Notes under the pieces: generated by a model
Told to the model about the DNA's origin: nothing
Seen by the model: only the letters and a program-made list of their open reading frames with translations
The model's database searches: none
Program-made: the position numbers and the translations under genes
Assembly: GCA_964493305.1 (NCBI GenBank)
Contig: CAZBLW010000001.1
Coordinates: forward strand, 17,743 to 81,742
Direction of reading: 5' to 3'
Length of the DNA stretch: 64,000 nucleotides
DNA from: an uncultured Gammaproteobacteria bacterium
GTDB taxonomy: Bacteria; Patescibacteriota; Patescibacteriia; S139-126
In this document: one piece after another, positions 1 to 64,000 of the stretch
How positions within the stretch are numbered: position 1 is the stretch's first letter
How the letters are laid out: the number at the start of each line of letters is the position of its first letter

Positions 1-492
1 CTTGATCTCGTCTTCGGTTAAAAATTTACTTTCTTTGATTTTAAATAGTTTCAACAGCATTATATTGAAACTTCTTAACAACCAAACTACTGGAAAAAAT
101 AATATATAAATAAAAAATAAAAACGGGGCGAAATTTTGTGCAATTTTAATATTATTTTTTTGGGCAAACGATTTAGGTACAATTTCACCGAATATTAAAA
201 TTATCAAGGTAACCAAACCAGTAGCCAAACCAATACCAAAGCTTCCAAAAAGATTTACTGCGATATAGGTGGCTAAAGACGCAGCTAATATATTAACAAT
301 ATTATTACCGAGTAAAATTGTTATAAGAGTTTTTTGTGGCCATTTTTTTAATTTATAAATTAAATTGGCGTTTTTCTGTTTTTTTTGTAAAAGCAGACGA
401 ACTTGAGCGTGGTTAAGAGAAAACATGGCAATTTCTGCGGCAGAAAAAAAACCGGACAAAATAACTAAAATTATAAAAATAAAATATATCAT
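1..492 (-). CDS. CNNM/CorC/HlyC-family (DUF21 transmembrane domain) protein, N-terminal part; continues beyond window start
   Basis: Minus-strand frame open to the window edge. The ATG at 490-492 follows an in-frame TAA. Translation MIYFIFIILVILSGFFSAAEIA...SLNHAQVRLLL...ILLGNNIVNILAASLAT matches the DUF21 N-terminal TM pattern (FFSxxExA ... RxxL ... LIGNNxVNIxA). Not in the ORF track, probably because it is partial. Confidence 0.6.
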   Translation of the reverse strand, partial: MIYFIFIILVILSGFFSAAEIAMFSLNHAQVRLLLQKKQKNANLIYKLKKWPQKTLITILLGNNIVNILAASLATYIAVNLFGSFGIGLATGLVTLIILIFGEIVPKSFAQKNNIKIAQNFAPFLFFIYILFFPVVWLLRSFNIMLLKLFKIKESKFLTEDEIK

Positions 493-544
493 AACTAAAT
501 TTTAACATGTCTCACACAATTTTAAATATTATTTTACGACACTT

Positions 545-564
545 AATGTTCTACGTAGAACATT
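545..564. promoter_or_regulatory. 20-nt perfect palindrome AATGTTCTACGTAGAACATT, operator-like site upstream of the DUF21 gene
   Basis: Perfect dyad symmetry read directly from the sequence. It shares the core TGTTCnACGTnGAACA with a second palindrome at 1227-1242. Confidence 0.4.
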
Positions 565-587
565 GTGTTTCTGTTTATAAAGACAAA

Positions 588-607
588 ATCAGGGGCTGGC
601 CCCTGAT
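588..607 (-). terminator. GC-rich hairpin (ATCAGGGG-CTGG-CCCCTGAT), probable terminator of the minus-strand gene 710-1081
   Basis: 8-bp perfect stem in an AT-rich intergenic region. On the minus strand it is followed by a T-rich stretch. Confidence 0.45.
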
Positions 608-709
608 CTTATCGTGTTTATCTTAATACAATTGACAAATTTTGACAAGTGTATATTTACATTTTTTTATTTAATAAACTCTGATAATTGAATTAAAATT
701 ATTTTTTTA

Positions 710-1081
710 CTATTGATTTAATCCTACCCAAAACAAGAAAGCTCCAATTAAAAATATAACTGTACCCCAAAGTATTTGACCACCTTTAAACATTTGCGCT
801 TTTTTATTAACTCGATCGGGAAAACCGATTTTTTCTATACCTTTGAATAATGTAACCCAGCCTAATATTGTAATTGCAACTTCCCAACTCCAAACCCAAA
901 TATTATGAGCCACAACAGTGGCCAAACCGAGTAAAAAGGTAATGTAACCTGTTGAAATGGTTATGGTGCGCTCTTCAGTATATTCAATTATTCTTCCTAA
1001 CAACTTTGAGCCAATTGACATTGCCCCCAGAAGCATAAACAGACTTCCCCAAAATTTGGCTAAAAATATAGATATTTCCAT
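710..1081 (-). CDS. small polytopic membrane protein, function unknown
   Basis: ORF-track entry 710..1243 trimmed to the Met at 1081 (MEISIFLAKFWGSLF...). The upstream part of that frame runs through tRNA-Ala. The protein is hydrophobic with 3-4 predicted helices. Its start lies 23 nt downstream of the tRNA. Confidence 0.5.
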   Translation of the reverse strand: MEISIFLAKFWGSLFMLLGAMSIGSKLLGRIIEYTEERTITISTGYITFLLGLATVVAHNIWVWSWEVAITILGWVTLFKGIEKIGFPDRVNKKAQMFKGGQILWGTVIFLIGAFLFWVGLNQ

Positions 1082-1103
1082 AAAAATGAAAAATAATCTA
1101 ACT

Positions 1104-1180
<77 letters not shown>

Positions 1181-1195
1181 GGATATGCCGTAATA

Positions 1196-1225
1196 ATTAT
1201 GTCTTATCAAAAAAATATTGTCAAA
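1196..1225 (-). promoter_or_regulatory. putative sigma70-type promoter for the tRNA-Ala(GGC) unit
   Basis: Minus-strand TTGACA (plus 1220-1225), a 17-nt spacer, then CATAAT (plus 1196-1201), about 15 nt upstream of the tRNA 5' end. Confidence 0.4.
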
Positions 1226-1226
1226 A

Positions 1227-1242
1227 TGTTCCACGTGGAACA
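1227..1242. promoter_or_regulatory. 16-nt perfect palindrome TGTTCCACGTGGAACA immediately upstream of the -35 element of the tRNA-Ala promoter
   Basis: Perfect dyad. Same half-site family as 545-564 (TGTTCnACGTnGAACA). Confidence 0.4.
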
Positions 1243-1409
1243 ACTAATCAGAAAAATACATAAGTTTAAAGCGGTTACTTAAAAATTAAAATCATAGAAT
1301 AAATCAACGTTTTTATAATTTTAACAAAATAAAAGTAAATATTTGGAATTTATCGGGGGAATTAAATAAATTATTGAATATTTAATGATTTTTAACAAAT
1401 AGCCAAACT

Positions 1410-1742
1410 TTAAAAAATTAAGCTAAATAACCCAATTATCCAGCCGATAATCCCAATCCCAAAAATAACCTTCAAAACAAGTTCTAGCCATCTGTGCTTA
1501 ACCGCTATTATATTAATAACTTTCTGACCTTTTATTAAAAAAATAAAAATCAAGAGAATTATGATCTTTAATCCCCAAGAAAAAACAGGACTTTTAATAA
1601 AATTTTCCAATTTAACCAAATTGTAACCGAAAATTTCAAGTGGGACTACGATAAGCAAAAACCATCCGACAAGGTTTAAAATATATAAAGCAATTTTTAA
1701 TCTTAAAATTATGCTTTCTTTAAACTTTTGTTTCATATTCAA
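1410..1742 (-). CDS. small polytopic membrane protein, function unknown
   Basis: 110-aa ORF, strongly hydrophobic (LLIVVPLEIFG..., IIILLIFIFLI..., GIGIIGWIIGLFSLIF). Its start lies 25 nt downstream of tRNA-Ala(CGC). Confidence 0.5.
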   Translation of the reverse strand: MNMKQKFKESIILRLKIALYILNLVGWFLLIVVPLEIFGYNLVKLENFIKSPVFSWGLKIIILLIFIFLIKGQKVINIIAVKHRWLELVLKVIFGIGIIGWIIGLFSLIF

Positions 1743-1766
1743 CTTAGCTCAAATATTGATCTAGAT

Positions 1767-1843
1767 TGGTGGACCCGAGGGGAGTTGAACCCCTGACCTC
1801 TGCAATGCGAATGCAGCGCTCTAGCCAACTGAGCTACGGGCCC
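1767..1843 (-). tRNA. tRNA-Ala (anticodon CGC), CCA encoded
   Basis: Identical to the 1104-1180 tRNA except for the anticodon arm (CUGCA-UUCGCAU-UGCAG). G3:U70 is present. 77 nt. Confidence 0.9.
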
Positions 1844-1863
1844 AATTACCAATTACTAAGAAA

Positions 1864-1938
1864 TGGTGACCCCACCAGGAATTGAACCTGGATCTAAAAC
1901 TTAGGAGGTTTTTGTTTTATCCGTTAAACTATGGGGTC
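1864..1938 (-). tRNA. tRNA-Arg (anticodon CCT), CCA encoded
   Basis: Fold GACCCCA-UA-GUUU-AACGGAUA-AAAC-A-AAAAC-CUCCUAA-GUUUU-AGAUC-CAGGU-UCAAUUC-CUGGU-GGGGUC-ACCA. Confidence 0.85.
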
Positions 1939-2103
1939 TTTATTTAATATTAGCCAAAATATAAGTGTCGTAAAATATAATAAATTACTTAAACGTTTAT
2001 CAACTCAAAGTTTATCATGGTTTTAGCTTTTTTTCCAGGTCAAAAAACTTTTGTTTTTATGCTAAAAGATTTAAAATAATATTACTAATAATTAAATTAA
2101 AAT

Positions 2104-2460
2104 ATGAAAGATAAAAATTTAAACGAATCTCAAACAATCATCGGTCACGGAGTTAGTGTTGAGGGTGATTTTACTGGTCAAGGCGATGTTATAGTTGAAG
2201 GTAAATTAAAAGGTAATATCAAGACGACACAAGATCTTACTGTTGGTAAGGATGCTGAAATTGAAGCTAATATTAGTGCAGAAAATGCTACAATTTCTGG
2301 CGTGGTAAAAGGTGATGTAAAAATTGCTCACAGTCTTTTAATAACCAAAACCGCTCGAATAGAAGGAAACATCACCTGTGATATTTTAACTATTGAAGCT
2401 GGTAGTTATTTTCAAGGTAATTGCCAAATGTCGACCAAAAAACCAATAGAAAACGCATAA
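2104..2460 (+). CDS. bactofilin-family cytoskeletal protein
   Basis: 118 aa with a repetitive beta-helix pattern (GDxxVEGKLKGNIKT...VGKDAEIEANI...ISGVVKGDVK...ARIEGNITCD) typical of bactofilin (DUF583). Confidence 0.75.
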   Translation: MKDKNLNESQTIIGHGVSVEGDFTGQGDVIVEGKLKGNIKTTQDLTVGKDAEIEANISAENATISGVVKGDVKIAHSLLITKTARIEGNITCDILTIEAGSYFQGNCQMSTKKPIENA

Positions 2461-2476
2461 TAATTGATATTTTTTT

Positions 2477-3232
2477 ATGTACTATTATGTGTACGATCAT
2501 TTTGTTGGCGAAAAAAAATATCAACCGCTGATAGCTAAAATTGAAAATCGATTAACTGATTTGGAAATAAAAGGTAAGATTGGACGTTTAAGTTTATTAA
2601 ACAACCCTCAAGAATTAATTGAGGATGAAATAAAAAAGGGCGCTAAAACAATTGTGGCAGTTGGCGACGACACAACAGTAAGTAAGGTTATAAATGTCTT
2701 AGCTTATCACAGCGATGTTTGTTTAGGTATTATTCCTATCGGTCAAAATTTAAAAATCGCTCAAACCCTTGGTCTTAACAATCCGGTAGAGGCTTGTAAT
2801 GCTTTGGCGTCAAGGATTATAAAAAAAATTGACATGGGTAAAATCAAAAATTTCTTTTTTTTGTCACAATTAGAAGTACAACCGGGTGAAGTTGTTTTAG
2901 AATGTGATGATTCATATAAAATTACAGTTGATCAAAAAAATCAGGTGACAATTTATAATTTTAATTATTGGTCCGATGATCACTTAGCCAACCCTACCGA
3001 CGGTTTGTTGGAAACAACAATTTTCAACTATAAGAAAAATTTTTTGAATAAACTTACAACTAAAAATTTTATACCTACTTTATTAAAAAACAAAAAAATT
3101 ATTATCCAACATAAAAATGAGGCGGTACAAGTAAAAATTGATGGGCAACAGACAATGAAAACGCCACTTTTGGTAGAAGTGGCTAGCGAAAAATTAAAAA
3201 TTATTATGGGAAAAAATAGGATCTTTACCTGA
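2477..3232 (+). CDS. diacylglycerol-kinase catalytic-domain (DAGK_cat, YegS/BmrU-like) lipid kinase
   Basis: VAVGDDTTVSKVINVL...LGIIPIGQNLKIAQTLG matches the DAGK_cat ATP-binding region. Confidence 0.55.
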   Translation: MYYYVYDHFVGEKKYQPLIAKIENRLTDLEIKGKIGRLSLLNNPQELIEDEIKKGAKTIVAVGDDTTVSKVINVLAYHSDVCLGIIPIGQNLKIAQTLGLNNPVEACNALASRIIKKIDMGKIKNFFFLSQLEVQPGEVVLECDDSYKITVDQKNQVTIYNFNYWSDDHLANPTDGLLETTIFNYKKNFLNKLTTKNFIPTLLKNKKIIIQHKNEAVQVKIDGQQTMKTPLLVEVASEKLKIIMGKNRIFT

Positions 3233-3234
3233 TT

Positions 3235-3546
3235 TTATTGGGTAATATCAATAAAAACCACCGGGCTAGGATCTTCTACCGGTGTATTTTTTTGCTTATT
3301 TTTCCTTTTAATAATTTTGACAACATCTTCTTCAACTATCATTTTTGTGCTGTTGATTTCAATTACTTGCCTGGGGGAAATCAATAAAACTGCAGATACA
3401 AATTGACCAAAAGCACTTGACTTGACGGCATACTTTTCAACAATATGTTCTTTTTCATTAATTTCTATAAAACTTACTTTGCCAATTTTTGTTCCGGATT
3501 CAGTGAAAACTGGTAAATTAGTCAGTTGTTTTGAGTTTAGAGTCAT
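3235..3546 (-). CDS. small PRC-barrel-like domain protein (YlmC/YmxH-like)
   Basis: 103 aa with the pattern L..LPVFTESGTKIGKVSFIEINEKEHIVEKYAV. It sits immediately downstream of yidC, where Jag/PRC-type small proteins often occur. Confidence 0.35.
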   Translation of the reverse strand: MTLNSKQLTNLPVFTESGTKIGKVSFIEINEKEHIVEKYAVKSSAFGQFVSAVLLISPRQVIEINSTKMIVEEDVVKIIKRKNKQKNTPVEDPSPVVFIDITQ

Positions 3547-4255
3547 GGTGGTTGTTTTTAAACACGATTAATTGCTGTAAACCGGTTAGAACAGTATTGA
3601 TAAACCAATATAAGGTGAGGCCTGCTGGAAAAGACAAGCCAATAAAAACGGTAAATATCGGCATAACATAAATCATCTGCTTGTTCATAATTGCGGCTAG
3701 GTTTTCATCTTTTGATCCGGGAGTATTTATTTCTGGTCGTTTAGTTGACAACATTCTTCCTTGCCAAAACTGAGCAGCTCCTGCTAGTAAAGCCAACCAA
3801 ATGCTTCTTTGCGACAATTCGATAAAACCAAAAGCCAAGGTATTTAAACTACCGGGATTATGTATAAAAGGATACAAATATTCTAAATAACCATTGGCTA
3901 GTCCGGTACGAAAGACTTGATAAACAGCTATTAAGAAGGGGAGTTGAACCAAAATTGGCAAGCAAGATGAGGCGGGATTAATTTTTTCGTTTTTATATAA
4001 CTCCATGGTGGCCTTGGCTTGAGCTTCTCTATCTTGACCATACTTTTCTTTGATAGCGGTAAGTTTGGGTTGTAATTCTTGTAAGGCCTTTTGTGATATA
4101 ATCGCCTTTTTATTAAGTGGGTACAGTAATAATTTGATTAATATTGTGAGAACTATTATTGCCAAGCCCAAATCAGACCAAGGCAAAACGTCGTATAGCC
4201 AAACCAACAAGTTTAGTAATGGTACATAAAAAATTGTTTTAAAAAATTCAATCAT
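3518..4255 (-). CDS. yidC: membrane protein insertase YidC (short Gram-positive/Oxa1 type)
   Basis: 245 aa with LLYPLNKKAIISQKALQELQPKLTAIKEKYGQD...MELYKNEKINPASSCLPILVQLPFLIAVYQV. Conserved rnpA-yidD-yidC order. Confidence 0.9.
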   Translation of the reverse strand: MIEFFKTIFYVPLLNLLVWLYDVLPWSDLGLAIIVLTILIKLLLYPLNKKAIISQKALQELQPKLTAIKEKYGQDREAQAKATMELYKNEKINPASSCLPILVQLPFLIAVYQVFRTGLANGYLEYLYPFIHNPGSLNTLAFGFIELSQRSIWLALLAGAAQFWQGRMLSTKRPEINTPGSKDENLAAIMNKQMIYVMPIFTVFIGLSFPAGLTLYWFINTVLTGLQQLIVFKNNHHDSKLKTTD

Positions 4256-4259
4256 TTAT

Positions 4260-4517
4260 TTATTTTATAGGATCATAACCTCCCTTGCTAAAAGGGTGAC
4301 ACCGCAACAATCGATAAAAACCAAGCCCCAGACCTTTTATTAGACCCTTTTTGTTTATAGCATCCACAGTGTATTGTGAACAGGTGGGATAAAAACGGCA
4401 AGTGCCATAAGGTTTTAAAATTTTTATATACCCATGATCAAGCGAAAAAATTTTCTGATAAACTTTTATTATCAAAATAAGGGCCTGGCTTATTTTCTTT
4501 TCTAATTTCAATAACAT
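4260..4517 (-). CDS. yidD: membrane protein insertion efficiency factor YidD
   Basis: [41 protein letters not shown] is the DUF37/YidD signature. Confidence 0.9.
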
Positions 4518-4834
4518 ATTTTATTTAAATCCGCCGAAATCTCTTGATGGGTCTTACCAATAGCTGAATTTTTAACAACCAACATATAATCAAAAGGCGG
4601 AATTTTATCTTTAATCTTATATAAGTCGCTTTTTATCCAACGACGCAATAAATTACGTTTAGTGGCTAGTTTAGATGTTTTCTGGGAAATTACTATACCA
4701 AAACGTGGGTTTTTTTGTTCTGGTTTTGATTTATAAATATAAAAAATAAAAAAGTTTGAATGTCTTTTTTTTCCTTTTTTAGCCACTTGGGCAAAATCCG
4801 CTTGCCTTTGTAAACGATAGGCCGGTGATAACAT
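4508..4834 (-). CDS. rnpA: ribonuclease P protein component RnpA
   Basis: 108 aa, basic, with the [17 protein letters not shown]...[10 protein letters not shown] pattern. Sits between rpmH and yidD. Confidence 0.9.
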
Positions 4835-4838
4835 AGCT

Positions 4839-4979
4839 TTAACTAACGCTCAATCGTTGTCTTTGTTTGTTTCTTCTTCTTTTTAGGACTTTTTTGCCTT
4901 TGGTTGAAGAGTTTCTTGCTCTAAAACCGTGTGTTTTTATTCTTTTTCTTTTTTTTGGTTGATAGGTTCTTTTAGGCAT
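4839..4979 (-). CDS. rpmH: 50S ribosomal protein L34
   Basis: Not in the ORF track. Hand translation of the minus strand gives [46 protein letters not shown] (46 aa), the canonical L34 pattern. It lies immediately upstream of rnpA. Confidence 0.9.
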
Positions 4980-5169
4980 ATTTTTAATTAGTAAAATAAA
5001 TATATCAAGAAGTTATCATTAGGTCAAAAAAATAATTTTGTTTTTGTTTTTTCAGTTTTCACAATTTTTCAACATCTTATCACCTTTTTAAATTAATTGG
5101 ATGGTTTTTAAAAATAATCAGCAATGCTATAATGTGAAACGTTATTAGTAAAAAATAATTAAAACAAAT

Positions 5170-6540
5170 ATGGACTCAAAACAACTTTGGGAGGCAATCT
5201 TAGGCGAACTAGAACTCAGTCTGAGCAAAGCTAATTTCACTACCTGGTTCAAAAATACTTTTATTTTACAAATGAATGATCACGAAATTATTGTGGCCGT
5301 TCCAAACGCTTTCACCAAAGCTTGGTTAGAAAAAAAATATCACAAATATATTACTGATGCTCTAAAAAATGTTAGTGATAAAACCTTTACCAAGGTTAAT
5401 TATGTCGTAGAAACCAAAGAAAAACAAGCTGTTAACCCAAACACTGAAAATGATTTTGGTCTAATAGAAAATCAGCCCGTCTCTACACCAAATAATCACC
5501 CGGTTACCAATAATAAAGTCGGTCTAAATCCAAAATACACATTTGAAAGTTTCGTGGTTGGTAAGGGTAATGAGTTGGCACACGCTGCTTGTTTGGCAGT
5601 AGCAAAAAAACCGGGTGAAGTTTATAACCCGCTTTTTATTTATGGAGGGGTGGGTTTAGGTAAAACCCATTTAATGCAAGCGGTGGGTAATTTTATTTTA
5701 AACGAACAAACCAACAAAAAGGTCCTTTATGTTACCAGTGAAAAATTTACCAATGACTTCATACAACTAGTGCAACAAGGTGAAGCCAAAAAATTCAAAG
5801 AAAAATATCGCAACATTGATGTTTTGTTGGTTGATGATATCCAATTTTTAGCTGGCAAAGAGCAAACTCAAGAAGAATTTTTCCATACCTTCAATACCCT
5901 TCATCAAGAAAACAAACAAATAATTATTTCTTCTGATCGACCACCCAAAGCTATTCCTGCGCTGGAACAAAGGCTTATTTCTCGTTTTGAATGGGGGATG
6001 ATTGTTGATGTAAATGCCCCTGATTTAGAGACCAGAATTGCTATTATTGCTACTAAAATGAAGGAAAAAAACCTATCTTTATCTGATGAAATTGTCCGTA
6101 TAATTGCTACTTCGGTACAAAATAATGTGCGGGAATTGGAAGGAATCCTAAATAAAATTATTGCCTTTCATCAACTTAATAACACCCCACCGACAGAAGA
6201 CAGTGTAAAAAGTATAATTTCCTCCTTGTCCACTAATATTAAAAGAAGTCATATTACTCCTAAAAAATTAATTCAGACTGTTGCTGCTTACTTTGATATT
6301 GATACTGATGGTCTGGTGGGGAATAGCAGAAAAAAAGAATTGGTAGTGCCTAGACAAATAGTCATGTTTTTAATGAGAGAAGAATTAGACGCGTCTTATC
6401 CTAATATCGGACAAGAGTTGGGAGGAAGGGATCATACTACTGCAATGCATGCTTGTAACAAAATTAGTAAGGAAGTTGAAAGTGATGAAAAGATTGCTCG
6501 TGACATCGAAATGATTAAACAGCGCTTATACAATGGTTAA
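5170..6540 (+). CDS. dnaA: chromosomal replication initiator DnaA
   Basis: 456 aa. N-terminal MDSKQLWEAILGELELSLSKANFTTWF, AAA+ Walker A GGVGLGKTHL, Walker B LLVDDIQFL, and a C-terminal DNA-binding domain. Confidence 0.95.
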   Translation: MDSKQLWEAILGELELSLSKANFTTWFKNTFILQMNDHEIIVAVPNAFTKAWLEKKYHKYITDALKNVSDKTFTKVNYVVETKEKQAVNPNTENDFGLIENQPVSTPNNHPVTNNKVGLNPKYTFESFVVGKGNELAHAACLAVAKKPGEVYNPLFIYGGVGLGKTHLMQAVGNFILNEQTNKKVLYVTSEKFTNDFIQLVQQGEAKKFKEKYRNIDVLLVDDIQFLAGKEQTQEEFFHTFNTLHQENKQIIISSDRPPKAIPALEQRLISRFEWGMIVDVNAPDLETRIAIIATKMKEKNLSLSDEIVRIIATSVQNNVRELEGILNKIIAFHQLNNTPPTEDSVKSIISSLSTNIKRSHITPKKLIQTVAAYFDIDTDGLVGNSRKKELVVPRQIVMFLMREELDASYPNIGQELGGRDHTTAMHACNKISKEVESDEKIARDIEMIKQRLYNG

Positions 6541-6775
6541 TTTATTTAAAAGCTGTTAATAAGTTACTGAAAGGTTTGTTATTTTCTTTTGATAATTTTT
6601 AGATAAAAGGTTAACAAAAAAATAAAAAAAATAAAAAAATTTCTTTTCAATATTTTATACACTTTTTTTACTAGGAGAAGCAAAAAATTTTTTTACTTAA
6701 GATTATATAAAATTTTTTATTTTCCACTGTTTCCACAACACCTATTATTATTGCTTTTAAAATTATTTATAATAT

Positions 6776-7879
6776 ATGAAATTCATATGCACTCAAGAAA
6801 ATTTAAAAAGAGGTTTGGGTTTGGTTTCACACCTAGCAGGTAGAAATCAAAATTTACCAATTCTTAATAACGTTTTATTGGAAGCCAAGGGTGGTGGTTT
6901 AATTTTATCAACTACTAATTTAGAAATAGGTATTAAAAGCAATATTAGAGGCAAGGTAGAAAAAGAAGGTTCGCTGACGGTACCTGCGCGTTTATTTTTT
7001 GATTATATTCAAAGTATTAGAGGTGAAAAAATTGAGATCGAAAGCAAAGGAAACAATTTGGAAATAAAAACGGAAAGTTCCCAAACAGTACTCAAAGGGC
7101 TGGATTATTCAGAGTTTCCACTTATTCCAGAAATTGAAAAAAAAATATCAATAACCCTAAACGCAGGTGAACTCAAGGAAGCCCTTAACCTAGTTTTATT
7201 TGCTACAGCAATGGACAACGCCAGGCCAGAAATAAGCGGAGTATTATTTAATTTTGAAAACAATCAACTTACTCTTGCTGCCACTGACAGCTATCGTTTG
7301 GCCGAAAAGAAAATTAATATAAAAAATAGTTTGGAAAAAGAAAAAAAATTAATAATTCCCGCCTTTACCTTACAAGAATTAAGCAGACTAATAAGTGAGG
7401 TTGATAAAAAAGAAAGTTTACAAATGAATATCAATGAAAACCAAGTGAGCTTTGAGTGTGATGCTACCGTTATGATATCTCGTATAACCGAAGGGGAATA
7501 TCCTGATTATAAACAAATAATACCTCAAGACACCAAAACCAAAGTAACCGTGGATAAAAATATTTTACAACAGAACATAAAAGCAGCGAGTTTGTTTTGT
7601 AGACAAGGAATCAATGATCTTAATTTATTTTTTTATGAAAATAAAATTGAAATCAGGGCGCTAAACGACCAGTTGGGTGAAAGTAAAAACGTTGTTGAGG
7701 GCAAAATAGAAGGAGAAAAAAACCAAATTATTTTTAATTATCATTACTTACTAGATGTTTTATCTAGTATGAGTTCTAACGAAGTGGTAATAAAAATAAA
7801 TAATCCCGAAATGCCGGGATTAATAAAGCCTTTAGCCGGAGAGGATTATTTGTATATAATTATGCCAATTAAACAATAA
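6776..7879 (+). CDS. dnaN: DNA polymerase III beta sliding clamp DnaN
   Basis: 367 aa with a three-domain clamp pattern. Directly downstream of dnaA. Confidence 0.9.
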   Translation: MKFICTQENLKRGLGLVSHLAGRNQNLPILNNVLLEAKGGGLILSTTNLEIGIKSNIRGKVEKEGSLTVPARLFFDYIQSIRGEKIEIESKGNNLEIKTESSQTVLKGLDYSEFPLIPEIEKKISITLNAGELKEALNLVLFATAMDNARPEISGVLFNFENNQLTLAATDSYRLAEKKINIKNSLEKEKKLIIPAFTLQELSRLISEVDKKESLQMNINENQVSFECDATVMISRITEGEYPDYKQIIPQDTKTKVTVDKNILQQNIKAASLFCRQGINDLNLFFYENKIEIRALNDQLGESKNVVEGKIEGEKNQIIFNYHYLLDVLSSMSSNEVVIKINNPEMPGLIKPLAGEDYLYIIMPIKQ

Positions 7880-7880
7880 A

Positions 7881-10442
7881 CTATTCCTTGATAATTTTAA
7901 GCCAGGCTAGGGCCGAGTTTTCATACTCATCATAAATTACTACTTTCAAATAATGGTCGCCACTGGCAAAAGAAGACAAATCAATTGATAATTGTGTTGT
8001 ACCCACCGAGATGTTTTCCCAGGATTTGATTAATAAATCGTCAACAAAAACCTCTAGTTTTTTAAAGGGGTTTTTTGTTTGCCAATTTAATCTAATAAGC
8101 AAATTATTATCAACCACTTGATCTGGCCAAGGTTCAAGTATATCCACCCATGGCTTGCTGTCGCTGGTGTGTAAATTATCAAACTCAGTTGGCGGTTTTT
8201 CATTGGTTATTATGTTGTTTTCTTTTGCCCAGCGCATGACCGCCTCTTCCCAGTTAGCGTATTGAGGGTCGTTTGATTGTGATCCAGGAATTGGCCCCAG
8301 GGGGTTGTTAATATTTACAAAATACAAAATATTATGAATCTCTCGATAGGTTTTTTTTACCTTTAAATTTTCCGGAGTATAATCTGTAGCCAGTAAACCA
8401 CTTAGCGAATCAATAGTAACCACTGTCTCTGCCCCAACCGAACCATTTAGCATGGGTTTATCAGAAATTTCATACTCTGGTTGTTTAAATGTTTCTACTG
8501 GCGTTCCTTGTAAGACTCGGTTCATAAAATTATGCCAAATTGGAGCGGCGATAATTGAACCATCAGCGCCTCTTTTCATTTCTGAGAAGTCGTTGTTACC
8601 CACCCAAACTCCGGTTACTAATGAAGGCGTATAACCCACCGTCCAAGCATCGCGGTAGTCATTAGTTGTTCCTGTTTTAACTGCTACTGGCCTGTCAGGT
8701 AAAGTTAAAATGCCACCAGTGCCAAAAACAAAAGATCTTGCTTGGTCGTCAGATAAAACCGAATTGGTGATTCTGGCAACCTTCTCATCTACCACTTGAG
8801 TGGGTTCTTTTGGTTGATGTTCAAAAATAGTATTACCCTCATTATCTACCACCTTCAAAATAGCTACAGTATCTGCTTTTTTTCCTTCTCTGGCTAATGC
8901 CCCAAAAGCCGCAGTGTGTTCTATTAGTTTTACCTCTCCACCACCCAACACTAAAGACAGACCAAAGCGCGAACGATCAGAAAAAGTGGTGTAGCCCATT
9001 TTTTCTGCCAAATCCAAAACGCTATTGATACCAGTTAAATACAGAGTTTTAACGGCCGGAATATTTAGAGAGCCCTGCAGTGCTTGGCGTAAAGAAATCG
9101 GACCATGTTCTTTAAGATCATAGTTTTTTGGTTCATAATCTTTTCCAATTTCAGTTTTGAATTTGGTAACCACATCATAAACAACCGTTTCGGGCACAAA
9201 ACCTTTAAGCCAAGCTGCGGTATAGACAATTGGTTTAAAAGAAGACCCGGGTTGCCTTGGTCGCAAAACAACATTTACTTGACCGTCAATAGACTCATCA
9301 AAAAAATCTTTGGAACCAACCATAGCTAAAATTTCACCAGTTTTCGGATCAAGTGACACCAGAGCGGCATTACTAGCTTGCCAATTTTTTTGATTGATTT
9401 CAGCTTGGGTTTTTACAACTTCTTCAGCAATATTTTGTTTATAGAGATCAAGAGTGGTGTAGACCTTAAGACCACCTTGTTCCACCAAACGTTCACCATA
9501 AATTTGTGTTAGCAATTCTTTAACATACAAAACAAAGTGAGGAGCTTTAATATTTCCTAACGATTTTTTAAATTCCACCGGTGCTTGACTGGCCGCCTCA
9601 GCTTCTTCTTTGGTAATAAAATTCATATCAACCATTTCGTTTAAAACAAATTTTTGTCTGGCTAACAATTCCTCGACGTGATTGCCGTAAGGAGAATAAT
9701 AAGTTGGCCTTTGTATCATAGCTGCTAAAATAGCGCTTTCTGACAAGTTTAAATCACGAGCAGACTTGCCAAAATAAGTTTGGGCTGCTGACTCAATGCC
9801 ATATGCCGTTGAACCAAAAGGAATATCATTGAAATAGAGCTCTAAGATTTCTTGTTTGGTGTATTTTTTTTCGATTTGATAAGAGAGTATCCATTCTTTC
9901 ATTTTTCTTACAGCCGTTTTTTCATTGGTGAGAATAGAGTTTTTAACAAATTGTTGAGTCAAAGTAGAACCACCAGGAACCAACCCATTGTATAGACCAA
10001 TCTTGTTTAAACCGTAAAGAAAAATTGCTTTGACGATATGTTTAATAGACAGACCTTTGTGTTCAAAAAAGTTTTTATCTTCCAGAGCGATAAAAGCATC
10101 AATGGTGTGTTGGGGTATCTCATCAATTTTAATCAAGGTTCTTTTTTGATCGCCATGAATTTCGTACAATAAATTTTCGCCGGTACGATCATATATTTTG
10201 GTGCTTTCCACAACTAAACGTTGTTGCAATTTTCCTGGTTCTGGCAAACTGCGAGAAATCCAGGCAAACATAATCAGCGCTCCTAGCATGCCAACAACTA
10301 GTAGTAGAGAACCCAAAATTAATAAATTTTTAAAAAGGTTTTTTTTGCTAAATTTTAACCAACTTAAAAAACGGGCGGAAGGTTTGTTCTTCTTACCACG
10401 CCAGTTATTGGGAGAATAGATGTTGTGGGTATTATTTAACAT
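7881..10442 (-). CDS. class A penicillin-binding protein (PBP1A-type transglycosylase/transpeptidase) with a C-terminal extension
   Basis: N-terminal TM segment. GT51 motifs EDKNFFEHKG and GGSTLTQQ. Transpeptidase SxxK (GSSFKP), SLN and KTGTT motifs. Confidence 0.9.
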   Translation of the reverse strand: MLNNTHNIYSPNNWRGKKNKPSARFLSWLKFSKKNLFKNLLILGSLLLVVGMLGALIMFAWISRSLPEPGKLQQRLVVESTKIYDRTGENLLYEIHGDQKRTLIKIDEIPQHTIDAFIALEDKNFFEHKGLSIKHIVKAIFLYGLNKIGLYNGLVPGGSTLTQQFVKNSILTNEKTAVRKMKEWILSYQIEKKYTKQEILELYFNDIPFGSTAYGIESAAQTYFGKSARDLNLSESAILAAMIQRPTYYSPYGNHVEELLARQKFVLNEMVDMNFITKEEAEAASQAPVEFKKSLGNIKAPHFVLYVKELLTQIYGERLVEQGGLKVYTTLDLYKQNIAEEVVKTQAEINQKNWQASNAALVSLDPKTGEILAMVGSKDFFDESIDGQVNVVLRPRQPGSSFKPIVYTAAWLKGFVPETVVYDVVTKFKTEIGKDYEPKNYDLKEHGPISLRQALQGSLNIPAVKTLYLTGINSVLDLAEKMGYTTFSDRSRFGLSLVLGGGEVKLIEHTAAFGALAREGKKADTVAILKVVDNEGNTIFEHQPKEPTQVVDEKVARITNSVLSDDQARSFVFGTGGILTLPDRPVAVKTGTTNDYRDAWTVGYTPSLVTGVWVGNNDFSEMKRGADGSIIAAPIWHNFMNRVLQGTPVETFKQPEYEISDKPMLNGSVGAETVVTIDSLSGLLATDYTPENLKVKKTYREIHNILYFVNINNPLGPIPGSQSNDPQYANWEEAVMRWAKENNIITNEKPPTEFDNLHTSDSKPWVDILEPWPDQVVDNNLLIRLNWQTKNPFKKLEVFVDDLLIKSWENISVGTTQLSIDLSSFASGDHYLKVVIYDEYENSALAWLKIIKE

Positions 10443-10495
10443 AGCTCTCTTTTTATTATAACAATATTTAGATATAATAAAAAAGAAGTAATTTT

Positions 10496-11695
10496 ATGGC
10501 CAAAGTATCAACTGATTCTCAAAAAATTAAAGCATTACTATCACTTGGTGTAAGTGAGGTTTTGGTGAAGAATGACTTGCAGAAAAAATTGGCAAGCGGC
10601 AAGGTATTGCGTATCAAACACGGAGTAGACCCCACCTCCAAAGACCTGCACCTTGGTTACGGAGTAGTTTATCATAAATTGAGAGAATTTCAAGAACTGG
10701 GGCACCAGATTGTCTTTTTGATTGGTGGGTTTACCGGTCGTTTTGGTGACCCAACTGACAAAGACAAAAAAAGAGAATTAAGGTCAAAAACAGAGGTGCA
10801 CGCGCTGACCAAAAATTACTTAAAACAATTGTCCAAAATTTTAGACATAGATCGAGTAGAGGTAAGAGACAACAGTGAGTGGTATGACCAATGGAGTTTT
10901 GAAAGAGGCTTACAGCTTTTATCCAATTTTACCGTAGCCCGAATGTTAGAAAGAGACATGTTTGTTAAAAGACAAGCCCAGGCCAAAGAAATATATTATC
11001 ATGAACCCGTTTATCCTATGTTACAAGGCTGGGATTCGGTAGAAATTAAAAGTGATGCCACAGTAATTGGTTTGGATCAAAAATTTAATGAGTTGCAAGC
11101 TAGACCGCTTCAAGAAGCGCAAGGTCAAGCGCCACAAGATATAGTTGCGGTACCATTATTGGTTGGTACTGATGGTAGGGTAAAAATGAGCCAATCCCTA
11201 GGCAATCACGTTGGGCTTAACGACTCACCGGCTGATCAATTTGGTAAGATCATGTCCATACCCGACGAGGCTTTATTGTCTTATTTTGAGTTAGCTGCCC
11301 GCTATAGTGATGCGGAACTCTCAAGGGTTAGGCGCGAATTAAAAGAAGGTAAAAACCCCAAAGAATTGAAAATTGAGTTAGCACAGGCGGTTGTTGCCAT
11401 GTATCATTCTCAATTAGCTGCCAGTCAGGCGGCTAAAGATTTTCACAATCTTTTTTCTCAAAAAAATATACCTAACAATTTACCCATTGTACAGTTAAAA
11501 AATAAGCAGGTTAGTTTGTTGGATTTTTTAACCAGCCAGCAATTTTGTGCTTCCAAAGGAGAAGCTAGAAGATTGATTCAACAAGGCGGTTTAAAAATAA
11601 ACAATAAAAAGATTTTACAGTACGAACAAACGTTTAATTTTCAATCAGACGATATAGTACAAATTGGTAAAAGAAAATTTGTAAAAATTAAATGA
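10496..11695 (+). CDS. tyrS: tyrosine--tRNA ligase
   Basis: HLGY HIGH-type region, KMSQS (KMSKS) motif and a C-terminal S4 domain. Confidence 0.9.
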   Translation: MAKVSTDSQKIKALLSLGVSEVLVKNDLQKKLASGKVLRIKHGVDPTSKDLHLGYGVVYHKLREFQELGHQIVFLIGGFTGRFGDPTDKDKKRELRSKTEVHALTKNYLKQLSKILDIDRVEVRDNSEWYDQWSFERGLQLLSNFTVARMLERDMFVKRQAQAKEIYYHEPVYPMLQGWDSVEIKSDATVIGLDQKFNELQARPLQEAQGQAPQDIVAVPLLVGTDGRVKMSQSLGNHVGLNDSPADQFGKIMSIPDEALLSYFELAARYSDAELSRVRRELKEGKNPKELKIELAQAVVAMYHSQLAASQAAKDFHNLFSQKNIPNNLPIVQLKNKQVSLLDFLTSQQFCASKGEARRLIQQGGLKINNKKILQYEQTFNFQSDDIVQIGKRKFVKIK

Positions 11696-12084
11696 AGGTA
11701 AAAGCAAAAAAGTATTTCTTGATTTTATTTACCATCGCCTGTTTCCACGCTTTAGGCGTATTTTTTTTATACGACATTTTTCCCAACTATGATATTTTTA
11801 TGCACGGCGGTACTGGTATCGCCCTAAGTTATATTTTAGCTGACCACTGGGGACGACAAATTAATCAGCGCAGTATTAGATATGTTTTTATTTTTAGTGT
11901 CCTAGTTTGTTTGGGGGTAATTTGGGAATTAGGAGAGTATGTTTGGGACCAAACTATTTCCACCTCTTTCAATTTAACTTTTTTACAATTGAGTCTGCGC
12001 GACACCATGGGCGATTTAGCTTTGGATATGGCGGGATCGTTAATTTTTTTGCTTTATTATCATCAGCACAGACTTGACAAATAA
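11692..12084 (+). CDS. hypothetical membrane protein
   Basis: 130 aa, hydrophobic. Its ATGA start overlaps the tyrS stop. Confidence 0.45.
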   Translation: MKVKAKKYFLILFTIACFHALGVFFLYDIFPNYDIFMHGGTGIALSYILADHWGRQINQRSIRYVFIFSVLVCLGVIWELGEYVWDQTISTSFNLTFLQLSLRDTMGDLALDMAGSLIFLLYYHQHRLDK

Positions 12085-12143
12085 TTATTTTTTGCTAAAA
12101 TTAGACATTAAAATTGTTCATTTAAAAATCAAGGAGGCGCGTT

Positions 12144-12716
12144 ATGAGTTTGGTTAAGGAAGTAAAAAAATTGCCCTGGAATTTATCCACGGCTATCACT
12201 TTATTTGGCTTTTTATTGTGGCCATTGGTTTTAAAAACCGTTGGCAAATTCGATTTCTATTTATGGTCAGCTCTATCAGTTTTAGTTGACTTACTGGACG
12301 GAGGAATTGCCGTAATTTTAAAAGAAGAAAATTACAGCCGTCGTTTGGTTGACACCATTAGAGATAAGCTAATTTTTTTTAGCACCCTGACGTTATTGTT
12401 TTATTATGACTATGTTCCTGGTTTTCTTTTTTGGTGGGTAATTGCTTATTTTTCTATTCTTACAGTTGGAGGCTATTTATCTCACGTTTATATAAATTAC
12501 CTACCGGCCTCTGACCACCTGGGTCGTATTTCTCTGATTATTTTATTATTTTTGATAGGCTACTATTATACCACCAGCGTAAACAACCCTGCTCGTTTAT
12601 TTGTCTTTGATTCTCAATTAAATACAGTATTAATATTAATTACCTTAGTTTTGAATATTAGTTGTATTATTAATTACGGCTTTAAAATTTTAGCGGCCAA
12701 AAATAAACCTCTCTGA
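12144..12716 (+). CDS. hypothetical polytopic membrane protein (weak CDP-alcohol phosphatidyltransferase-like DxxDGxxA motif)
   Basis: 190 aa with multiple TM helices. DLLDGGIAV...RRLVDTIRDKL resembles the CDP-OH transferase motif, but the match is incomplete. Confidence 0.4.
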   Translation: MSLVKEVKKLPWNLSTAITLFGFLLWPLVLKTVGKFDFYLWSALSVLVDLLDGGIAVILKEENYSRRLVDTIRDKLIFFSTLTLLFYYDYVPGFLFWWVIAYFSILTVGGYLSHVYINYLPASDHLGRISLIILLFLIGYYYTTSVNNPARLFVFDSQLNTVLILITLVLNISCIINYGFKILAAKNKPL

Positions 12717-12744
12717 TCTAGAGAGGTTTTTTAAATGATATAAA

Positions 12745-13680
12745 TTATTTTTTTCGGTAAAAACGGGCAGCCGTTTCTGGGGGAATAGAATTAATAACTA
12801 GTCCCGCGCCTAGTTCTAGTCCGGCCCAAATAGACTCGCGCGGTTGAATTTTTATATAGAAGTGTTGACTACGATCGGGAATTGATTGGTGCATAAAAAA
12901 GTTATAGGGCATGTTATATCTATTTAGTTTTGCCAAAATCATTTTCATGCCTTTAGCTAAGGAGGCCAATTCACCTTTAGTCAGCTCGGTAATATTATCC
13001 CTTTGTTTATAGGGAAAAATCCAAACCTCATAATGATACAGTGATGCGTAAGGGCAAAAAATAATAATATTTTTGTCATCCCAAACAAAACGAGCAGAAT
13101 TTTTTTCTTTATTTATTATGTCTTGATAGACACTGTGGCCGTGTCTAATTTTATACTCCTGGGCTTTATCAAGTTCATGAAATACATCCGGCGGGGTTTT
13201 TTTGCTAGCAAAAATTTGTGAATGAGCGTGCAATAGCGATGCTCCGGCTGGACCACCCATGTTTTTAAAAATAAGAATATACTCAATATCTTTGATAGTA
13301 CTTAATTTTTTTGTCCGACGACGGTACATATTTAAAACTTGTAAAATTTCTTTATAACTCATATCGCCCAACTCACGACCGTGAATGGGTGTTTCCACTA
13401 CCACTTCTTGTTGCCCGTAGGCTTTAGGGTTGGACAAAGATACGGCCGGAAATTTATTGAGCAAAGTAATTACTTGCCAATTTTTTTTGCCGCCCCACCG
13501 GTCGGTGATTAAATCTTTTTCAATCATAGTAGGACAAAGCACACAGGCTTTGCCTGGTTCACGATGTGAGGTTTCAGTAACGTCTCGGGGACGTTTGGTT
13601 CTGGCCGGCGTTATAATAACATAACGATCTAAAAAATAATCTTTTCTTATTTGAGTTTTGTGATCATAAACAATGGGCAT
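12745..13680 (-). CDS. GalT-like HIT-superfamily nucleotidyltransferase (galactose-1-P uridylyltransferase / ADP-glucose phosphorylase family)
   Basis: 311 aa. N-terminal zinc knuckle CVLCP plus HxHxQ (LHAHSQ), the GalT class I pattern. Last gene of the glycogen-type operon. Confidence 0.6.
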   Translation of the reverse strand: MPIVYDHKTQIRKDYFLDRYVIITPARTKRPRDVTETSHREPGKACVLCPTMIEKDLITDRWGGKKNWQVITLLNKFPAVSLSNPKAYGQQEVVVETPIHGRELGDMSYKEILQVLNMYRRRTKKLSTIKDIEYILIFKNMGGPAGASLLHAHSQIFASKKTPPDVFHELDKAQEYKIRHGHSVYQDIINKEKNSARFVWDDKNIIIFCPYASLYHYEVWIFPYKQRDNITELTKGELASLAKGMKMILAKLNRYNMPYNFFMHQSIPDRSQHFYIKIQPRESIWAGLELGAGLVINSIPPETAARFYRKK

Positions 13681-13687
13681 AAAAAAA

Positions 13688-15121
13688 TTATTTTTTTATT
13701 AATTGTTCATAAAGTAATGCATATTTACGCGCGGATTGTTTCCAGGAAAAATCTTTTTGCAAGCAGTTAATTTGTAGTTCTCGCCAATCGTTTTTATTAT
13801 TGTATACTTTTAGAGCTTTGACAATCGTTTTGTATAATGCCAGTGAGTTTTCTTGTTTAAACATAAAACCAGTGCCATAAATTTTATTTTTTAATTTTTT
13901 GTATTGATCGACAGTATCCTTTAGTCCGCCGGTTGATCGCACAATCGGTATAGCACCATAACGCATGGCTATCAATTGGGTTAAACCACACGGTTCAAAG
14001 CGAGAGGGCACCAAAAACACATCACTGCCCGCATAAATTTTTTGCGCTAAAGCAGGGTCAAAATCAATAATTGATTTTAATGTTGCGGGATATTTTTTTG
14101 CTTGGCTGATTAATTTATTTTCAATATTTTTATCACCAGTTCCTAAAACTACCACCTGGATTTGGTGTTTAGCTAATTTAGGTATAACGCTGATTAACCA
14201 ATCCAGCCCTTTTTGTTCAAACAGTCTAGAAACAACACCAACGAGCATCTTGTCTTGGTTGGTTGTAAATCCCAATTCTTTTTGTAAAGCAGATTTATTG
14301 ACGTTTTTATTGTTGATACTTTTTATAGTGTAATTTTTTTTAATTAATTTGTCGGTAGCAGGGTTGAATTCATCCGTATCAATACCGTTTAAAATCCCAC
14401 TTATTTTTTGCCGTTCAATTTGTAATAGCGAGGCAAGGTTATAACCGAATTTTTTGGTCAAAATTTCTTTAGCATAGGTTTCACTGACAGTATTGACATG
14501 GTCCGAATAAATTACGGCCAACTTCATAAAGTTAATATGTTGAGAATTTATTTTTTCAATTGGCAGACCAATTTTTTGAGCAGATGATTTTCGCCATACA
14601 CCCTGATTGGCAATATTGTGAATAGTAAATAAAGTTTTAATATGGCTTAAAGCAGGATCTTTTTTTATAAGTAAAGGCAACAATCCAGCATGCCAGTCGT
14701 GACAGTGTAAAACAGCTGTGGTTGGTTGGTATTTTTTTATAAACTCTTTAACTGCCAGATTGAATAGGGCGAAGCGACCCTGGTTGGTGTCCGAAGAGTG
14801 CCCGTGTCCGTGTAAATAAATCGGTCCCCGAGAAAGACTGGGGTGATAGAATAAATATAAATTAACCCGAGTGCCTGGTAGGAAAGTTTTGTAGATTTTT
14901 ATATATCCGAAATTGTCTAATTTAAATTCTCCTACAAAGTTAGTTGGTTTTTTGAAATTGGTTAGTTGTTCATAAAGAGGCAAACAAACAGAAACTTTGA
15001 GACTTTTTATTTTAATTAATGCTTTTGGTAATGCACCGACCACATCCGCCAGCCCTCCAACCTTAGCAAGCGGATTTAATTCAGCGGCTACCATTAGAAT
15101 GTTTATTTTTTTTCTAACCAT
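13688..15121 (-). CDS. glgA: glycogen/starch synthase (GlgA-like, GT5)
   Basis: N-terminal KVGGLADVVGALPKAL (K-x-G-G-L) motif and a GT-B C-terminal domain. Confidence 0.85.
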   Translation of the reverse strand: MVRKKINILMVAAELNPLAKVGGLADVVGALPKALIKIKSLKVSVCLPLYEQLTNFKKPTNFVGEFKLDNFGYIKIYKTFLPGTRVNLYLFYHPSLSRGPIYLHGHGHSSDTNQGRFALFNLAVKEFIKKYQPTTAVLHCHDWHAGLLPLLIKKDPALSHIKTLFTIHNIANQGVWRKSSAQKIGLPIEKINSQHINFMKLAVIYSDHVNTVSETYAKEILTKKFGYNLASLLQIERQKISGILNGIDTDEFNPATDKLIKKNYTIKSINNKNVNKSALQKELGFTTNQDKMLVGVVSRLFEQKGLDWLISVIPKLAKHQIQVVVLGTGDKNIENKLISQAKKYPATLKSIIDFDPALAQKIYAGSDVFLVPSRFEPCGLTQLIAMRYGAIPIVRSTGGLKDTVDQYKKLKNKIYGTGFMFKQENSLALYKTIVKALKVYNNKNDWRELQINCLQKDFSWKQSARKYALLYEQLIKK

Positions 15122-15684
15122 GTTATTATTTGATTTAAAATTTTTTTATTGGGTAAATTGGTGGTATTTATCTGCAAACAAGGTAGTTGACTCTTTTGTA
15201 AGAAAAAATCGTAATTTTTTTGTTGGACAATGTATTGTTTGGGCGTTTGTTTGATGCGATTATAGTGGGGGTATAATTGTAACCTTTCTTCTAAGCGGTG
15301 TTGAAAAAGCCCGACATCATTGTCAACAGATAAATAGATTATTTTAAAGTTTAATTTTTTTAAAATTTTTTCAACATTTTTATAATCCACTTTTTTATGT
15401 CGATATAACCAAGAGTACACTTGATCGCTGATGTGAAATTTTTCAAAAATTAGGTTGTCAGGCCTTAATTTTTTAGCCATATCAAGATAACTGTTGATTA
15501 GTGCTTTTCCTTTAGTTGATCCAAAAATGCCAATGTCAGCATTGATCCAGAAACAGCCATCCAATAAATATGGATATTTTTTGGAAGAATATTTTTTTTC
15601 TAAATAATTATAAACTTGGCTAATTACATAACTTTTACCGGTTAATTCAGCACCCTCAAAAATTAAATGGTATGGTTTAGTCAT
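15103..15684 (-). CDS. P-loop nucleoside/nucleotide kinase-like protein
   Basis: 193 aa with Walker A FEGAELTGKS. Overlaps neighbours on both sides and is operonic with the glycogen genes. Confidence 0.4.
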   Translation of the reverse strand: MTKPYHLIFEGAELTGKSYVISQVYNYLEKKYSSKKYPYLLDGCFWINADIGIFGSTKGKALINSYLDMAKKLRPDNLIFEKFHISDQVYSWLYRHKKVDYKNVEKILKKLNFKIIYLSVDNDVGLFQHRLEERLQLYPHYNRIKQTPKQYIVQQKNYDFFLQKSQLPCLQINTTNLPNKKILNQIITWLEKK

Positions 15685-17731
15685 GTTTTTGGGTTAATAT
15701 TTTTTTTACCAATCGTAAATTTTCAACCGGATCATTGGTTATATTTTTATATAAATAGCTAATTTTTTTTAAGTCATAAACCACCAGCTCGAACTTTTTT
15801 TCCAAAAAATTAAGATTAATATTTTTTATAATCCCCATAATAATATAAAAATTTAGACTAGTAATTATATCCCGATCAAGTTTTATGTTATTGAGTTTGA
15901 GATAAGTAGCTAAAAATTGACGACGCAAATATATCGAATTTTTATAAAGAATATTTTTATAGTTAATTTGATTTAAAAAATTCCCGACATCGATTAATGG
16001 GTCGTTTATTTCCGCATTGTCAAAATCAATCAATTTTAATTTGTTTCGATATAAAATTAGGTTTTGTAACTGGAAATCACCGTGGATAAATTTATATTTA
16101 TTTTTTCTAAATCGACTGACTTTCGCTTGTAAAGTTAATAAATTTTTTAGTAAAGTGATATTTTTTTTATTATTGAAACGCTTGTTTTTTTTGATATTAT
16201 TTGAGAACCAGTTTAATTGTTCCGAAATATTATAATTATTGGTAAATTTAATATTGCTAAAATTTTTAGTAGGTAACTTATGTAAGATTGACATTGTTTG
16301 GGCTGATTTTTTGATTAGGGGAGTCAGGTTTTTTTTAGTTTGATAATTTTTATTGGTGATTAAATCGGCCAAAGAACGACCTAAGGTTTTTTCGTAAATA
16401 TATAATTTTTGTTGAGGAAAGTAACCAAGCGGTTGACTTATTAATTTATGACCATTAGGTGAAAGCCAGATAGTTTTAATTATTTGGTATGATTGTCGAG
16501 CTAAATCGTCACCTCGTTCCCAGCGAATTTTTCCCATTATGCTCGTAGTTTTTTTGCCGTTACTGAATAAATATTCGGTTATCAATTTTTGATCACCGGT
16601 TCTAACTACCAGACGGTGGTTAATAATTTCTTTTAAATGCCAAGCTTTTTTTAAGCCAAATATTTTTTTATATTTATTTATGAAATGGTTCGCTGATTTA
16701 AAAGTTGATAAGGTTTCTATTGATCTTACTGTTGAATTGGGTTTTTGCCAGAGTGATAAGTATTCGGAAATTCTTTCTGCCTCTTCAACGTAATAAGCAA
16801 TAGCCTGCCGAGCAATTTTTTTAAATTTAATTTCTGTATTCGGTAAGATGTGTTTGTTTTTTCTATCCAGCTTCAAGCCGGTTATAGAGTTTTCCATTAT
16901 CCGAATATTGCGGGGAATCAATAGTAGTCTATTGAGTAAAAATAGGTGATAAGGGTTATCAATTTCTGGAAAACCATTGGCAATATTGGATTTAATGTCT
17001 TGTTTTATTTCTGGTCTATTCCAAGCAAATAAATACAAGCAACTCAAATCATACAAAGGATTGTTGAGGTGTGCTTCTGACCAATCGATTAAAGCTAATT
17101 TACGATCAGTCAAGATGAGGTTTTTAGGATTTATATCACCGTGGGTCAATACCAACGAAGTGTTGTTTAAAAAGTTTTTTTGTTGTCTCAACAAATTTGT
17201 AACAGTTTGAAAAAGATTTTGGCTAGCATATTTATGAAAATAAACTTTGTTTTTATTGAAGGTGGTAAAATTTGATTTAAAAAACTTTTTTTCCAAAAAT
17301 AATTTATTAGGAATTTTGACTCGTTGTAGTTTTTTTAAAACTTGAAAGAAATTTGTAGCTAAAAAATTTTTTGTAGCTCGTTGACCAATATTAATATAAA
17401 AACCATTTAGGGGATAACCGTTGATATATTTGTACAGTAGATATTCCGGTTGGTTGGCTATATTGCTACTAAAAATTTTTGCGGTTACCAGTCCCTTGAT
17501 TGATTTTTTTTCTAAAAATTTGATTAACTCTATTTCATTTGTAAATTTTTTTTGTGCAACCGCCTGATTATTTAGCCTAATTTTTATTAAAAATTTTTGT
17601 TTTCCGTGTTGCAACATCATAACTAAAAATTCACCACTAGTGCTCATAATGTGTTTTGGTTTTAAATCATATTTTTGCAAAACTTTATTGAGTACGTTAT
17701 TAACCGCATTTGTTGAGAATTTATTGACCAT
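15677..17731 (-). CDS. protein with tandem aminoglycoside-phosphotransferase/choline-kinase-like (APH-family) kinase domains
   Basis: 684 aa. Two Brenner/APH motifs, HGDINPKNLIL...IDWSEA and IHGDFQLQNLILY...LIDFDNAEINDP. Maltokinase-like enzymes of glucan metabolism belong to this fold. Confidence 0.6.
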   Translation of the reverse strand: MVNKFSTNAVNNVLNKVLQKYDLKPKHIMSTSGEFLVMMLQHGKQKFLIKIRLNNQAVAQKKFTNEIELIKFLEKKSIKGLVTAKIFSSNIANQPEYLLYKYINGYPLNGFYINIGQRATKNFLATNFFQVLKKLQRVKIPNKLFLEKKFFKSNFTTFNKNKVYFHKYASQNLFQTVTNLLRQQKNFLNNTSLVLTHGDINPKNLILTDRKLALIDWSEAHLNNPLYDLSCLYLFAWNRPEIKQDIKSNIANGFPEIDNPYHLFLLNRLLLIPRNIRIMENSITGLKLDRKNKHILPNTEIKFKKIARQAIAYYVEEAERISEYLSLWQKPNSTVRSIETLSTFKSANHFINKYKKIFGLKKAWHLKEIINHRLVVRTGDQKLITEYLFSNGKKTTSIMGKIRWERGDDLARQSYQIIKTIWLSPNGHKLISQPLGYFPQQKLYIYEKTLGRSLADLITNKNYQTKKNLTPLIKKSAQTMSILHKLPTKNFSNIKFTNNYNISEQLNWFSNNIKKNKRFNNKKNITLLKNLLTLQAKVSRFRKNKYKFIHGDFQLQNLILYRNKLKLIDFDNAEINDPLIDVGNFLNQINYKNILYKNSIYLRRQFLATYLKLNNIKLDRDIITSLNFYIIMGIIKNINLNFLEKKFELVVYDLKKISYLYKNITNDPVENLRLVKKILTQKHD

Positions 17732-18884
17732 ATTTTTTCCAGTGGGTAGTCCACAGTAAGTACTTAAGTTGATGATAAATTTTTTCAGCTTTAAATTTTA
17801 TGTTTTTTTTGGTATTTAAGGTGCGGATAGTTTTGACCAGCTCTAAGGCCCCCTTTTCCACCTCTTCTGGATGCCAAGCTGGAGCACCAAATAATTTAAA
17901 ATCTTTGTTTGAGGCCCACCAAAAAGTACAACTCGCTAGTCCGCGATTTAGGTGATTTTCCGCCCAATAGTAATTATTGTCTTGAGGGTTATTGAATAAT
18001 TCTTGACTGGCCAATTTTGCCAGTTGCCACAATAATTGGTGAATTTTATTTTTTTGCCCTCGCCAAAGCGGAAAAATGAATTTTTGTTTTAATTCTTTTT
18101 CCAAACTTTCCCAATTGCCAGCTTGAGGGTCGGCAACAATTTCTTCGTTTAGTTGTTTTAAATATTGGTTTATACTAAGAGTTTGGATTTCTTGGTTTTC
18201 TAAAATTTTTCCTAACCAGCCTTGCCAGTCGATAAATCTCAAGCCATATAATTCAGCATCGGTGGCGGTGACTAAATATGGGGGCAATGGTTTTAGTTCC
18301 AAAGTTTTAACCAATTTTCTGGGTGGATAATCGAGCGACCAATCGCGCGACCGGAATACCAAGTTTAAGTTTGAATTTTTTAACTTATATTTTTTTTGCC
18401 AGTCAACTTGATTTAATTTTCCAGTTAAATTTATTTCGTCTAAAATCAGCCACTTATAATTATAGTCAGCAATCAACTGACCAATTTTTTTATTGTAGGC
18501 CATTTCTGGTAAAAAAAATCCCGATGCTTTAGTAGCAAAGTATTGTTGATTTATCTGTTGTTGTAGTTTTATTTGTTGGTGAACAATTTTTTCATCTACC
18601 AATGGTGCAATAGGATGATGCGACAAAGAGTCAACCAACTCTAACTGGCCGCTGGCAATCAATTTTTTAAAGCGCGTAATAATATCTTGATAACCATGAT
18701 CAACAAGTAGTTTTGTAAGACAGCCCGTCAGGTTTAAGCTAAAATGCCAGTTGGGATATTTTTCTGCCATCAACAAAATCCATTCGTAACTTTTTTTTAC
18801 CGCCTCATCTAATTTATCTTGGTCGGTGGTGGGTGGTAGATAAAAGTGTAAAAAATTTACCCAATAGTAAGTATTTTTTTTCAT
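17721..18884 (-). CDS. glycoside hydrolase family 57 (GH57) alpha-glucan-active enzyme
   Basis: Matches GH57 region II (GQLELVDSLSHHPIAPL) and region III (FFLPEMAY, candidate nucleophile Glu). Confidence 0.65.
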   Translation of the reverse strand: MKKNTYYWVNFLHFYLPPTTDQDKLDEAVKKSYEWILLMAEKYPNWHFSLNLTGCLTKLLVDHGYQDIITRFKKLIASGQLELVDSLSHHPIAPLVDEKIVHQQIKLQQQINQQYFATKASGFFLPEMAYNKKIGQLIADYNYKWLILDEINLTGKLNQVDWQKKYKLKNSNLNLVFRSRDWSLDYPPRKLVKTLELKPLPPYLVTATDAELYGLRFIDWQGWLGKILENQEIQTLSINQYLKQLNEEIVADPQAGNWESLEKELKQKFIFPLWRGQKNKIHQLLWQLAKLASQELFNNPQDNNYYWAENHLNRGLASCTFWWASNKDFKLFGAPAWHPEEVEKGALELVKTIRTLNTKKNIKFKAEKIYHQLKYLLWTTHWKKYGQ

Positions 18885-18888
18885 TGTT

Positions 18889-20376
18889 TTATTTTGAACG
18901 CAAGGCTTTTCTAAAAAGCAATAAATATTTTTCAGCTGGTATTTCCCAAGAAAAAGATTGTTGCATGGCTTGTCTGACCATTTTTAGCCAGCTTTCTCGG
19001 TGCCGATGATTGACAATAGCTCTGGTAATAGCTATCAACAAGTCGCGGGAATCATATTTTTTGAAAACAAAACCATTACCTTTATTGTTGCGGGGATTGT
19101 AATCAGAAATAGTATCAACTAACCCGCCGACCGCATGCACCACTGGAATAGCGCCGTAACGTAAGCTTTTAAGTTGAGCGAGGCCACAGGGTTCAAACCT
19201 AGAGGGTAAAAGAAAAATATCAGCCCCAGCTAAAACCATGGTTTCTTTTTGATTATCAAAGTCAAAAATTGCTGCGATTTTTTTGGGATGTTGTTTGCTT
19301 ATCTTAGTAAAATAATCAGTATATTTTTTTGCTCCCTCGCCCAAAATTACTAATTGAATATCCATTCTTAGTAGCGGTTCAATTATTTCTATTATAAGTT
19401 CAATGCCTTTTTGTTCAGTCAGACGTGAAGTCCAGCCGATTAAAGGTATTTTGGGATTTTGTGGCAAACCAACCAATTCTTGCAAATGTAATTTATCTTT
19501 TGTTTTATTGGCCAGTGAATCATAATCATATCTTTCAACCAGACCCGGATCAGTTGAAGGATTCCAATCGGCGTAATCGATGCCATTGACTATACCAAAT
19601 ACCCGATGTTTTTTTTGTTTTAATATTCCGTGCAAACCGTTGCCGAATTTTTTAGTCATAATTTCCTCAGCGTATTTTTCTGACACCGTATTGATTATGT
19701 CCGCATTGGCAATACCTCTTTTGGCAAAATTTACTTTATTAATTAATTCTTCATTTTGAAACAAAGGCAAAGGACGGCGTTCGTCATCCCTAGTGGTTGA
19801 AGGGATTTCCCACCAGTTACCACCCATTTGATAAGTTAGGTTATGAATGGTAAAAATTGTGGCTGCATCCGCGAATCTAGCTTCATTGTGATAACGAGTT
19901 TTTAAATAATAAGGAAGTAAACCCGCTTGCCAATCATGACACTGAATTATATCTGGTTTGATGTCCAACAATTTCATACTTTCGATTACAGCCAAATTAA
20001 AAATTATAAACCTTTGGTTGTCTCTTTTGCCCAAGTAAATATCACTGGGTTTTTTTTGTTCCGGATATAAACGCGATAAAAATTCAGATTCTTCGATTAA
20101 ATAAATAGGTAAGCCGTCACTTAACCACCCTTGCCAGACGGAAAAACTCACAGTTTTACTGTCATCAATCTGTAAAGGAATGTTTTGATAAAGTAATTTT
20201 AATTGAAATTTTGATTTATCAATTTGTGGATACAAGGGCATAAACACACGAACAAAATGCCCCTGTCTTTTTAAGGCTTTTGGTAATGATCTGGCCACAT
20301 CAGCCATACCACCGGTTTTGGCAAAGGGGTCAACTTCACTACAAACTGAAATTATTTTAAGTTTGTTACTTTTCAT
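18889..20376 (-). CDS. glgA: glycogen/starch synthase (second GlgA-like GT5 paralog)
   Basis: KTGGMADVARSLPKAL motif and a GT-B fold C-terminus. Confidence 0.85.
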   Translation of the reverse strand: MKSNKLKIISVCSEVDPFAKTGGMADVARSLPKALKRQGHFVRVFMPLYPQIDKSKFQLKLLYQNIPLQIDDSKTVSFSVWQGWLSDGLPIYLIEESEFLSRLYPEQKKPSDIYLGKRDNQRFIIFNLAVIESMKLLDIKPDIIQCHDWQAGLLPYYLKTRYHNEARFADAATIFTIHNLTYQMGGNWWEIPSTTRDDERRPLPLFQNEELINKVNFAKRGIANADIINTVSEKYAEEIMTKKFGNGLHGILKQKKHRVFGIVNGIDYADWNPSTDPGLVERYDYDSLANKTKDKLHLQELVGLPQNPKIPLIGWTSRLTEQKGIELIIEIIEPLLRMDIQLVILGEGAKKYTDYFTKISKQHPKKIAAIFDFDNQKETMVLAGADIFLLPSRFEPCGLAQLKSLRYGAIPVVHAVGGLVDTISDYNPRNNKGNGFVFKKYDSRDLLIAITRAIVNHRHRESWLKMVRQAMQQSFSWEIPAEKYLLLFRKALRSK

Positions 20377-20392
20377 TGCTAGTAAAAGTCAG

Positions 20393-20917
20393 CTATTTAT
20401 AGGATTTAATGGCTTGTAGTCCACAATAGGCGATCGCCAGCGCATCGGCGGCATCATCTGGTTTGGGTAAAGTGGGCAAAGAGAAAATCAACTGTACCAT
20501 TTTTTGGATTTGTTTTTTTTCTGCCCGACCGTGACCGACCAACGCTTGTTTTACTTGCAGGGGTGTGTAATTGAAAATTTTTAGTTTAGCCAACGTAGCC
20601 ACCAATAGGATTACCCCCCTAGCTTCACCAACCAATAAGGCAGTTTTGGCGTTATTGTAAAAATAAATATTTTCAATAGCCAAAATATCAGGTTGATAGT
20701 GTTTAATAATTTTTTCCAATTCATTTTTGATGAAAATAAGCCGATCGGTAAAAGCCTCTTTGGCGTGAGTAACGATCACACCGTGATCTAAATGAGAGAT
20801 TTTTTGGCCATCAGTTTTGATAACCCCATAGCCAGTTAAGGCATAACCAGGATCAATACCTAGAATTGTGTGATATTTATTCTTCACCATTGGTGTAATA
20901 GTTTTGGATATCATCAT
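20393..20917 (-). CDS. ruvC: crossover junction endodeoxyribonuclease RuvC
   Basis: ILGIDPGYALTGYGV N-terminal motif with conserved acidic residues. The true start is probably the Met of MVKNKYH (about 20890). Confidence 0.85.
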   Translation of the reverse strand: MMISKTITPMVKNKYHTILGIDPGYALTGYGVIKTDGQKISHLDHGVIVTHAKEAFTDRLIFIKNELEKIIKHYQPDILAIENIYFYNNAKTALLVGEARGVILLVATLAKLKIFNYTPLQVKQALVGHGRAEKKQIQKMVQLIFSLPTLPKPDDAADALAIAYCGLQAIKSYK

Positions 20918-21602
20918 CCTGATCTAATTCGTCAATAAAACCTTGCCATTTATTTGAATCTTGAATCTTAATCGTTTCTTTAGGTAAATACTCTAGTTCA
21001 TTGGAAAAAATTGTTTCGGAATTTTTTTCTAAAACCGAGATAACTTTTTGCATGTTGGTTGGCTGGCAATAAACAATCAATTTGTTTTCTTGATCGGATT
21101 GATTTTGTTCCCAGTCTTCAGCGCCAGCATCAATCAGTTGGAGTTGTAAGTTATCGTCCAGCGCTTTAGTTAGACTGCTTACCACCACTCCTTTTCTATC
21201 AAACATCCAAAGCAATGATCCGTTGGCTGCCAATTGACCACCGTGTTTTCCTAGGATGTGTTTAAGATTAGATACGGTGCGGTTACGATTGTCTGTAATC
21301 GCTTCTATTATAATAGCTAATTTTTCTGGCCCTAACCCCTCATAGGTTAGTTGTTCCAGTTGAGCTTCATTACTTTTGCCGCTACCTCTACTAATTGCCC
21401 GTTCAATATTACTTTTCGGCATATTGGCAGTTTTGGCTTTATCAATAGCAATCTTTAGTTTGAAATTACTATTAGGATCAGAACCGCCTTCGCGCACCGC
21501 TAAAGCAATAATATTTGATAGTTTGGTAAAGGCATTGGCTTTTTTAGCATCAACTACTGCCTTTTGTCTTTTAGTGGTGGCCCACTTAGAATGACCTGAC
21601 AT
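20877..21602 (-). CDS. yebC: YebC/PmpR-family transcriptional regulator
   Basis: MSGHSKWATTKRQKAVVDAKKANAFTKL is the canonical YebC N-terminus. Confidence 0.9.
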   Translation of the reverse strand: MSGHSKWATTKRQKAVVDAKKANAFTKLSNIIALAVREGGSDPNSNFKLKIAIDKAKTANMPKSNIERAISRGSGKSNEAQLEQLTYEGLGPEKLAIIIEAITDNRNRTVSNLKHILGKHGGQLAANGSLLWMFDRKGVVVSSLTKALDDNLQLQLIDAGAEDWEQNQSDQENKLIVYCQPTNMQKVISVLEKNSETIFSNELEYLPKETIKIQDSNKWQGFIDELDQDDDIQNYYTNGEE

Positions 21603-21759
21603 AAAAAAAACCCCAAAAAATGGTGGTAAATTAATAATCTGATAAATTTATTATAACAAAAATGTCCAAAAAAATCAATATTTGTTAATTGTTTTGCCAA
21701 ATATTTTTTTATCGTGTAAGCTGAAGATTGCCTATTGTTAATCACTAAAATATTGTTCT

Positions 21760-23040
21760 ATGGATTATACTATTCAAGATAATGGTCACAGCGTCAAAAT
21801 TATTACAGTTAATTTACCACCAACTTATTTTCAGCCCTGGTTAGATAAGGCGGCAAAAAATTTAAGCAGTCAAAAACCAATTGCTGGTTTTAGGCCGGGC
21901 CAAGCACCGAGAAATTTGGTAGAGAAAAAATTTGGCACCATGGCGCTGTTAGAAAATGTAATTGATGAAATTTTATCACAAAGTTATTATGACATTCTTC
22001 AAAAAGAAAAGTTGATGGTGGTGGGTAAGCCGAAAATTGAGATTAAAAAAATGACGCCAGACGAAACCCTGACCTATACCGCGGAGATATCGTTGTTGCC
22101 AGAAGTTACCTTGGGGGAGCTGTCAAATTTGAAAATCAATATGGAAAAACCGGTTGTGACCGAGAAAGATATTGATGAGGTTTTATTGGATTTAAGAAAA
22201 TCGCGCGTTGAGGAAAAAATAATTGATGAGCCAGCGAAAATGGGTGACAAAACAATTATTGATTTTACAGTTAAATTGGACGGGGTTGTTATTGAGGGCG
22301 GACAAGGCAAGGATTATCCCTTAGTTTTGGGCGAAGGAGTATTTATTCCTGGATTTGAGGAAAAATTAGTTGGTAAAAAAGCTAAGGACAAAATCGATTT
22401 TAAACTAAACTTTCCCCAAGATTATAAAGCTGATCTGGCTGGCAAAGAAGCAGATTTTTCGGTAGAAATAAAGTCTGTTCTGCAAAGAATATTACCGGAA
22501 ATAAACCAAGACTGGTTAAATTCATTAGGCAATTACCAGAGTCTTGATGAGTTAAAAGCGCAGATTAAACAGAATTTGTTATTGGATAAAGAACAAAAAG
22601 CTGATCAAAAATTTGAAATCAATTTATTTGAAGAATTGATAAAAAACTCTACCTTTACTGACATCCCGGAGGTATTAATTGACAATGAATTACACCGCAT
22701 GAAACACGAACTAACTGACAGTTTACAACCTCAAGGACTAACCCTCGGCGATTATTTGCAACGTTTAGGTAAGACCGAGGCAGATTTAAAAAAAGAATGG
22801 CGTGAGGCTGCTATAAAAAGGATAAAAACCGCATTGGTGGCTAGAAAGTATGCTGAAGAAAATAAAATCGCAGCAACCAAAGAGGATATTGATCAAGAAA
22901 TAGCCGTTTTAGAAAAAAATTATCAACAACAGCCAGAAATTTTGAAAAATATTCAGTCTCCAGAATTTCGTGACTACCTTTTTCACACCTTAACCAATCG
23001 TCAGGTAGTCAATCATTTAAAGAAAATAGTAATTAAATAG
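21760..23040 (+). CDS. tig: trigger factor
   Basis: 426 aa. The GFRPGQAP ribosome-binding signature and a PPIase-like middle domain. Confidence 0.85.
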   Translation: MDYTIQDNGHSVKIITVNLPPTYFQPWLDKAAKNLSSQKPIAGFRPGQAPRNLVEKKFGTMALLENVIDEILSQSYYDILQKEKLMVVGKPKIEIKKMTPDETLTYTAEISLLPEVTLGELSNLKINMEKPVVTEKDIDEVLLDLRKSRVEEKIIDEPAKMGDKTIIDFTVKLDGVVIEGGQGKDYPLVLGEGVFIPGFEEKLVGKKAKDKIDFKLNFPQDYKADLAGKEADFSVEIKSVLQRILPEINQDWLNSLGNYQSLDELKAQIKQNLLLDKEQKADQKFEINLFEELIKNSTFTDIPEVLIDNELHRMKHELTDSLQPQGLTLGDYLQRLGKTEADLKKEWREAAIKRIKTALVARKYAEENKIAATKEDIDQEIAVLEKNYQQQPEILKNIQSPEFRDYLFHTLTNRQVVNHLKKIVIK

Positions 23041-23042
23041 TT

Positions 23043-23897
23043 ATGAAAATTGGCGTACACGTATCAGCCGCTGGTGGTTTAGTAAACGCCCCGCTTAATG
23101 CCAAAACTCTTGGTTGTGAAACCTTTCAATTTTTTTCACGTTCTCCTAGAGGAGGCAAGCCAACTCCATTGACCAAGTCTACTGTTAAGGAATTTAAACA
23201 GCGTTGTATGGAGTATGGTTTGGTTGATTATTATATTCACACTCCTTATTATATTAATTTTGCCTCAAGTAATCAGCGTATACGTCACGGTTCGATTGAG
23301 GTGGTGAGACAAGAATTAGAACGGGGAGAACTCTTGGGGGTTAGGGCCACTATGACCCACTTAGGCAGTGCCAAGGATTTATCACCCCAACCAGCTTTGA
23401 AACTGGTTGCTCAGGGAATTATCGAAGTTTTGGCTAATTATAAAGGAAAAAATAGATTATTGCTGGAAATATCAGCCGGTAGTGGGCAGGTAATCGGTGC
23501 AAATTTTACTGAACTTGCTGAGCTAATAAAATTGATAGAACAGAAAATAAAACATCATCAGGTTGGTGTGTGTTTTGATACTGCGCATGCTTTTGCTTCG
23601 GGTTATGATTTGCGTAATGATGCCAAGGTTAAACAAACTTTAAAAAAATTTGATCAAATAATCGGATTAAATCGTTTGGTATTAATTCACGCCAATGACT
23701 CGAAAGCCGATTTTAATTCTCATAAAGATAGACACGAAAATATTGGTCAAGGTAAAATTGGTCGTCAGGGTTTTGCCGCCTTGGTAAGTTATCCCAAATT
23801 GAAAAAAGTTAATTTTATTCTGGAAACACCCTGGGATAATGAAAATATAGTCAAAAAAGATTTGCACACCCTCAAAAAATTGCGTGATAAAAAATAG
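23043..23897 (+). CDS. nfo: deoxyribonuclease IV (endonuclease IV)
   Basis: MKIGVHVSAAGG... TIM-barrel AP endonuclease 2 pattern with His/Asp/Glu metal ligands. Confidence 0.85.
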   Translation: MKIGVHVSAAGGLVNAPLNAKTLGCETFQFFSRSPRGGKPTPLTKSTVKEFKQRCMEYGLVDYYIHTPYYINFASSNQRIRHGSIEVVRQELERGELLGVRATMTHLGSAKDLSPQPALKLVAQGIIEVLANYKGKNRLLLEISAGSGQVIGANFTELAELIKLIEQKIKHHQVGVCFDTAHAFASGYDLRNDAKVKQTLKKFDQIIGLNRLVLIHANDSKADFNSHKDRHENIGQGKIGRQGFAALVSYPKLKKVNFILETPWDNENIVKKDLHTLKKLRDKK

Positions 23898-23978
23898 TGT
23901 GCTAAGATAAGGACAAGAAAATTTTCCCCATGCCTATGTTGCCTATCAGCCAAAGAAAGGAGGTTATATTTTTTTACT

Positions 23979-24003
23979 AACGGGTTTATGCGCCCGTTTT
24001 TTG
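23979..24003 (+). terminator. rho-independent terminator after nfo
   Basis: AACGGG-tttatgcg-CCCGTT followed by a T-run. Confidence 0.5.
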
Positions 24004-24036
24004 TTATTTAAAAATCCATTTATTCCAGGAGGAGTT

Positions 24037-24549
24037 ATGTTATCAGATAACAACAGCCCCGCTAGTAGCGGTGAGTCGTCGGTTGTTCTACCGCCTTTGA
24101 CCAATATTGTCTTTTTTGACGTTAATGTTTGGTTTACTAAGGATACGATGACCGAAATTGAGAAAATTCTCTCCACTATGAAGGTTTTTTTAAACCAACA
24201 ACTGTCCGTCAATAAATTCATTGATATGAAAGATGAAGAGATATTTACTTGGTTACTATTGAACTATCCCACCAAACGAATTTGGTTATTTACTAGAGAC
24301 AAAAAGATGTTTCGCCATGTACCTAGAGAGTATGAAAATAATGTTGCCCTATTTCACCAGTTAGTTAAAGGGAAAAACTATGAACCCTTAAAGCAAAGTT
24401 TATTGATTATTGTCGTAATTGAAGATTTGCAAAGCTTTTTCTTTCGCAAAAAGCCCAAAGAAAAAATTTTTTACAACAAACAAAATCTAGTAACTTTAAT
24501 TACTGATATTCATAACCAACTTATCAAGCCACTTCTACAGGCTGCCTAA
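24037..24549 (+). CDS. hypothetical protein
   Basis: ORF-track entry 24001..24549 trimmed to the ATG at 24037 (MLSDNN...), which has an AGGAGG 7 nt upstream. The region upstream of 24037 overlaps the nfo terminator. Confidence 0.4.
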   Translation: MLSDNNSPASSGESSVVLPPLTNIVFFDVNVWFTKDTMTEIEKILSTMKVFLNQQLSVNKFIDMKDEEIFTWLLLNYPTKRIWLFTRDKKMFRHVPREYENNVALFHQLVKGKNYEPLKQSLLIIVVIEDLQSFFFRKKPKEKIFYNKQNLVTLITDIHNQLIKPLLQAA

Positions 24550-24615
24550 TATTTTGGGGAAGGTTATAAACCTTCCCATTTTTTGTTACAATAATAATAG
24601 TTAATTTATTAATTT

Positions 24616-25116
24616 ATGTTGATTGGAATATTTTCTGATTCACATGACAATTTAGTAAATATCCAAAAATTTTTAGATTATGCCGAAAACAACAATTTTG
24701 CGGAACTTATTTTTTGTGGAGATTTATGCGCACCAGCAACTTTGAAAAAAGCGATTGCTCCCAATTTTAAAAAAACTATCCATATGATTATGGGAAATGT
24801 GGCCGATAGAGATTTGCTTCCCCAAGTGGCCGCAAGTATACCCCAAGTAAAATTTTATGGTGATCAAGGTGAATTTGTAATTGATGATTTGAAAATTGCC
24901 ATCAATCACTATCCTCAAGCAGCTAAAGAATTAGCCAGTAGCGGAAAATATGACTTTGTTTTTTATGGTCACAATCACACTCCTTGGGAAGAAAAAATTG
25001 GCCAAACGGTTTTAGCTAACCCCGGTACTCTAGCCGGACTATTCAATAAAGCCACTTTTGCCGTACTAGATACCAAAACAAAAAATTTATCATTAAAAAT
25101 TTTAGAAAAATTATGA
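24616..25116 (+). CDS. YfcE/MJ0936-family metallophosphoesterase
   Basis: The ligand set D-x-H-D...GDL...GNV/H...GHNH is the calcineurin-like phosphoesterase pattern. Confidence 0.8.
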   Translation: MLIGIFSDSHDNLVNIQKFLDYAENNNFAELIFCGDLCAPATLKKAIAPNFKKTIHMIMGNVADRDLLPQVAASIPQVKFYGDQGEFVIDDLKIAINHYPQAAKELASSGKYDFVFYGHNHTPWEEKIGQTVLANPGTLAGLFNKATFAVLDTKTKNLSLKILEKL

Positions 25117-25910
25117 ATGGCAGTATCAACAAACAAGCTCACAATCTAGCTGTACAGGCACTCAAACAAGCTGGTTATGAATTGAAAAAAATATACAATA
25201 AAACGGAAAGAATAAATACCGGACTAAAAAGTAAACACCAAGTAGTTACCAAGGCTGACCGAGTGGCTGAAAAAATAATAATAGATAAAATTAGAAAAAA
25301 ATTTAGAAACCACTCAATATTATCTGAAGAAATTGGGTCAATTAATGCTGGAAAGGATTATTTATGGATTATTGACCCCCTAGATGGAACAACCAATTTT
25401 GTTATGAAAAACCCCTTGTTTGCCACCACAGTATCTTTAGTTTATAAAAATAAAACCAGCTTTGGTTTAATTTATGCACCACTATTGAATGAGTTTTACC
25501 AAGCATTGGCTGGGGAAGGTGCTTATTTCAATCAACATAAAATTAAGGTGTCCAACGTCAAACAAACAAATAAAGGTTTTCATACTTATTGCTACGGTAG
25601 TGCCAAAAGTAAATTTGCTAAACAAGCTCTTAATTATTACCAAACTATGTTCAATCAAGGTAATGAAATTCGTCAGTTGGGAGCTGCTACTTTAGAATTA
25701 GCTCGAGTGGCTCGTGGTATTACTGACAGTATAGTGATACCTGGAGCTAATGCTTGGGATGTAGCCGCCGGCGCTTTGCTAGTTAGTGAAGCAGGTGGTC
25801 GAGTAACTGATTTCAAAAATCAGCGTTGGCAATTAGGCAGTGGTGATATTATTGCTTCCAACGGATTTATTCATTCGCAATTATTGAAGATTATCAATGG
25901 AAAAAAATAG
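25113..25910 (+). CDS. inositol monophosphatase family protein (SuhB-like)
   Basis: WIIDPLDGTTNFV metal-binding motif and a WDVAAG C-terminal motif. Confidence 0.85.
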   Translation: MNGSINKQAHNLAVQALKQAGYELKKIYNKTERINTGLKSKHQVVTKADRVAEKIIIDKIRKKFRNHSILSEEIGSINAGKDYLWIIDPLDGTTNFVMKNPLFATTVSLVYKNKTSFGLIYAPLLNEFYQALAGEGAYFNQHKIKVSNVKQTNKGFHTYCYGSAKSKFAKQALNYYQTMFNQGNEIRQLGAATLELARVARGITDSIVIPGANAWDVAAGALLVSEAGGRVTDFKNQRWQLGSGDIIASNGFIHSQLLKIINGKK

Positions 25911-26172
25911 TCAGCAAATCTTATTGCCTGTTAAAGTTATTACCAAAGCTAAAAATAATAAAATCATAGGTTGGCAGGGAGAATTTTTGAAGATTCAAAT
26001 AAATACTTCGCCCGTTAAGGGTAAAGCCAACGACCAATTGATTAATTTACTGGCTGATTATTTAGATTTACCGAAAAAACAAATAACAATTGTCAGAGGT
26101 AACACCACTAAAACAAAGTATATTGATTTACCCAAGGATAGTTTGGTTAGGTTGCAGAAAACAATATTTTAA
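25897..26172 (+). CDS. DUF167/YggU-family protein
   Basis: 91 aa with the KVKPxAKxNxL...LPKxxIxIxxGxTSRxK pattern. Confidence 0.65.
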   Translation: MEKNSQQILLPVKVITKAKNNKIIGWQGEFLKIQINTSPVKGKANDQLINLLADYLDLPKKQITIVRGNTTKTKYIDLPKDSLVRLQKTIF

Positions 26173-26212
26173 AAGAGAAAACCCTGTTATTTTTACAGGG
26201 CTTTCTCTTTTA
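26172..26212 (+). terminator. 15-bp hairpin (AAAGAGAAAACCCTG / CAGGGCTTTCTCTTT), probable terminator of the suhB-DUF167 unit
   Basis: Near-perfect inverted repeat read directly from the sequence. Confidence 0.5.
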
Positions 26213-26375
26213 ATCTGTCGGTCAGACTGAAAGGACAAAAATAAATTGTCTTACTGTCAGTGTACTGATAGATCGACAGAAAAATTTTAAGGGCGCATTT
26301 GTTTGCGCTATTTTTTTGGTGAGAAGCTTAGCTTCCCATGATTGATAATTAAAGTATTTTTTTGTTTTGTTTACG

Positions 26376-26462
26376 TGGTGCCGGGAGGGAGAATCGAACT
26401 CCCACGAGATTGCTCTCATTGGATTTTAAGTCCAACGCGTCTGCCAATTCCGCCATCCCGGC
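26376..26462 (-). tRNA. tRNA-Leu (anticodon TAA), class II long variable arm, CCA encoded
   Basis: Fold GCCGGGA...UUGGA-CUUAAAA-UCCAA-UGAGAGCAAUCUCGUG-GGAG-UUCGAUU-CUCC-UCCCGGC-A-CCA. Confidence 0.9.
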
Positions 26463-26480
26463 AAATATAAATTCGATTTA

Positions 26481-26510
26481 ATAATATTGTAAGTTAGCTA
26501 ATTTTGTCAA
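26481..26510 (-). promoter_or_regulatory. putative sigma70-type promoter for tRNA-Leu
   Basis: Minus-strand TTGACA (plus 26505-26510), an 18-nt spacer, then TATTAT (plus 26481-26486). Confidence 0.3.
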
Positions 26511-26594
26511 TTATATTTATTTAAATTTAAAACAGCTTAGCAAAGCTGTTTATATAAGCCAACTGACAACAACAAATTATAAGTGACAAATAAC

Positions 26595-26640
26595 TGGAGC
26601 GGGTGATCCCGCGTCCGCGGGACGACCTTTTCCTTAAAGG
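26595..26640 (-). pseudogene. partial copy of the tRNA-Gly 3' half (anticodon-loop 3' side to CCA) with the T-arm replaced by a GC hairpin CCCGCG-ga-CGCGGG
   Basis: Minus-strand sense CUUUAAGGAAAAGGUCG-UCCCGCGGACGCGGGA-UCACCCGCUCCA compared with the intact tRNA-Gly CCAAGGAAAAGGUCG-CCGGUUCGAAUCCGG-UCACCCGCUCCA. It lies 11 nt downstream of the intact gene. Confidence 0.7.
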
Positions 26641-26651
26641 TAATAAATAAA

Positions 26652-26728
26652 TGGAGCGGGTGACCGGATTCGAACCGGCGACCTTTTCCTTGGCAAGGAA
26701 ACGTTCTAGCCAACTGAACTACACCCGC
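26652..26728 (-). tRNA. tRNA-Gly (anticodon GCC), CCA encoded
   Basis: GCGGGUG-UA-GUUC-AGUUGGCUA-GAAC-G-UUUCC-UUGCCAA-GGAAA-AGGUC-GCCGG-UUCGAAU-CCGGU-CACCCGC-U-CCA. Confidence 0.9.
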
Positions 26729-26823
26729 CTACGCTGAAGCTCGGCGGGCAGGCCCGCCAAACTATTACTTATTTTGAAAGCTAATTTATTTTAGCAATTA
26801 AAACAAATTAGTCAATAATATTA

Positions 26824-28677
26824 TCAATTAACAACCGTCTCGGTATTGGTAGCGGTTTGTTCTTCGGTTTGTGGTTCTGATATTTTTTCTACTCCAATCA
26901 AGCAAACTGCACCCCAGGGACGATAATGACTTTTAAAAATTTCTTGTTTAGTCTCACCAGTTGGATAAGTTACAGTATAGGTAAATTCAGCATCAGCACC
27001 AGCGTGAGCACTTTCCGTGCATTTTTTTTGTCCCACAGCCAAGTCAGTAGTCTCTATATAAGTTGTAGCTGGCGCCGGTGTTATATTATAAATTTTGGGA
27101 TCAGTTTGTTCTACTTTTCTGCCATCCTTAGTACCCCAAAATTCAAAAATTAGATCATCACCTTCAATTCTGGTTTGGATCAAAACATGGTTGGGTGTGT
27201 CGTTAAGAAATCTATAGTCAGGTTTAGGATCGTATATAGTAGCATCAGTACCAGCTGGTTCATAGTAGCTAACCCGATAAGAGTGATTGCGTCTTTCTAA
27301 AATAGGCAAACCAGTGGCCAAAGTAGCCCGGAAGGTAGTAGTACCTATTTGACACAAACCCCCACCATATTCAGGCACAGTTTTAGTGCCTTTGATTACC
27401 AATTCTGGCAAATATCCACTAGCCGCATCAATTTCACCAAGCGCAGAAATCAAAGAAAATTCTTCACCCGGTTTAATAATTATTCCATTTAAGGTATCAG
27501 CTCCTACTTTTATGTTGTGTCGACGGTTGGTTGGACTGCCAGCAAAATTTGATTTACCCACCCCAATTATTTCGGTGATACCCAAATTGTTGATATCTTT
27601 GGTCGTCACTCTAGCTTTGTCAGGGCTGACAATCAAATTTGTTTTATATTCACCCGCAATAAAATTTTGATTAATTTTTTCTATTGTTTCTGAAATATTT
27701 AAAATTTGTCCGTCGCGACTACCTTGAAATTCAACCACCCGACCATTGGTTATTTCTAATTTGGCATTTTGTGCCGGTTGGTTAACGCTGTTTTTTATTT
27801 CATCTTCCAAATAGTTGGTTAATTTATTTTTATCTAAAACCAAAGCAACTGTATCTTTTTGTTTACTAAAAATTAACCAAGTTGATAGAGTTGACCAATC
27901 AATATTCCAATTTTCTTTTTCATAACTCAGAGTCAAGGTAGGTTTTAAAGCAATTAAGTCTGCCACTTTTTCGGCGTGTTGACTGGCTTGTCCATAATCA
28001 ATTTCTGCTTTTTGATCAATTAGCACTAGCGGAATATTGACAATATCAAGATTGGCTAGTTGTAAGGATAAATTTTTTTCTAGCACCAGCCAGTCGATTG
28101 TTTGTCCGTCAACTTCAGGCTTAACTACAAAAGTATTGTTAGTGATGGTCAGACTGGCATTTTGCGGATAGGTGATAATTTGCGACATATCGCGCTCAAT
28201 AATATTTTTTATTTCTGGTAAATTTATATCATAGTCAATCGGTAAATTATAACCCAATAAAATCAGGCGACTAGTTTGTCCAAGACGTTTGAGAGCAGAA
28301 GTATCATGACCTAATGATAAAGCCCGCGCTACGCTGATGGGAATATTAAATTCCACCAATTCTGTGCTTATGTCCGGATCTTCTAAGGACAGTATCGTAT
28401 TGCGAATATTGATTTTTTGTTGATTGTTGGTAAAGGTAAAGCCAGCTGCCAGGACACTTTCCGTTTGTTGCCGAATTTTAGTCAGAGCCGCGGTCTTATC
28501 AAGTCCACCGACTTGGACATTGCCAATTTTTATGTTGGGTAATATTTTATTTTCGTAGCGCCAATTAAAGTACAAATCAAAAGAAAAAACCATTAAAAGT
28601 AATATGCTAAAAAGGGTTAATATAAATATTAACCCCAACTTGTTTACTGGCAAATTCTTTTTGATATCTTTAGTCAT
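26824..28677 (-). CDS. VanW-family protein (N-terminal TM anchor, peptidoglycan-associated)
   Basis: 617 aa. N-terminal TM helix and a C-terminal YGGGLCQIGTTTFRATLATGLPILERRNHS VanW signature. Confidence 0.7.
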   Translation of the reverse strand: MTKDIKKNLPVNKLGLIFILTLFSILLLMVFSFDLYFNWRYENKILPNIKIGNVQVGGLDKTAALTKIRQQTESVLAAGFTFTNNQQKINIRNTILSLEDPDISTELVEFNIPISVARALSLGHDTSALKRLGQTSRLILLGYNLPIDYDINLPEIKNIIERDMSQIITYPQNASLTITNNTFVVKPEVDGQTIDWLVLEKNLSLQLANLDIVNIPLVLIDQKAEIDYGQASQHAEKVADLIALKPTLTLSYEKENWNIDWSTLSTWLIFSKQKDTVALVLDKNKLTNYLEDEIKNSVNQPAQNAKLEITNGRVVEFQGSRDGQILNISETIEKINQNFIAGEYKTNLIVSPDKARVTTKDINNLGITEIIGVGKSNFAGSPTNRRHNIKVGADTLNGIIIKPGEEFSLISALGEIDAASGYLPELVIKGTKTVPEYGGGLCQIGTTTFRATLATGLPILERRNHSYRVSYYEPAGTDATIYDPKPDYRFLNDTPNHVLIQTRIEGDDLIFEFWGTKDGRKVEQTDPKIYNITPAPATTYIETTDLAVGQKKCTESAHAGADAEFTYTVTYPTGETKQEIFKSHYRPWGAVCLIGVEKISEPQTEEQTATNTETVVN

Positions 28678-28886
28678 GATTGCATTATTTTATTTAGAAC
28701 CTCTTGGGCAGTTTGATTTTGTTTTTGTTTGTACTCAGCTTGAGTTGTAAATTCAATCACTATATTATCGCCAACAGTAATCTGCGCAGGCAAAATAGAT
28801 GTGCTAACAGTAATTTGTTCGCCGTTACTTAGTTGAATTTGTGCTTGCTGGTTATTGATTTGTTTGATAGTGGCTTCAATCATCAA
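28674..28886 (-). CDS. small hypothetical protein
   Basis: 70 aa. Overlaps both neighbours by 4 and 11 nt (translational coupling). No recognisable motif. Confidence 0.35.
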   Translation of the reverse strand: MMIEATIKQINNQQAQIQLSNGEQITVSTSILPAQITVGDNIVIEFTTQAEYKQKQNQTAQEVLNKIMQS

Positions 28887-29355
28887 TTTTTACTTTTATA
28901 GAAACAGCTTTAGTTGGTTTGGCTTTTGGCAAGATAACTGTCAAAATGCCATTTTTTAATTCAGCTTTGGTTTCTTCGATTTTTACTTCTACTGGCAAAA
29001 TTATAGAACGAGAAAATGAACCCCAATAACATTCTTGATAAAAATAATCTTCTTGTTTGATACTAGTATCGGCTTCACGTTTTCCCTTGATAGTCAGCAG
29101 ATCGTTTTGTAAAGATATATCAATATCTTCAGGTTTGACACCGGCAATGGTAGATTTGATAATAATATTATCCTTATCTTGAAATACATCGACCGACAAC
29201 TGACCTTCAACGTCTTCATCTAACCATTCTTGGTTATTGTTGGCGGTAGTAGCAGTAGGAGTAAGTTGGGAAAAATCATCTGACTCATTGGTCTTTTCAT
29301 CGACCAGGTCGTTTTGGTCTTTGGCTTTGCTAAATAGATTTTTAATTTTGGCCAT
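28876..29355 (-). CDS. Hsp20/alpha-crystallin-family small heat-shock protein
   Basis: Alpha-crystallin domain pattern: LSVDVFQDKDNIIIKSTIAGVKPEDIDISLQNDLLTIKGKRE...GSFSRSIILPVEV...NGILTVILPK. Confidence 0.85.
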   Translation of the reverse strand: MAKIKNLFSKAKDQNDLVDEKTNESDDFSQLTPTATTANNNQEWLDEDVEGQLSVDVFQDKDNIIIKSTIAGVKPEDIDISLQNDLLTIKGKREADTSIKQEDYFYQECYWGSFSRSIILPVEVKIEETKAELKNGILTVILPKAKPTKAVSIKVKIDD

Positions 29356-29499
29356 AAAATTTATTTAATAAATAAAATGTATATACATTATAATAAATAT
29401 GTAAGTTACAGGCAAACGTTCTAGGCTAGGGTTGATTTATTTTAAATTTTTGTTAGTATAATTAGGTTATAGCTTAGTTTACGGTTGAGAAATGATTAT

Positions 29500-29590
29500 G
29501 GCGCCATCGTCCCCGCCTCGCCTTGACGAGCAAGGCGAGTCGAGGCGGGCCAGCCTCGACTAGACTGCGAGGCTAGGCGGGTAGGAGGTT
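29500..29590 (+). repeat. GC-rich nested-hairpin module beginning with a 12-nt copy of the tRNA-Glu 5' end (GGCGCCATCGTC) and ending in AGGAGG
   Basis: Perfect 9-bp stem CTCGCCTTG/CAAGGCGAG and 7-bp stem AGCCTCG/CGAGGCT, strongly GC-rich in an AT-rich window. The 16-nt stretch ttatGGCGCCATCGTC is identical at 29496-29511 and at 29856-29871, the start of the real tRNA-Glu. Confidence 0.7.
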
Positions 29591-29609
29591 AGATAAAATC
29601 TACTTTTTT

Positions 29610-29855
29610 ATGTATACTATTTACTGGTTAATAAATGAACAAAGAAATAAAACCTACATTGGTTTAAGTAAAAATTTTAAACAAAGAATATTGGAACATA
29701 AAAGTAAAAAAGTTAAAACTACGATTAATTTTGGAAATTTTACTTACCACATATTGGAAAAGATAGATGTTATAACTAAAGCACGGCAAAGAGAAAAATA
29801 TTGGAAATCATCTGCCGGTAGAAGAAAATTGAAAAATTTATATAAAAATATTTAG
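29610..29855 (+). CDS. small GIY-YIG nuclease-superfamily protein (YhbQ/UPF0213-like)
   Basis: 81 aa. N-terminal YTIYWL...KTYIGLSKNFKQRILEHK (GIY-YIG ... R ... H) and C-terminal REKYWKSSAGRRKLKNL. It is a paralog of the 54707-54979 protein. Confidence 0.75.
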   Translation: MYTIYWLINEQRNKTYIGLSKNFKQRILEHKSKKVKTTINFGNFTYHILEKIDVITKARQREKYWKSSAGRRKLKNLYKNI

Positions 29856-29859
29856 TTAT

Positions 29860-29934
29860 GGCGCCATCGTCTAGGGGTTAGGACACCAGGTTTTCATCCT
29901 GGTAACCGGGGTTCGATTCCCCGTGGCGCTACCA
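29860..29934 (+). tRNA. tRNA-Glu (anticodon TTC), CCA encoded
   Basis: GGCGCCA-UC-GUCU-AGGGGUUAGGAC-ACCAGG-UUUUCAU-CCUGGU-AACCGGGG-UUCGAUU-CCCCG-UGGCGCU-A-CCA. Confidence 0.85.
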
Positions 29935-29943
29935 TAAAAAATT

Positions 29944-29970
29944 CATTCATTTTGTGAATGGATTTTTTAT
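29944..29970 (+). terminator. rho-independent terminator after tRNA-Glu
   Basis: CATTCA-tttgt-TGAATG followed by GATTTTTTATTTG. Confidence 0.55.
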
Positions 29971-29978
29971 TTGTAATA

Positions 29979-30121
29979 GCAGGGGAATCGAACGGGCAGG
30001 AATGAGCAACGAAATTTAGTTCGGAAGCGAATGTCGCACAAAGCGAGCGAGCGTAGCTTTGTGCGCTGCCCAGGGCAAGTCCCGCTAATAGCGGGACGCG
30101 GAATTCCCCGTGGCGCTACCA
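29979..30121 (+). repeat. second GC-rich nested-hairpin module ending in a 20-nt copy of the tRNA-Glu 3' end including CCA
   Basis: 10-bp perfect inverted repeat CGCACAAAGC/GCTTTGTGCG (30035-30065) and 7-bp GTCCCGC/GCGGGAC (30079-30097). 30102-30121 (ATTCCCCGTGGCGCTACCA) matches the tRNA-Glu 3' end. The 24-nt motif AGGGGAATCGAAC(C)GGGCAGGAATG is repeated at 29981-30004 and 30176-30198. Confidence 0.7.
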
Positions 30122-30273
30122 AGAGAAAAGGATTTAATTTTGAATTATGTCCTTTTTTCTTTGTCAGATTTTAGAGGGGAATCGAACCGGCAGGAATGCC
30201 CGCAGGCTGGCTTTTGTAAATTTTTTTAATAAAAAACTGCTGGCATTTGTGTCAGCAGTATAAAAGATTATAG

Positions 30274-30507
30274 TTATAAAATAATATAAAGTGTGGAAAT
30301 AATAAGAAAAAATCCGACGATTTCCATCCAGATGGAATTTTCTATTTTTTTGATCGGCCCAAACCAGCCATAAAAAAATGAAAACAAACCGATTAGCAAA
30401 CCAATATAACTTGAAATATTTATTATATTCACTGGTATCTCCTGTAAAATAATTGTTAAGGAAATTGATTGATACAAAATCTTAGTAAGATTTACATAAC
30501 TTGTCAA
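30274..30507 (-). CDS. small membrane protein (2 TM helices)
   Basis: 77 aa, hydrophobic. A 7-bp hairpin plus T-rich tract lies downstream (30238-30265 on the minus strand). Confidence 0.4.
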   Translation of the reverse strand: MTSYVNLTKILYQSISLTIILQEIPVNIINISSYIGLLIGLFSFFYGWFGPIKKIENSIWMEIVGFFLIISTLYIIL

Positions 30508-30597
30508 ATTTGATTAGCAATATTTTTTTACCTTGACGAGGGTTAATTTTAATGTTATTTTAAGTTGAATTTTCTTTAAAAATCAAAAGGTAAAAAT

Positions 30598-30906
30598 ATG
30601 TTATTAGTGAAATCAGATTTCGATAGATTGGAGGAACACGCCGCCATGCATTTGGCTGACGATGAGGAAGTAGGTATAATCTGGCGTTGTCTTCAGACCA
30701 AGGCAACAATTTTATTTGTAGACTTTGAGCTTGAGGTTGATTATGGCATAGCAATAAAATCAGTGACAATTGATCGTCCGTATTGCCCCGAGTGCAATCC
30801 CCAAGCCAAAGACAAACCAGATATATTTTTACCCAGTTTAATCGAACCGTTACCTTACCAATATTTGATAAGCATACCTCGCCATCCAAATTTAAAACCG
30901 ATTTAA
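30598..30906 (+). CDS. hypothetical acidic protein with a CPEC motif
   Basis: 102 aa with AAAGG 10 nt upstream of the ATG. Preferred over the overlapping antisense ORF 30560..30889, which is W/C-rich and not protein-like. Confidence 0.35.
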   Translation: MLLVKSDFDRLEEHAAMHLADDEEVGIIWRCLQTKATILFVDFELEVDYGIAIKSVTIDRPYCPECNPQAKDKPDIFLPSLIEPLPYQYLISIPRHPNLKPI

Positions 30907-31092
30907 AAAAATCGGTTTTTCTTATGTTAAATTATGTAAAATAGGTTCACACTAGGTGCTATTTTGTAATCCCTTGATTGAAGAGTTAAAGTTGTGGGTT
31001 GAGTCAATGGTAATGTGTTAATATTGACTTTTTCGTGAAAATATGCTATTATATCAAATTAAAGTTTTTTAAAAATAAAAAGGAATAAAGTA

Positions 31093-31383
31093 ATGATAGA
31101 AAAAAAATTAAAAATATTATTAAGCAATAATCAAACAAAAGAAATAATTTTTGAAATTGATGAAAACGGTTATACTCGTTTTCAAAGTGTAGCAATTAAA
31201 ATTTTAAACAAACAAAATCAATATGCTAGTAGGTATGTAGACGGTGCCTTCGGAGAATATCCAAATTTAGGAGAAGGATTAAGAATTAAAGGTAAATCTG
31301 ATGATTACCACGAAATGAAAATACATATTGATGATATTGAAGAATTCTGTAAAAGATATTTTGATTATATAAAAAATAGCTAA
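31093..31383 (+). CDS. hypothetical protein
   Basis: 96 aa with a good AAGGA RBS. Followed by a hairpin and T-run terminator at 31388-31416. Confidence 0.45.
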   Translation: MIEKKLKILLSNNQTKEIIFEIDENGYTRFQSVAIKILNKQNQYASRYVDGAFGEYPNLGEGLRIKGKSDDYHEMKIHIDDIEEFCKRYFDYIKNS

Positions 31384-31439
31384 ATTTAAACCGCCCTTCT
31401 CGGAGCGGTTTTTTCTATGTAAAACTATATAAAATGGAG

Positions 31440-31830
31440 TAGCTAGCGGAAATCGAAATGGTATGAATTATTGACTAATTTTTAACCCTGATATATAAAT
31501 AATACACAAAAAGTTCATTGCATTTTGCCAAAAGCATGGAAAGAGGAAAGTACCACTGACACCATTTCACAGGGAGGGTTTAGCTAGACTGAGACTAAAC
31601 CTGAAACAGGCCAGGCCGGGAAGTTCCCTCTGGAGCTGGATAACTGAAAATTTAGTAGGTTATCACGGGCGTTCCCGTTACAGAACTAACATATTTCTTT
31701 TTGAGTATGTGAAAGCGTTCTGAAAATTTTTTCAGAAAAATTAAGGTGGTACCGCGGATAGCGTTTGGAAAAGCGCTCTTCGTCCTTAAGTCAAATCTTG
31801 GATTTGAGGACAAAGAGCGCTTTTTATTTT
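31440..31830 (+). promoter_or_regulatory. T-box riboswitch leader (stem III, F-box, T-box sequence, terminator)
   Basis: T-box core AAGGTGGTACCGCGG at 31743-31757 against the consensus AGGGUGGNACCGCG. F-box CCGTTA at 31675-31680. Stem III TTCTGAAAA/TTTTCAGAA at 31718-31737. A 14-bp terminator stem GCGCTCTTCGTCCT/AGGACAAAGAGCGC plus T-run at 31773-31830 overlaps the antiterminator 3' side. Confidence 0.7.
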
Positions 31831-31862
31831 GCACATTAACAAACTAAATGTAAGGAGTAGTT

Positions 31863-32057
31863 ATGGAAAAGGTAGAAAAAAAACAAGCCGAATCACTTTT
31901 GATCAATCAATCCCATCAGTCGGATACCAAATTAAAACCAGAATTCAGACAAGGTATTTGTTCGGAAAAATACAATCAGAAATTGGTTGATCAATATAAA
32001 GAAGTGATTGAAAAAATCTTAGCAGAAGTGAGAGGCAAAAATTCACACGCCTGCTAA
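31863..32057 (+). CDS. small ORF (64 aa) downstream of the T-box leader, function unknown
   Basis: AGGAG RBS 8 nt upstream. Followed by the bidirectional terminator 32061-32088 (9-bp stem CCCCTCAAG/CTTGAGGGG). Confidence 0.4.
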   Translation: MEKVEKKQAESLLINQSHQSDTKLKPEFRQGICSEKYNQKLVDQYKEVIEKILAEVRGKNSHAC

Positions 32058-32103
32058 CAAAAACCCCTCAAGAGTCTTGAGGGGTTTTAATATTGGGAAA
32101 AAT

Positions 32104-33618
32104 TTATTCCAACAGATCGCCAGTTTGGTAAGTGTCCAGATCTTTAGCAGAGACTATGCCAATTGGTTGATATTGTAGATTGTTGTTAGATAAGGCAGTG
32201 CTATTTTTGATAGGTCTTTTAAGGCTTTCTTGCAATAAATAAACAGTTGGTTTATTGGCTTCTTTAACCAATACAATGTCAGGATAAGCCGCTAGGTCGT
32301 TTTCACTGATAGTAATAACTTTTTTGAAAGAATTATCGCGGTAAGAGTAAAAAGCATTTTCGCTCAAAATAACTTTTTTTCTTTGGTAATTATGATAAAG
32401 AAAATAAACAGCCGAACTATCTGGAGTTTTTACTAGTTTAGCCTCAGGGTATCTAGCTAATTCTTTAGCGCTTATAGTTTTGACCTGTGACCAGCTAAAA
32501 CCATAACCAGTAAAGATACTAGGGGATTTGATTAAATATTTTTGGTTTTTGACAAGGACATAAATGTTATTATCCCCACTAGCTTTAACTAGTTGATAGC
32601 TTTGTCCGTAAAAATTTTTTTGGCTATCATTTCCATATTCGTATCCCAAAACTTTTGGAGTTCTGGTTTGAAAAGAGATATCATTGGTTTCAAATTTTTT
32701 GCCAAACACATCACGACAGTATATCCGATATTGGTAGTCAGTACCAGTTTTTAGATCCTCAGCGATAAAGGAGTGTTCCCAAGTTTCATATCCAGTTTCC
32801 ACCAACTTTTTTTTGTATTTATTTTTCTCACCATATAAAAACTCACAATAAGCGGGTCGGGAAGTTAACCAGCTGGCCTTAATACTAACATCCGTAATAA
32901 AAGAGTCATTGTTGGACAAGGGTTTTTGGTTAAGCAGTTTTAAAGCCTCACTATCTGCTTGAGACCTAGTTGTAAAGTTGAGTACAGCGGTTTTGGTGGT
33001 GTTTTTACTAGTATCAGTGATAGTTACTTCATAATAATAAGTAGTATTTGGCTGCAGGCGGGATAAATTAATTTTAGCTTGAAAATCTTTGTTTTTATCA
33101 GAACTGGTACGAGCAGATTTGCTTTGTGATAAATCAGAGTAAAGGCTGTATTTTACTTCCGCACTTGTTTGTTCATTGGTTTGCCAAATTAAAAATGCAT
33201 TTGTATTATCAACGTATAAAATTTTCGGTATCGCCAAAAATGTCGGTGCTTTAGTATCAACAAATTTTTCTACTTTATAGTTGAAGGCAAATGAAATAAC
33301 TCTTTCTCCGGTAGCACTTTCGGCAATCACCCGATAATGATAAGTAGTTTTTTCTTTGGGCAATAAAATAGTTGCCTCTTGATAAGTGTTAAGGGTATTG
33401 GCGTGACTTACCCATAAATATTTTTCTGGTTCCAGTCCCACCTGTAACCAACCTTGAGCCGGTTGACTGGTTGTCCACTGGATAGTCAATTGGTTGTTAT
33501 CCAATTCTTTTACACCAATATTTAAAAATTCCAAATTAGCCGCTTGTGCTTGATAAACATCAAAATTACTAGCGGTTAAAATAAATAATATTAATAAAAT
33601 TGTTTTAAGTGATTTCAT
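32104..33618 (-). CDS. secreted protein with tandem fibronectin-type-III-like beta-sandwich repeats
   Basis: 504 aa. N-terminal signal peptide (MKSLKTILLILFILTASNFDVYQAQA) and repeated TTYYYEVTI / TTYHYRVIA motifs. Confidence 0.5.
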   Translation of the reverse strand: MKSLKTILLILFILTASNFDVYQAQAANLEFLNIGVKELDNNQLTIQWTTSQPAQGWLQVGLEPEKYLWVSHANTLNTYQEATILLPKEKTTYHYRVIAESATGERVISFAFNYKVEKFVDTKAPTFLAIPKILYVDNTNAFLIWQTNEQTSAEVKYSLYSDLSQSKSARTSSDKNKDFQAKINLSRLQPNTTYYYEVTITDTSKNTTKTAVLNFTTRSQADSEALKLLNQKPLSNNDSFITDVSIKASWLTSRPAYCEFLYGEKNKYKKKLVETGYETWEHSFIAEDLKTGTDYQYRIYCRDVFGKKFETNDISFQTRTPKVLGYEYGNDSQKNFYGQSYQLVKASGDNNIYVLVKNQKYLIKSPSIFTGYGFSWSQVKTISAKELARYPEAKLVKTPDSSAVYFLYHNYQRKKVILSENAFYSYRDNSFKKVITISENDLAAYPDIVLVKEANKPTVYLLQESLKRPIKNSTALSNNNLQYQPIGIVSAKDLDTYQTGDLLE

Positions 33619-33698
33619 ATTTATATTCTAAAAACATTCAATCTTAGCATATTTTTTGGCTTTTGTCAAGACTAGTTGGTTTGTGCTAACTTAATTAT

Positions 33699-34739
33699 AT
33701 GGCATATATTTTAGGTATAGAAACATCTTGTGATGAAACCGCGGCGGCGGTAATTGCAGCTAATAAAAAACAGATTACTGTTTTGTCGCACGTAGTTAAT
33801 TCACAAATAAAAATTCACGAACAATTTGGTGGCGTTGTCCCCGAAGTGGCGGCCCGACAACACATAGTCAACATTTTGCCGATAATCAACCAAGCTTTAA
33901 AACAAGCTGATTTAAATATAGAAAAAATAACTGCCATCGCCGGAACACAAGGACCGGGTTTGGTTGGTTCTTTGATGGTTGGTTTTGAAACTGCCAAAAC
34001 TTTAGCGTGGTTAAAAAACTTACCTTTATATGAAGTTAATCACTTAGTAGGTCATCTGTGGTCGTGGTTATTGCCAACAGCAGGTGAATCAAAACCCCTA
34101 CAAATTATTTATCCGTTTTTAGCTTTGGTGGTTTCGGGTGGTCATACAGAATTGGTTTTGGTCAAAAGCGCAACTGACTATCAAATAGTCGGACAAACCC
34201 TGGATGATGCTGCTGGTGAAGCTTTTGATAAAGCTGCTAAAATTTTGAATTTAGGTTATCCGGGTGGACCTATTTTAAGCAAACGTGCTGTTACTGGCGA
34301 TCCGCAAGCTCATTCCTTTCCCCGGCCGCTACTACAACATAAGGATTTTAATTTTTCTTTTTCTGGTTTAAAAACATCTTTGCTATACAGATTAAAAGAC
34401 TTTACTGAATTGGATGATCAATTGATAAATGATTTGTGTGCCAGTTGGCAAGCTGCTGTAGTCGAAGTATTGGTTGAAAAAACCATCCGGGCAGCCGCAT
34501 TTTATCAGGTTAAAGCCGTAGCTGTAGTAGGCGGAGTAAGTGCCAACCAATCTCTGCGTCAAGCCATGGCTATTCGCTGTCAGGAAAATGATTGGGAATT
34601 ATTGTTGCCAGCTCTAACCTACACTGGCGACAATGCCACCATGATTGCTTTGGCCGGATTTATGACTTATGATATAGGACAAACTAAGTTAAATAAAAAT
34701 TTTATCTCATCAGCAGTTAATCCGAATTTAAATATATGA
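33699..34739 (+). CDS. tsaD: tRNA N6-adenosine threonylcarbamoyltransferase TsaD (Kae1/Gcp family)
   Basis: ILGIETSCDETAAAV N-terminus and HxxGH metal motif (VNHLVGHLW). Confidence 0.9.
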   Translation: MAYILGIETSCDETAAAVIAANKKQITVLSHVVNSQIKIHEQFGGVVPEVAARQHIVNILPIINQALKQADLNIEKITAIAGTQGPGLVGSLMVGFETAKTLAWLKNLPLYEVNHLVGHLWSWLLPTAGESKPLQIIYPFLALVVSGGHTELVLVKSATDYQIVGQTLDDAAGEAFDKAAKILNLGYPGGPILSKRAVTGDPQAHSFPRPLLQHKDFNFSFSGLKTSLLYRLKDFTELDDQLINDLCASWQAAVVEVLVEKTIRAAAFYQVKAVAVVGGVSANQSLRQAMAIRCQENDWELLLPALTYTGDNATMIALAGFMTYDIGQTKLNKNFISSAVNPNLNI

Positions 34740-35158
34740 TTAGAACTAGTTATTCTATCCACGATACCAGAAGAATCGCCAGAGAAATTTTACGTCAGCT
34801 GGGTAGGCGCCATATTATTTTATTGAGCGGTCAGTTGGGTACTGGAAAAACCGTCACCGTCCAAGCCATGGCTGAAGAATTAGGTGTTAACGATGATGTC
34901 AACAGTCCAACTTATGTTTTAATGAAAATTTATCCCTTAAACAACCGTGAATTTGATCGTTTGGTACATGTTGATTTATATCGAATTGAGTACAATCAAG
35001 ATACAGATGAGTTGGGGCTAACTGATTACTTACAAGATGAGCGCTCCCTGGTTATGGTTGAATGGCCCGAACGGATTTTAGGCAGTTGGCCCAGTGATGC
35101 TTTGTTGGTTCAATTTGATTATGGTGACAAAGAAACTATTCGTACCATTGACTTTTGA
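34736..35158 (+). CDS. tsaE: tRNA threonylcarbamoyladenosine biosynthesis ATPase TsaE
   Basis: 140 aa, P-loop LSGQLGTGKT. Overlaps the tsaD stop. Confidence 0.8.
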   Translation: MIRTSYSIHDTRRIAREILRQLGRRHIILLSGQLGTGKTVTVQAMAEELGVNDDVNSPTYVLMKIYPLNNREFDRLVHVDLYRIEYNQDTDELGLTDYLQDERSLVMVEWPERILGSWPSDALLVQFDYGDKETIRTIDF

Positions 35159-35164
35159 TAGGCA

Positions 35165-35382
35165 ATTTAATAATCTGTTAGTACAAGTAAATAACAGACC
35201 TTCATTGGGAGTTAATGTCGCCCAATGTGTCGGCAGCAGAAAATTTATTTTAAATTAGTAGACCTGCCCGGGGTACGCCCGTTACAGCGTCCAAATCAAG
35301 TTTTTCAATTTTTTGAAAAATCGAGATGGTACCGTCCCTGTTTTGGGACTCTCGAAACACCTTAGGGGTGTTTTATTTTTTT
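35165..35382 (+). promoter_or_regulatory. T-box riboswitch leader of valS
   Basis: F-box CCGTTA at 35279-35284. Stem III TTTTCAA/TTGAAAA at 35302-35319. T-box-like GATGGTACCGTC at 35324-35336. Terminator AACACC-ttag-GGTGTT plus T9 at 35356-35382. Confidence 0.55.
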
Positions 35383-35416
35383 AGAGTAAAATTACTAAAT
35401 ATGCTAGGATAAATCT

Positions 35417-38053
35417 ATGGAAATACCAAAAGCTTATGAAGCAAAAAATTATGAAAATGATATTTACGCTCGTTGGGAACAAAGCGGTTATTTTAACCCT
35501 GATGTATTGATTGAAAATAAGCTAATTAAATCAACCGCCCCGGTATTTACTATTATTTTGCCCCCGCCCAATGTTACCGGTCAGCTTCACTTAGGTCATG
35601 CGGCTATGTTGGCATATGAAGATTTGATGATTCGTTACCACCGTCTGCAAGGTTACCAAGCTTTGTGGTTACCGGGTACTGACCATGCCGCTATTGCCAC
35701 GCAAACTAAAGTCGAGAAAATAATTTCTGCCCAAGGCCAAAAAAAAGAAGATTTGGGTAGAGAAAAATTTTTACAAACTGTCCGAAATTATGTTGACGAA
35801 TCAAAAACAACTATTCGCAATCAAATTAGAAAAATGGGTTCATCACTTGATTGGTCGCGAGAAAAATACACTCTAGATGAAGACATTTCACAGACCGTTT
35901 ATCAGGTTTTTAAAAAAATGTATGATGACGGTTTGATTTATCGAGGCAATAGAATCGTCAACTGGTGCCCTCGTTGTCAATCAACTTTGGCTGATGATGA
36001 AGTTGAATACGAACAACAACAAGCCAATCTTTATTATCTTAAATACGGACCCGTAGTCATTGCCACTACCAGGCCAGAAACCAAACTAGGTGATACTGGA
36101 CTAGCTGTTAATCCAACTGATAAACGCTACCAACATTTATTGGGAAAAGAGTTAGAAATAAATTTTGGGGTAAGCAGTATTAGAGTAAAAGTTTTTGCTG
36201 ACAGCGAAGTAGATCCAGAATTTGGTACAGGGGCAATTGGCGTGACCCCGGCGCATTCGCAAGTAGATTTTGCTTGGGCAGAAAAATATCAATTGCCGAT
36301 AGTAAAAATAATCGATGAACAAGGAAAAATGACAGCTCAAGCCGGAAAATACGTAGGACAAGATGTTCTAGTTTGTCGTGACAATTTTTTAGCGGATTTA
36401 AAGCAAGCGGGTTTGTTGGGAAAAATAGAACCAATAACCAACAACATTTCTCTTTGTTATCGCTGTCATACTCCGATTGAACCGCTCACTTCACGTCAAT
36501 GGTTTATTGCTGTCAATAAAAAAATTCCTAAGTTAAATAAATCTTTGAAAGAGTTGTCACTAGACGCAGTCCGAACTGGACTAGCTAACAGGAGTGACAA
36601 AAAAATTGAAATTATACCAGAACGTTTTAACAAAGTTTATTTTCACTGGATGGAAAATTTACGTGACTGGTGTATTTCCCGACAAATTTGGTGGGGTCAT
36701 CGCATCCCCGTGTGGTACAAAAATCAAGAACAAGGAGTAAACAATCAGGGACAAGTAGATCAGGCAGCAGAAATTTATGTTGGCGTTGAGCCACCTCCAG
36801 GTGAGGGCTGGGTGCAAGATGAGGATACTTTAGATACTTGGTTTTCTTCGGCTCTGTGGACGTTTTCTACATTAGGTTGGCCACAAGGCAATGATTTTAA
36901 ACGTTTTCATCCTACGCAAGTCTTGGAAACAGGTTATGATATTTTATTTTTTTGGGTAGCGCGAATGATTATTATGACCACTTATACTACTGGACAGATT
37001 CCTTTTCACAAAGTTTATTTGCACGGCTTGGTACGCGATCGGCAGGGGCGGAAAATGAGTAAATCTTTAGGCAACGGTATTGATCCCTTGGCGATGATTG
37101 ATAAGTTCGGCGCTGATGCTTTGCGACTGTCGATGATAATTGGCGTAACTCCAGGAAATGATTTAAGTTTATATGAAGAAAAAATTGCTGGTTATCGAAA
37201 TTTCGTCAATAAACTTTGGAACATATCGCGTTATATATTGATGAATTTATCTGAACCGAAATTGACTGATAAATTTCCCCCAGCAAAAACTTTAGCTGAT
37301 GAATGGCTATTGTCAGAATTTAACAATTTAATTTTCCAAGTAACTACTGAACTAAATAAATATAGATTTTCTCAAGCTATAGAAATACTGTATGAATTTG
37401 TCTGGTCAAAGTTGGCTGATTGGTATTTGGAAATTGCCAAAATTGAAACTGATAAAGAAGAAATATTGAATTACATTTTACAAAAACTGTTAATTCTAAT
37501 ACATCCGTTTGTACCCTTTGTCAGTGAAGCAATATGGACTGAAGTTTTCAATCCGTCTAAGCAAAACAGGTTGTTGCTGATGGTACAAAGTTGGCCCCAA
37601 GCAGAAAAAGTCAAAACCACCAAACAAGTAAAATTGTTTTCAGTCTTACAAAAGTTAATCGTCAATATAAGATCAATAAAAAATAGCAGTGGTTTATCCA
37701 GTAGTCAAATTGTACCTGTAGATATTTTCACTACTGATTATTTAGTCGTTTTCCAACAACATCAAGAGATTATTGAAAAATTAGCTCGAGTAAAGATTAG
37801 TTGGTTGAAAAAAAATCCGACCAAAAATAATCAACTTATAATTGCTCCCGAGTATAGCTTTATTTTTAAGTTGGATATAAAACCTAAAGATCAAAGCAAG
37901 GAAATAGAAAATTTAGAAAAATTTATTAATGGTTTAGAAAAAAAGTTAAACAATAAAGAATTTACAAAAAAAGCACCAGCAGAAGTGGTTGCCAAAGAAA
38001 AGAAAAAATTGGCAGAAGCTAAGAAAAAATTAAAACAAATAAAAAACCCTTAG
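35417..38053 (+). CDS. valS: valine--tRNA ligase
   Basis: 878 aa. PPPNVTGQLHLGHA (HIGH), KMSKSLGN and a C-terminal coiled-coil. Confidence 0.95.
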   Translation: MEIPKAYEAKNYENDIYARWEQSGYFNPDVLIENKLIKSTAPVFTIILPPPNVTGQLHLGHAAMLAYEDLMIRYHRLQGYQALWLPGTDHAAIATQTKVEKIISAQGQKKEDLGREKFLQTVRNYVDESKTTIRNQIRKMGSSLDWSREKYTLDEDISQTVYQVFKKMYDDGLIYRGNRIVNWCPRCQSTLADDEVEYEQQQANLYYLKYGPVVIATTRPETKLGDTGLAVNPTDKRYQHLLGKELEINFGVSSIRVKVFADSEVDPEFGTGAIGVTPAHSQVDFAWAEKYQLPIVKIIDEQGKMTAQAGKYVGQDVLVCRDNFLADLKQAGLLGKIEPITNNISLCYRCHTPIEPLTSRQWFIAVNKKIPKLNKSLKELSLDAVRTGLANRSDKKIEIIPERFNKVYFHWMENLRDWCISRQIWWGHRIPVWYKNQEQGVNNQGQVDQAAEIYVGVEPPPGEGWVQDEDTLDTWFSSALWTFSTLGWPQGNDFKRFHPTQVLETGYDILFFWVARMIIMTTYTTGQIPFHKVYLHGLVRDRQGRKMSKSLGNGIDPLAMIDKFGADALRLSMIIGVTPGNDLSLYEEKIAGYRNFVNKLWNISRYILMNLSEPKLTDKFPPAKTLADEWLLSEFNNLIFQVTTELNKYRFSQAIEILYEFVWSKLADWYLEIAKIETDKEEILNYILQKLLILIHPFVPFVSEAIWTEVFNPSKQNRLLLMVQSWPQAEKVKTTKQVKLFSVLQKLIVNIRSIKNSSGLSSSQIVPVDIFTTDYLVVFQQHQEIIEKLARVKISWLKKNPTKNNQLIIAPEYSFIFKLDIKPKDQSKEIENLEKFINGLEKKLNNKEFTKKAPAEVVAKEKKKLAEAKKKLKQIKNP

Positions 38054-38071
38054 TAGTTGCTAAGGGTTTTT
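38045..38071 (+). terminator. rho-independent terminator after valS
   Basis: AACCCTTAG-tagttg-CTAAGGGTT followed by TTTT. Confidence 0.6.
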
Positions 38072-38074
38072 GAT

Positions 38075-38248
38075 TTATCTTTTAGTCAGCTCAGAGGCTG
38101 CCTGAATAATTTGTGCGTGAGTAAGGTTTAATGTTTTTTTTATTTGCTCCATTTCAGCGGTAGGGGTAAGAGAATTATTCTCTCTTTTATTTTTGGCAGC
38201 CAAAGCAACATATTTTAAAATCAACTGATTTTTATTGTTGGTTGTCAT
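38075..38248 (-). CDS. small ORF (57 aa), hypothetical
   Basis: Below the ORF-track threshold. Hand translation gives MTTNNKNQLILKYVALAAKNKRENNSLTPTAEMEQIKKTLNLTHAQIIQAASELTKR. Its start overlaps the stop of the upstream gene by 17 nt. Confidence 0.25.
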   Translation of the reverse strand: MTTNNKNQLILKYVALAAKNKRENNSLTPTAEMEQIKKTLNLTHAQIIQAASELTKR

Positions 38249-38708
38249 TGGTATTTTCCTTATATTTTAAAAGTTCTAAATAGGTATTTTGTAAAGCAAG
38301 ACCTGCGTAGGCAGCTCGGTTTTCTTTGGGTGGCAATTTAGCTAACATATCTTTATTTGCCAAATTTCTAATTAATATATTGACACTATCGATCATCGCG
38401 TTGTGCGTATAATGCTGAATTTCATCCCAATTTTTTTTCTGTTCTTTAATTTCTTCCCCTTCTAAATTTTTATCCGAAATAATTTTATATTCACAAACCG
38501 ATTCAGTATATTTAAAAAAGTAATCAATCATTTCACTTAGTAATTTTTCTAGTTTTTCATCGTTTTCACAAAGTTGTTTAAGTTCATCTATCGTAATTAT
38601 TGGTTTAATTTCGTGTTTGCCAAACTCAACTTCAATATCTTCGCTTTCTTTAGGAAACCTTTTTTTAAAATCCTGGGTATGATTTTTTATGAATTCTTCA
38701 TTGAACAT
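38232..38708 (-). CDS. hypothetical protein
   Basis: 158 aa, acidic/helical, no recognisable motif. Confidence 0.4.
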   Translation of the reverse strand: MFNEEFIKNHTQDFKKRFPKESEDIEVEFGKHEIKPIITIDELKQLCENDEKLEKLLSEMIDYFFKYTESVCEYKIISDKNLEGEEIKEQKKNWDEIQHYTHNAMIDSVNILIRNLANKDMLAKLPPKENRAAYAGLALQNTYLELLKYKENTNDNQQ

Positions 38709-38841
38709 AGCGGTTTAATATAGCAGCTAATTAAAAGCTTGTCAATATTATTATAAAATAGTCTTGACAGCTAGCCAAATAAATAATACCATAAAATCAA
38801 GCTAGTATTTATACTAGTTTTTTTTATTCTAAAAATATTTT

Positions 38842-40152
38842 ATGAGTACCAATCCTATCATGGCCGCAATTCAGCAGATTTGTGATGAAAAAGGCCTAAA
38901 AAAAGAATTAGTCATTGAAACTATTGAAGCGGCCCTGGCAGCAGCTTTTCGCAAAGATTTTGGCAACAAAGAACAAAATATAAAGGTGCAGTTTAATCCC
39001 GAAACTGGCGGGGCTAGAGTGTTTGATGAGAAAACCGTGGTTGAGGATATTGATTTGGAAGAATTGGAAAAACAACGCGAAGAATTGCGTTTACAAAAAG
39101 AAGATTGGCTGACACGCAAGAAAGAGGCTGAAAGTCAGGATAAAAATTTTGACGAACCAGATCCCATGGAAATTTCTGATATAAAAAAATATAATCCCAA
39201 AACTGACATTATGTTGTCGGCTGCCAAAAAAATTGATAAAAAAGCCGACATTGGTGATGTCTTAACTCAAGAACTGGAAGTACCAGCTGATTACGGTCGT
39301 GTGGCAGCCCAAACCGCCAAACAAGTAATTATACAAAAGTTGAGAGAGGTGGAAAGGGATACTATTTTCAATGATTATAAAACCAAAGAAGGTGAGCTGG
39401 TCAATGGTACTATTCAAAGGATAGAAGGTCGCCTGATATTTATTGATTTGGGGAAAGCTTTTGCTTTGTTGCCACCAGAAGAGCAAATTCCCAATGAGCA
39501 GTATCGTCCCGGTATGAGAATCAAAATTTATATTGTTTCGGTTACTCGTGGCAATAAAGGGCCCGAAATTATTGCTTCCCGCTCTCATCCGGAAATTTTA
39601 CGTAAATTATTTGCTTTGGAAGTACCAGAAATTATGGCCGAAACCGTAGAAATCAAAGCAGTCTCCCGAGAGGCAGGAGCAAGAGCTAAAATCGCTGTTG
39701 TAGCTCATCAGGAAAATATTGATCCGATTGGTTCTTGCGTGGGTCAACGCGGCACTCGAGTACAAACTGTTATCAATGAACTCAATGGAGAAAAAATAGA
39801 TATTATTGAGTGGAACGAACAACCCGAAGAATTTATTAGTAACGCTTTATCACCAGCTCAAGTCCTAACAGTTGAACTTGATGAGGCTGAGCACAAAGCA
39901 GTAGCCACCGTCAAAGAAGATCAATTATCTTTGGCAATTGGTAAATCTGGACAAAATGTTAGGTTAGCTGCTAAGTTGACCGGTTGGAAAATTGACATTG
40001 CCTCTGATAAAGGTGAAGTCGTACAAACCTCAACTGAAAACAAAGCTGCTGAAACTGAAGAAAAAGATGAAGCTGCAGTCGAGCCGACCGATGAGGCGAC
40101 AGTAGAAACAGCAACGGAAGATAGTCAAGCCGAAGATTCAAATAAACAATAA
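38842..40152 (+). CDS. nusA: transcription termination/antitermination factor NusA
   Basis: 436 aa with N-terminal, S1 and two KH domains (GxxG loops) and an acidic C-terminal tail. Confidence 0.85.
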   Translation: MSTNPIMAAIQQICDEKGLKKELVIETIEAALAAAFRKDFGNKEQNIKVQFNPETGGARVFDEKTVVEDIDLEELEKQREELRLQKEDWLTRKKEAESQDKNFDEPDPMEISDIKKYNPKTDIMLSAAKKIDKKADIGDVLTQELEVPADYGRVAAQTAKQVIIQKLREVERDTIFNDYKTKEGELVNGTIQRIEGRLIFIDLGKAFALLPPEEQIPNEQYRPGMRIKIYIVSVTRGNKGPEIIASRSHPEILRKLFALEVPEIMAETVEIKAVSREAGARAKIAVVAHQENIDPIGSCVGQRGTRVQTVINELNGEKIDIIEWNEQPEEFISNALSPAQVLTVELDEAEHKAVATVKEDQLSLAIGKSGQNVRLAAKLTGWKIDIASDKGEVVQTSTENKAAETEEKDEAAVEPTDEATVETATEDSQAEDSNKQ

Positions 40153-40192
40153 TTTGCGCAGAGCGCATTTAAATAATTATTAATCTTTTATT

Positions 40193-42154
40193 ATGCATTA
40201 CATGTATGGGGTATTAGCTGGGGCAGTTGGCTTAATCTATGCCGGTATCCTAGCTTACCAAATCAAACAGATAAAAGTGGAGAGTGAAAAAGTCAAAGAG
40301 ATTGCTGGTTATATTCACGAAGGATCAATGGCTTTTTTGAATAAAGAGTATCGTATTTTAATCGCCTTTGTACTAATTGTGGCTTTGGTGATTGGTTTTT
40401 CACCCTTGGGTTGGGTACAGGCTGGTTGTTTTTTGTTGGGTTCAGTTATTTCAGCTTTAGCTGGCAATATTGGTATGCGGATTGCAACCCTGGCCAATGC
40501 CCGAACCGCTGAATCAGCCAAGGAGAGCTTATTTGCGGGATTGAAAGTCGCTTTTTCTTCCGGTTCAGTCATGGGTTTATCAGTAACTGGTCTGTCTCTG
40601 GTAGCGATTGGTATTTTGTACGCTCTAATTAAAGACCCCAATGTAATTTATAGTTTTGGTTTTGGTGCTTCGTCAGTAGCTTTGTTTGCCAGAGTGGGCG
40701 GAGGCATTTATACCAAAGCAGCCGATGTGGGAGCTGACTTAGTAGGTAAAGTTGAAGCCGGAATTCCTGAAGATGATCCCAGAAATCCAGCCACTATTGC
40801 TGATAATGTTGGTGACAACGTTGGTGATGTTGCTGGTATGGGAGCAGATTTATTTGAGTCTTATAGTGATTCCTTGATTGCCGCTATGGCTTTGGGAGCA
40901 GCCGCTACTTATTTACTTGGTGATGAGGCAGTAGTTTTACCTTTGCTAATTTCTGGACTCGGGGTGATTGCTTCTTTGATTGGTAATGTAGTTATCAAAG
41001 TAAGAAAATCAGGAGCAGTACACAATATTTTGAATTCAGGTATTTGGGTAGCAGCAATTGTGGTGGCAATTTTTTCTTTTTTTATAGTCAAATATACAGT
41101 TGGTAATCTAGGTGTTTATTGGTCCATTTTAGTCGGTCTAGTATCTGGTATTGTGATTGGTTTAGCAACTGAGTTTTATACTTCAGAAAAAAATAAACCA
41201 GCCCGAGGTATTGCTGAGGCTTCAAAAACTGGTCCGGCCACCAATATTATCGCTGGTTTTTCTCTAGGATTGATGTCTACGGTTATTCCGGTATTGGCTG
41301 TTTGTGTGGCAATCTGGATATCTTATGCGCAAGCAGGTATTTATGGTATTGCTATTGCTGCCGTTGGTATGTTAGCAACTTTGGGAATTACTTTAGCTAC
41401 TGATACTTACGGTCCGGTAGCTGACAATGCCGCTGGTATTGCTGAAATGGCTGGCTTGGGTCATGAAGCCAGAGCTAGAGCTGAAGAGCTTGATGCGGTT
41501 GGTAATACCACTGCCGCTATTGGTAAAGGATTTGCAATTGGTAGTGCAGCTTTGACCGCCTTGGTATTACTTATTACTTACGGTCATGTGGTCAATTTAA
41601 ATACAGTTGATGTGCTTGATCCCAAAGTATTAATCGGTTTGTTTATTGGAGCATTGTTGCCTGCTGTTTTTTCTGCATTGACTATGAAATCAGTCGGTAC
41701 TTCTGCCCAAGAGATGGTGACAGAAGTCAGACGACAATTCAAAGAAATTCCTGGTATTATGGACGGTTCTGCCAAACCTGAGTATGCCAAGTGTGTAGCT
41801 ATTTCTACCGCCAGTGCTTTGAAACATATGATTGTGCCGGGAGTACTTGCAGTCTTGATGCCTTTGTTGGTTGGTTTGATTTTAGGTAAAGCTTCTTTGG
41901 CTGGTATGTTAGCTGGTTCAACCATTACCGGATTTTTATTGGCGGTAATTATGGCCAATGCTGGTGGCGCTTGGGACAATGCAAAAAAATATGTAGAAGC
42001 TGGCAACTTAGGTGGAAAAGGTAGCGATGTTCATAAAGCAGCAGTCGTGGGTGATACGGTGGGTGATCCGTTTAAAGACACTTCTGGACCCAGCTTGAAT
42101 ATATTGATTAAATTGATGGCGATAGTAGCGATTGTGATCGCGCCCTTACTCTAA
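40193..42154 (+). CDS. hppA: membrane-bound proton/sodium-translocating pyrophosphatase
   Basis: 653 aa. [20 protein letters not shown] and DNVGDNVGD signatures, about 15 TM helices. Confidence 0.95.
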
Positions 42155-42164
42155 ACTTAATTTA

Positions 42165-42197
42165 AATTCCCGCCTTACAGACAGGCGGGAATTTTTA
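42165..42197 (+). terminator. rho-independent terminator after hppA
   Basis: 10-bp stem AATTCCCGCC/GGCGGGAATT plus T-run. Confidence 0.6.
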
Positions 42198-42225
42198 TTA
42201 TACAATTAGTTTAGAAATAATTTTT

Positions 42226-42939
42226 ATGCTTTATATAATTTTGCCAACCTATAATGAAAAAGAAAATATCCAAGAATTGTTGACGGCTATTTTTTCTTTG
42301 TCCATTATTGATTTAAAAGTAGTTGTAATTGATGACAACTCACCGGATGGCACAGCTGCTGTCGTGAAACAAATGCAGTCTCAGTATAATCTTGAGTTGA
42401 TTGAGCGACCCGGTAAAATGGGCTTGGGTAGTGCTTATGTAACTGGTTTTCAAAAAGCTTTATCTTCGGGAGCTAGTTATATCATGGAAATGGATGCTGA
42501 TTTTTCTCACCTGCCAACTGATATACCAAAGTTGTTAGCAGCGGTTGAGAGTGGAGCTGATTTAGCAATTGGTTCCAGGCGGGTACCGGGTGGGCAAATT
42601 ATCGGTTGGAGTTGGTGGCGGTTGTTTATGAGTTGGGGCGCTATGAGTTTTTCTAGAGTTTTATTGGGACTAAAAACCAAAGATGTAACCGCTGGCTTTC
42701 GTTGTTACCGACGGGAAGTACTGCAACAGATTCCTTTGGCTAAAATCAAAAGCAATGGTTATTCTTTTCAAGAAGAAATGTTGTTTTTAGTAGAGAAGCT
42801 GGGCGCCAAAGTGGTTGAAGTGCCAGTGGTTTTCAATGATCGCCAAAAAGGTAAATCAAAACTAGCCAAAAAAGATATCTTAGATTTTTTTCTGATTGTA
42901 TTTAAATTAAAGTGGCAGCATGTTAAAAAATATCATTAA
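42226..42939 (+). CDS. GT2 polyprenol-phosphate glycosyltransferase (dolichol-phosphate mannosyltransferase-like)
   Basis: 237 aa with MLYIILPTYNEKENI, VVVIDDNSPDGT and a DxD-containing core. Confidence 0.8.
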   Translation: MLYIILPTYNEKENIQELLTAIFSLSIIDLKVVVIDDNSPDGTAAVVKQMQSQYNLELIERPGKMGLGSAYVTGFQKALSSGASYIMEMDADFSHLPTDIPKLLAAVESGADLAIGSRRVPGGQIIGWSWWRLFMSWGAMSFSRVLLGLKTKDVTAGFRCYRREVLQQIPLAKIKSNGYSFQEEMLFLVEKLGAKVVEVPVVFNDRQKGKSKLAKKDILDFFLIVFKLKWQHVKKYH

Positions 42940-44566
42940 AAATTGGACCAAACAGGAGTGGTGGGGACTGATAATTATTTCAGTGGTTTTATTGCTACTG
43001 ACCTGGTTACCCTATATTTATTTAGCCAGTCAGACACCTGAAGATTTTGTTTACAATTCTTCTACCTTTGTTAACCCTGGTGATAACACGGTTTATTTTT
43101 CTTATATCAGGCAAAGTGCAGAAGGTAAGTGGTTAATGGATAATATGTATACGACTGAATTGACGCAACCAGTCTTACATCCTTTTTGGACATTGCTGGG
43201 TAAGGTTGCTAATATTTTTTCCCTTACCCCGCCGACTATCTTTCATTTAGCTAGATCGGTGTTAATACCAATTTTTATTTTTTTCTCTTGCTTATTTATC
43301 AGTTATTTTTTATCCAACCGCGTGGCCAGGCAGGTGGCTTTGTGGTTTTTTAGTTTGGGGGCCGGTTGGGGATGGTTGTTTGTTTTAGCCAAACCGTTTT
43401 TTTGGTTTGATAATGCTTGGCACAATGTACCGTTTGATTTTTTTATTCCCGATGCTTTCCCGTTTACTAGTATGGTTATCTCACCCCATTTTATTTTGTC
43501 GTGGCTACTACTGCTTATTACTTTAAATTTTGGTTTTTTGGCCTTGCGTTACAATAGTTATTTTTATGCTGGTTGGTCAGGATTGATTGGGGCAGTATTG
43601 ATTTTATTGCATCCTTTTTATATACCGACCATATTTAGTATTTTAGGAATGTATTGGTTGGTTTTGTCACTCAGACAAAAAACTTTTTTGTGGTCGGGGA
43701 CTATAAAAATTTTCTTAATTGTTCTGGCTTTTTTACCCAGCGTGGGGTACTATTTTTATTTGTATTTTTTTGATCCAGTGACCAATATAAAAACTTTACA
43801 AAATTTTTTACCATCACCCAAACTACTCATTACCTTTTTGAGTTTTGGCATAACTTTTTTACTATCTTTGGTAGGTTATTGGTGGTGGCAACGACAGCAG
43901 AAAAATTCGCAAGACATAGAATTTTTGTTGATTTGGTCAGTACTTACCGCTGGTTTATTGTACACACCGTTTTTGTGGCAACGTCGTTTGGCTGAAGGTT
44001 GGTTTTTTCCCTTGGCCATTTTAGTTAGTTGGTTGTTGGTGGAGGTTGATAAAAAATTATATTTACGGATAAAAGATTTTTATCTTTGGCGGTGGTTTGT
44101 TTGGTTGCCATTGCTTTTAGTTTATCTCATGAGTAATTTGAATTTTTTGGGATTAAATTTTTTTTATATTCAAAAACAGAGCTATGCTTATTTTTATTAT
44201 CCGCAAAAGTTTACTTCACTAGCTAATTGGTTGGCACAAAATACCGATCAAGAGCAAACAATTTTTACCAATTATGATATGTGGTTTAGAACTGCCCCAG
44301 CCCTAGTTAGTCGTAAACAGTACTTAGGACATTTGGTCGAAACGGTTGATTCACATAAAAAATATTTGGAAATGAAATGGTTTTTTCAAAACGATCATCA
44401 AACTGAAAAAAAATACGAATTTTTGCAACAAACCGGAATTGATTATCTGGTGTATTATTCGCATGCACCGGAATTCAATATTTTTCAACCGCAGGAAAAA
44501 GATTTTTTGCAACCAGTTTTTACCGATGGTGATTTTAGTATTTATGAGGTTAAAAACAAATTATGA
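42920..44566 (+). CDS. large polytopic membrane protein, putative GT-C fold glycosyltransferase (paralog A)
   Basis: 548 aa with more than 10 TM helices. N- and C-terminal regions are clearly homologous to the next gene (…PGDNTVYFSYIRQ… / …DYLVYYSHAPEFNIFQPQEKDFLQPVF…). Confidence 0.45.
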   Translation: MLKNIIKNWTKQEWWGLIIISVVLLLLTWLPYIYLASQTPEDFVYNSSTFVNPGDNTVYFSYIRQSAEGKWLMDNMYTTELTQPVLHPFWTLLGKVANIFSLTPPTIFHLARSVLIPIFIFFSCLFISYFLSNRVARQVALWFFSLGAGWGWLFVLAKPFFWFDNAWHNVPFDFFIPDAFPFTSMVISPHFILSWLLLLITLNFGFLALRYNSYFYAGWSGLIGAVLILLHPFYIPTIFSILGMYWLVLSLRQKTFLWSGTIKIFLIVLAFLPSVGYYFYLYFFDPVTNIKTLQNFLPSPKLLITFLSFGITFLLSLVGYWWWQRQQKNSQDIEFLLIWSVLTAGLLYTPFLWQRRLAEGWFFPLAILVSWLLVEVDKKLYLRIKDFYLWRWFVWLPLLLVYLMSNLNFLGLNFFYIQKQSYAYFYYPQKFTSLANWLAQNTDQEQTIFTNYDMWFRTAPALVSRKQYLGHLVETVDSHKKYLEMKWFFQNDHQTEKKYEFLQQTGIDYLVYYSHAPEFNIFQPQEKDFLQPVFTDGDFSIYEVKNKL

Positions 44567-46236
44567 TTTTTAACCCATTTAAAAAAATAGCTCTTAATAA
44601 ATCTGAGTGGCATTTTATTTGGTGGTTAAGCGGAGTAGTTATAATTATTACCAGTGTACCCTATTTGTTGGGTTATTTTTTTACACCAGAGGGTAGTTTT
44701 TACAATGGTTTGCACGCACTTAGTCCTGGTGATATACCGGTTTATTATTCTTATTTGCGTCAGATTAAGTTGGGTAATTTTTTATTATACGATTTTTTTA
44801 CTTCTGAACCGCAGACCATGGGTACTTTAAATGTTTGGTGGTTGTTGGTGGGTTTATTGGCGAAATGGTTTAATTTATCGTTGCCGATAATTTTTCAACT
44901 CAGTAGAATTCTAATGATACCCGTACTGGTTATAACAGCCTATATTTTTTTTAGTTATTTTTTTATTAGTCAGCAGGTTAGACGTTTGGCAATAATATTT
45001 TTATCATTTTCGGCTGGTATTGGCGCTAGTCTAGCTCCTTTTTTACAAACTAGCAATCCTACCAGAGATGCTTTAGCCTGGCCAATAGATTTATGGATTA
45101 CTGAGGCCACGACCTTTACTGCCCTTTATCATTCATCACACATGATTGCTTCGTTGACCTTGATGTTAATAATCTTATTATTGATTTATTTAGGACTCAA
45201 TCAGTTGAAATTTATTTTCGCCATAGTTTGTGGATTGGTGTCATTGATATATTTTAATTTTCATCCTTATTATTTGCCAGTGATTTATGGAGTCTTGTTG
45301 CTTTATTTATTTTTTTTAACCCTAAAACAGAGAAAAATAATTTGGCAACAAGTAACCTGGTCACTGATTGTCATAGTAATATCGATTCCCTCAGCTTGGT
45401 ATCATATCTGGTTAATCGCTTCTGATCCAGTTATTTTCCTACGCGCAATGCAAAACGTTACCCCGCTATCTCCTTGGTTTTATGTGTTGGTAGGTTATGG
45501 TTGGCTGTGGGTGGGGTTGTTATTTAGTTTGTTAATTAGAATAAAAAAAAGGAAAATCACTCAACCTTATTTATTTATGATCAGTTGGTTATTGGTAAAT
45601 TTAACTCTTTTAATTTTGCCATTACCTTTTAGTAGTCGTTATACTCAAGGCCTGCAAGTAATTTTGGTATATTTTACTATCGACGCTTTAGTTTATGTTT
45701 ATCATTATGGTCAAGTAAATTTTAACGGTTGGTGGCAAAAATATATTCATAAAAATTTTGTCTTGCTTGGTATTTTATTTATTTTATTTTTTGCTATGAG
45801 TACCATTTTCCATTTAGTTAGAGATAGCTATTATTTTACCGCCCAACCAAATAACACAGCTAAAATATTTTATTTACCCAATGATTTAGAGAGAGCTTTC
45901 TATTGGCTTGATCAACAACCAGATGAGCAAATAGTGTTGGCAGCTGATATTCCAGCTAAATTTATACCCGGTTACGCTGGACAAATTGCTTATGTAGCCC
46001 ATAATCATGAAACCATTTTCTATTACCCTAAAGCTTTGTTTACTCGTTGGTTTTATGCTGACAATGATTTTAAAAATGACGAAAAAAAACACGCCTGGTT
46101 ACAGCGTGAAAAAATTGACTATATAATCTATTCTCCTTACGAGAAAGAGTTGGGTGATTTTCAACCCCAAGAAAAAGATTATTTACAACCCGTTTTTTCC
46201 AGTGGCGAGACAACTGTTTATCAAGTTTTACCTTAG
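44563..46236 (+). CDS. large polytopic membrane protein, putative GT-C fold glycosyltransferase (paralog B)
   Basis: 557 aa. Tandem paralog of 42920-44566 (…PGDIPVYYSYLRQ… / …DYIIYSPYEKELGDFQPQEKDYLQPVF…). Confidence 0.45.
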   Translation: MIFNPFKKIALNKSEWHFIWWLSGVVIIITSVPYLLGYFFTPEGSFYNGLHALSPGDIPVYYSYLRQIKLGNFLLYDFFTSEPQTMGTLNVWWLLVGLLAKWFNLSLPIIFQLSRILMIPVLVITAYIFFSYFFISQQVRRLAIIFLSFSAGIGASLAPFLQTSNPTRDALAWPIDLWITEATTFTALYHSSHMIASLTLMLIILLLIYLGLNQLKFIFAIVCGLVSLIYFNFHPYYLPVIYGVLLLYLFFLTLKQRKIIWQQVTWSLIVIVISIPSAWYHIWLIASDPVIFLRAMQNVTPLSPWFYVLVGYGWLWVGLLFSLLIRIKKRKITQPYLFMISWLLVNLTLLILPLPFSSRYTQGLQVILVYFTIDALVYVYHYGQVNFNGWWQKYIHKNFVLLGILFILFFAMSTIFHLVRDSYYFTAQPNNTAKIFYLPNDLERAFYWLDQQPDEQIVLAADIPAKFIPGYAGQIAYVAHNHETIFYYPKALFTRWFYADNDFKNDEKKHAWLQREKIDYIIYSPYEKELGDFQPQEKDYLQPVFSSGETTVYQVLP

Positions 46237-48053
46237 GGTAAGTTTACAATTTCACTAACCGGAGTGATTTTAAAATTGGCATCCGTGCCGCGCCAACTGT
46301 CAATTTCAATATAACCATCTAGCTCTACAATTTGCAGAGATATTTTTTGTTCGGGCATGATTGGCAGTAGGGAATTATAAGAGTATTTATTTTCCCAGGT
46401 GCTGGTAGGATAAAAATACAATAACGGCCTTATGTAACTTTGGTCCTGATTGTCAGTTATTTGTAAAAAATAATCTTTGGTGGTTGTAGTTTGCTTTTGC
46501 CAACTAAGTTCTAGTAGATTATTTTTCTTGTTTATATTTAGAGAAAAATCTCCTAGATTATATTTATCTCCAACTTGATCAGTATAGGCATAAACCGATT
46601 CAAAAATAGTTGCTTGGTCATTATTTTGCCAGACCATAATATCTTGGTTAAAATATTTCAATTCATAACCACTAAGTAATTTTCTGATATTTTGAAAACC
46701 AGCCGGGTAATACTGATGATAAGATTTTGAAGACGGAAACTGCAGGGCATAATATAACATGTCATCAGGATCCAGCACTATATAGTCAGGTTTAGTAAAG
46801 TCGTATTTTTTTGTTGAGAATTGTTGGTGATCGGTAAATATATAGTGCAAGGAAAAAATATTTTCTCGACTGGAAAGATTGGGTAAATATTTATAACCAG
46901 CAGCGATACTTGCTTGCGCTGGAATATTTTCTAAAATTTTTAATTGATAGTTTGGTTTGGTTATGTGTTTTATAATTCCCCACCCAGGTCCCAAAAAAAA
47001 CACTAAGTAAACCAAACTCACTGCCACTATCAATTTAGTCAAACCAATATCAAAATATAACCACTTGGCTAGTTTGGTTTTTCTGTTTTGGATATTTTGG
47101 ATTGCCCAAATCGAGCTGATGATCAGACTGGGTATAAATAGTGCTGAGTAATGAGTATCGATTATAATATTGCTCCCGCCGGGTTCACCTAAAATAAACT
47201 GTACTAGTGGCCCTAAAGCCAATACTAAATATCGGCTAGCCAGTAGGGGTAAAAATAAAAAGGCCAAAAGTAAGCCCAGTAACATTTCTACATTGCCCAA
47301 AGAAAAAAAGTGCAAGATAATCTGTCCCAAATTAGTATTGAGGAGCCATTCATAGTAGACGCTAAAGCGAGATCCGCCAGTATTGAAATAGGCGATTATT
47401 GCATTGCTAATTGTAAAATATATTAAACTGCTAAGCAGGGGCGTTAACCACCAGCGCCATGATTTTTTTTCTAGCCAGGCTAGGAGAAAAAATCCTCCCA
47501 CAGCCAAAGCCACATCTTCTCTGACTAGCAGGGCTAGTAATAGAAAAACAAAATAGTATTTAAAATTGTTTTTTAAATAAAAATAATATGCTAGTAGCAA
47601 AAGGGGAATAGCCAGGGGAAGCAGATGCCACTCGTGTAAATTTATGTTCCAAGTTAGGGGATTTATCAGCCAAGCTAAAGCCAAAATAACAGCCAGTTTT
47701 TTATTTAGAGTATTTTTGGCAATGAAATAAATTGGCACGGCGGCGCTGGCTAGAATAATACTCTGCCAAAACAGCAGATTGAGTGGTGATCTAAACAGCC
47801 AATAAAAAGGCAGTAGTAGATAAAGCAGAGGTTCAAAGTGATCAGCAAAGTAGTGATGTCCTTGGATACTGGACCAGAAGCCATTATCATTAACGGCATT
47901 GAAAAAAGCATTGTTATAAATTGCCAAATCCAGAGCATTGTAGCCCAGTTGCCAATATTTATACCAGCAAATGGTCGTCAGGGTTAACACATAAATTATC
48001 ATGCCAACAGGCAGGGTATATTTTTTGTCTAAAATTTGGCTAAGCTTATTCAT
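46233..48053 (-). CDS. polytopic membrane protein, DUF2079-like (putative polyprenol-dependent glycosyltransferase)
   Basis: 606 aa with GYNALDLAIYNNAF...GHHYFADHFEPLLYLLLP in the N-terminal region and about 12 TM helices. Confidence 0.4.
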   Translation of the reverse strand: MNKLSQILDKKYTLPVGMIIYVLTLTTICWYKYWQLGYNALDLAIYNNAFFNAVNDNGFWSSIQGHHYFADHFEPLLYLLLPFYWLFRSPLNLLFWQSIILASAAVPIYFIAKNTLNKKLAVILALAWLINPLTWNINLHEWHLLPLAIPLLLLAYYFYLKNNFKYYFVFLLLALLVREDVALAVGGFFLLAWLEKKSWRWWLTPLLSSLIYFTISNAIIAYFNTGGSRFSVYYEWLLNTNLGQIILHFFSLGNVEMLLGLLLAFLFLPLLASRYLVLALGPLVQFILGEPGGSNIIIDTHYSALFIPSLIISSIWAIQNIQNRKTKLAKWLYFDIGLTKLIVAVSLVYLVFFLGPGWGIIKHITKPNYQLKILENIPAQASIAAGYKYLPNLSSRENIFSLHYIFTDHQQFSTKKYDFTKPDYIVLDPDDMLYYALQFPSSKSYHQYYPAGFQNIRKLLSGYELKYFNQDIMVWQNNDQATIFESVYAYTDQVGDKYNLGDFSLNINKKNNLLELSWQKQTTTTKDYFLQITDNQDQSYIRPLLYFYPTSTWENKYSYNSLLPIMPEQKISLQIVELDGYIEIDSWRGTDANFKITPVSEIVNLP

Positions 48054-48169
48054 AATCTAATCATACTGACAAATCAATTCATTGACAAATACTTAAAAAT
48101 AAGTTATATTGATATGATTTCTTAGTAGATTAATAATTTAATTATCAAAAAAATAATAGGAGATATGTC

Positions 48170-48559
48170 ATGAAAAATTTATTGATTTTGTTGGTTGCTT
48201 TAGTAGCTGTTAGTTTGTTGGTTGGCTGTGCTTCAACTGTTGAATATACAATTAAGACTTCAAATTCTGAAGTCAAAGGAAATCTCAAAGCTTTCAACAG
48301 CGAAGAAATTAATGCTACTACTAAACAGGTAGCTACTTTGATTACTATTAATGATTCTTCATTAACTGCCTCTGACCGGGCATTGCAACTTATGTATATT
48401 ACGACGATGAAGGACAGAGATGTCCAAATTATAGTTCCTTACGGAAATTATGGTGGTGGCTACTACGGTTACCAAGGCTCGCGGCAACAGACGAGAGATA
48501 TGGAAATCGATGCTATCAATCGGTATCAACAATACAAACAAAAGCAACTAAATAAATAA
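48170..48559 (+). CDS. lipoprotein, function unknown
   Basis: Signal peptide with lipobox LLVGC. 129 aa. Followed by the terminator 48575-48601 (AAAGCGGAAA/TTTCCGCTTT). Confidence 0.55.
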   Translation: MKNLLILLVALVAVSLLVGCASTVEYTIKTSNSEVKGNLKAFNSEEINATTKQVATLITINDSSLTASDRALQLMYITTMKDRDVQIIVPYGNYGGGYYGYQGSRQQTRDMEIDAINRYQQYKQKQLNK

Positions 48560-48617
48560 TTTTTCAAAATAAAAAAAGCGGAAAAAAATTTCCGCTTTTT
48601 AGTTTGTTTGAAAAAAA

Positions 48618-49037
48618 TTAGTAATACGGTTGATAAGTGGCCCACAGAATTGATCTAAAAATCCAAGTTGATAGCGCGTAAGCCAGTACCACAATCAATA
48701 GCCCAATAGTGGCTTGGGTCAAAATTTTTCTAGCTTTTTCTACTTGTTGATCATTACCGGCTGCAGTCATCCACAAAAAACCACCGTAGATAATAAGTAC
48801 CGTAAATAAAACTCCCAAAAATCCAAGCAGGGCATTGATAATCAATGCCACAACTTCGCGTACGTCAGTATCAGCATTGCCTAGTTCAGCTGCTACACCA
48901 GTATCAATAATACCTTGTTTGATTTTAGTACCAGCATTTTGTCCAGTGGTCGTGGCTAGCGCTGGTAAAGCAGCCGGGAATATCAACAATCCGAGAATAA
49001 AAGTAGTGATAATTATGGAAAAGATATTTTTTTTCAT
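48618..49037 (-). CDS. two-helix pilin-like membrane protein, paralog 1 (T4SS-pilin/VirB2-like topology)
   Basis: ORF trimmed to MKKNIFSIIITTFILG (signal-like). Conserved core LGFLGVLFTVLIIYGGFLWMTAAGNDQQVEKARKILTQATIGLLIVVLAYALSTWIF. Confidence 0.55.
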   Translation of the reverse strand: MKKNIFSIIITTFILGLLIFPAALPALATTTGQNAGTKIKQGIIDTGVAAELGNADTDVREVVALIINALLGFLGVLFTVLIIYGGFLWMTAAGNDQQVEKARKILTQATIGLLIVVLAYALSTWIFRSILWATYQPYY

Positions 49038-49041
49038 ATTT

Positions 49042-49425
49042 TTAAACTGAGCCGGTAGCTGAGAGTATAACATTGATAATAAATAATGATAAACCATAAG
49101 CCAAAATCACTATCAACAGTCCTACTGTGGAACTGGTTAAAATCTTCCTCGCCTTATCAATTTGTTGATCATTGCCAGCTGCGGTCATCCACAAAAAACC
49201 ACCGTAGATAATAAGGACCAAAAAAATCGTACCCACAAAACCCAGGGCATATTTGATAATATTACCGACTAAAAATGCCGGATCTTCAGCTTCAGCAAGT
49301 CTGGCTTTATCGTTGGTCGCTTGGGCAGTAGTTAAGGCATCTTGCAGTACGGAAGCTTTTACTAAGCTAGGCCAGGTAAATAGGAGGCCAACAAGTAAAT
49401 AAAATTTAATTTTTAGTTGATTCAT
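49042..49425 (-). CDS. two-helix pilin-like membrane protein, paralog 2
   Basis: ORF trimmed to MNQLKIKFYLLVGLLFTWPSLVKA, with GGGGGT upstream. Core FLVLIIYGGFLWMTAAGNDQQIDKARKILTSSTVGLLIVILAYGLS. A 40-nt stretch is nearly identical to paralog 1. Confidence 0.55.
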   Translation of the reverse strand: MNQLKIKFYLLVGLLFTWPSLVKASVLQDALTTAQATNDKARLAEAEDPAFLVGNIIKYALGFVGTIFLVLIIYGGFLWMTAAGNDQQIDKARKILTSSTVGLLIVILAYGLSLFIINVILSATGSV

Positions 49426-49427
49426 AA

Positions 49428-49757
49428 TTATACCCCCGAAGCAATTAAGGTTTTTAAAACAAATTGAGTGATAGCAAAAGCCAGGGCCACAATCAGTAAA
49501 CCAATAGTAGAAGAGCGGATAGTTTTTTGGGCTTTTTGAATTTTCTCCTCGTTGCCCGCTGCAGTCATCCAATTAAAACCAGCATAAATAATCAAAACCA
49601 AAAAAACTGTACCCAAAATTCCTAAAATAGAGTTAATAATTCCTCCCACTACATCTGGAAGTGATGGATTGGTAAGACCAGTAGCACGTTGAGCATCAGA
49701 TAGCTGTTGGTCCATCGAAGGGATTTGAGCGTAAGCTTGCTTAATAAATTTAAACAT
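49428..49757 (-). CDS. two-helix pilin-like membrane protein, paralog 3 (no N-terminal signal segment)
   Basis: Core GTVFLVLIIYAGFNWMTAAGNEEKIQKAQKTIRSSTIGLLIVALAFAITQF. Confidence 0.5.
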   Translation of the reverse strand: MFKFIKQAYAQIPSMDQQLSDAQRATGLTNPSLPDVVGGIINSILGILGTVFLVLIIYAGFNWMTAAGNEEKIQKAQKTIRSSTIGLLIVALAFAITQFVLKTLIASGV

Positions 49758-49760
49758 AAA

Positions 49761-50369
49761 TTAAATACAGATATAAAGACTACTACACAGTTCAGCACAA
49801 GTAGCGTTTGGTCGAAAAAGATCGCCATTGGTGCAGCTAGCACTAGTTTGTCCATTTAGACAAGTATATTCAGTAGTATTAACCGGATGTAGACAAGCGC
49901 CAGTGGTAGTTGTACCCCCACTGCCAGAAGAAGCCTTATTGTAAGATTGGATAAAAAAGTTTGTCAAAGCAAAAGATAAAAATACCAATATAAAACCAAC
50001 TACCGCACTAGCTAAAATTTTGGTAGCTTGTCTAACTTTTTCTTCATTGCCACCAGCAGTCATCCAAGTAAAACCGCCATAGATAAATAGTACCAGCATC
50101 ACCACCCCGATAATACTTAAAATCCCGTTGATAATCGTGCCAATTCTAGTACCCAAAGAAACGTCAGATTTTAAACTACCAGCCGCTTTATCAAGATTTG
50201 ATAGGGCATCAGCGCGGGCTAGTAAAGTATAATTTGTGTTTGTTTCAGCGGCCGATACCTCAGTCGCTAAGACAAACAATCCACCAATAAACACGGTGGC
50301 TATCAAAATGACAGCCACCGTGTTGTGGAATATAAGTTCTTTTATTTTATTTGAAAAATAAAAATTCAT
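49761..50369 (-). CDS. two-helix pilin-like membrane protein, paralog 4, with a Cys-rich C-terminal extension
   Basis: ORF trimmed to MNFYFSNKIKELIF... (TM/signal). Core VVMLVLFIYGGFTWMTAGGNEEKVRQATKILASAVVGFILVFLSFALT. Tail ...TGACLHPVNTTEYTCLNGQTSASCTNGDLFRPNATCAELCSSLYICI. Confidence 0.5.
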   Translation of the reverse strand: MNFYFSNKIKELIFHNTVAVILIATVFIGGLFVLATEVSAAETNTNYTLLARADALSNLDKAAGSLKSDVSLGTRIGTIINGILSIIGVVMLVLFIYGGFTWMTAGGNEEKVRQATKILASAVVGFILVFLSFALTNFFIQSYNKASSGSGGTTTTGACLHPVNTTEYTCLNGQTSASCTNGDLFRPNATCAELCSSLYICI

Positions 50370-50377
50370 TACAGTAA

Positions 50378-50731
50378 TTATGTAGTAGCACCAATGATTA
50401 CGCTGAAGATCCAAGTAGAAAGTGCGTAAGCGATGATAATAATTAATAAACCAATTACGCCAGCGCTGATAATTTTCTTAGCCTGTGCAACAGCTTCTTC
50501 GTTACCACCTGCGGTCATCCAACGGAAACCACCAGCAATGATAATCAAAGTCACTACGATACCCAAAATGCCTAAAACTACATTGATAATACGAGCGATG
50601 GTTTCTCGGACGTCTTGAGTGCCAAGACCGATTAAGCTACCATAGCCAGTACCAAATGGGTCACCAGCCATAGCGGCGACTGGAGCTAATAAAAGTGACA
50701 AAAGACCAAAAGCTAAAAGTTGTTTTTTCAT
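50378..50731 (-). CDS. two-helix pilin-like membrane protein, paralog 5
   Basis: Strong AAGGAGG RBS and signal peptide MKKQLLAFGLLSLLLAPVAAMA. Core GIVVTLIIIAGGFRWMTAGGNEEAVAQAKKIISAGVIGLLIIIIAYALSTWIF. Confidence 0.6.
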   Translation of the reverse strand: MKKQLLAFGLLSLLLAPVAAMAGDPFGTGYGSLIGLGTQDVRETIARIINVVLGILGIVVTLIIIAGGFRWMTAGGNEEAVAQAKKIISAGVIGLLIIIIAYALSTWIFSVIIGATT

Positions 50732-50829
50732 AATGTCACCTCCTTTCTAAAGTATAATTTTTAATTTTAATACCTCAATACCTTGAGGTATATATTTATT
50801 ATAATATATTTTTATGATTTTGTAAATAG

Positions 50830-51396
50830 CTAATTGGTTTTGGGCATACAACAACTTCTATCTAGCCCGCCCGTACACAAATTGGGAACAAAATCACAAT
50901 TGTTTGTATATTGATTTGGTTGAGTACAAGGAATAGGTTGACCTTGAGTATCAATACAGTTGACGCACTGGCCGCCGTTTTCAATACAACCTATTTCCGG
51001 ATTATTACTGGGTTCCAGTTGATAAACATTTTTTACGCCAATAAATTTTTGTAAGTTGACCACAACCACGTAGCTACCTAGTACAATTGCTAGTCCCACC
51101 ACAGTACCTACCATAATTTGTTTTCCTCTAGTAATTCTTTCTTGATTGCCACCGGAAGTAATAAACATCACCCCACCAATTACCAGTAATAGTAGCCCTA
51201 GTGCTCCCAGGTATTTAACTAAAAAAGTATAAAAGTTGGCAAACATTTGTACCAAATCCACCAGATCACATTTTTCTGCATTGCCTACTAAGCAATCAGA
51301 GGGAATAATAGCCGAAGTTTGAGCAAAAGCAACCAGTGGCAAAATGCCCAGTAATATTAGCACTAAAATCACAATTGACTTGGTTTTAATTGGCAT
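50830..51396 (-). CDS. two-helix pilin-like membrane protein, paralog 6, with a Cys-rich C-terminal extension
   Basis: Signal peptide MPIKTKSIVILVLILLGILPLVAFA. Core LGLLLLVIGGVMFITSGGNQERITRGKQIMVGTVVGLAIVLGSYVV. Tail with 10 Cys (…CIENGGQCVNCIDTQGQPIPCTQ…CDFVPNLCTGGLDRSCCMP). Confidence 0.55.
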   Translation of the reverse strand: MPIKTKSIVILVLILLGILPLVAFAQTSAIIPSDCLVGNAEKCDLVDLVQMFANFYTFLVKYLGALGLLLLVIGGVMFITSGGNQERITRGKQIMVGTVVGLAIVLGSYVVVVNLQKFIGVKNVYQLEPSNNPEIGCIENGGQCVNCIDTQGQPIPCTQPNQYTNNCDFVPNLCTGGLDRSCCMPKTN

Positions 51397-52792
51397 AAGT
51401 TGGTTTTATATAAGTTTGTTTAAGTTGTTCTACACTGTTGCGCAATAGTAAGTTTAGATTGGAGAAATTGCCTTGGTTGATAGCGGCAATTAGTTGTTTC
51501 AAGATTTCTTCAGCGGCGACTGAGTTGTAACCTCGATACCAACTATCAGCAGTTAAGGCTTGTTGAGTAAAGACTGAAGCGTTGGGTTCGGTTTGTTGTT
51601 TGGCAATCAATTCTTTCAAAGCCGGTGCTTTACCTGCTTTGGTTAAATAAGTTTCGTTTTGTTCTGGTTTGGTAGTAGCAAACAAAATAAAATCCCAAGC
51701 CGTGTCTTTAACTTGTTGTTCACCTCGAGGCGAAACTCCTAACATCCAGTAGTTAGCGAAGTTGAATTTTTTTGCCAAGGGATCAATTTGTGGTAGCGGA
51801 GCAATACCAAAATCTATTTTTGGACCCCGGGCTCTAATCAGCGGGGCGTGATAGGAGTAGCCAAACATCATAGCTGTGCGACCTTGGGCAAAAGCTTCCA
51901 AGGAGTTCGGGAAAGTTTGATTCCAAGTATAAACTTCTTTGATGGGGTTGGCAAAATCAGTATAAAAAATCAAAGCTTGTTGACCAGGGTTATAGTCTTG
52001 ACCGCCACCGGGGGGGATTTTGTCAAAAGCTGGTAAATTGTCAGAGCCAATCATTTGGGCGCCATTTTGCATCATCAAAACTGACAATAAATCAGTCCCG
52101 CGTTCTACATTGTCACCTCTGCCCATAGCTACTGCACTTCTGACGATATTGTTATTTTCATCCAATCTGGTTAGAGACAGAACTGCTTGTTTGAACTCAG
52201 CCCAAGTAGAAGGAGGAGTAGGGATATTAGCATCACTAAATAAGGTTTTATTGTAAAAAAGTGCCAAAGTATCAAGTCCCAAGGGTAGTCCGTAAATTTT
52301 ATTGTCCCTGATCGCATCATCTTTGACCACTTTGACAAATTTTTCATCCACTTGCGCTGGAGTCAAAGTAGGGAAATTTTTTAGTTCCCAAATCACTTCT
52401 TTTTTAAAACTGCCTTTCACAGTTTGCACTGGCAAAGCAATAGTAGCAGGTAGTGGTTCTAATTTTGTTTGGTAGGCAGTTATCCAGGTATTGTGGACCA
52501 TAAAAATATCAGGGCCGCGGTTTTCTGCCCAAGCTTCTAGCAGGGCTCGTTCGTATTCTTCAATCCTTAGTTTACGGTATTCAAAACTGACATTGGGTCG
52601 GGTTTTTTTGTATTCAGTAAAAATATCTTGCAATAAATCTTGTTCGTCCCAGACGCCCCAGATTTTTAAGGTAATAGGTACCGCTGCTTTTTGTGCTTCG
52701 GGATCACCACCTTTGCAGCCCACGCCCAGCAAGGGCAATGGCAACATGATAATCACTAGACCAATTAATTTTATTTTAGTCAGCTGTTTCAT
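51386..52792 (-). CDS. extracellular solute-binding lipoprotein (ABC-transporter SBP family 1-like), orphan
   Basis: 468 aa. Lipobox LLGVGCKG and an SBP_bac_1-like fold pattern. No adjacent permease or ATPase genes. It overlaps the first pilin-like gene by 11 nt. Confidence 0.55.
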   Translation of the reverse strand: MKQLTKIKLIGLVIIMLPLPLLGVGCKGGDPEAQKAAVPITLKIWGVWDEQDLLQDIFTEYKKTRPNVSFEYRKLRIEEYERALLEAWAENRGPDIFMVHNTWITAYQTKLEPLPATIALPVQTVKGSFKKEVIWELKNFPTLTPAQVDEKFVKVVKDDAIRDNKIYGLPLGLDTLALFYNKTLFSDANIPTPPSTWAEFKQAVLSLTRLDENNNIVRSAVAMGRGDNVERGTDLLSVLMMQNGAQMIGSDNLPAFDKIPPGGGQDYNPGQQALIFYTDFANPIKEVYTWNQTFPNSLEAFAQGRTAMMFGYSYHAPLIRARGPKIDFGIAPLPQIDPLAKKFNFANYWMLGVSPRGEQQVKDTAWDFILFATTKPEQNETYLTKAGKAPALKELIAKQQTEPNASVFTQQALTADSWYRGYNSVAAEEILKQLIAAINQGNFSNLNLLLRNSVEQLKQTYIKPTYAN

Positions 52793-52802
52793 AAAAATAA
52801 AT

Positions 52803-53687
52803 TTAAATTAATTTTTGCAAATATTTTTTTAACTCAGTTTTGGTTTCTTTGTCTTTAAGACCAAAAGCGATATTGGCTTTCAACCAAGTCAACTTGTTGC
52901 CGGTATCATAGTAGACCCCATCTACAATTTTGGAATAAATTGGGCGTTTTTTACCCAAAGCATCCACGGCATCAACCAACCAGAGTTCATTGCCTTTGCC
53001 CAGTTTAGTTTTTTCCAATATCGGGAAAATATCAGGCGTTAGTACATAGCCACCCAGATTGGCAATCAGCGAGGGGGTATTTTGGGGCCCTGGTTTTTCT
53101 ACTATTTTTTCTACTTGGTAAACAGTTGGTTCTACTTTTATGCCTTTGAGCATGCCGTATTTAGCCGCATCATTACGGGGGACTTGATAGCCAGTAGTTA
53201 CGGGGTCACCGTATTTTTGAAATACCTCAATCAGTTGTAACAGTCTGGGTTTTTTGGGGCAGTCAAATACTTCATCGCCCCAGAGCATGGCAAAAGGTTC
53301 GTTACCAACAATAGGTTTGGCATTTAAAATCGGGGTGCCGTTGCCATAGGGGCCTTTTTGTCGGATATAAATAAAATTGGCTTGGCGGGAAATATTTCTG
53401 ATTTTTTCGTATAAATCTTTTTTAGCAGGATTGTTTTTCAAGGTTTCTTCCAGTTCGGGGGAGCGATCAAAGTGATCTTCACAAGCCCGCTTGGTATAAG
53501 AGGTAACAAAGATAATATCAGTAATTCCCGAGGCGACTGCTTCTTCCACGACGTATTGCAAAATCGGTTTATCCAAAATTGGCAACATCTCTTTGGGGAT
53601 GGCTTTGGTGGCTGGTAAAAATCTAGTACCCAAGCCGGCTACTGGGATCACTACTTTTCTGATCGGATGAGTAAATTTTTTGGTCAT
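52803..53687 (-). CDS. galU: UTP--glucose-1-phosphate uridylyltransferase
   Basis: VIPVAGLGTRFLPATKAIPKEMLPILDKP N-terminal signature. Confidence 0.9.
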   Translation of the reverse strand: MTKKFTHPIRKVVIPVAGLGTRFLPATKAIPKEMLPILDKPILQYVVEEAVASGITDIIFVTSYTKRACEDHFDRSPELEETLKNNPAKKDLYEKIRNISRQANFIYIRQKGPYGNGTPILNAKPIVGNEPFAMLWGDEVFDCPKKPRLLQLIEVFQKYGDPVTTGYQVPRNDAAKYGMLKGIKVEPTVYQVEKIVEKPGPQNTPSLIANLGGYVLTPDIFPILEKTKLGKGNELWLVDAVDALGKKRPIYSKIVDGVYYDTGNKLTWLKANIAFGLKDKETKTELKKYLQKLI

Positions 53688-53742
53688 GAATAAACAATTA
53701 GTTTAATTTATTATAACAAAAAACAACACTTTTATCCAAATT

Positions 53743-53764
53743 AACCCCGCCAGCTGGCGGGGTT
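53743..53764. terminator. palindromic GC hairpin AACCCCGCCAG/CTGGCGGGGTT, bidirectional terminator
   Basis: 11-bp perfect palindrome between galU (minus) and the SDR gene (minus). Confidence 0.5.
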
Positions 53765-53829
53765 AATTAATTTACTCTGTTTTAATTTTTACTTATGCAG
53801 AAAATTCGCGGAAATTTAAGAAAAATATT

Positions 53830-54570
53830 TTAACGCAAAGTCCAACCACCATCCACCACAATAGTTTGGCCAGTGATATAGCTAGCTTGGGGGGAAGCTA
53901 AAAATATAACCGCTCCAGCAATATCTTCTGGTTGACCCATGCGTGCCAGAGGAATCATCGCCACGGTTTGTTTGATAGTTTCTTCTGAAGAGGAGCTACT
54001 AGCACCCGGAGTTGAGATAGCACCTGGAGCTACGTTGTTTACAGTAATATTTTTATCAGCCACTTCCAAGGCCAAGGCTCGGATCATAGCATTGAGTGCT
54101 CCTTTGGTAGCACAGTAATGGGTAAGCCCTGCAAAACCTACCACACTGGCAATCGATGAGATGTTGATAATCCGACCACCTTTGGGCATAACTGGTAAAA
54201 CCATTTGGCTGGTAAAATAAACACTTTTGAGATTGACATTCATCACTTTGTCCCAATCACTCTCGGTCATATTGGCAAAAGGGACAAACGGGAAAATGCC
54301 AGCGTTGTTTACCAAGACGTCAACTTGTTTAAATTTTTTTACGGTTAAATTAATCATAGCTTTGACCTCAGTTTTTTTGGAGACATCACATTTAACTGCC
54401 AATGCATCTCCTCCTATTTTTTTGATTTCTTTGACTACTTGTTGGCAGGCTACTAAATCTAGGTCAGCCACTACCACGTTGTATTTATTTTTAGCCAGCA
54501 TTAGAGCAATGCCTTTGCCAATGCCTTGTTTGGCACCGGTGACAATTGCATTTTTTTTATTGGTGGGCAT
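53830..54570 (-). CDS. short-chain dehydrogenase/reductase (FabG-like 3-oxoacyl-ACP reductase family)
   Basis: [12 protein letters not shown] Rossmann motif, NNAG, catalytic S...YxxxK. Confidence 0.85.
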
Positions 54571-54610
54571 AAATTTTTTGGTTAATAATTAATATTTTGA
54601 ATAAATTTAT

Positions 54611-54700
54611 TGGCGGAGGCGGAAGGATTCGAACCTTCGATACCCGTTAAGGTATACCGCATTTCGAGTGCGGCCCATTCAACCACTCTGGCACGCCTCC
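54611..54700 (-). tRNA. tRNA-Ser (anticodon CGA), class II, CCA encoded
   Basis: GGAGGCG-UG-CCAG-AGUGGUUGAAUGG-...-CCGCA-CUCGAAA-UGCGG-UAUACCUUAACGGGUAUC-GAAGG-UUCGAAU-CCUUC-CGCCUCC-G-CCA. Confidence 0.9.
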
Positions 54701-54706
54701 TTAGTA

Positions 54707-54979
54707 CTAACTTTTTTTAATGATATCTTTATATTGTAATCGTAACAACCGGTTACCTTCTGTGGTTTTTAAATATTTTTCTCTTCTTAAAGCATCACTT
54801 TTTAATAAATAAGCTTCATAACCAATTATTTTAAATGGTCGATAGTTTTTAGTAGATTTTACCTGACCAGATTGGTGTTGCTTTAATCTAATTTTTAAGT
54901 CAGTACATGAACCTTTATAAATATCTTTGTTTGATAATAATAAAAAATAGACGTAGTGCATAGATATTATTAAAATCAT
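54707..54979 (-). CDS. small GIY-YIG nuclease-superfamily protein (YhbQ/UPF0213-like), paralog of 29610-29855
   Basis: 90 aa with YVYFLLLSNKDIYKGSCTDLKIRLKQHQ (GIY-YIG..R..H) and REKYLKTTEGNRLLRLQ. Lies 6 nt upstream of tRNA-Ser on the same strand. Confidence 0.75.
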   Translation of the reverse strand: MILIISMHYVYFLLLSNKDIYKGSCTDLKIRLKQHQSGQVKSTKNYRPFKIIGYEAYLLKSDALRREKYLKTTEGNRLLRLQYKDIIKKS

Positions 54980-54981
54980 TT

Positions 54982-55057
54982 CGTCACGTCATGCGACGTG
55001 ACGCCCCGTCGAATGATGGGGCGAGTGCGGCGCCTTCAACCACTCAGCCACCTCTCC
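54982..55057 (-). repeat. GC-rich hairpin module plus degenerate 36-nt copy of the tRNA-Ser 5' half
   Basis: 9-bp perfect hairpin CGTCACGTC-atgc-GACGTGACG (54982-55003) and CGCCCC/GGGGCG (55002-55023). 55022-55057 matches tRNA-Ser positions 1-36 (acceptor, D-arm, anticodon 5' side) at 30/36 identities. Confidence 0.7.
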
Positions 55058-55251
55058 GGATTAGTATTATGAATTACGAATTAAGAATTAAGAATTAAGG
55101 TTTATTAATTATAAATCATTAGTAATTTATATTATATCTTTAAAATAATATTAAGACAAAGATTGACAAAATGCCAAAAAAATGCTAATATTGTTGGTCA
55201 TTTAGTTTTTTAAAAAATATTTTTTTATTCACCAAACAAAAGGAGATAAAA

Positions 55252-55728
55252 ATGTTCGAGAAATCTATTTTTGAAAAATTACCTCTCAGGGTAGTAGTAT
55301 TTGAAGACACGCCAGCTGAGCAAGTAGCCGCTGGCAAAGCATTGGAAGCCGTTGGCTTAAAATGTGAAATTGTTGATCACTTTGAAACAGATGCTATCAG
55401 TGATGATAGCTCAGTAGTCGGAGTACTAACCGATGTATTTTTAACCGCTGAGCCTGAAGGTTTTGGGATTGCAGCTCATTGTGCCAAGTACAATATCCCG
55501 TGTTGTGTTGTTACACAACAAGTCAATCATAATTTTTCTCCCTGGCAAAGAGCGGTGTTGGAAGTATGGGATATGATAAATATCCAAATTTTTGTATCAT
55601 CTACTTCTCCCAAAAATTGGGAAAGCGCAGCACTATATTTAGCGGAAAAAATTCATAACGAGTTATTAAAATCATCCACACCACTGGGTAAAAGTTATCA
55701 AAGATATTTTTATCACCTCACTCAATAA
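55252..55728 (+). CDS. hypothetical protein
   Basis: 158 aa with an AAAAGGAG RBS. Followed by a hairpin and T-run terminator (55734-55766). Confidence 0.45.
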   Translation: MFEKSIFEKLPLRVVVFEDTPAEQVAAGKALEAVGLKCEIVDHFETDAISDDSSVVGVLTDVFLTAEPEGFGIAAHCAKYNIPCCVVTQQVNHNFSPWQRAVLEVWDMINIQIFVSSTSPKNWESAALYLAEKIHNELLKSSTPLGKSYQRYFYHLTQ

Positions 55729-55821
55729 AAAATAAAGGACTCTAATTATAGGGTCCTTTTTTTTTATATTAATTGAATTTAAATCCACCCAGTGTCATAC
55801 TAAAAATATAATCAAAAATAT

Positions 55822-56217
55822 ATGAACTCTTACAATTGGTATCAAACTCTTATCAAACCAGCCTGGGCACCGCCGTCTTATTTGTTTGGTCCCGTCTGGA
55901 CGGCACTCTATACTATTATCGCCATCTCTTTTGGCACGGTGTTTTACAAAATTTTCACCAAACAATTACCCCTGACTCTGGCTTGGCCGTTTGCTTTGAA
56001 TTTAGTTTTCAACTTTGCTTTCACTCCCTTGCAGTTTGGTTTGAAAAACAATCTGCTGGCGGCAATAGATATTGTATTAGTGTTAGCTACCTTGGTCTGG
56101 GCACTAGTGGCGATTTATCCGCATCTCAAATGGGTAACTTGGGTCAATATTCCTTATTTACTCTGGGTGTGTTTTGCGACGGTTTTACAACTTACTATCA
56201 CTTATTTAAATAAGTAG
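55822..56217 (+). CDS. tspO: TspO/MBR-family tryptophan-rich membrane protein
   Basis: WYQTLIKPAWAPPSYLFGPVWTALY N-terminal signature. 131 aa, about 4-5 TM helices. Confidence 0.75.
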   Translation: MNSYNWYQTLIKPAWAPPSYLFGPVWTALYTIIAISFGTVFYKIFTKQLPLTLAWPFALNLVFNFAFTPLQFGLKNNLLAAIDIVLVLATLVWALVAIYPHLKWVTWVNIPYLLWVCFATVLQLTITYLNK

Positions 56218-56270
56218 CTTACTTATATATAAGGAGTATAATTAAGCTATAAGTATTAAAATTAATAAAT

Positions 56271-56528
56271 ATGAAATTCAAAAAAAATGAAGGTACAATT
56301 GACCGAATTATTCGCGTAGTAGTGGGACTAGCGCTTATTGCTTTGGGTATGCAATATGGTACGACTTGGATGTGGATTTTGGGATTGGTGGTACTAGCCA
56401 CCGGAGCAATTGGTTGGTGTGGAATATATCAGGTACTTGGTATTTCCACCTGCAAAGTAAAACCTGCTGAAGTCAAAGATCAAACACCGCCCACTGAACC
56501 ACCTACCAACACCCCACCAGTGATGTAA
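56271..56528 (+). CDS. DUF2892 (YgaP-like) small membrane protein
   Basis: DRIIRVVVGLALIALG ... LVVLATGAIGWCGIY pattern. Followed by a terminator (56550-56576). Confidence 0.55.
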   Translation: MKFKKNEGTIDRIIRVVVGLALIALGMQYGTTWMWILGLVVLATGAIGWCGIYQVLGISTCKVKPAEVKDQTPPTEPPTNTPPVM

Positions 56529-56639
56529 AATTATTTTTCGACAAACAAAAACTACGGTTGACGCCGTAGTTTTTTTGTGCTAATTTATTCTATTCTTTCT
56601 TTAATAATAAATATTCATTCATAAAAAAAGAGGTGTCTC

Positions 56640-57086
56640 ATGCAATTTATAGATTTAACTCTGAAAGAAGTCATGGTTCCGTACTATGAAGTAAAAGGTA
56701 TACCAATGCTTATTACTTCCATAATTGTGTTTATTGGACTTATCGCCGCAATGGCGTTTCTACCTGGACCCAAGGTCGGTCCTACTCCTCCAACTTTAAT
56801 TCATATTTTTTGGTCTTTATTTACATTTATTTTTTTAATCGCCATAATTTTTTGGGCTCTGTATCTATGGATACGAAGTTTTTGGTGGCGAAAGGTACAA
56901 AAAAATTTAGATCAGGAACAATATGTTTTAGCCAAAGAGTATGGCCTGATTGCTAAATCTGAAGCAACAAAAAAAATACTGCAAGATTTTCCTGATATTG
57001 AACAACAAACAGAAAATGTTGGCTTAGTGCTCATTCTCTACAAAGGAAAATATTTACTCTACCAAAAAGTTTGGGGGATAAAATGA
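56640..57086 (+). CDS. hypothetical membrane protein (2 TM helices)
   Basis: 148 aa. Its end overlaps the cupin gene start. Confidence 0.4.
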   Translation: MQFIDLTLKEVMVPYYEVKGIPMLITSIIVFIGLIAAMAFLPGPKVGPTPPTLIHIFWSLFTFIFLIAIIFWALYLWIRSFWWRKVQKNLDQEQYVLAKEYGLIAKSEATKKILQDFPDIEQQTENVGLVLILYKGKYLLYQKVWGIK

Positions 57087-57421
57087 AACTCGTAGCTCAT
57101 GAATGGTTAAACAATCCAATTACCTCCTCTACCGGAGAAAAAATTTTTGAAATAATTGGTCTACCCCAGATATTGGGTGGTAGTAAAGAAGTTAGTGTAG
57201 CCAAAGTAGAGTTGGCTCCGGGTGTAAAATCACCCAGACATATAAACAAAGGCGCTGAAGTATATATTATGATTGAGGGCATTGCCGACATTTATGTTGA
57301 TACTTATAAAGGTATTATGCACGCTGGCGATGTTTTGTACATTGCCCCTCAAGAACCTCACCAAATTGTAAATAATACTTTAGTACCAGTAAAATTTTAT
57401 GTCATCTCCGCTCCGGCTTGA
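57071..57421 (+). CDS. cupin-domain protein
   Basis: 116 aa. G(X)5HXH-like and GDVLYIAPQEPHQIVN cupin motif 2. Confidence 0.55.
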   Translation: MGDKMKLVAHEWLNNPITSSTGEKIFEIIGLPQILGGSKEVSVAKVELAPGVKSPRHINKGAEVYIMIEGIADIYVDTYKGIMHAGDVLYIAPQEPHQIVNNTLVPVKFYVISAPA

Positions 57422-57454
57422 CGCGCTGAAGACCAAATTATTTTATGAAAAAAT

Positions 57455-57483
57455 AAAGGACTCAAAAATTTGAGTCCTTTTTA
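57455..57483. terminator. bidirectional terminator between the convergent cupin and radical-SAM genes
   Basis: 9-bp stem AAGGACTCA/TGAGTCCTT, flanked by A-run and T-run. Confidence 0.6.
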
Positions 57484-57485
57484 AT

Positions 57486-58913
57486 TTATTCGCAACAAGG
57501 TTGACATGATATATCACAGCGTTCACAACCATCACAACGAGTATCGCAAGATTGGCAGTTTTGTTCACATCGTGATTGACAGCGATATTCACAAGTAGTC
57601 TCACAGTTATTATCGCAGCCACCTTGGCAAGTGTAACAATTTTGGCAAGTATTACATTCTTCACAATCCTCACAGCGATAACAATTTTGGCAAGTGTAAC
57701 AGGTGCCACACATTTTCATATCTTGTTCATTTTCTTGATTATTGTCGCAACTGGTGACACAAAAACCATCGCAGTATTCACAGCCTTGGCAAAAATATTC
57801 GCAGTTATTATGAGTGATAGCTTTGTTCGCTTGTGGTTGTGGAGATAGGTGTTGCCCAATCTGTTTGGCAGTCAAAATACGTAGAGCACATTCGATAGGT
57901 ACCGGTGAAGTTGAAAGTTTGTTAGTCAGATAGTTGTCAGCCCAACAGCCGCCGTTGCAAAACTCCAGCGCGGGACAGTTTTGGCAAGTTTCGTTTATTG
58001 ATTTGTCACTGGGTGGGAGAGTTGATTTTTTGATTGCTAAGGTAATTTCTTCTGGAGTAGCTGTCGCTGCATCAATAATCATATTTGCACGATTATTAGT
58101 TAAATGGTGACAATGATACAGTCCACCTTCAATATCTAGAGCCCATAGGCCCCGGCCAGCTCCGCAATAAGTGAATTCACTTTTTTTGCCATGATATTTA
58201 ATCAGGGTGCTAATTTTTTTTCTGCCATAGCGTTCAAAACATTGTTTGATTTGTTCCCCCCAAATATTGAGAGTTTCTTCAGTCCAGTTCATATTGAAAG
58301 CAGGAAAAAGTCCTACGACTTTGAAACCTTGATTAAGTAAAAATTCTGATATTTCCATCAGATAATAAACGCTATCAGGAGTGACAGTGACACGAGCGGT
58401 ATCATTGGGGGTAATATTTAGGGCAAAAGGAATATTTTTAACAACATCAGCAAATGAACCACGACCATTGACATAGGGTCGTTGTTTATCTTGAATATGA
58501 GCCGGTCCATCAATTGAGCAGTGAATGCCCGCTCCTTGTGATATCATCACTTTCATTTTTTGTTCATCTAACGCTATTAAATTTGAAGTCATGCCCCAAC
58601 TGAATTTTATTTTTTGTAAATCAAATGATTGTTTAGCTAGAGTGTTGAGTTGTTGAATTTCATCCCAAGCTAACATAGGCTCGCCCCCCATATAATAGAA
58701 GCTGACTTCTTTTAATGTTGATAGTTGTGCTGCTAAAAAATTTTGTACGGCTTGCCAAACTTTAAATACATTCATTTTGCGTTTACCTTTGTCACCGAAG
58801 TAACAATAAGTACATAGTAGTTGGCAGATATTGGTAGCATCAATCATAAAGTTGATACTTGCTTGATTGTTTTTAGCCAAGGTTTTGGCGGGTTGTTTGA
58901 CCATGGTTTTCAT
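57486..58913 (-). CDS. radical SAM / SPASM-domain enzyme with a fused ~105-aa CxxC-repeat tail
   Basis: CxxxCxxC (CQLLCTYCYF) radical-SAM cluster motif. SPASM CQNCPALEFCNGGCWADNY. The final ~105 residues contain about 38 Cys in a period-3 CxxC pattern (…CGTCYTCQNCYRCEDCEECNTCQNCYTCQGGCDNNCETTCEYRCQSRCEQNCQSCDTRCDGCERCDISCQPCC). Confidence 0.75.
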   Translation of the reverse strand: MKTMVKQPAKTLAKNNQASINFMIDATNICQLLCTYCYFGDKGKRKMNVFKVWQAVQNFLAAQLSTLKEVSFYYMGGEPMLAWDEIQQLNTLAKQSFDLQKIKFSWGMTSNLIALDEQKMKVMISQGAGIHCSIDGPAHIQDKQRPYVNGRGSFADVVKNIPFALNITPNDTARVTVTPDSVYYLMEISEFLLNQGFKVVGLFPAFNMNWTEETLNIWGEQIKQCFERYGRKKISTLIKYHGKKSEFTYCGAGRGLWALDIEGGLYHCHHLTNNRANMIIDAATATPEEITLAIKKSTLPPSDKSINETCQNCPALEFCNGGCWADNYLTNKLSTSPVPIECALRILTAKQIGQHLSPQPQANKAITHNNCEYFCQGCEYCDGFCVTSCDNNQENEQDMKMCGTCYTCQNCYRCEDCEECNTCQNCYTCQGGCDNNCETTCEYRCQSRCEQNCQSCDTRCDGCERCDISCQPCCE

Positions 58914-59057
58914 GGTATTTCTCCTTTCTTTGGAATTTAGTTGTTAAATAGCAAATCAGCTTATCTTAGCACTAAATTTGCTTTTGTAAAGAGGTAAGAT
59001 TTGGTTAGAGTAAAATTTGCTAGAATGATTTTTTTGTGAAACAATAAAATAAATTTT

Positions 59058-59963
59058 ATGAAACTAAACCCCTTAACTCCAGCTGAAAAGCAGATTATCA
59101 TCGACAAAGGCACAGAACTGCCTGGCAGTGGCGAGTATGATAATTTTTTTCAAGAAGGCATCTATACTTGTAGGCAGTGCAACGCCTGGCTTTATCGTTC
59201 GGCTGATAAATTTTCCGCCCACTGCGGTTGGCCCAGTTTTGATCAAGAAATTGCGGGAGCGGTTAAAAGACAAACTGATGCTGATGGTACGCGCACGGAG
59301 ATTTTGTGTGCGCGCTGTGGGGGACACTTGGGACATGTGTTTACGGGCGAAAAATTTACGCCTCGTGATACGCGGCACTGTGTGAACTCTTTGTCTTTGC
59401 GTTTTGTACCTGCTGAAAAATTACCTAGCAACAAACAAACTATTGTTTTGGGCGGCGGGTGTTTTTGGTGTTTGGAAGCTTATTTTTCCCAAGTGCGAGG
59501 AATACTGGAAGTGAAATCAGGTTATGCTGGCGGCAATATTGCCAATCCCACTTATGAGCAGGTTTGCAGAGGTAAGACCAATCATGCGGAAGTGGTAGAA
59601 ATAACTTTTGACCAAACTCAAGTTGCTTTGGAAATGATTCTGCAAATATTTTTCACTCTGCATGATCCTACCACGCGCAATCGCCAGGGTGCTGATGTAG
59701 GGAGTCAGTATCGCTCGATCATTTTGGCAAGTGATGATGAACAAAAAGAAATTGTGGAAAATTTTATTGCCAAACTAACTGCAGAAAAATTTTATTCTGA
59801 ACCGATTGTCACTGAAGTAAAACTTTTGGCTAAATTTTATCAGGCGGAAGATTATCACCAAGAGTATTTTAAAAATCATCCTGAAGCCGCTTACTGTCAG
59901 GCGGTGATTTCGCCAAAAATGGCCAAACTTAGAAAGCATTTCTCCACCCTTTTAAAACCCTAA
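59058..59963 (+). CDS. msrAB: bifunctional peptide-methionine sulfoxide reductase MsrB-MsrA fusion
   Basis: N-terminal SelR/MsrB zinc motifs (CRQCNAWL...CARCGGHLGHVF). C-terminal MsrA GGGCFWCLEAYF active site. Confidence 0.9.
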   Translation: MKLNPLTPAEKQIIIDKGTELPGSGEYDNFFQEGIYTCRQCNAWLYRSADKFSAHCGWPSFDQEIAGAVKRQTDADGTRTEILCARCGGHLGHVFTGEKFTPRDTRHCVNSLSLRFVPAEKLPSNKQTIVLGGGCFWCLEAYFSQVRGILEVKSGYAGGNIANPTYEQVCRGKTNHAEVVEITFDQTQVALEMILQIFFTLHDPTTRNRQGADVGSQYRSIILASDDEQKEIVENFIAKLTAEKFYSEPIVTEVKLLAKFYQAEDYHQEYFKNHPEAAYCQAVISPKMAKLRKHFSTLLKP

Positions 59964-59964
59964 A

Positions 59965-59990
59965 ACTGCTCTAAAATAAGAGCAGTTTTT
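59965..59990 (+). terminator. rho-independent terminator after msrAB
   Basis: ACTGCTCT-aaaata-AGAGCAGT followed by TTTT. Confidence 0.55.
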
Positions 59991-60184
59991 GGTTGATTTT
60001 TATGGTCAAAAATGGTGAAATAAAGACAAGAAGATAATTATTAATTACTAATAACTAATTACGAATCAATTAATTAATTTTTAATTATTTAACTTCTAAT
60101 TCTTTATTCGTAATACGTAATTCTTAATTCCTAATTCTTATCGTAATTCGTAATACGTAATTCTTAATTCTTAAATTTATTAAC

Positions 60185-60934
60185 ATGCGAAAAAATATAT
60201 ATATCATAGTTGTTCTTTTGCTTCTCCTTCTTTTGGGGGTGATAGCTTTTTGGTGGTGGCAGCAAGCAAACAATAAAAAAGTTTCCGATTCAACCAGTCA
60301 AACTGATAGTCAAACAGTCCAAGTGGTTGAACCAGAAGAGTTTACCCCAACAGAAGATATTGTAGTGGATGATGCAACTGAAACAGGTGAGGTGGTGATA
60401 GTAGATGAACCAGTAAATAATGAACCAGTGGTAACAGACAACCAACCGCAACAGAACAATCAAGACAATCAAGCTCCCAACAATCAGCCCCCAGCTCAAG
60501 AACCGCCAAGCAATGTTTGCCAAACTGACACTGACTGCCAAACCAATTTTTATTGTGAATATGCCAAAGGCCAGTGTGGTGGTAGTGGTGAGTGTGTAGC
60601 CAAATCTGAGGCATGTACTTTGCAGTATGCTCCAGTGTGTGGTTGTGATGGTAAAACCTATGGCAATTCTTGTCAGGCTAGAGCCGCGGGAGTGAGTGTC
60701 GAGTATGACGGGCAGTGTCAAAATACTTGTCAGTCAAGTAATGATTGTGACGCCAATGAATATTGTGCCAAAGAAGTAGGACAGTGTAACCAAGTAGGTG
60801 AGTGTAAAACCAAACCCCAAACTTGTACGATTATTTATTCTCCAGTCTGCGGGTGTGATGGTGAAACTTATGGCAACAGTTGTCAAGCAACCCTGGCTGG
60901 TATGACTGTTTCCTCCGCCGGCGCTTGTCAGTAG
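60185..60934 (+). CDS. secreted/membrane-anchored protein with two Kazal-type protease-inhibitor-like domains
   Basis: N-terminal TM/signal, a Pro/Gln/Asn-rich linker, then two copies of C-x-Y-x-PVCGCDG-x-TYGNSCQA (the Kazal signature). Confidence 0.75.
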   Translation: MRKNIYIIVVLLLLLLLGVIAFWWWQQANNKKVSDSTSQTDSQTVQVVEPEEFTPTEDIVVDDATETGEVVIVDEPVNNEPVVTDNQPQQNNQDNQAPNNQPPAQEPPSNVCQTDTDCQTNFYCEYAKGQCGGSGECVAKSEACTLQYAPVCGCDGKTYGNSCQARAAGVSVEYDGQCQNTCQSSNDCDANEYCAKEVGQCNQVGECKTKPQTCTIIYSPVCGCDGETYGNSCQATLAGMTVSSAGACQ

Positions 60935-60993
60935 TTTACCTGTCTAAGATTGTCATTCCGTATTTAGTACGGAATCTAAAAAAAAGAATTTCT

Positions 60994-61046
60994 GAATTTA
61001 TTCCTGAATTAATTCAAGAGCTATTACTTTCAACTTTATAAACTTT
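60994..61046 (+). repeat. copy 1 of a 52-nt direct repeat (leader of the NYN gene)
   Basis: GAATTTATTCCTGAATTAATTCAAGAGCTATTACTTTCAACTTTATAAACTT is identical to 61679-61730, and each copy ends about 20 nt before an ATG. Confidence 0.8.
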
Positions 61047-61065
61047 CTAACTTTAAACTAAATTA

Positions 61066-61567
61066 ATGTCGACAAAAGAAAAAAAATTACGCCTTTATAG
61101 ATAGTCAAAATTTAAATCTTGGCATTCAAAGTTTAGGTTGGAAACTTGATTATAGAAGGTTCAGAAGATATCTAAAAGAAAAGTATCAAGTTGACGTTGC
61201 GTATTTATTTATTGGTTATATGCCTGAGAATCAGGATTTGTATTCGGCTTTGCAGTCATATGGATATGTCTTGATATTTAAACCGACTTTGTCAGATAAA
61301 GATGGAAATGTGAAAGGCAATGTGGATGCAGATTTGGTTTTACAAGCTATGATTGATTATGAAAAATATGATAAAGCATTAATAGTATCTAGCGACGGAG
61401 ATTTTTATTGTTTAGTAAAATATTTATATAAACAAGAGAAATTAAAAGTAGTTATTAGTCCTTATGTAAAAACCTGCTCTATTTTATTGAAAAAAACTGC
61501 TAAAGAAAAAATAATATTTATGGATAATCTGCAAAATAAATTGGCCTATAAAGAAAAACACCGCTAG
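61066..61567 (+). pseudogene. NYN/LabA-like domain protein gene disrupted by a frameshift in an A8 homopolymer (61079-61086)
   Basis: The ATG at 61066 reads MSTKEKKLRLYR*. The +1 frame has no start codon but reads ...YAFIDSQNLNLGIQSLGWKLDYRRFRRYLKEKYQVDVAYLFIGY... into ORF 61220..61567 (NVDADLVLQAMIDY...IVSSDGDFYCLVKYL is the NYN motif). Removing one A restores a single ~166-codon ORF. Confidence 0.65.
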
Positions 61568-61634
61568 GGGACAAAACCCAAAGAGGTGTTCTTCAATGTG
61601 TATTCTGTAGATATTATATATTTTTTTAATAAAT

Positions 61635-61666
61635 TTGTCAATATTAGGGTATATAAATGTTATAAT
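61635..61666 (+). promoter_or_regulatory. near-consensus sigma70 promoter with extended -10 (TTGTCA-17-TGtTATAAT)
   Basis: -35 TTGTCA at 61635-61640, TG at 61658-61659 and -10 TATAAT at 61661-61666. It lies 13 nt upstream of repeat copy 2. Confidence 0.5.
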
Positions 61667-61678
61667 TAAAATATTCAC

Positions 61679-61730
61679 GAATTTATTCCTGAATTAATTC
61701 AAGAGCTATTACTTTCAACTTTATAAACTT
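61679..61730 (+). repeat. copy 2 of the 52-nt direct repeat (leader of the AbrB-like gene)
   Basis: Identical to 60994-61045. Confidence 0.8.
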
Positions 61731-61750
61731 TTAACTTTTAACTAATTACC

Positions 61751-61936
61751 ATGGGCCGTCGTGTACTAAATCAAAATAATATACGCAAACTAACAAAAAC
61801 AGGTGGTGGTAAGTCCATCGCGGTGACTATTCCCATTGAAATGGTGAGGGAATTGAAGTGGCGGGAAAGGCAGAAGGTAGTGGTGACAAAACGAGGAAAG
61901 AGTATTATTATAAAGGATTGGAAAAAAATAATATGA
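61751..61936 (+). CDS. AbrB/MazE/SpoVT-family (swapped-hairpin) DNA-binding protein
   Basis: 61 aa with GGGKSIAVTIPIEMVRELKWRERQKVVVTKRGKSIIIK, the swapped-hairpin barrel pattern. Confidence 0.6.
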   Translation: MGRRVLNQNNIRKLTKTGGGKSIAVTIPIEMVRELKWRERQKVVVTKRGKSIIIKDWKKII

Positions 61937-61993
61937 CAAATTTTATTCATAGTGCAAATAGCAAGGTATAAAGTGAAATATTAAAATTTAATA

Positions 61994-64000
61994 ATGTTAA
62001 ATTTAAAAAATATTGAAATAAAAAAGAATTATGATTCAGATAAGGACGATCTTCTTAAAGATTTTTTTATTCCTGTATTATCAACAGCCGTACTCTACAG
62101 AAGACTTGCGGGATTTTTTTCTTCAGGTATATTTTCCGCAGCTTCTAGGGGCATTAAAGAGCTAATTGATAATAATGGTAAAATGCAGTTGATTATAGGC
62201 GTTCAAGTTAATGAAGAAGACTATTTGATGTTAAAAAAAATAGTTAAAGAATCAAAAGAATTGCCTGAGAAGTACATAACAAATAAAATTGATAATTTAG
62301 AGGAATTTTTAAAAAGTGAACATGTTGAAGCTATGGGATGGATGATTTTAAATAATTTATTAGATATAAAATTTGCAGTTACTAACCGTGGTGGTATTTT
62401 TCATATGAAGGTAGGAATAGTTACTGATAAAAATGGTGATAGTTTATCATTTAGTGGTAGTGATAATGAAACTCCTTCTGGTTGGAAGCATAATGTTGAG
62501 GAGTTTAAAGTGTTTCGTAAATGGATAGATTCAGAAGCTGACTATTTTAATGCCGATGAAGAAAAGTTTAATCGTTTTTGGAATGATAAAGGTAATAATG
62601 TAACTATTTTTGAATTACCAAAAGCAATAAAGGAAAAAATTGTTAAAAGTGTACCAAAAGAACAAAGTGATTTAAAAATATTTAAAAATGAAAATAATTT
62701 AGATAGTAATATATATTTAAATACTCCTGTTGAAATTAAATTAAGACCTCACCAAAAGGAAGCAATAAAAAAATGGGAAAATAATAGTTATAAAGGAATA
62801 TTAGCCATGGCTACTGGTTCAGGAAAAACAAAATCAGCATTATATGCAGTTAAAAATTTATTAAATAATGACAAATCTCTATGTGTAATTATTGCTGTTC
62901 CATTTGGTCATTTAATAAATCAATGGATAACTAATGATATTAGACTTCAATTTCCAGATATTTCTATTATTGAAGCGAGTTCAGAAAATACTAAATGGCG
63001 AAGTCAATTAAAATTGATGTTAGAAGGATATTCAAAAAATATTACAAAAGTTTTTTTTATTGTAACTACATATGCAACCTTATCGTCAGATGATTTTATT
63101 AATATTTTTCTACATAAATATAATAATAACCTAAATTATTTTTTAATTGCTGATGAAGTCCATAATCTTGGAGCAAAAGAAACTCAACGAGCAATGTTAG
63201 TAGAGTATAACTATAGAATGGGATTAACCGCTACACCTAAACGACACTTTGATGATCTAGGAACGGATAAAATAATTAAATATTTTAATAAGATTGTGTA
63301 TGAGTATGAATTAAAAGACGCAATAAGAGATGGTTATCTCGTAAAGTATAAATATTATCCTATTATTATTGAGATGACAGATGAAGAATATGATGAGTAT
63401 AATAATATATCACAAAAGATAAGTAAGCGGGCGGCTATATTAAATTTACGAAAATCAGATATATTAATAAATAATGATTTAAGTTTACAAATTTTATTAC
63501 AAAAAAGAAGTAAAATAATAAAGGAGTCATCTGCAAAAATTCCAATATTAGATAAGACTTTAAAAGAAATGAAAAAAAAGGGATCAATCGATCATTTGTT
63601 AATTTATTGTGATAATATTAAACAATTAGAAAAAGTACAAGTAATACTATATAATGAAGGTATAATTAGTCATCAGTTTACGAAAGAGGAAAGTCTAAAA
63701 GAAAGAAGAAATATACTTGATCATTTTATACAAGGTAATTATAAGTGTTTGGTAGCTATTAAATGTCTTGATGAAGGTGTTGACGTACCTTCTATAAAAA
63801 CAGCAATTATTATAGCTAGTACAACCAATCCTCGGGAGTATATACAAAGAAGAGGGAGAGTATTAAGAAAAGAGCAAAATAAAGAAAATGCCATAATATA
63901 CGATTTTATAGTAATACCTAAGCTTGCAAGAAGTAGTGAAATAGATCAATATGAAAAACAGATATTACGAAAAGAATTAACTAGAGTATTAGATTTTATA
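61994..64000 (+). CDS. PLD-family (HKD) nuclease domain fused to an SF2 DEAH/ResIII-type helicase; partial, continues beyond window end
   Basis: Frame from the ATG at 61994 (MLNLKNIEIKK...). The ATG at 62031 is out of frame and hits a stop. HKD motif IFHMKVGIVTD. Helicase motif I AMATGSGKT, II IADEVHNL, III GLTATP, VI QRRGRVLR. Confidence 0.7.
   Translation, partial: MLNLKNIEIKKNYDSDKDDLLKDFFIPVLSTAVLYRRLAGFFSSGIFSAASRGIKELIDNNGKMQLIIGVQVNEEDYLMLKKIVKESKELPEKYITNKIDNLEEFLKSEHVEAMGWMILNNLLDIKFAVTNRGGIFHMKVGIVTDKNGDSLSFSGSDNETPSGWKHNVEEFKVFRKWIDSEADYFNADEEKFNRFWNDKGNNVTIFELPKAIKEKIVKSVPKEQSDLKIFKNENNLDSNIYLNTPVEIKLRPHQKEAIKKWENNSYKGILAMATGSGKTKSALYAVKNLLNNDKSLCVIIAVPFGHLINQWITNDIRLQFPDISIIEASSENTKWRSQLKLMLEGYSKNITKVFFIVTTYATLSSDDFINIFLHKYNNNLNYFLIADEVHNLGAKETQRAMLVEYNYRMGLTATPKRHFDDLGTDKIIKYFNKIVYEYELKDAIRDGYLVKYKYYPIIIEMTDEEYDEYNNISQKISKRAAILNLRKSDILINNDLSLQILLQKRSKIIKESSAKIPILDKTLKEMKKKGSIDHLLIYCDNIKQLEKVQVILYNEGIISHQFTKEESLKERRNILDHFIQGNYKCLVAIKCLDEGVDVPSIKTAIIIASTTNPREYIQRRGRVLRKEQNKENAIIYDFIVIPKLARSSEIDQYEKQILRKELTRVLDFI

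What the first reader, a model, noticed from the sequence alone, without database searches (positions are those of the whole stretch)
29496..30200. tRNA-Glu with a GIY-YIG gene embedded between two GC-rich hairpin modules that carry copies of the tRNA's own 5' and 3' ends
What the sequence shows: the 16-nt stretch ttatGGCGCCATCGTC occurs at 29496-29511 and again at 29856-29871, where it forms the 5' end of an intact tRNA-Glu. After the first copy comes an ~80-nt strongly GC-rich module of nested perfect hairpins (CTCGCCTTG/CAAGGCGAG and AGCCTCG/CGAGGCT) that ends in AGGAGG. Next is an 81-aa YhbQ-type GIY-YIG ORF, then the tRNA and a terminator. A second GC-rich module follows, with a 10-bp perfect inverted repeat CGCACAAAGC/GCTTTGTGCG and GTCCCGC/GCGGGAC. 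It terminates in a 20-nt copy of the tRNA 3' end including CCA (30102-30121). A 24-nt motif AGGGGAATCGAAC(C)GGGCAGGAATG is also duplicated at 29981 and 30176. The rest of the window is AT-rich, so these modules are compositionally foreign. Inference: partial duplications of the 5' and 3' tRNA ends around an inserted block are what tRNA-targeted integration or recombination leaves behind. This may be a small GIY-YIG cassette that inserts at tRNA genes and brings a replacement tRNA, or the scar of a decayed integrative element. A tRNA-like structured RNA built from the modules is a third possibility.
Basis: partly seen in the sequence, partly recalled or inferred. Interest (0 to 1): 0.8.

Follow-up and report, generated by a model that had tools for sequence, protein, structure and literature searches.

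The report
Selfish nuclease cassettes nested in tRNA genes
A tiny nuclease gene with GC-rich hairpins has inserted into the tRNA-Glu gene of a candidate-phyla-radiation bacterium; the tRNA stays whole because part of it is duplicated, related genomes still have the empty site, and similar cassettes at other tRNA genes suggest a common, apparently undescribed tRNA-gene parasite.

Summary

**What the locus is**
- The tRNA-Glu locus (29496-30211) is a simple tRNA gene invaded on both sides.
- 5' side: a 360-nt insertion leaves tRNA nt 1-12 at the native position behind the conserved promoter block. It is followed by a GC hairpin module, a D-loop remnant (the supposed 'AGGAGG' Shine-Dalgarno), an 81-aa GIY-YIG gene, and then the complete tRNA.
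- 3' side: one full and one truncated copy of a structured, ORF-less module follow the tRNA. The full copy ends in a displaced copy of the tRNA 3' end.

**Evidence that these are insertions**
- Syntenic relatives carry every state: empty site, 3' module only, decayed 5' footprint, full cassette.
- One genome about 72% identical in the flanks shares 145/145 nt (tRNA + terminator + motif). Identity then decays with distance downstream.

**Generality**
- The same design recurs at tRNA-Ser in this window, and as an ORF-less fragment at tRNA-Gly.
- It also recurs at tRNA-Glu, Ser and Lys genes in many Patescibacteria contigs.
- Three GIY-YIG subfamilies each have their own covarying hairpin type at a fixed site in the disabled tRNA copy.

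**Reading**
- Best explanation: intron-less, homing-like cassettes that spread by recombination through tRNA homology.
- Nuclease activity, its target and the role of the hairpins are inferred, not shown.
- No prior description was found.

The parts
29432..29462 (+). Promoter-like block (TTGATT, 19 nt, TATAAT) conserved in all syntenic relatives. It now drives the 5' fragment, the ORF and the tRNA.
   Evidence: Near-invariant block TTGATTT..TAGTATAATTAGGTTAT in alignment A3 of six loci. The consensus scan did not flag it because the spacer is 19 nt. Function is inferred.
29496..29511 (+). Displaced native 5' end of tRNA-Glu: TTAT leader plus tRNA nt 1-12 (GGCGCCATCGTC).
   Evidence: Exact 16-nt repeat of 29856-29871. 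It lies 145 nt from the Hsp20 start codon. The intact tRNA starts at 147 nt in the empty-site relative L150.
29512..29581 (+). Module 1: GC-rich hairpin insertion (CCCGCCTCG...CGAGGCGGG family) at tRNA position 12|13.
   Evidence: - Perfect hairpins.
- MFE -50.2 kcal/mol, z = -3.8.
- The same outer arms occur in all five loci carrying this GIY-YIG subfamily: same site in L001, L002 (two copies) and L161, position 22|23 in the mirror-type L004.
- Compensatory G-C to A-T change between the window and L001.
- Absent from the empty sites.
29582..29592 (+). D-loop remnant TAGGAGGTTAG (tRNA nt 13-22 with one extra base). It contains the supposed AGGAGG.
   Evidence: Compare the tRNA's TAGGGGTTAG at 29872-29881. 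The homologous remnants are TAGGGGTTTGG in L001, TAGTGGTTA in L002 and TAGTGGTTTGG in L161.
29610..29855 (+). 81-aa GIY-YIG nuclease gene: catalytic domain only, no DNA-binding domain.
   Evidence: - Pfam PF01541, E=3e-12.
- AF2 model with pLDDT 94.9.
- Best structural match is the I-TevI catalytic domain, prob 1.00, TM 0.60-0.64.
- Y5, Y16, G18, R26 and E62 are invariant and H30 is nearly invariant across three subfamilies.
- Absent from the empty-site relatives.
29860..29934 (+). Intact tRNA-Glu(UUC), displaced 360 nt from its native position.
   Evidence: ARAGORN, Rfam 62.7 bits. Identical to the tRNA of the empty-site relatives.
29934..29972 (+). Terminator A: AT-rich hairpin plus T run. 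It belongs to the 3' insertion unit.
   Evidence: Inverted repeat I6, 16-nt arms, 94% complementary. 100% identical in L155, whose flanks are about 72% identical.
29981..30102 (+). Module 2: structured ORF-less element. It starts with GGGGAATCGAAC, the reverse complement of the T arm.
   Evidence: - Fold -57.1 kcal/mol.
- Homologues follow tRNA-Glu in L154 and L146.
- 12 of 36 consensus pairs keep pairing through changes on both sides.
- Absent from L150, L151 and L159.
30103..30121 (+). Displaced 3' end of tRNA-Glu (T-loop 3' part, T-stem 3' strand, acceptor 3' strand, CCA).
   Evidence: Exact 19-nt repeat of 29916-29934, 0 expected by chance. In L154 the corresponding fragment is followed by the terminator that follows the tRNA in L150.
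30118..30164 (+). Terminator B. It matches the terminator that directly follows the tRNA in L154 and L159.
   Evidence: Inverted repeat I3. Fold shown. Matches AGAGAAAAGGATTTAATTTTGTATTAAGTCC in L154 and the L159 terminator.
30175..30211 (+). Truncated second copy of the module-2 start (24-nt motif plus CCCGCAGGCTGGC): relic of an earlier insertion.
   Evidence: 23/24 identical to 29981-30004. L155 carries a single hybrid copy. The window therefore equals L155 plus 194 nt lying between the two repeats.

Best explanation
The region is a tRNA-Glu gene colonised by small selfish elements that use the tRNA sequence itself as their landing site and homology arm.

**Anatomy**
- The 5' element is a gene for a minimal GIY-YIG nuclease flanked by two direct copies of its target. 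One copy is intact. The other is disabled: truncated at nt 22 and split at 12|13 by a GC hairpin module.
- The disabled copy stays at the native position behind the promoter, so the nuclease gene is probably co-transcribed with the tRNA.
- The 3' element is an ORF-less, structured relative of the same design: new tRNA 3' end + terminator + module 2, with the old 3' end pushed downstream. It appears to have inserted twice.

**Proposed mechanism (inferred)**
- The nuclease cuts or nicks an unoccupied tRNA gene near the site that the hairpins mark in the disabled copy.
- Repair copies the cassette across. This could be gene conversion or a single crossover with a unit {disabled partial tRNA + ORF}. 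The conserved tRNA sequence on either side serves as portable homology.
- The result is [1..s]-hairpin-[s+1..s+k]-ORF-[1..76], so an essential single-copy tRNA survives without any intron splicing.
- The hairpins interrupt the site in the disabled copy. Because they are subfamily-specific, two-fold symmetric and covarying, they are probably also bound by the nuclease.

**Shown**
- Insertion polymorphism.
- Recurrence at several tRNAs.
- Pairing of ORF subfamily with hairpin type.
- Hairpin covariation.
- Foreign origin of some fragments.
- A co-conversion-like identity gradient.

**Inferred**
- Nuclease activity and its target.
- The recombination route.
- The role of the hairpins.
- Co-transcription.
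For: 1. **Empty sites.** In the syntenic Hsp20-DUF3006-VanW-tRNA-Gly-tRNA-Leu loci, L150-L153 (Hsp20 91% identical) and L159 (83%) have only promoter, tRNA-Glu and terminator. The tRNA 5' end lies 147 nt from the Hsp20 start. In the window the 5' fragment lies at 145 nt.
2. **Patchy occupancy.**
   - L001 (Hsp20 91%) has the full 5' cassette.
   - L156 and L160 (77%) have a decayed fragment + hairpin footprint without ORF.
   - L154 (75%) has only module 2 plus the 3' fragment.
   - L155 encodes the same Hsp20 protein as L154 but has a different allele.
3. **Horizontal spread.**
   - L155 and the window are about 72% identical on the Hsp20 side.
   - They are 145/145 identical over tRNA + terminator A + motif and about 99% over the next ~150 nt. 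Identity falls to about 80% by +250 nt.
4. **Recurrence, sampled from the protein side.** Seven of seven distinct GIY-YIG proteins looked up by identity sit beside a tRNA that has a hairpin-bearing fragment (L001, L002, L004, L161, L162, L163, L168).
5. **Recurrence, sampled from the DNA side.** Of 14 low-GC loci found with an anticodon-loop hairpin pattern, 12 carry an adjacent GIY-YIG ORF. Two (L128, L140) are ORF-less footprints.
6. **Same window.**
   - tRNA-Ser(CGA) has a 5' fragment nt 1-35, two hairpins, an 84-aa GIY-YIG gene and then the intact tRNA.
   - tRNA-Gly has an ORF-less 3' fragment whose T arm is replaced by a GC hairpin. That fragment is absent from four relatives.
7. **Each ORF subfamily has its own hairpins at its own site.**
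   - P0001 family: CCCGCCTCG..CGAGGCGGG at the D stem, 5 of 5 loci.
   - YhbQ-like family: TCRCCC..GGGYGA plus a second hairpin at 35|36.
   - P0129 family: a pair ..TC[ATTC]GA.. / ..TC[GAAT]GA.. in D, anticodon or T loops of tRNA-Ser and tRNA-Lys, 4 of 4 loci.
8. **Hairpins are selected for pairing.**
   - 99.1% of cells are paired, against 89.8% in shuffles.
   - 5 of 12 pairs show double changes; 0 of 500 shuffles reach this.
   - Module 2 has 12 of 36 compensated pairs.
9. **Fragments of foreign origin.**
   - The Ser fragment differs from the adjacent intact tRNA at about 8 of 35 nt, with compensated D-stem changes (CCA/TGG vs GCT/GGC).
   - The L004 fragment has a self-complementary acceptor (GCCGCCA/TGGCGGT) unlike that of the resident tRNA.
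10. **The nuclease looks active.** Catalytic residues are invariant across subfamilies, and the fold is closest to the catalytic domain of the homing endonuclease I-TevI.
11. **Tandem or nested units** (L141, L134, L002, and the window's 3' side) fit repeated invasion of the restored tRNA.
Against: - No cleavage activity or target site is known.
- The protein has no DNA-binding domain, unlike characterised GIY-YIG homing endonucleases, so the source of site specificity is unexplained.
- The restored tRNA is identical to the naive target. A simple homing model therefore predicts self-cleavage.
- The clearest co-conversion gradient concerns the ORF-less 3' element, not the ORF cassette.
- The window and L001 cassettes are no more similar to each other (GIY-YIG 83%) than their flanks are (Hsp20 91%). 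That pair looks vertically inherited.
- Site disruption alone does not need conserved, paired, covarying hairpins, so the hairpins probably have a further unknown function.
- The empty sites could be precise deletions rather than ancestral states.
- The genome-wide scan failed, so prevalence rests on about 25 loci.
Confidence: 0.68

Rival explanations
1. Hairpin-guided mobile element. The minimal GIY-YIG protein would be a structure-specific nuclease, like Slx1 or the hairpin-recognising HUH transposases of REP/RAYT and IS200/IS605. It would recognise its own subfamily-specific hairpins in single-stranded or cruciform DNA. Hairpin units, with or without the ORF, would then move into exposed loops of tRNA genes. 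The tRNA duplications would simply be the insertions that survive in an essential gene.
For: - The tetraloops and closing pairs of the hairpins (TC[ATTC]GA / TC[GAAT]GA) are conserved while the stems covary. That is the pattern of protein-recognised hairpins.
- The same hairpin pair occurs in D, anticodon and T loops of different tRNAs, with no shared flanking sequence.
- ORF-less hairpin insertions exist at the window's tRNA-Gly, in module 2, and in L128 and L140.
- The protein lacks a DNA-binding domain.
- Prokaryotic stand-alone GIY-YIG proteins are grouped with Slx1 in PMC1564403.
Against: - Hairpins always lie inside a duplicated tRNA fragment next to an intact copy. Recombination through tRNA homology explains this directly; plain transposition does not.
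- The hairpin motifs are not dispersed elsewhere in the window.
- No GIY-YIG transposase is known.
- The structural neighbour is I-TevI, with Slx1 only further down the list.
Confidence: 0.17
2. Host-level function rather than selfish DNA. The tRNA fragment + hairpin modules would be structured RNA parts of the tRNA operon, such as mRNA stabilisers, processing signals or tRNA-like decoys. The GIY-YIG protein would be a domesticated factor expressed from the tRNA promoter.
For: - Covariation shows selection on pairing.
- Hairpins sit in tRNA loops, where a cloverleaf could tolerate them.
- ORFs abut the tRNA within 0-10 nt. In mirror-type loci the ATG follows the tRNA 3' end directly (L004, L162), so tRNA processing would release the mRNA.
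- G-U pairs occur on the sense strand of module 2.
Against: - Presence and absence differ among close relatives and even between conspecific alleles.
- Decayed footprints and a truncated ORF exist (L156, L160, L134).
- Identical elements occur in divergent genomes.
- Most fragments are too incomplete (nt 1-22 or 1-41) to mimic a tRNA.
- The hairpin pairs are two-fold symmetric on both strands, which suggests recognition as DNA.
Confidence: 0.1
3. Scars of an integrase-mediated integrative element (att-site duplications at a tRNA gene), or an assembly artefact of repeated tRNA sequence.
For: Partial tRNA duplications flanking inserted DNA are the hallmark of tRNA-targeting integrative elements. 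This rests on established knowledge.
Against: - The units are only 187-360 nt.
- No integrase was seen among the ORFs and called genes read around the cassettes.
- 5' ends are duplicated as well as 3' ends.
- The same architecture appears in independent NCBI, JGI, ENA and Logan assemblies.
Confidence: 0.03

Closest known systems
Free-standing GIY-YIG homing endonucleases of T4-like phages, especially SegB in the tRNA gene cluster (PMC2330249; amplification role in PMC13096335)
   Same: - The GIY-YIG nuclease gene is not inside an intron and lies among tRNA genes.
- It spreads by DSB repair with co-conversion of flanks.
- It can drive segmental amplification, which resembles the tandem units seen here.
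   Different: - Seg proteins are larger and carry DNA-binding domains; the proteins here are 80-90 aa catalytic domains only.
- Seg genes sit between genes and do not split and duplicate their target.
- Seg genes have no associated hairpin modules.
- The host here is a CPR chromosome, not a phage. No relatives were found in IMG/VR.
Mobile GIY-YIG ORF in Allomyces mitochondrial atp6, with a replacement gene terminus and a displaced pseudo-terminus, together with mitochondrial double-hairpin elements and GC clusters. The atp6 case is recalled from Paquin et al. 1994/2000 and was not read here. DHEs and GC clusters are cited in PMC2800124.
   Same: - The endonuclease ORF enters an essential gene together with a copy of the gene part it displaces.
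- The old part is left as a fragment.
- GC-rich double hairpins occur in an AT-rich genome and behave as mobile insertions.
   Different: - Those elements are organellar and target protein-coding or rRNA genes, not bacterial tRNA genes.
- DHEs are dispersed through the genome. Here the hairpins lie only inside the disabled tRNA copies and are specific to each nuclease subfamily.
[quoted passage not shown]
   Same: - Insertions occur in tRNA loops.
- The nuclease fold is closest to the I-TevI catalytic domain.
- The insertion is made harmless to an essential RNA gene.
   Different: - There is no ribozyme. Rfam gave no group I hit at E<=10.
- Harmlessness comes from duplicating part of the tRNA, not from splicing.
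- That paper reports HNH, LAGLIDADG and PD-(D/E)XK endonucleases. It mentions neither GIY-YIG nor tRNA-Glu.
tRNA-targeting integrative elements (integrase-mediated, attL/attR duplication of the tRNA 3' end)
   Same: A displaced partial copy of the tRNA 3' end lies next to a restored intact gene.
   Different: - No integrase was seen near the cassettes.
- The units are 0.2-0.4 kb.
- 5' parts are duplicated as well.
- Hairpins lie inside the displaced copy.
REP/RAYT and IS200/IS605 hairpin-dependent elements
   Same: A small nuclease gene is associated with family-specific GC-rich hairpins. Loops are conserved and stems covary.
   Different: - The enzyme is GIY-YIG, not an HUH tyrosine transposase.
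- The hairpins are not dispersed through the genome.
- They occur only inside tRNA-derived fragments.

Membership tests
GIY-YIG nuclease superfamily | Sequence match to the GIY-YIG catalytic domain above the curated threshold | tested here: met
   PF01541, 47 bits against a cut-off of 22.6, for both window ORFs.
GIY-YIG nuclease superfamily | Catalytic residues: Tyr of GIY, Tyr of YIG, Arg, His/Tyr, Glu | tested here: met
   Y5, Y16, G18, R26 and E62 are invariant and H30 is nearly invariant in 19- and 26-sequence alignments spanning three subfamilies.
GIY-YIG nuclease superfamily | Three-stranded sheet flanked by helices (GIY-YIG fold) | tested here: met
   AF2 pLDDT 94.9. Foldseek hits are I-TevI 1ln0/1mk0 (prob 1.00), then UPF0213 proteins, Slx1 and the UvrC N-terminal domain.
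Homing endonuclease gene (free-standing) | Occupied and empty alleles of the same site in related genomes | tested here: met
   Alignment A3: L150, L151 and L159 are empty; the window and L001 are occupied; L156 and L160 carry a footprint.
Homing endonuclease gene (free-standing) | Site-specific cleavage of the empty allele by the encoded enzyme | not testable with these tools
   Requires a biochemical assay.
Homing endonuclease gene (free-standing) | Co-conversion of flanking markers, or horizontal transfer | tested here: inconclusive
   - A clear identity gradient (100%, then 99%, then 80%) exists for the ORF-less 3' element between the window and L155.
- Foreign tRNA fragments lie next to ORFs.
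- No near-identical ORF cassette was seen in divergent genomes.
Homing endonuclease gene (free-standing) | DNA-binding domain that confers a long recognition site (as in I-TevI, I-BmoI, Seg proteins) | tested here: not met
   The protein is 81 aa and the whole length is the catalytic domain. The NCBIfam group I intron endonuclease model matches only its N-terminal 86 of 215 positions and scores below the cut-off.
Group I intron | Ribozyme core detectable by covariance model | tested here: not met
   No group I hit at E<=10 in 29300-30400, and none in the whole window at gathering threshold.
Integrase-mediated tRNA-targeting integrative element | Tyrosine or serine recombinase gene within the element bounded by the tRNA repeats | tested here: not met
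   The repeat-bounded units are 360 and 187 nt and hold only the GIY-YIG ORF or no ORF.
REP/RAYT or IS200/IS605-type hairpin elements | HUH (Y1) transposase, and hairpins dispersed through the genome | tested here: not met
   The only ORF is GIY-YIG. The hairpin motifs occur only at tRNA loci in the window.
tmRNA / permuted tmRNA (considered for module 2) | Match to the tmRNA covariance models or an ARAGORN tmRNA call | tested here: not met
   ARAGORN found none. Rfam tmRNA_permuted scored 14.3 bits against a gathering score of 47.

The most novel reading that the evidence does not exclude
The 80-90-aa GIY-YIG proteins and their subfamily-specific double hairpins would form a previously unknown kind of mobile system. 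In it, a minimal structure-specific nuclease recognises its own hairpins as cruciform or single-stranded DNA. It thereby moves hairpin units, with or without the ORF, into the loops of tRNA genes across Patescibacteria. Partial tRNA duplication would be the built-in repair that replaces intron splicing.
Probability: 0.2. Interest if true: 0.9.

Novelty: new variant of a known kind. Interest (0 to 1): 0.76.

Why it matters
- It shows a third way for a selfish element to live inside an essential RNA gene. The first two are self-splicing and sitting beside the gene. Here the element splits the gene and carries a replacement for the part it displaces.
- Three of the seven tRNA genes in one 64-kb window are affected. 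More than 200 related nuclease proteins were found in Patescibacteria. The elements may therefore be a major, unannotated source of tRNA-locus variation and horizontal exchange in these reduced genomes.
- They also mislead gene callers, which extend ORFs through the hairpins.
- The nucleases are among the smallest candidate site- or structure-specific nucleases and come with defined candidate DNA partners. That makes the open question of what stand-alone bacterial GIY-YIG proteins do directly testable.

Tried and rejected
- **tmRNA or two-piece tmRNA reading of module 2.** It was prompted by the GGGGAATCGAAC start and the tRNA-like 3' end with CCA. Rejected: no ARAGORN call, Rfam 14 bits, and no G3:U70 pair.
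- **AGGAGG as a Shine-Dalgarno.** Rejected: it lies 21 nt from the ATG and is homologous to the D loop.
- **Three scans of IMG/VR for relatives of the two window nucleases and a 39-sequence profile.** Nothing found.
- **aspS RNA hit on the minus strand of module 1** (29 bits against a gathering score of 42.5). Treated as a GC-hairpin coincidence.
- **Search for tRNA fragments around the other four tRNAs of the window.** Nothing beyond coding-sequence coincidences.
- **phmmer against PDB.** It gave only a spurious repeat-protein hit.
- **Literature searches** for GIY-YIG with tRNA genes, Patescibacteria, YhbQ or hairpins found no description of these cassettes.
Full report
**1. The observation**

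- The 16-nt TTATGGCGCCATCGTC repeat lies at 29496 and 29856.
- The tRNA 3'-end repeat lies at 29916 and 30103. It is 19 exact nt rather than 20.
- The 24-nt motif lies at 29981 and 30175.
- All three were recovered by the repeat finder. The tRNA 3'-end repeat and the 24-nt motif each gave two matches in the window against zero in 100 shuffles.
- ARAGORN and Rfam call tRNA-Glu(UUC) at 29860-29934.
- The 81-aa ORF at 29610-29855 is a GIY-YIG domain.
- The hairpins are perfect.
- The modules reach 68-73% GC in a 35% GC window.

Two details change the reading.
- The 'AGGAGG' is 21 nt from the ATG and belongs to TAGGAGGTTAG, a copy of the tRNA D-loop TAGGGGTTAG.
- The 24-nt motif opens with the exact reverse complement of the tRNA T arm (I17/I21).

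**2. Anatomy of the locus**

Read against the tRNA, the upstream copy is tRNA nt 1-12, then module 1, then nt 13-22, followed by the ORF and the complete tRNA.

Downstream, the order is:
- terminator A;
- module 2;
- the tRNA 3' end with CCA;
- terminator B;
- a truncated second copy of the module-2 start;
- the terminator of the convergent gene.

**3. Empty sites**

The neighbouring Hsp20 gene gave syntenic loci (Hsp20-DUF3006-VanW-tRNA-Gly-tRNA-Leu) from relatives whose Hsp20 is 75-91% identical. Alignment A3 and the sequences show every state:

| Locus | Hsp20 identity | State at the tRNA-Glu site |
|---|---|---|
| L150-L153 | 91% | promoter block, tRNA, terminator only |
| L159 | 83% | promoter block, tRNA, terminator only |
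| L001 | 91% | full 5' cassette |
| L156, L160 | 77% | decayed fragment + hairpin, no ORF |
| L154 | 75% | only terminator, module 2 and 3' fragment |
| L155 | same Hsp20 protein as L154 | terminator A plus a single copy of the 24-nt motif |

- In the empty genomes the tRNA starts 147 nt from the Hsp20 ATG. In the window the 5' fragment sits at 145 nt. The fragment is therefore the native 5' end, and the intact tRNA has been pushed 360 nt downstream.
- On the 3' side, the terminator that follows the tRNA in L150 follows the 3' fragment in L154. The displaced piece is again the native one.
- The window equals an L155-like allele plus 194 nt between the two 24-nt repeats.

**4. Horizontal movement**

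- The window and these relatives are only 72-76% identical in flanking DNA.
- L155 matches the window at 145 of 145 positions across tRNA, terminator A and the motif.
- It is about 99% identical for the next ~150 nt. Identity then falls to about 80%.
- The conspecific L154 differs in this tract.
- This looks like a recent conversion tract anchored at the tRNA.

Two fragments also derive from other, functional tRNAs.
- The tRNA-Ser fragment in this window differs from the adjacent intact gene at about 8 of 35 positions, with compensated D-stem changes.
- The L004 fragment has a self-complementary acceptor unlike that of its neighbour.

**5. Generality**

*Protein-side sampling.* Looking up seven different GIY-YIG proteins by identity always gave a tRNA with a hairpin-bearing fragment.

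*DNA-side sampling.* A metagenome scan used an anticodon-loop hairpin pattern.
- It gave 14 low-GC loci.
- Twelve have a GIY-YIG ORF next to the match.
- Two are ORF-less footprints.

*The recurrent unit.*
- 5' type: [tRNA 1..s]-hairpin(s)-[s+1..s+k]-ORF-[intact tRNA].
- Mirror type: [intact tRNA]-ORF-[s-k..s]-hairpin(s)-[s+1..76].

*In this window.*
- tRNA-Ser(CGA) carries such a cassette: fragment 55022-55057, hairpins 54983-55022, ORF 54707-54961, all on the minus strand.
- tRNA-Gly carries an ORF-less 3' fragment whose T arm is replaced by a GC hairpin. It is absent from four relatives.

*The hairpin motifs are not dispersed repeats*.

**6. Nuclease subfamilies and their hairpins**

| Subfamily | Hairpin type | Site in the disabled copy | Support |
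|---|---|---|---|
| The window's Glu-linked protein (P0001 family) | long palindrome CCCGCCTCG...CGAGGCGGG | 12\|13 (5' type) or 22\|23 (mirror, L004) | 5 of 5 loci |
| YhbQ-like | TCRCCC-loop-GGGYGA plus a second hairpin | 35\|36 | |
| The Ser-linked protein (P0129 family; more than 200 homologues) | pair ..TC[ATTC]GA.. / ..TC[GAAT]GA.. | D loop of tRNA-Lys, anticodon or T loop of tRNA-Ser | 4 of 4 loci |

- In the P0129 pair the tetraloops and closing pairs are conserved and are reverse complements of each other.
- Stems covary. In nine sequences 99.1% of cells pair, against 89.8% in shuffles. Five of 12 pairs carry double changes, and no shuffle reaches this.
- Module 2 keeps 12 of 36 pairs through double changes among three sequences.
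- The pairs are two-fold symmetric on both strands. This fits recognition as DNA by a dimer, but RNA-level selection is not excluded.

**7. The protein**

- The model is confident, with pLDDT 94.9.
- Its best structural match is the catalytic domain of the homing endonuclease I-TevI. The UPF0213 proteins, Slx1 and UvrC follow.
- The catalytic Tyr, Tyr, Arg and Glu are invariant, and the His nearly so, across the three subfamilies.
- There is no DNA-binding domain.
- A published phylogenomic analysis groups prokaryotic stand-alone GIY-YIG proteins with structure-specific Slx1 (PMC1564403).

**8. Mechanism (inferred)**

- The architecture is exactly what gene conversion or a single crossover would produce between a tRNA gene and a unit {disabled partial tRNA + ORF}. 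The tRNA sequence provides portable homology.
- A cut in the naive gene near site s would stimulate this event.
- The hairpins interrupt s in the disabled copy and are probably bound by the nuclease.
- Re-invasion of the restored tRNA would give the tandem and nested units seen in L141, L134, L002 and on the window's 3' side. This recalls SegB-driven amplification in phage T6 (PMC13096335).
- ORF-less footprints and a truncated ORF (L134) fit the usual cycle of invasion, decay and loss.

Unsolved points:
- how an 81-aa domain finds its site;
- why the restored tRNA is not cut to the element's cost;
- what module 2 does.

**9. Comparison and novelty**

The closest known systems are:
- free-standing GIY-YIG homing genes such as T4 SegB (PMC2330249);
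- the Allomyces atp6 mobile ORF with a replacement terminus, together with double-hairpin elements (from memory; DHEs are cited in PMC2800124);
- group I introns in Patescibacteria tRNAs (PMC13011429), a paper that reports neither GIY-YIG nor tRNA-Glu.

None of these combines a domain-only nuclease, subfamily-specific hairpins and partial tRNA duplication. Six literature searches found no description. I rate it a new variant of a known kind, with a minority chance that the hairpin-nuclease pairing is a new mobility mechanism.

Noticed in passing
window 54611-55057 (minus strand): A second cassette lies at tRNA-Ser(CGA). It consists of a 5' fragment nt 1-35 (55022-55057), two hairpins GCCCCA-TCATTCGA-CGGGGC and GTCACG-TCGCATGA-CGTGAC (54983-55022), GAAATGA, an 84-aa GIY-YIG ORF (54707-54961) and the intact tRNA (54611-54700). 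The fragment differs from the intact tRNA at about 8 of 35 nt, with compensated D-stem changes.
   Followed up: yes
window 26595-26640 and 26740-26760: Thirteen nt after tRNA-Gly(GCC), on the minus strand, lies an ORF-less 3' fragment: AAGGAAAAGGTCG + hairpin TCCCGCGGACGCGGGA in place of the T arm + TCACCCGCTCCA. It is absent from L150, L154, L156 and L159. A separate GC hairpin, GGCGGGCCTGCCCGCC, lies just upstream of the tRNA. It is conserved in three of the four relatives aligned (not L159) and is probably the VanW terminator.
   Followed up: partly
L004 2990-3010; L162 1195-1205: In mirror-type cassettes the nuclease ATG overlaps or directly follows the tRNA 3' end (CCATG in L004, 1 nt spacing in L162). 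tRNA 3' processing would therefore release a leaderless or nearly leaderless mRNA.
   Followed up: no
proteins P0006, P0007, P0166 and many P0129-family entries of 100-133 aa: Public gene calls extend these ORFs through the hairpin modules and tRNA fragments, giving false N- or C-terminal extensions. For example, P0007 (132 aa) aligns to the translation of window 29496-29846.
   Followed up: partly
L154 versus L155: Two contigs encode the identical Hsp20 protein but carry different alleles downstream of tRNA-Glu. L154 has module 2 plus the 3' fragment. L155 has the window-like terminator A plus the motif. This looks like a within-species polymorphism at this locus.
   Followed up: partly
L163 1530-1750: Downstream of tRNA-Lys(UUU) lies an 'exploded' 3' copy. 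It has a ~60-nt structured insertion in the T loop and a further hairpin between the T stem and the acceptor strand. It resembles module 2 of the window.
   Followed up: no
L146 2042-2180; L134/L143: Module-2-like elements start with (G)GGGAATCGAAC after tRNA-Glu in distant lineages. In L146 the local tRNA has a different T loop (GTCCGACTCCCC). The motif therefore travels with the element rather than being copied locally.
   Followed up: partly
window 31528-31790 (+): A T-box leader (Rfam RF00230, 110 bits). It is ordinary and unrelated to the finding.
   Followed up: no

Follow-up and report, generated by a model that had tools for sequence, protein, structure and literature searches.

What does a tRNA-sensing switch control when the only gene behind it encodes a protein of 64 amino acids? 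The question is raised by a locus near the middle of a 64,000-nucleotide stretch of bacterial DNA (hereafter, the window), in which an earlier note, made from the letters alone, had described a complete T-box leader followed by nothing but a tiny ORF. The typical targets of T-boxes serve aminoacylation, amino-acid synthesis or transport, and the 64-aa protein falls outside these categories. In the survey of Wels et al., T-boxes precede tRNA ligase genes in 62% of cases, biosynthesis genes in 18% and transport genes in 12%, with the remaining 8% preceding unknown or unrelated genes, anti-TRAP included (PMC2494555). The evidence presented here most likely identifies a familiar switch with an unfamiliar and unannotatable target, namely a T-box specific for Phe that controls a genuine small protein restricted to one clade. 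The features of the locus are collected in Table 1.

Table 1. Features of the T-box/small-gene unit, in window coordinates
Feature	Position	Strand	Description and basis
Putative sigma-70-type promoter	31471-31499	+	-35 TTGACT (31471-31476), 17-nt spacer, -10 TATAAA (31494-31499); read from sequence
T-box leader	31528-31790	+	Stem I with K-turn, specifier loop and distal platform; stem II; stem IIA/B with F-box; stem III; antiterminator
Specifier loop, 3' side, GAA-G-UUC-C	31620-31627	+	Specifier UUC (Phe) 31624-31626; alternative -1 frame GUU 31623-31625; cmscan alignment
Lineage-specific extra hairpin	31689-31710	+	Between stem IIA/B and stem III, within a 22-nt insertion relative to the Rfam model; cmscan alignment, RNAalifold prediction
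Antiterminator helix	31741-31789	+	7-nt bulge UGGUACC (31747-31753); fold of 31740-31795, dG -17.3 kcal/mol; cmscan alignment
Leader intrinsic terminator	31768-31830	+	13+11 bp hairpin 31768-31825, then U-rich tail
Ribosome-binding site AAGGAG	31852-31857	+	5 nt upstream of ATG; read from sequence
Small-protein gene	31863-32057	+	64 aa; variable disordered N-terminal part, PEFRQG motif, long amphipathic helix, C-terminal His-Ala-Cys; ORF list
Hairpin terminator	32060-32088		Between the small gene and the convergent 504-aa gene; A and T runs on the flanks, could work both ways

The leader is a genuine member of the T-box family and agrees with it in every sequence and structure feature that could be tested. 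In a scan with Rfam covariance models it matched RF00230 with 110.3 bits, compared with a gathering score of 93 (E = 1.7e-23), and the alignment is full-length, covering model positions 1-219. All stem I helices align to the model, the specifier loop reading GAAAGUA / GAAGUUCC, and stems II and III are present as well, the latter at 31718-31737. The F-box CCGTTA, stem III and the T-box sequence, which the earlier note had picked out by their letters, were each located in the cmscan alignment: the F-box (CCGUUA in RNA) occupies positions 31675-31680 in stem IIA/B, and the T-box sequence, AAGGTGGTACCGCGG (AAGGUGGUACCGCGG in RNA), carries the UGGU bulge at 31747-31750. The covariance-model scan that the note had proposed thus bears out its complete leader, with a score above threshold and with stem I and specifier loop both in place.

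The leader terminator is exceptionally stable for its composition (dG -40.5 and z = -5.9 in the fold of 31740-31835, with none of 200 shuffles equally stable) and nearly invariant among relatives in an 8-locus alignment. The stretch 31768-31789 is common to its 5' arm and to the 3' half of the antiterminator, and terminator and antiterminator are therefore mutually exclusive, as in a transcription-attenuating T-box. Such an overlap had already been noted, together with a stem length of 14 bp; the overlap stands, but the stem is longer, at about 24 bp (13+11).

Base-pair conservation was assessed in 9 distinct homologous leaders. Since the RNAalifold consensus fold gave spurious long-range pairs, pairs were counted on the canonical Rfam-derived structure, in which 96.6% of the cells are paired across the 9 leaders. 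Changes on both sides of a pair were found at 6 pairs (18 cells), as opposed to 0-2 pairs in controls in which the partners had been slid by 1-3 columns. The compensatory changes are located in stems I, II and III, and the distal stem I helix shows CG-to-UA double changes in 4 of the 9 leaders.

Two features of the leader are specific to this lineage. One is the extra hairpin listed in Table 1, the stem of which is almost invariant, so that covariation speaks neither for nor against it; the other is an insertion of 17-20 nt in the antiterminator loop. Both distinguish the window leader from the Phe-specific T-box leaders of pheS-pheT and aromatic genes (RF00230), with which it shares the full architecture, the GAA-G-UUC-C loop, the UGGU bulge and the terminator/antiterminator switch. 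The target differs too, being in this case a single ORF of 58-64 codons without relation to aminoacylation, transport or biosynthesis. A parallel for a lineage-specific insertion in the antiterminator/terminator domain of an otherwise canonical T-box is provided by the staphylococcal glyS T-boxes with stem Sa, as these are described in PMC9177973, although they differ from the window leader in sequence, host lineage, amino acid and regulated gene.

On either side of the leader lie the other elements expected of a transcription unit. The putative promoter is suggested by its hexamers, since TTGAC and TATAAA form invariant columns of the 8-locus alignment while their flanks vary; the sixth base of the putative -10 hexamer is A instead of T. 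The ribosome-binding site, previously judged to be good, recurs as (A/G)GGAG at equal distance in all relatives. The hairpin beyond the small gene (dG -19.5, z = -5.7) matches the bidirectional terminator claimed for this position, and in the relatives' loci examined a hairpin with a different sequence is found at the same intergenic place. A simple promoter/terminator consensus scanner made no call within 31350-32150, and the promoter and terminators therefore rest on folding and conservation.

To find relatives of the locus, species-representative genomes were searched with the neighbouring 504-aa protein, encoded convergently at 32104-33618. Two relatives were found at 76-78% identity, one of them named Candidatus Paceibacter sp. 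(phylum Minisyncoccota according to the NCBI taxonomy), and both contain a full T-box (126.5 and 111.7 bits) and then a 58-codon ORF homologous to the window ORF. A profile built from these first three small proteins retrieved 7 database proteins, an exhaustive profile search of 1.84 billion representatives added a single more distant member (P0008), and a metagenome locus (L049) together with a cluster member (P0009) raised the family to 10 sequences, the homologues of the window protein being P0002-P0009 and L049. The members occur in related Paceibacter-like genomes and in metagenomes.

Wherever the upstream DNA was scanned, a T-box above threshold lies directly before the ORF, the homologous leaders scoring 104.4-126.5 bits. 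A convergent gene of about 505 aa follows the small ORF in every locus, and the longer loci continue with tsaD, tsaE and valS; a secreted FN3-type protein is also among the neighbours. The gene upstream of the unit varies among genomes (96-aa, 134-aa and NUDIX genes), which argues that the T-box/small-gene unit is autonomous, and because the small gene is followed by the hairpin and the convergent gene, the unit is monocistronic, in agreement with the claim that the tiny ORF is the only gene under T-box control. Conservation in the 8-locus alignment takes in the -35 and -10 hexamers, the entire leader and the ribosome-binding site, with a mean column identity of 87%. All 10 family members share the arrangement, which spans at least 9 distinct sequence lineages, and in no relative does an aminoacyl-tRNA synthetase gene or any larger gene follow the homologous leader. 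The comparison with relatives that had been proposed, which might have uncovered a standard synthetase gene rearranged in the window, thus led to the small ORF instead. All family members belong to one narrow clade, however, and conserved synteny therefore says little about function.

The 10 members of the family are 58-64 aa long, with start codon, frame and length kept in all of them, and share a PEFRQG-like motif and a hydrophobic repeat pattern. The C-terminal His-Ala-Cys directly before the stop codon is invariant in all 10, the endings reading (S/C)HAC. Selection was tested by pairwise Nei-Gojobori comparison of 28 pairs: pS ranged from 0.29 to 0.81, with many pairs near saturation, and pN from 0.12 to 0.50, pN being lower than pS in 28 of 28 pairs, and dN/dS was 0.15-0.73 in every pair for which dS was computable. 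In the C-terminal half, pN falls to 0.02-0.06 between closer pairs. The substitution pattern marks the small ORF as a translated gene on which purifying selection acts moderately and whose N-terminal part evolves fast.

AlphaFold2, given the family alignment, predicted a low-confidence N-terminal part and a single long helix at residues 30-61, with a pLDDT of 94 at residues 41-50. With GRAVY values of -0.5 to -1.2 and a pI of 7.9-9.8, the protein is hydrophilic and mildly basic; it has 1-2 Cys per member and lacks transmembrane or signal sequences. Phe makes up 1.3% of residues in the family, compared with 4.7% in the window's proteins, a difference weakly consistent with synthesis during Phe shortage. 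The statement that the ORF belongs to no recognisable family held throughout: Pfam and NCBIfam gave no match, a PDB profile search with the family returned only chance matches (E of 0.65 or worse), and Foldseek found 0 matches of the AlphaFold model in the PDB, as expected for a single helix. A word-indexed search with the single sequence retrieved only the self-match, and the exhaustive profile search of 1.84 billion representatives returned family members only, with no relatives outside the clade and no similarity to a larger protein.

The amino acid to which the switch responds can be sought in the 3' side of its specifier loop, GAAGUUCC, which is invariant in all homologous leaders aligned and in which the codon could be read in three frames, as GUU (Val), UUC (Phe) or UCC (Ser). 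The TBDB rule takes the bulge that the covariance model delimits, counts from its 3' end and reads nucleotides 2-4 as the specifier (PMC7778990); applied to the window leader, the rule yields UUC. In the same database, UUC serves as the specifier in 99% of Phe T-boxes, GUA or GUC is preferred in Val T-boxes, and a matching tRNA is rare for specifiers that end in U (PMC7778990). Where a purine usually follows the codon, the window leader has a C, and if this C paired with the G at the start of the loop's 5' side, the frame would move to GUU. The UGGU bulge fits the discriminator A73. The Ser frame is disfavoured, in that UGGU would pair with G73, the usual discriminator of tRNA-Ser, by wobble only.

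We therefore looked at the genes that follow leaders with the same loop elsewhere. The pattern GGAAAGTA-N(50-80)-GAAGTTCC-NNNN-GGAGC matched 16 of the 17 homologous loci (the exception, L013, begins at the ORF) and, in a metagenome scan, at least 120 stretches. Among the matches listed, an ORF of at least 150 aa soon follows the leader in 71 of 120; downstream ORFs were clustered by BLAST, and one representative per cluster was scanned against Pfam. The clusters among the matches listed comprise 44 PheS proteins (with the Pfam domains tRNA-synt_2d and Phe_tRNA-synt_N), 10 DAHP synthases, 5 ABC substrate-binding proteins, 4 EPSP synthases, 3 PaaK-like AMP-binding proteins and 1 SSF transporter. 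Pfam and ORF reading added 2 more PheS, one of them in a pheS-pheT operon, for a total of at least 46 among the matches listed, as well as 3 more DAHP synthases, one fused to chorismate mutase, and several other loci from the same set contain a pheT-sized ORF about 1.25 kb downstream. None of the matches listed has valS, i.e. a ValRS gene, after a leader with the identical specifier loop, and nearly all of their leaders have the UGGU bulge. The survey speaks against a shift of the frame to GUU, if only indirectly. A few pattern matches appear to be due to chance: L074, L064 and L020 contain no T-box by Rfam and lack a UGGNACC bulge, and the L055/L023 group likewise contains no T-box by Rfam. 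A BLAST search of the window leader against the 120 metagenome stretches found, among the matches listed, no close paralogue except L049. There is no tRNA-Phe or tRNA-Val gene within the 64-kb window, and pheS, with or without a T-box, was found neither in the window nor in loci L001-L017. On the strength of the loop and of the genes that follow its counterparts, the window switch is very probably a Phe T-box, with Val as a minor alternative, and tRNA-Phe would be its ligand in this organism.

A second leader, about 3.5 kb from the small-gene unit, precedes valS. The earlier note had placed a T-box at 35165-35382, and a leader with its specifier is indeed found there, at 35192-35356, but its score of 37.7 bits lies below the Rfam threshold (RF00230); the valS leaders across the lineage score 32-47.5 bits against the same model. 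The low score is explained by a stem I reduced to a short hairpin, and the reduced valS leader of this clade is accordingly missed at Rfam's threshold. Throughout the lineage, GUC plus a purine is kept at the 3' end of the stem I loop, while the GUU in that leader is not conserved, so that the Val leader in these genomes uses GUC. With its short stem I hairpin and a GUC plus purine in the terminal loop, it resembles the ultrashort stem I class known from actinobacterial ileS T-boxes. It differs from these in that it ends in a hairpin and a U run and looks transcriptional rather than translational, besides scoring below the Rfam threshold. M. tuberculosis ileS is presented as the paradigm of the translational T-box in PMC11297988.

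These observations bear on the possibility that the switch reads GUU and senses tRNA-Val, which would make the small gene part of a valine regulon together with the nearby valS. In the -1 frame, GUU comes immediately after the S-turn GAA, the place that the codon takes in glyQS leaders; with a G-C pair, which is possible, the loop would end one base sooner; UGGU fits tRNA-Val as well (its discriminator is typically A73); and valS with a T-box of its own is 3.5 kb away. Against this, it is pheS and aromatic-pathway genes that follow leaders with the identical loop and, among the matches listed, never valS, the lineage's own valS leader relies on GUC rather than GUU, and T-boxes disfavour specifiers ending in U, Val leaders preferring GUA or GUC; we consider a Val switch very improbable. 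Were the ORF incidental and the RNA itself the functional product, the terminated leader could soak up tRNA as a sponge, or read-through could yield an antisense or interference RNA directed at the convergent 504-aa gene. The leader, with its column identity of about 87%, is far more conserved than the ORF, and the small gene and the gene of about 505 aa are convergent and adjacent in every locus, both of which would suit a role for the RNA. Frame, start codon, ribosome-binding site, length and C-terminal HAC are nevertheless kept in all members, synonymous changes outnumber non-synonymous ones, and the two genes are separated by a strong hairpin whose structure is kept with a different sequence in relatives. 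Binding of tRNA is common to all T-box leaders and calls for no additional role as a sponge, and the sponge acting in trans that had been suggested earlier finds no support; a function residing in the RNA appears very improbable.

A coding role having been favoured, it may still be asked whether the ORF arose by chance behind a T-box left over after the loss or rearrangement of a synthetase, transporter or biosynthesis gene. T-boxes normally precede such genes, and some of the roughly 8% that precede unknown or unrelated genes are perhaps annotation artefacts (PMC2494555). The same arrangement is, however, shared by all of the distinct sequence lineages counted above, in none of whose members a larger gene follows the leader; the promoter and both terminators are intact, the ORF resembles no larger protein among the 1.84 billion representatives, and its dN/dS below 1, open frame and invariant C-terminus speak for purifying selection. 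On these grounds we reject the relic of a lost gene that the earlier note had envisaged, a reading that is exceedingly unlikely. The protein might, on the other hand, be a substrate or carrier rather than a regulator, its C-terminal His-Ala-Cys being used for metal binding, thiol chemistry or aminoacyl-tRNA-dependent peptide modification. The H-A-C before the stop is invariant in 10 of 10 members while the remaining protein varies, and control by tRNA charging links the protein to aminoacyl-tRNA supply. Yet no modifying enzyme or biosynthetic cluster adjoins the gene, its neighbours being tsaD, tsaE, valS and the secreted FN3-type protein, the genomes, with contigs of 558 and 717 kb, are very small, and a T-box induces with uncharged tRNA, the opposite of what a process consuming Phe-tRNA would need, all of which makes a substrate or carrier highly improbable. 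What is favoured is the remaining proposal of the note, a new small protein tied to tRNA charging, in keeping with the open ORF, the invariant C-terminus and dN/dS below 1.

For a small protein placed under a T-box, the closest precedent in logic is, in our view, B. subtilis anti-TRAP (rtpA/yczA), a 53-aa protein controlled by a Trp T-box, in which, as in the window, a T-box drives a very small protein that is neither an enzyme nor a transporter (PMC10327191, PMC2494555). As characterised in PMC10327191, anti-TRAP is a small zinc-binding protein that is induced by uncharged tRNA-Trp via the T-box and acts by binding TRAP. The two proteins differ in that anti-TRAP has a Cys-rich zinc motif and responds to Trp, whereas the window protein has one or two Cys, would respond to Phe and has no known TRAP-like partner. 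No anti-TRAP chain appeared among the PDB profile matches at E up to 10, in a search that should include the solved anti-TRAP structures, and Foldseek returned none either. With neither sequence or fold similarity nor a Cys-rich motif, the small protein is therefore not a member of the anti-TRAP family and can be called its analogue in logic only. The window unit is also monocistronic, whereas rtpA is co-transcribed with ycbK. The earlier note had called a tRNA-sensing switch in front of a tiny protein unusual, and its target is indeed atypical; given the precedent of anti-TRAP, however, the combination is unusual rather than unheard of.

Taken as a whole, the locus is quite probably a Phe T-box in a self-contained monocistronic unit that switches on the small gene upon uncharged tRNA-Phe. 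The unit would consist of the promoter, the T-box riboswitch, the small gene and the terminator, and the direction of its regulation would follow from the established T-box mechanism. As uncharged tRNA-Phe built up, its GAA anticodon would pair with the UUC specifier, and its free ACCA-3' end, in which the discriminator base is A, would pair with UGGU in the antiterminator bulge. These contacts would stabilise the antiterminator over the terminator, allowing the polymerase to enter the 64-codon gene. Charged tRNA-Phe would be unable to make the second contact, in which case the terminator would form and transcription would end near 31830.

The small protein has no homologue, domain or fold match, and its function is therefore a matter of conjecture. 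Its amphipathic helix with a broad hydrophobic face, its lack of transmembrane and signal sequences and its invariant HAC point to a small regulator that works by binding or oligomerising, not to an enzyme or transporter. Speculatively, and by analogy with anti-TRAP, it might bind another protein or form a coiled coil, thereby adjusting the cell to phenylalanine shortage. It could even be a dedicated phenylalanine-starvation effector which binds PheRS, the ribosome, a protease or an uptake system, or which uses its HAC chemically, although we regard so specific a role as unlikely. Patescibacteria are characterised in abstracts by reduced genomes, in which many pathways that are typically essential are missing, and by a very limited biosynthetic capacity, so that amino acids are probably obtained from outside, and in organisms with such genomes a signal of Phe limitation could plausibly adjust uptake, proteolysis, translation or growth.

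The specifier of a T-box names the amino acid that the controlled gene serves, which is why T-boxes have been used as guides to gene function. Applied to the window, the same logic assigns a role in phenylalanine limitation to a small-protein family that no homology method can annotate, and the scan has a practical yield in the form of a tested rule, i.e. that GAA-G-UUC-C loops mark Phe leaders among the matches listed. To our knowledge, regulation in Patescibacteria/Minisyncoccota is almost unstudied; our literature search found no paper on T-boxes in Patescibacteria or the Candidate Phyla Radiation, which is absence of evidence only. The unit would join anti-TRAP as the second example of a tiny non-enzymatic protein under a T-box, and its interest would rise considerably if that protein proved to be a starvation effector acting on a core machine. 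The HAC-protein family has so far been seen only in Paceibacter-like ultra-small bacteria, and such an effector, if real, would represent a minimal amino-acid starvation response in a group with very limited biosynthetic capacity, while the unit itself would give a compact entry into how ultra-small symbionts sense their amino-acid supply.

The valS gene in the window is preceded by a reduced T-box leader, in which stem I consists only of a short hairpin (about 35203-35227) with GUC plus a purine at the end of its terminal loop. Downstream of this hairpin lie stem II, the F-box and stem III, then a UGGU bulge and finally a hairpin with a run of U residues. Against the Rfam T-box model, which has a gathering threshold of 93, this leader scores 37.7 bits and the valS leaders of relatives 32-47.5 bits, and such leaders are therefore missed at that threshold. 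It is similar to the actinobacterial ileS leaders with an ultrashort stem I but, unlike them, looks transcriptional.

The leader of the 64-aa ORF differs from the Rfam consensus by two lineage-specific additions, listed with the other features below. The one in the antiterminator loop forms a small hairpin, and the same insertion provides part of the 5′ arm of the long terminator.

Features of the T-box leaders and of the neighbouring region (window coordinates)
Feature	Position	Strand	Remark
72-nt element, 69% GC	29507-29578	-	upstream of HSP20 gene (28876-29355, -)
tRNA-Glu	29860-29934	+	
Repeat-bearing stretch	29916-30198	+	directly 3′ of tRNA-Glu
102-aa ORF	30598-30906	+	between tRNA-Glu region and T-box unit
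Near-invariant hairpin	31689-31710	+	small-ORF leader, stem IIA/B to stem III
17-20-nt insertion	31759-31779	+	small-ORF leader, antiterminator loop
Reduced T-box leader	35192-35356	+	upstream of valS (35417-38053)

The last 19 nt of the tRNA-Glu gene (29916-29934) recur at 30103-30121, and a 24-nt motif is present both at 29981-30004 and at 30175-30198. The DNA between the repeats is about 49% GC, as compared with roughly 30% for the genome, and is also conserved in L006, one of the related loci. This stretch, which matches no Rfam family, may be a scar left where an element inserted at the tRNA, or else a structured RNA that has escaped recognition. Further downstream, the 102-aa ORF is kept at equal length in L004 (12188-12496), L006 (7031-7339) and L001, with no Pfam hit on record where it was looked up. 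The element upstream of the HSP20 gene shows a weak, sub-threshold match to the Rfam family “aspS RNA” (RF02930; 29.1 bits vs 42.5, E 0.016), and may represent a structured 5′ UTR of this small heat-shock gene.

The record of L004 (CAZINS010000009.1) is titled “uncultured Gammaproteobacteria bacterium”. Its gene order is syntenic with Paceibacter-like loci. The 504-aa protein encoded next to the small ORF in the window has a counterpart in L004 that is 78% identical to it; the Gammaproteobacteria label probably reflects an error of binning or taxonomy.

The Phe specifier loop of the small-ORF leader also occurs in leaders on metagenome stretches. Among the matches listed, some are followed on the 3′ side by PaaK-like AMP-binding enzymes (AMP-binding plus AMP-binding_C_2; L039, L086, L120) and by ABC_sub_bind-type binding proteins (L038, L048, L062, L106, L110). 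Genes of both kinds behind Phe-loop leaders may merit annotation as Phe-related.

What the first reader, a model, noticed from the sequence alone, without database searches (positions are those of the whole stretch)
48618..52792. Tandem array of six paralogous two-helix pilin-like membrane proteins with hypervariable or Cys-rich exposed parts, headed by an orphan solute-binding lipoprotein
Six consecutive minus-strand genes share a conserved C-terminal core of two hydrophobic helices around a short loop (…IIYGGFxWMTAAGNxxxxxKAxKxxxxxxxGLLIVxLAYxLS…). This is the topology of VirB2/TrbC or Gram-positive T4SS pilins. Their N-terminal or extra C-terminal parts are unrelated to each other, and two carry Cys-rich C-terminal domains with 6-10 Cys. 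Paralogs 1 and 2 share a ~40-nt near-identical stretch, pointing to recent gene conversion. No VirB4/VirD4/relaxase or type IV pilus assembly genes are nearby. The only co-oriented upstream gene is an SBP-type lipoprotein with no ABC partners. This may be a diversifying family of surface filaments or adhesins, or a novel membrane-anchor family. Such proteins could matter for cell-cell contact in an episymbiont-like organism.
Basis: partly seen in the sequence, partly recalled or inferred. Interest (0 to 1): 0.7.

Follow-up and report, generated by a model that had tools for sequence, protein, structure and literature searches.

The report
Patescibacterial VirB2-like pilin gene array

Summary
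Six co-oriented minus-strand genes (48618-51396) share a two-helix hairpin core, and all six hit Pfam PF18895 "T4SS_pilin" (four above the curated cut-off). Tandem arrays of divergent VirB2-like pilins in Patescibacteria are already published: 441 arrays of 2-11 genes (Quinonero-Coronel 2025) and an essential array in S. epibionticum (Wang 2023). This is therefore a new member of a known kind, not a new membrane-anchor family.

The array is old rather than recently diversifying. Each gene has a positional ortholog in related genomes, and all pairwise dN/dS values are below 1. One gene, g5, is nearly invariant and is the only one with a canonical Shine-Dalgarno sequence and a promoter-like site. 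The two Cys-rich tails evolve fastest and match no known domain.

No T4SS machinery gene was seen in the 64-kb window, which contains dnaA. Of six related ABY1 genomes cross-checked, five are listed as VirB4-positive.

The "orphan" solute-binding protein is a conserved partner. In 79 of 80 species-level loci found through SBP orthologs, a pilin gene follows directly on the same strand. GalU, GT2 and polytopic membrane-protein genes often flank the locus. I found no report of this linkage. That these proteins form a pilus is inferred, not shown.

The parts
52803..53687 (-). GalU-like UTP-glucose-1-phosphate uridylyltransferase, first gene of the co-oriented cluster
   Evidence: Pfam NTP_transferase 8e-23. 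NCBIfam TIGR01099 galU 4.1e-89, 298.6 bits, slightly below the 326.8 cut-off. A homolog lies directly upstream of the SBP in 16 of 73 related loci with enough upstream sequence and in L005, L007, L089, L090 and L091. A promoter-like site is at 53738-53710.
51386..52792 (-). Sugar-type solute-binding lipoprotein (SBP_bac_1), conserved head of the pilin locus
   Evidence: Pfam SBP_bac_1 1.7e-24 and SBP_bac_8 8.1e-23. Nearest solved relatives are oligosaccharide/maltose-binding proteins, e.g. 4r9f at 8e-13. More than 2144 homologs were found; those carrying a source name are almost all labelled Patescibacteria. Twenty orthologs have 60% mean column identity and an invariant G23/C26. A pilin gene follows directly in 79 of 80 loci.
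50830..51396 (-). g6: first-position pilin with a signal peptide, a conserved N-terminal Cys pair, the hairpin, and a 69-aa tail with 8 Cys. Its start overlaps the SBP stop by 11 nt
   Evidence: PF18895 3.7e-4, 21.0 bits. Found by the HMM built here. Its subfamily alignment A3 shows conserved C35/C43 and a variable Cys-rich tail. Its reciprocal best hits sit at position 1 in 23 of 24 arrays. AF2 gives hairpin helices 45-79 and 85-119 at pLDDT 70-84, and the tail below 50. The tail has no Pfam family and only 3 hits among 1.84 billion representatives.
50798..50826 (-). Promoter-like site (TTTACA-17-TATAAT) in the only sizeable intergenic gap of the array, followed by the SD AAGGAGGTGA in front of g5
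   Evidence: 11 of 12 consensus match. Sequence read directly. g5 is the only one of the eight cluster genes with a canonical SD. These are consensus matches only, and function is not shown.
50378..50731 (-). g5: the most conserved pilin and candidate major subunit
   Evidence: PF18895 5e-10. Ortholog identity is 98/92/82%, against 90/83/66% for the SBP. Hairpin dN is 0.006-0.023 and dS is the lowest in the locus. A reciprocal best hit exists in 47 of 47 arrays. AF2 mean pLDDT is 77.9, with most of the hairpin (helices 41-73 and 78-116) above 90.
49761..50369 (-). g4: pilin with a long signal/anchor leader, an S/G/T-rich linker and a 54-aa tail with 6 Cys
   Evidence: PF18895 1.2e-10. Positional orthologs of 203-221 aa exist in relatives. 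The tail evolves fastest, with dN 0.97 against L089.
49428..49757 (-). g3: pilin lacking the hydrophobic core of the signal peptide that its orthologs have
   Evidence: PF18895 1.3e-09. NF045849 at 47.0 bits, above the 40-bit cut-off. The alignment with the L089 and L005 orthologs shows a ~20-aa gap in the leader.
49042..49425 (-). g2: pilin, closest paralog of g1 (55%)
   Evidence: PF18895 4.2e-05, 24.0 bits. Its ortholog in L089 is 75% identical.
48618..49037 (-). g1: last pilin of the array
   Evidence: PF18895 1.4e-08. Its ortholog in L089 is 72% identical.
49184..49215 (-). 32-nt tract identical between g2 (here) and g1 (48766-48797), encoding LIIYGGFLWMT
   Evidence: Exact-match search gave 2 hits against 0 expected. 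The L089 orthologs share 50 nt at the same place. The hybrid gene in L002 crosses over inside this tract.
48573..48600 (.). Bidirectional terminator-like hairpin closing the array, shared with the convergent lipoprotein gene
   Evidence: 12-bp stem followed by T runs on both strands.
48170..48559 (+). Small convergent lipoprotein-like gene (129 aa), conserved in position between the array and DUF2079
   Evidence: Hydrophobic leader followed by Cys. No family hit. Positional counterparts exist in L089 (67% identity), L005 (35%) and L092.
42226..48053 (.). Flanking envelope-glycosylation-type genes: GT2 (42226-42939 +), two paralogous 11-12-TM proteins of no known family (42920-44566 + and 44563-46236 +), and DUF2079 (46233-48053 -)
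   Evidence: Pfam Glycos_transf_2 2.5e-30 and DUF2079 3.3e-49. The best NCBIfam matches of the GT2 are polyprenyl-phosphate sugar synthases (AglJ, PpgS, ArnC, PgfS), all below cut-off. The two polytopic proteins are paralogs (5e-66) with no Pfam, NCBIfam or PDB match. The same block flanks the array in L005, L007, L089, L092, L061, L062 and L077. Whether it belongs functionally to the pilin locus is inferred only.

Best explanation
This is a chromosomal array of six VirB2-like pilin paralogs (Pfam PF18895) from a Patescibacteria (CPR) genome, most likely of the ABY1 type. It is one more example of the pilin arrays already described for the T4SS of this group, which is related to the conjugation machinery of single-membrane (monoderm) bacteria.

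Proposed mechanism (inferred):
- Each protein is inserted into the cytoplasmic membrane, and five of the six lose a signal peptide.
- The two helices span the membrane. The short K/R-rich GGNEE..KA.K loop sits in the cytoplasm, and both ends are outside.
- A VirB4-driven T4SS encoded elsewhere in the genome extracts the subunits and polymerises them into a surface filament or channel extension.
- g5 is the major, highly expressed subunit. It is nearly invariant and is the only gene with a canonical SD and its own promoter-like site.
- g6, g4, g3, g2 and g1 are minor subunits. Their variable N-terminal segments, and in g6 and g4 their disulfide-rich C-terminal knobs, are displayed on the surface for contact with the host cell.

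The array is ancient and differentiated by position, not a recently diversifying cassette system.

The sugar-type SBP lipoprotein, whose stop overlaps the start of the first pilin gene (suggesting translational coupling), is a dedicated conserved partner rather than a stray ABC component. It most plausibly binds a host or envelope glycan at the contact site. Known analogies are PrgZ and ChvE, solute-binding proteins that feed partner or host signals to other T4SSs.
For: Shown:
- All six genes hit PF18895, and g3 passes NF045849.
- All 47 family members tested hit PF18895. Ten also hit TrbC/VirB2 PF04956, best E 1.5e-5.
- hhalign against an alignment of annotated VirB2/TrbC proteins aligns 56 columns in a sensible register (exposed segment, helix 1 ending G-x-x-W-M, loop, helix 2) at E 0.0011.
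- AF2 gives a confident two-helix hairpin.
- PF18895 pilins SEML1_0014-0019 lie inside the essential T4SS cluster of S. epibionticum.
- 441 such arrays are published.
- Five of six related ABY1 genomes carrying the same SBP-pilin locus are VirB4-positive.
- Positional orthologs exist, and evolutionary rates differ by gene.
- g5 has an SD and a promoter-like site.
- SBP-pilin adjacency holds in 79 of 80 loci, usually with a gap of -40 to +60 nt, and also in loci found through pilins rather than the SBP (one search shows the pilin-DUF2079-GT2 side of the locus).
- The SBP's solved relatives are oligosaccharide binders.

Inferred: the membrane topology, pilus assembly, the major/minor subunit roles and the SBP ligand.
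Against: - No T4SS machinery gene lies in the 64-kb window.
- None was seen among the neighbour families scanned within 10 kb of the 80 related loci. The physical link to a T4SS therefore rests on family membership and on other lineages.
- Foldseek against the PDB gave only generic helical hairpins, none at E <= 0.001 and no VirB2/TraA in the top 50.
- A profile search of PDB sequences found nothing.
- The hhalign probability is only 21%.
- tblastn of g3 against 72,556 plasmids found nothing.
- In the papers read here, the Patescibacterial T4SS pilus is described only as predicted or potential.
- g3 lacks a signal peptide.
Confidence: 0.6

Rival explanations
1. The locus is a module that works independently of the T4SS. 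The SBP, the first (g6-type) hairpin protein and the paralog array form a surface or envelope system of their own. For example, the hairpin proteins could be membrane anchors that display variable ectodomains next to a glycan-binding lipoprotein. They might be glycosylated by the flanking GalU, GT2 and GT-C-like genes, or might cooperate with them. The 'pilin' name would then reflect only distant ancestry.
For: - SBP-pilin adjacency is near-invariant (79 of 80 loci), while T4SS genes were never seen next to the locus.
- 14 of 56 loci with at least 8 kb of downstream sequence keep only the SBP plus one pilin.
- GalU, GT2, DUF2079 or GT-C-like genes occur in 42 of 80 loci, and the GT2 sits inside the array in 18 of 51.
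- The best matches of the GT2 are polyprenyl-phosphate sugar synthases, including PgfS of a protein-glycosylation system.
- g4 has an S/G/T-rich linker.
- The structural evidence for a VirB2 fold is not specific.
Against: - In S. epibionticum the same Pfam family sits inside the T4SS cluster and is essential.
- Cross-hits to TrbC/VirB2 occur in 10 of 47 members.
- The glycosylation genes are present in only about half of the loci.
- VirB4 is present in most related genomes.
Confidence: 0.22
2. The array is a variation system. Paralogs exchange segments by gene conversion or unequal recombination across the conserved core, producing new surface variants or copy-number changes to follow changing hosts. 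The comparison would be antigenic variation of VirB2 paralogs in Anaplasma or Bartonella.
For: - g1 and g2 share a 32-nt exact tract, and the L089 orthologs share 50 nt, with identical synonymous sites despite 55% protein identity.
- A 99.7%-identical strain contig (L002) carries one g2/g1 hybrid gene whose crossover lies exactly in that tract.
- The exposed parts evolve much faster than the core.
- The published interpretation of such arrays is adaptation to hosts.
Against: - All six genes have one-to-one positional orthologs at 83% and 68% SBP identity. g5-type and g6-type genes are traceable across 47 and 23 arrays.
- No dN/dS value exceeds 1, although dS is saturated.
- The hybrid in L002 may be an artefact of a k=31 assembly. 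The shared tract is 32 nt, and a second contig (L001/L004) ends inside the same repeat.
Confidence: 0.12
3. The SBP is an ordinary ABC-importer binding protein whose permease and ATPase are encoded elsewhere. Its position next to the pilins would be a conserved but functionally meaningless gene order.
For: It has typical SBP_bac_1/SBP_bac_8 domains, and its nearest solved relatives are ABC sugar-binding proteins. Reduced genomes often scatter operons.
Against: - Adjacency holds in 79 of 80 species-level loci spanning Falkow-, Uhr-, Kuenen- and Komeilibacteria at only 42-59% SBP identity, while the rest of the neighbourhood changes completely.
- The stop and start codons overlap or nearly abut.
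- No ABC permease family was seen in the window, or among the neighbour families scanned in the related loci; two large neighbour ORFs there do hit ABC_tran, an ATPase domain.
Confidence: 0.06

Closest known systems
VirB2-like pilin arrays of Patescibacteria (S. epibionticum SEML1_0014-0019, Wang et al. 2023 Cell, PMC10633639; 441 arrays in 383 assemblies, Quinonero-Coronel et al. 2025 Microb Genom, PMC12102498)
   Same: Same Pfam family (PF18895). Same tandem layout of 2-11 co-oriented small genes. The level of divergence is similar: published mean 25% and maximum 54%, against 26-55% here. The lineage is also monoderm and CPR.
   Different: In S. epibionticum the array lies inside the T4SS gene cluster. 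Here it is at least 11 kb (3' side of the window) and 48 kb (5' side) away from any T4SS gene, and it is headed by a sugar-type SBP. The SBP, GalU, GT2 and DUF2079 neighbours and the Cys-rich tails are not mentioned in that paper or in the parts of its supplements held as text.
VirB2/TrbC conjugative pilins of Gram-negative T4SS (Pfam PF04956; A. tumefaciens VirB2)
   Same: Small protein with a leader and two hydrophobic helices around a short loop. A shared G-x-x-W-M motif ends helix 1. Ten of 47 family members cross-hit PF04956, and hhalign gives E 0.0011 over 56 columns.
   Different: No significant sequence or fold match to solved pilins. The hhalign probability is 21%. There is no virB operon context. 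The C-terminal Cys-rich extensions are absent from the VirB2/TrbC sequences aligned here. VirB2 cyclisation cannot be assessed.
Mbov_0395 / MMCAP2_0565 pilin-like conjugal transfer proteins of Mollicutes ICEs (NCBIfam NF045849)
   Same: g3 scores 47.0 bits against a cut-off of 40. The other paralogs, except g6, score 26-37 bits over the whole 80-position model. This fits the published descent of the Patescibacteria T4SS from the MPF_FATA class of monoderms.
   Different: Those proteins are single genes inside mobile elements with a full conjugation set. Here there are six chromosomal paralogs in a housekeeping context with no mobile-element genes.
Tandem VirB2 paralogs of Bartonella and Anaplasma phagocytophilum (cited in PMC12102498)
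   Same: Several divergent VirB2-type genes in a row, in a host-dependent bacterium. Surface variation is the proposed role.
   Different: Those organisms are diderm Alphaproteobacteria with classic VirB systems. I made no sequence comparison with them, so this is a functional analogy only.
Solute-binding proteins that serve a T4SS as sensors: PrgZ of pCF10 (pheromone-binding lipoprotein) and ChvE of Agrobacterium (sugar-binding, potentiates VirA). Recalled from my own knowledge.
   Same: A solute-binding protein is genetically or functionally tied to a T4SS and reports a partner-derived or host-derived ligand.
   Different: PrgZ belongs to the peptide SBP family, and both proteins have known membrane partners (the Opp permease, and VirA plus an ABC system). 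No partner is known here. This is an analogy and was not tested.

Membership tests
Pfam PF18895 T4SS_pilin | Score at or above the curated gathering threshold (26.6 bits) against the family HMM | tested here: met
   g1 35.1, g3 38.4, g4 41.7 and g5 39.7 bits are above the threshold. g2 at 24.0 (E 4.2e-5) and g6 at 21.0 (E 3.7e-4) are just below, but some g6-subfamily homologs carry a precomputed PF18895 hit. All 47 aligned relatives hit it.
Pfam PF18895 T4SS_pilin | Two-helix hydrophobic hairpin of about 70 residues | tested here: met
   AF2 of g5 gives helices 41-73 and 78-116, most of the hairpin at pLDDT above 90. AF2 of g6 gives helices 45-79 and 85-119. Hydropathy peaks agree.
Published Patescibacteria VirB2-like pilin arrays | At least 2 pilin genes in tandem (or separated by one gene), with low identity between paralogs | tested here: met
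   Six genes in tandem, 26-55% identical.
Published Patescibacteria VirB2-like pilin arrays | Patescibacteria genome that also encodes VirB4 | not testable with these tools
   Only 64 kb of the genome is available, and no VirB4 is in it. Indirect evidence: 5 of 6 related ABY1 genomes with the same locus are VirB4-positive, and 2,417 of 3,035 Patescibacteria assemblies have VirB4.
VirB2/TrbC pilins (PF04956) | Significant sequence or profile similarity to bona fide VirB2/TrbC | tested here: inconclusive
   None of the six window proteins hit PF04956 at E <= 0.1. g2 hits NCBIfam VirB2 at E 0.04. Ten of 47 relatives hit PF04956, best 1.5e-5. hhalign against 8 annotated VirB2/TrbC proteins gives probability 20.9% and E 0.0011.
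VirB2/TrbC pilins (PF04956) | Fold match to solved conjugative pilins | tested here: inconclusive
   Foldseek against the PDB gave no hit at E <= 0.001. The top hits are generic hairpins such as ATP synthase subunit c. A simple hairpin is not discriminating.
VirB2/TrbC pilins (PF04956) | Encoded with VirB3, VirB4, VirB6 and the other mating-pair-formation genes | tested here: not met
   No such gene lies in the window, and none was seen among the neighbour families scanned within 10 kb of 80 related loci.
VirB2/TrbC pilins (PF04956) | Assembles into an extracellular pilus | not testable with these tools
   This needs microscopy or biochemistry.
ABC-transporter solute-binding protein, family 1 (PF01547/PF13416) | SBP domain above the Pfam threshold | tested here: met
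   87.8 and 82.0 bits against cut-offs of 26 and 27. PDB relatives are sugar-binding proteins.
ABC-transporter solute-binding protein, family 1 (PF01547/PF13416) | Encoded with cognate permease and ATPase genes | tested here: not met
   None is in the window and none is adjacent in any of the 80+ related loci. The conserved downstream neighbour is a pilin gene.
Polyprenyl-phosphate-sugar dependent extracytoplasmic glycosylation (GtrB/PgfS-type GT2 plus a GT-C enzyme) | GT2 polyprenyl-phosphate sugar synthase plus a GT-C fold transferase in one locus | tested here: inconclusive
   The best NCBIfam matches of the GT2 are AglJ, PpgS, ArnC and PgfS, all far below their cut-offs. DUF2079 is present; its placement in the GT-C clan is from my memory. 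The two other polytopic proteins match nothing. The target of any glycosylation is unknown.

The most novel reading that the evidence does not exclude
In ABY1-type Patescibacteria, the sugar-binding lipoprotein and the first, Cys-rich pilin-like protein form a conserved two-gene unit, usually extended by a differentiated array of paralogs. This unit would couple recognition of a host or envelope glycan to the assembly or function of the VirB2-like filament, possibly with glycosylation by the flanking GalU, GT2 and GT-C-like genes. That would make a solute-binding protein a previously unrecognised dedicated component of this pilin system. At the extreme, the locus would be a surface system that works without the T4SS.
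Probability: 0.25. Interest if true: 0.6.

Novelty: new member of a known kind. Interest (0 to 1): 0.35.

Why it matters
The T4SS and its pilin array are essential for epibiotic growth in the one Patescibacterium where they have been tested genetically, but what the pilins do is unknown. This locus adds nothing categorically new about the arrays themselves. The comparative work around it does give three testable leads.

1. Within an array the paralogs are old, ordered by position and unequal. There is one near-invariant subunit that looks highly expressed, plus faster-evolving ones. This argues for a heteromeric structure rather than simple antigenic variation.

2. A sugar-type SBP lipoprotein is an almost obligatory partner of the first pilin gene across a whole class. 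This points to glycan recognition at the host interface.

3. A minority of pilins carry lineage-specific disulfide-rich C-terminal knobs that would decorate the filament.

All three could guide experiments on host attachment in uncultured CPR lineages.

Tried and rejected
- Fold search of the confident g5 hairpin model against the PDB returned only generic helical hairpins, so it says nothing for or against VirB2.
- The AF2 model of g6 left the Cys-rich tail below pLDDT 50, so no fold could be assigned.
- A profile search of PDB sequences with the family alignment gave no meaningful hit.
- tblastn of g3 against 72,556 plasmids found nothing, so no conjugative-plasmid homolog could serve as a context control.
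- Searches for the Cys-rich tails found nothing useful: 3 hits among 1.84 billion representatives and no Pfam family.
- The two 11-12-TM proteins and DUF2079 have no solved relatives by sequence.
- Rfam found only the neighbouring tRNA-Ser.
- Pairwise dN/dS is of limited value because dS is saturated (above 1) in most comparisons.
- I considered and rejected recent tandem duplication, because positional orthologs exist.
- I considered and rejected a TRAP/DctQ-like transporter reading. The weak DctQ hits are compositional matches between transmembrane segments.
- I could not reach the rest of the source genome.

Full report
**Observation**

The region holds six co-oriented minus-strand genes directly downstream of an SBP gene. 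I name them by position after the SBP. The most probable starts come from signal peptides, tight gene packing and gene calls on identical public contigs:
- g6: 50830-51396
- g5: 50378-50731
- g4: 49761-50369
- g3: 49428-49757
- g2: 49042-49425
- g1: 48618-49037

All six align over a roughly 75-residue core of two hydrophobic helices around a short GGNEE..KA.K loop. Paralog identity is 26-55%. The N-terminal parts are unrelated to each other. g4 carries a 54-aa tail with 6 Cys. g6 carries a 69-aa tail with 8 Cys, plus a conserved Cys pair before the first helix. g1 and g2 share a 32-nt exact tract at 48766-48797 and 49184-49215.

**What the proteins are**

[quoted passage not shown] Four are above the gathering score. 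g3 also passes NCBIfam NF045849, the pilin-like conjugal transfer protein of Mollicutes ICEs.

AlphaFold2 with a 47-sequence alignment gives a helix-loop-helix for g5, with most of the hairpin at pLDDT above 90.

The link to classical VirB2/TrbC is weak but consistent:
- Ten of 47 relatives also hit PF04956, best E 1.5e-5.
- hhalign against eight annotated VirB2/TrbC proteins from MPF_T plasmids aligns 56 columns in a sensible register at E 0.0011, but with only 21% probability.
- Foldseek against the PDB returned only generic hairpins, and a PDB sequence-profile search returned nothing.

Membership of PF18895 is therefore established. Membership of the VirB2/TrbC family proper is inconclusive.

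**Prior knowledge**

Tandem arrays of this family in Patescibacteria are published. Quinonero-Coronel et al. 2025 (PMC12102498) report 441 arrays of 2-11 VirB2-like genes in 383 assemblies. Mean paralog identity is 25% and the maximum is 54%. The pilin gene lies near virB4 in 1135 of 1948 assemblies.

Wang et al. 2023 (PMC10633639) found a series of predicted pilins inside the essential T4SS cluster of S. epibionticum. Their supplement annotates SEML1_0014-0016 as PF18895. A 2025 review repeats this. The array here is a further example, not a new family.

**Genomic setting**

The window is chromosomal, housekeeping and close to the replication origin. It contains dnaA, dnaN, rnpA and yidC, as well as PBP1, ValRS, H+-PPase and glycogen genes. 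The dnaA-dnaN-yidC block most probably corresponds to the ORFs at about 3.5-7.9 kb; that assignment is inferred, because one search does not say which ORF hit which family. I saw no T4SS ATPase, VirB6-like protein, relaxase or type IV pilus family, and no ABC permease or ATPase.

I could not reach the rest of the genome. Six genomes from my set of related loci appear in the published Table S1. All six are class ABY1, and five are VirB4-positive. A T4SS elsewhere in this genome is therefore likely but not shown.

**The SBP is a conserved partner**

The SBP is a sugar-type family-1 binding protein. Its nearest solved relatives are oligosaccharide and maltose binders. It has a leader and an invariant Cys, so it is probably a lipoprotein. 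Its stop overlaps the g6 start by 11 nt.

It has more than 2144 homologs, and those carrying a source name are almost all labelled Patescibacteria. I scanned one genome per species with an alignment of 20 orthologs. This returned 80 loci from Falkow-, Uhr-, Kuenen- and Komeilibacteria and unnamed Patescibacteria, with 42-59% SBP identity.

Using an HMM built from the six paralogs and iterated once:
- 79 of 80 loci have a pilin gene directly downstream on the same strand, usually with a gap of -40 to +60 nt.
- The single exception is a contig cut 328 nt after the SBP.
- Of the 56 loci with at least 8 kb of downstream sequence, 42 have arrays of 5-15 pilins and 14 have only the one pilin.

Loci found through pilin homologs rather than through the SBP show the same layout; one truncated pilin-found locus shows the pilin-DUF2079-GT2 side only.

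The rest of the neighbourhood changes completely between lineages. In Falkowbacteria-type loci it includes SMC, ComM, a RodZ-like protein, a methyltransferase and RecA. I saw no T4SS family there.

I found no mention of this SBP linkage in the main text or held supplements of the 2025 paper, nor in full-text searches.

**Flanking glycosylation-type genes**

The following genes flank the array here and in several relatives:
- A GalU-like gene.
- A GT2 whose best matches are polyprenyl-phosphate sugar synthases.
- DUF2079.
- Two paralogous 11-12-TM proteins of no known family.

At least one such gene lies within 10 kb in 42 of 80 loci, and the GT2 sits inside the array in 18 of 51. This suggests a link to extracytoplasmic glycosylation, but it is far from universal and no target is known.

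**Evolution of the array**

The six genes have one-to-one positional orthologs in genomes whose SBP is 90%, 83% and 68% identical. Rates differ sharply between genes:

| Gene | Identity to ortholog in L090 / L089 / L005 |
|---|---|
| SBP | 90 / 83 / 66% |
| g5 | 98 / 92 / 82% |
| g6 | 65 / 57 / 45% |
| g4 | 78 / 58 / 41% |

Further observations:
- Across 47 arrays of at least 5 genes, g5 always has a reciprocal best hit, at position 2-4. g6-type genes sit at position 1 in 23 of 24 cases.
- All pairwise dN/dS values are below 1, but dS is mostly saturated.
- The hairpins are conserved and the Cys-rich tails evolve fastest.
- g5 has the lowest dS in the locus.
- g5 is the only cluster gene with a canonical SD (AAGGAGGTGA). 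A TTTACA-17-TATAAT site precedes it in the only real intergenic gap.
- A bidirectional terminator-like hairpin closes the array.

I read g5 as the major subunit and the others as differentiated minor subunits. This is an inference.

**Gene conversion**

The 32-nt tract shared by g1 and g2 has identical synonymous sites. The L089 orthologs share 50 nt at the same place. This fits recurrent local conversion or a constraint at the nucleotide level. It does not show a recent event.

A 99.7%-identical contig (L002) carries a single g2/g1 hybrid whose crossover lies exactly in this tract. This could be real unequal recombination. It could also be an artefact, since Logan contigs are, to my knowledge, assembled with k=31, the tract is 32 nt, and another contig ends inside the same repeat.

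**Cys-rich tails**

C-terminal extensions with at least 4 Cys occur in 18% of first-position pilins and 5% of the others. The g6 tail has no Pfam family and only three hits among 1.84 billion representatives. AF2 could not model it. These are lineage-specific modules, presumably disulfide-bonded and extracellular.

**Verdict**

This is a real, well-described feature that belongs to a known kind. The suggestions of novelty and of recent diversification were not.

The most useful new point is the near-invariant pairing of the SBP with the first pilin gene, together with the positional differentiation within the array. I rate the T4SS-pilin explanation at about 0.6. The main rival, at about 0.2, is a surface module centred on the SBP that works without the T4SS.

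Noticed in passing
window 51386-52792 with 50830-51396; loci L009-L088: The sugar-type SBP lipoprotein and the first pilin gene form a near-invariant pair: 79 of 80 species-level loci, with overlapping or nearly abutting stop and start codons. 14 of the 56 loci with at least 8 kb of downstream sequence keep only this pair, without the array. I found no report of this.
   Followed up: yes
window 42226-48053 and 52803-53687: The pilin locus is flanked by GalU, a GT2 of the polyprenyl-phosphate sugar synthase type, DUF2079 and two paralogous 11-12-TM proteins that match no Pfam, NCBIfam or PDB entry. The same block recurs in L005, L007, L089, L092, L061, L062 and L077. This may be an extracytoplasmic glycosylation pathway with an unknown target.
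   Followed up: partly
L002 5643-6032 versus window 48618-49425: A 99.7%-identical contig from another sample carries one 129-aa hybrid gene (g2 head, g1 tail) in place of g2 plus g1. The crossover lies inside the 32-nt identical tract. This is either real copy-number variation or a k=31 assembly collapse. Contig L001/L004 ends inside the same repeat.
   Followed up: partly
window 49428-49757 (g3): g3, and its ortholog in L090, lacks about 20 residues of the hydrophobic signal-peptide core that the L089 and L005 orthologs have. The rest of the protein stays conserved. How it inserts into the membrane is unclear.
   Followed up: partly
window 60185-60934 (+): A 249-aa protein with an N-terminal membrane anchor and two Kazal-type serine protease inhibitor domains (Kazal_1 2.3e-11, above the cut-off). 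To my knowledge Kazal domains are uncommon in bacteria.
   Followed up: no
window 48170-48559 (+): A small convergent lipoprotein-like gene with no family sits between the array and DUF2079. Its position is conserved (67% identity in L089, 35% in L005, and a counterpart in L092). It shares a bidirectional terminator hairpin with g1.
   Followed up: partly
window about 3500-7900: dnaA, dnaN, rnpA and yidC families are present in the window, most probably at these coordinates, so the window spans the replication origin region. On that assignment the pilin array lies about 43 kb from dnaA. The published association of virB4 with dnaA in some classes is not seen on this side of the origin.
   Followed up: no
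window 12745-20376 (-): A glycogen-type cluster with two starch-synthase paralogs, a GH57 enzyme and a GalT-like gene. A 684-aa APH/RIO-type kinase-fold protein is embedded among them.
   Followed up: no
L071, L056, L070, L088, L016: Extreme relatives of the locus. L071 has an array of 15 pilin genes. Other loci have pilins of 330-460 aa with large additional N- or C-terminal domains and up to 20 Cys.
   Followed up: no
P0183 (1724 aa): A giant protein has four stretches weakly similar (E 5.6e-4) to the Cys-rich tail of g6. The motif may recur as a repeat in other secreted proteins.
   Followed up: no
S. epibionticum SEML1_0634 (supplement of PMC10633639): A family-5 peptide SBP gene flanked by tRNA genes and secG, with no ABC transporter gene among its immediate listed neighbours, is scored essential in the Tn-seq table. 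This may parallel the idea that Patescibacteria use stand-alone SBPs at the host interface.
   Followed up: no
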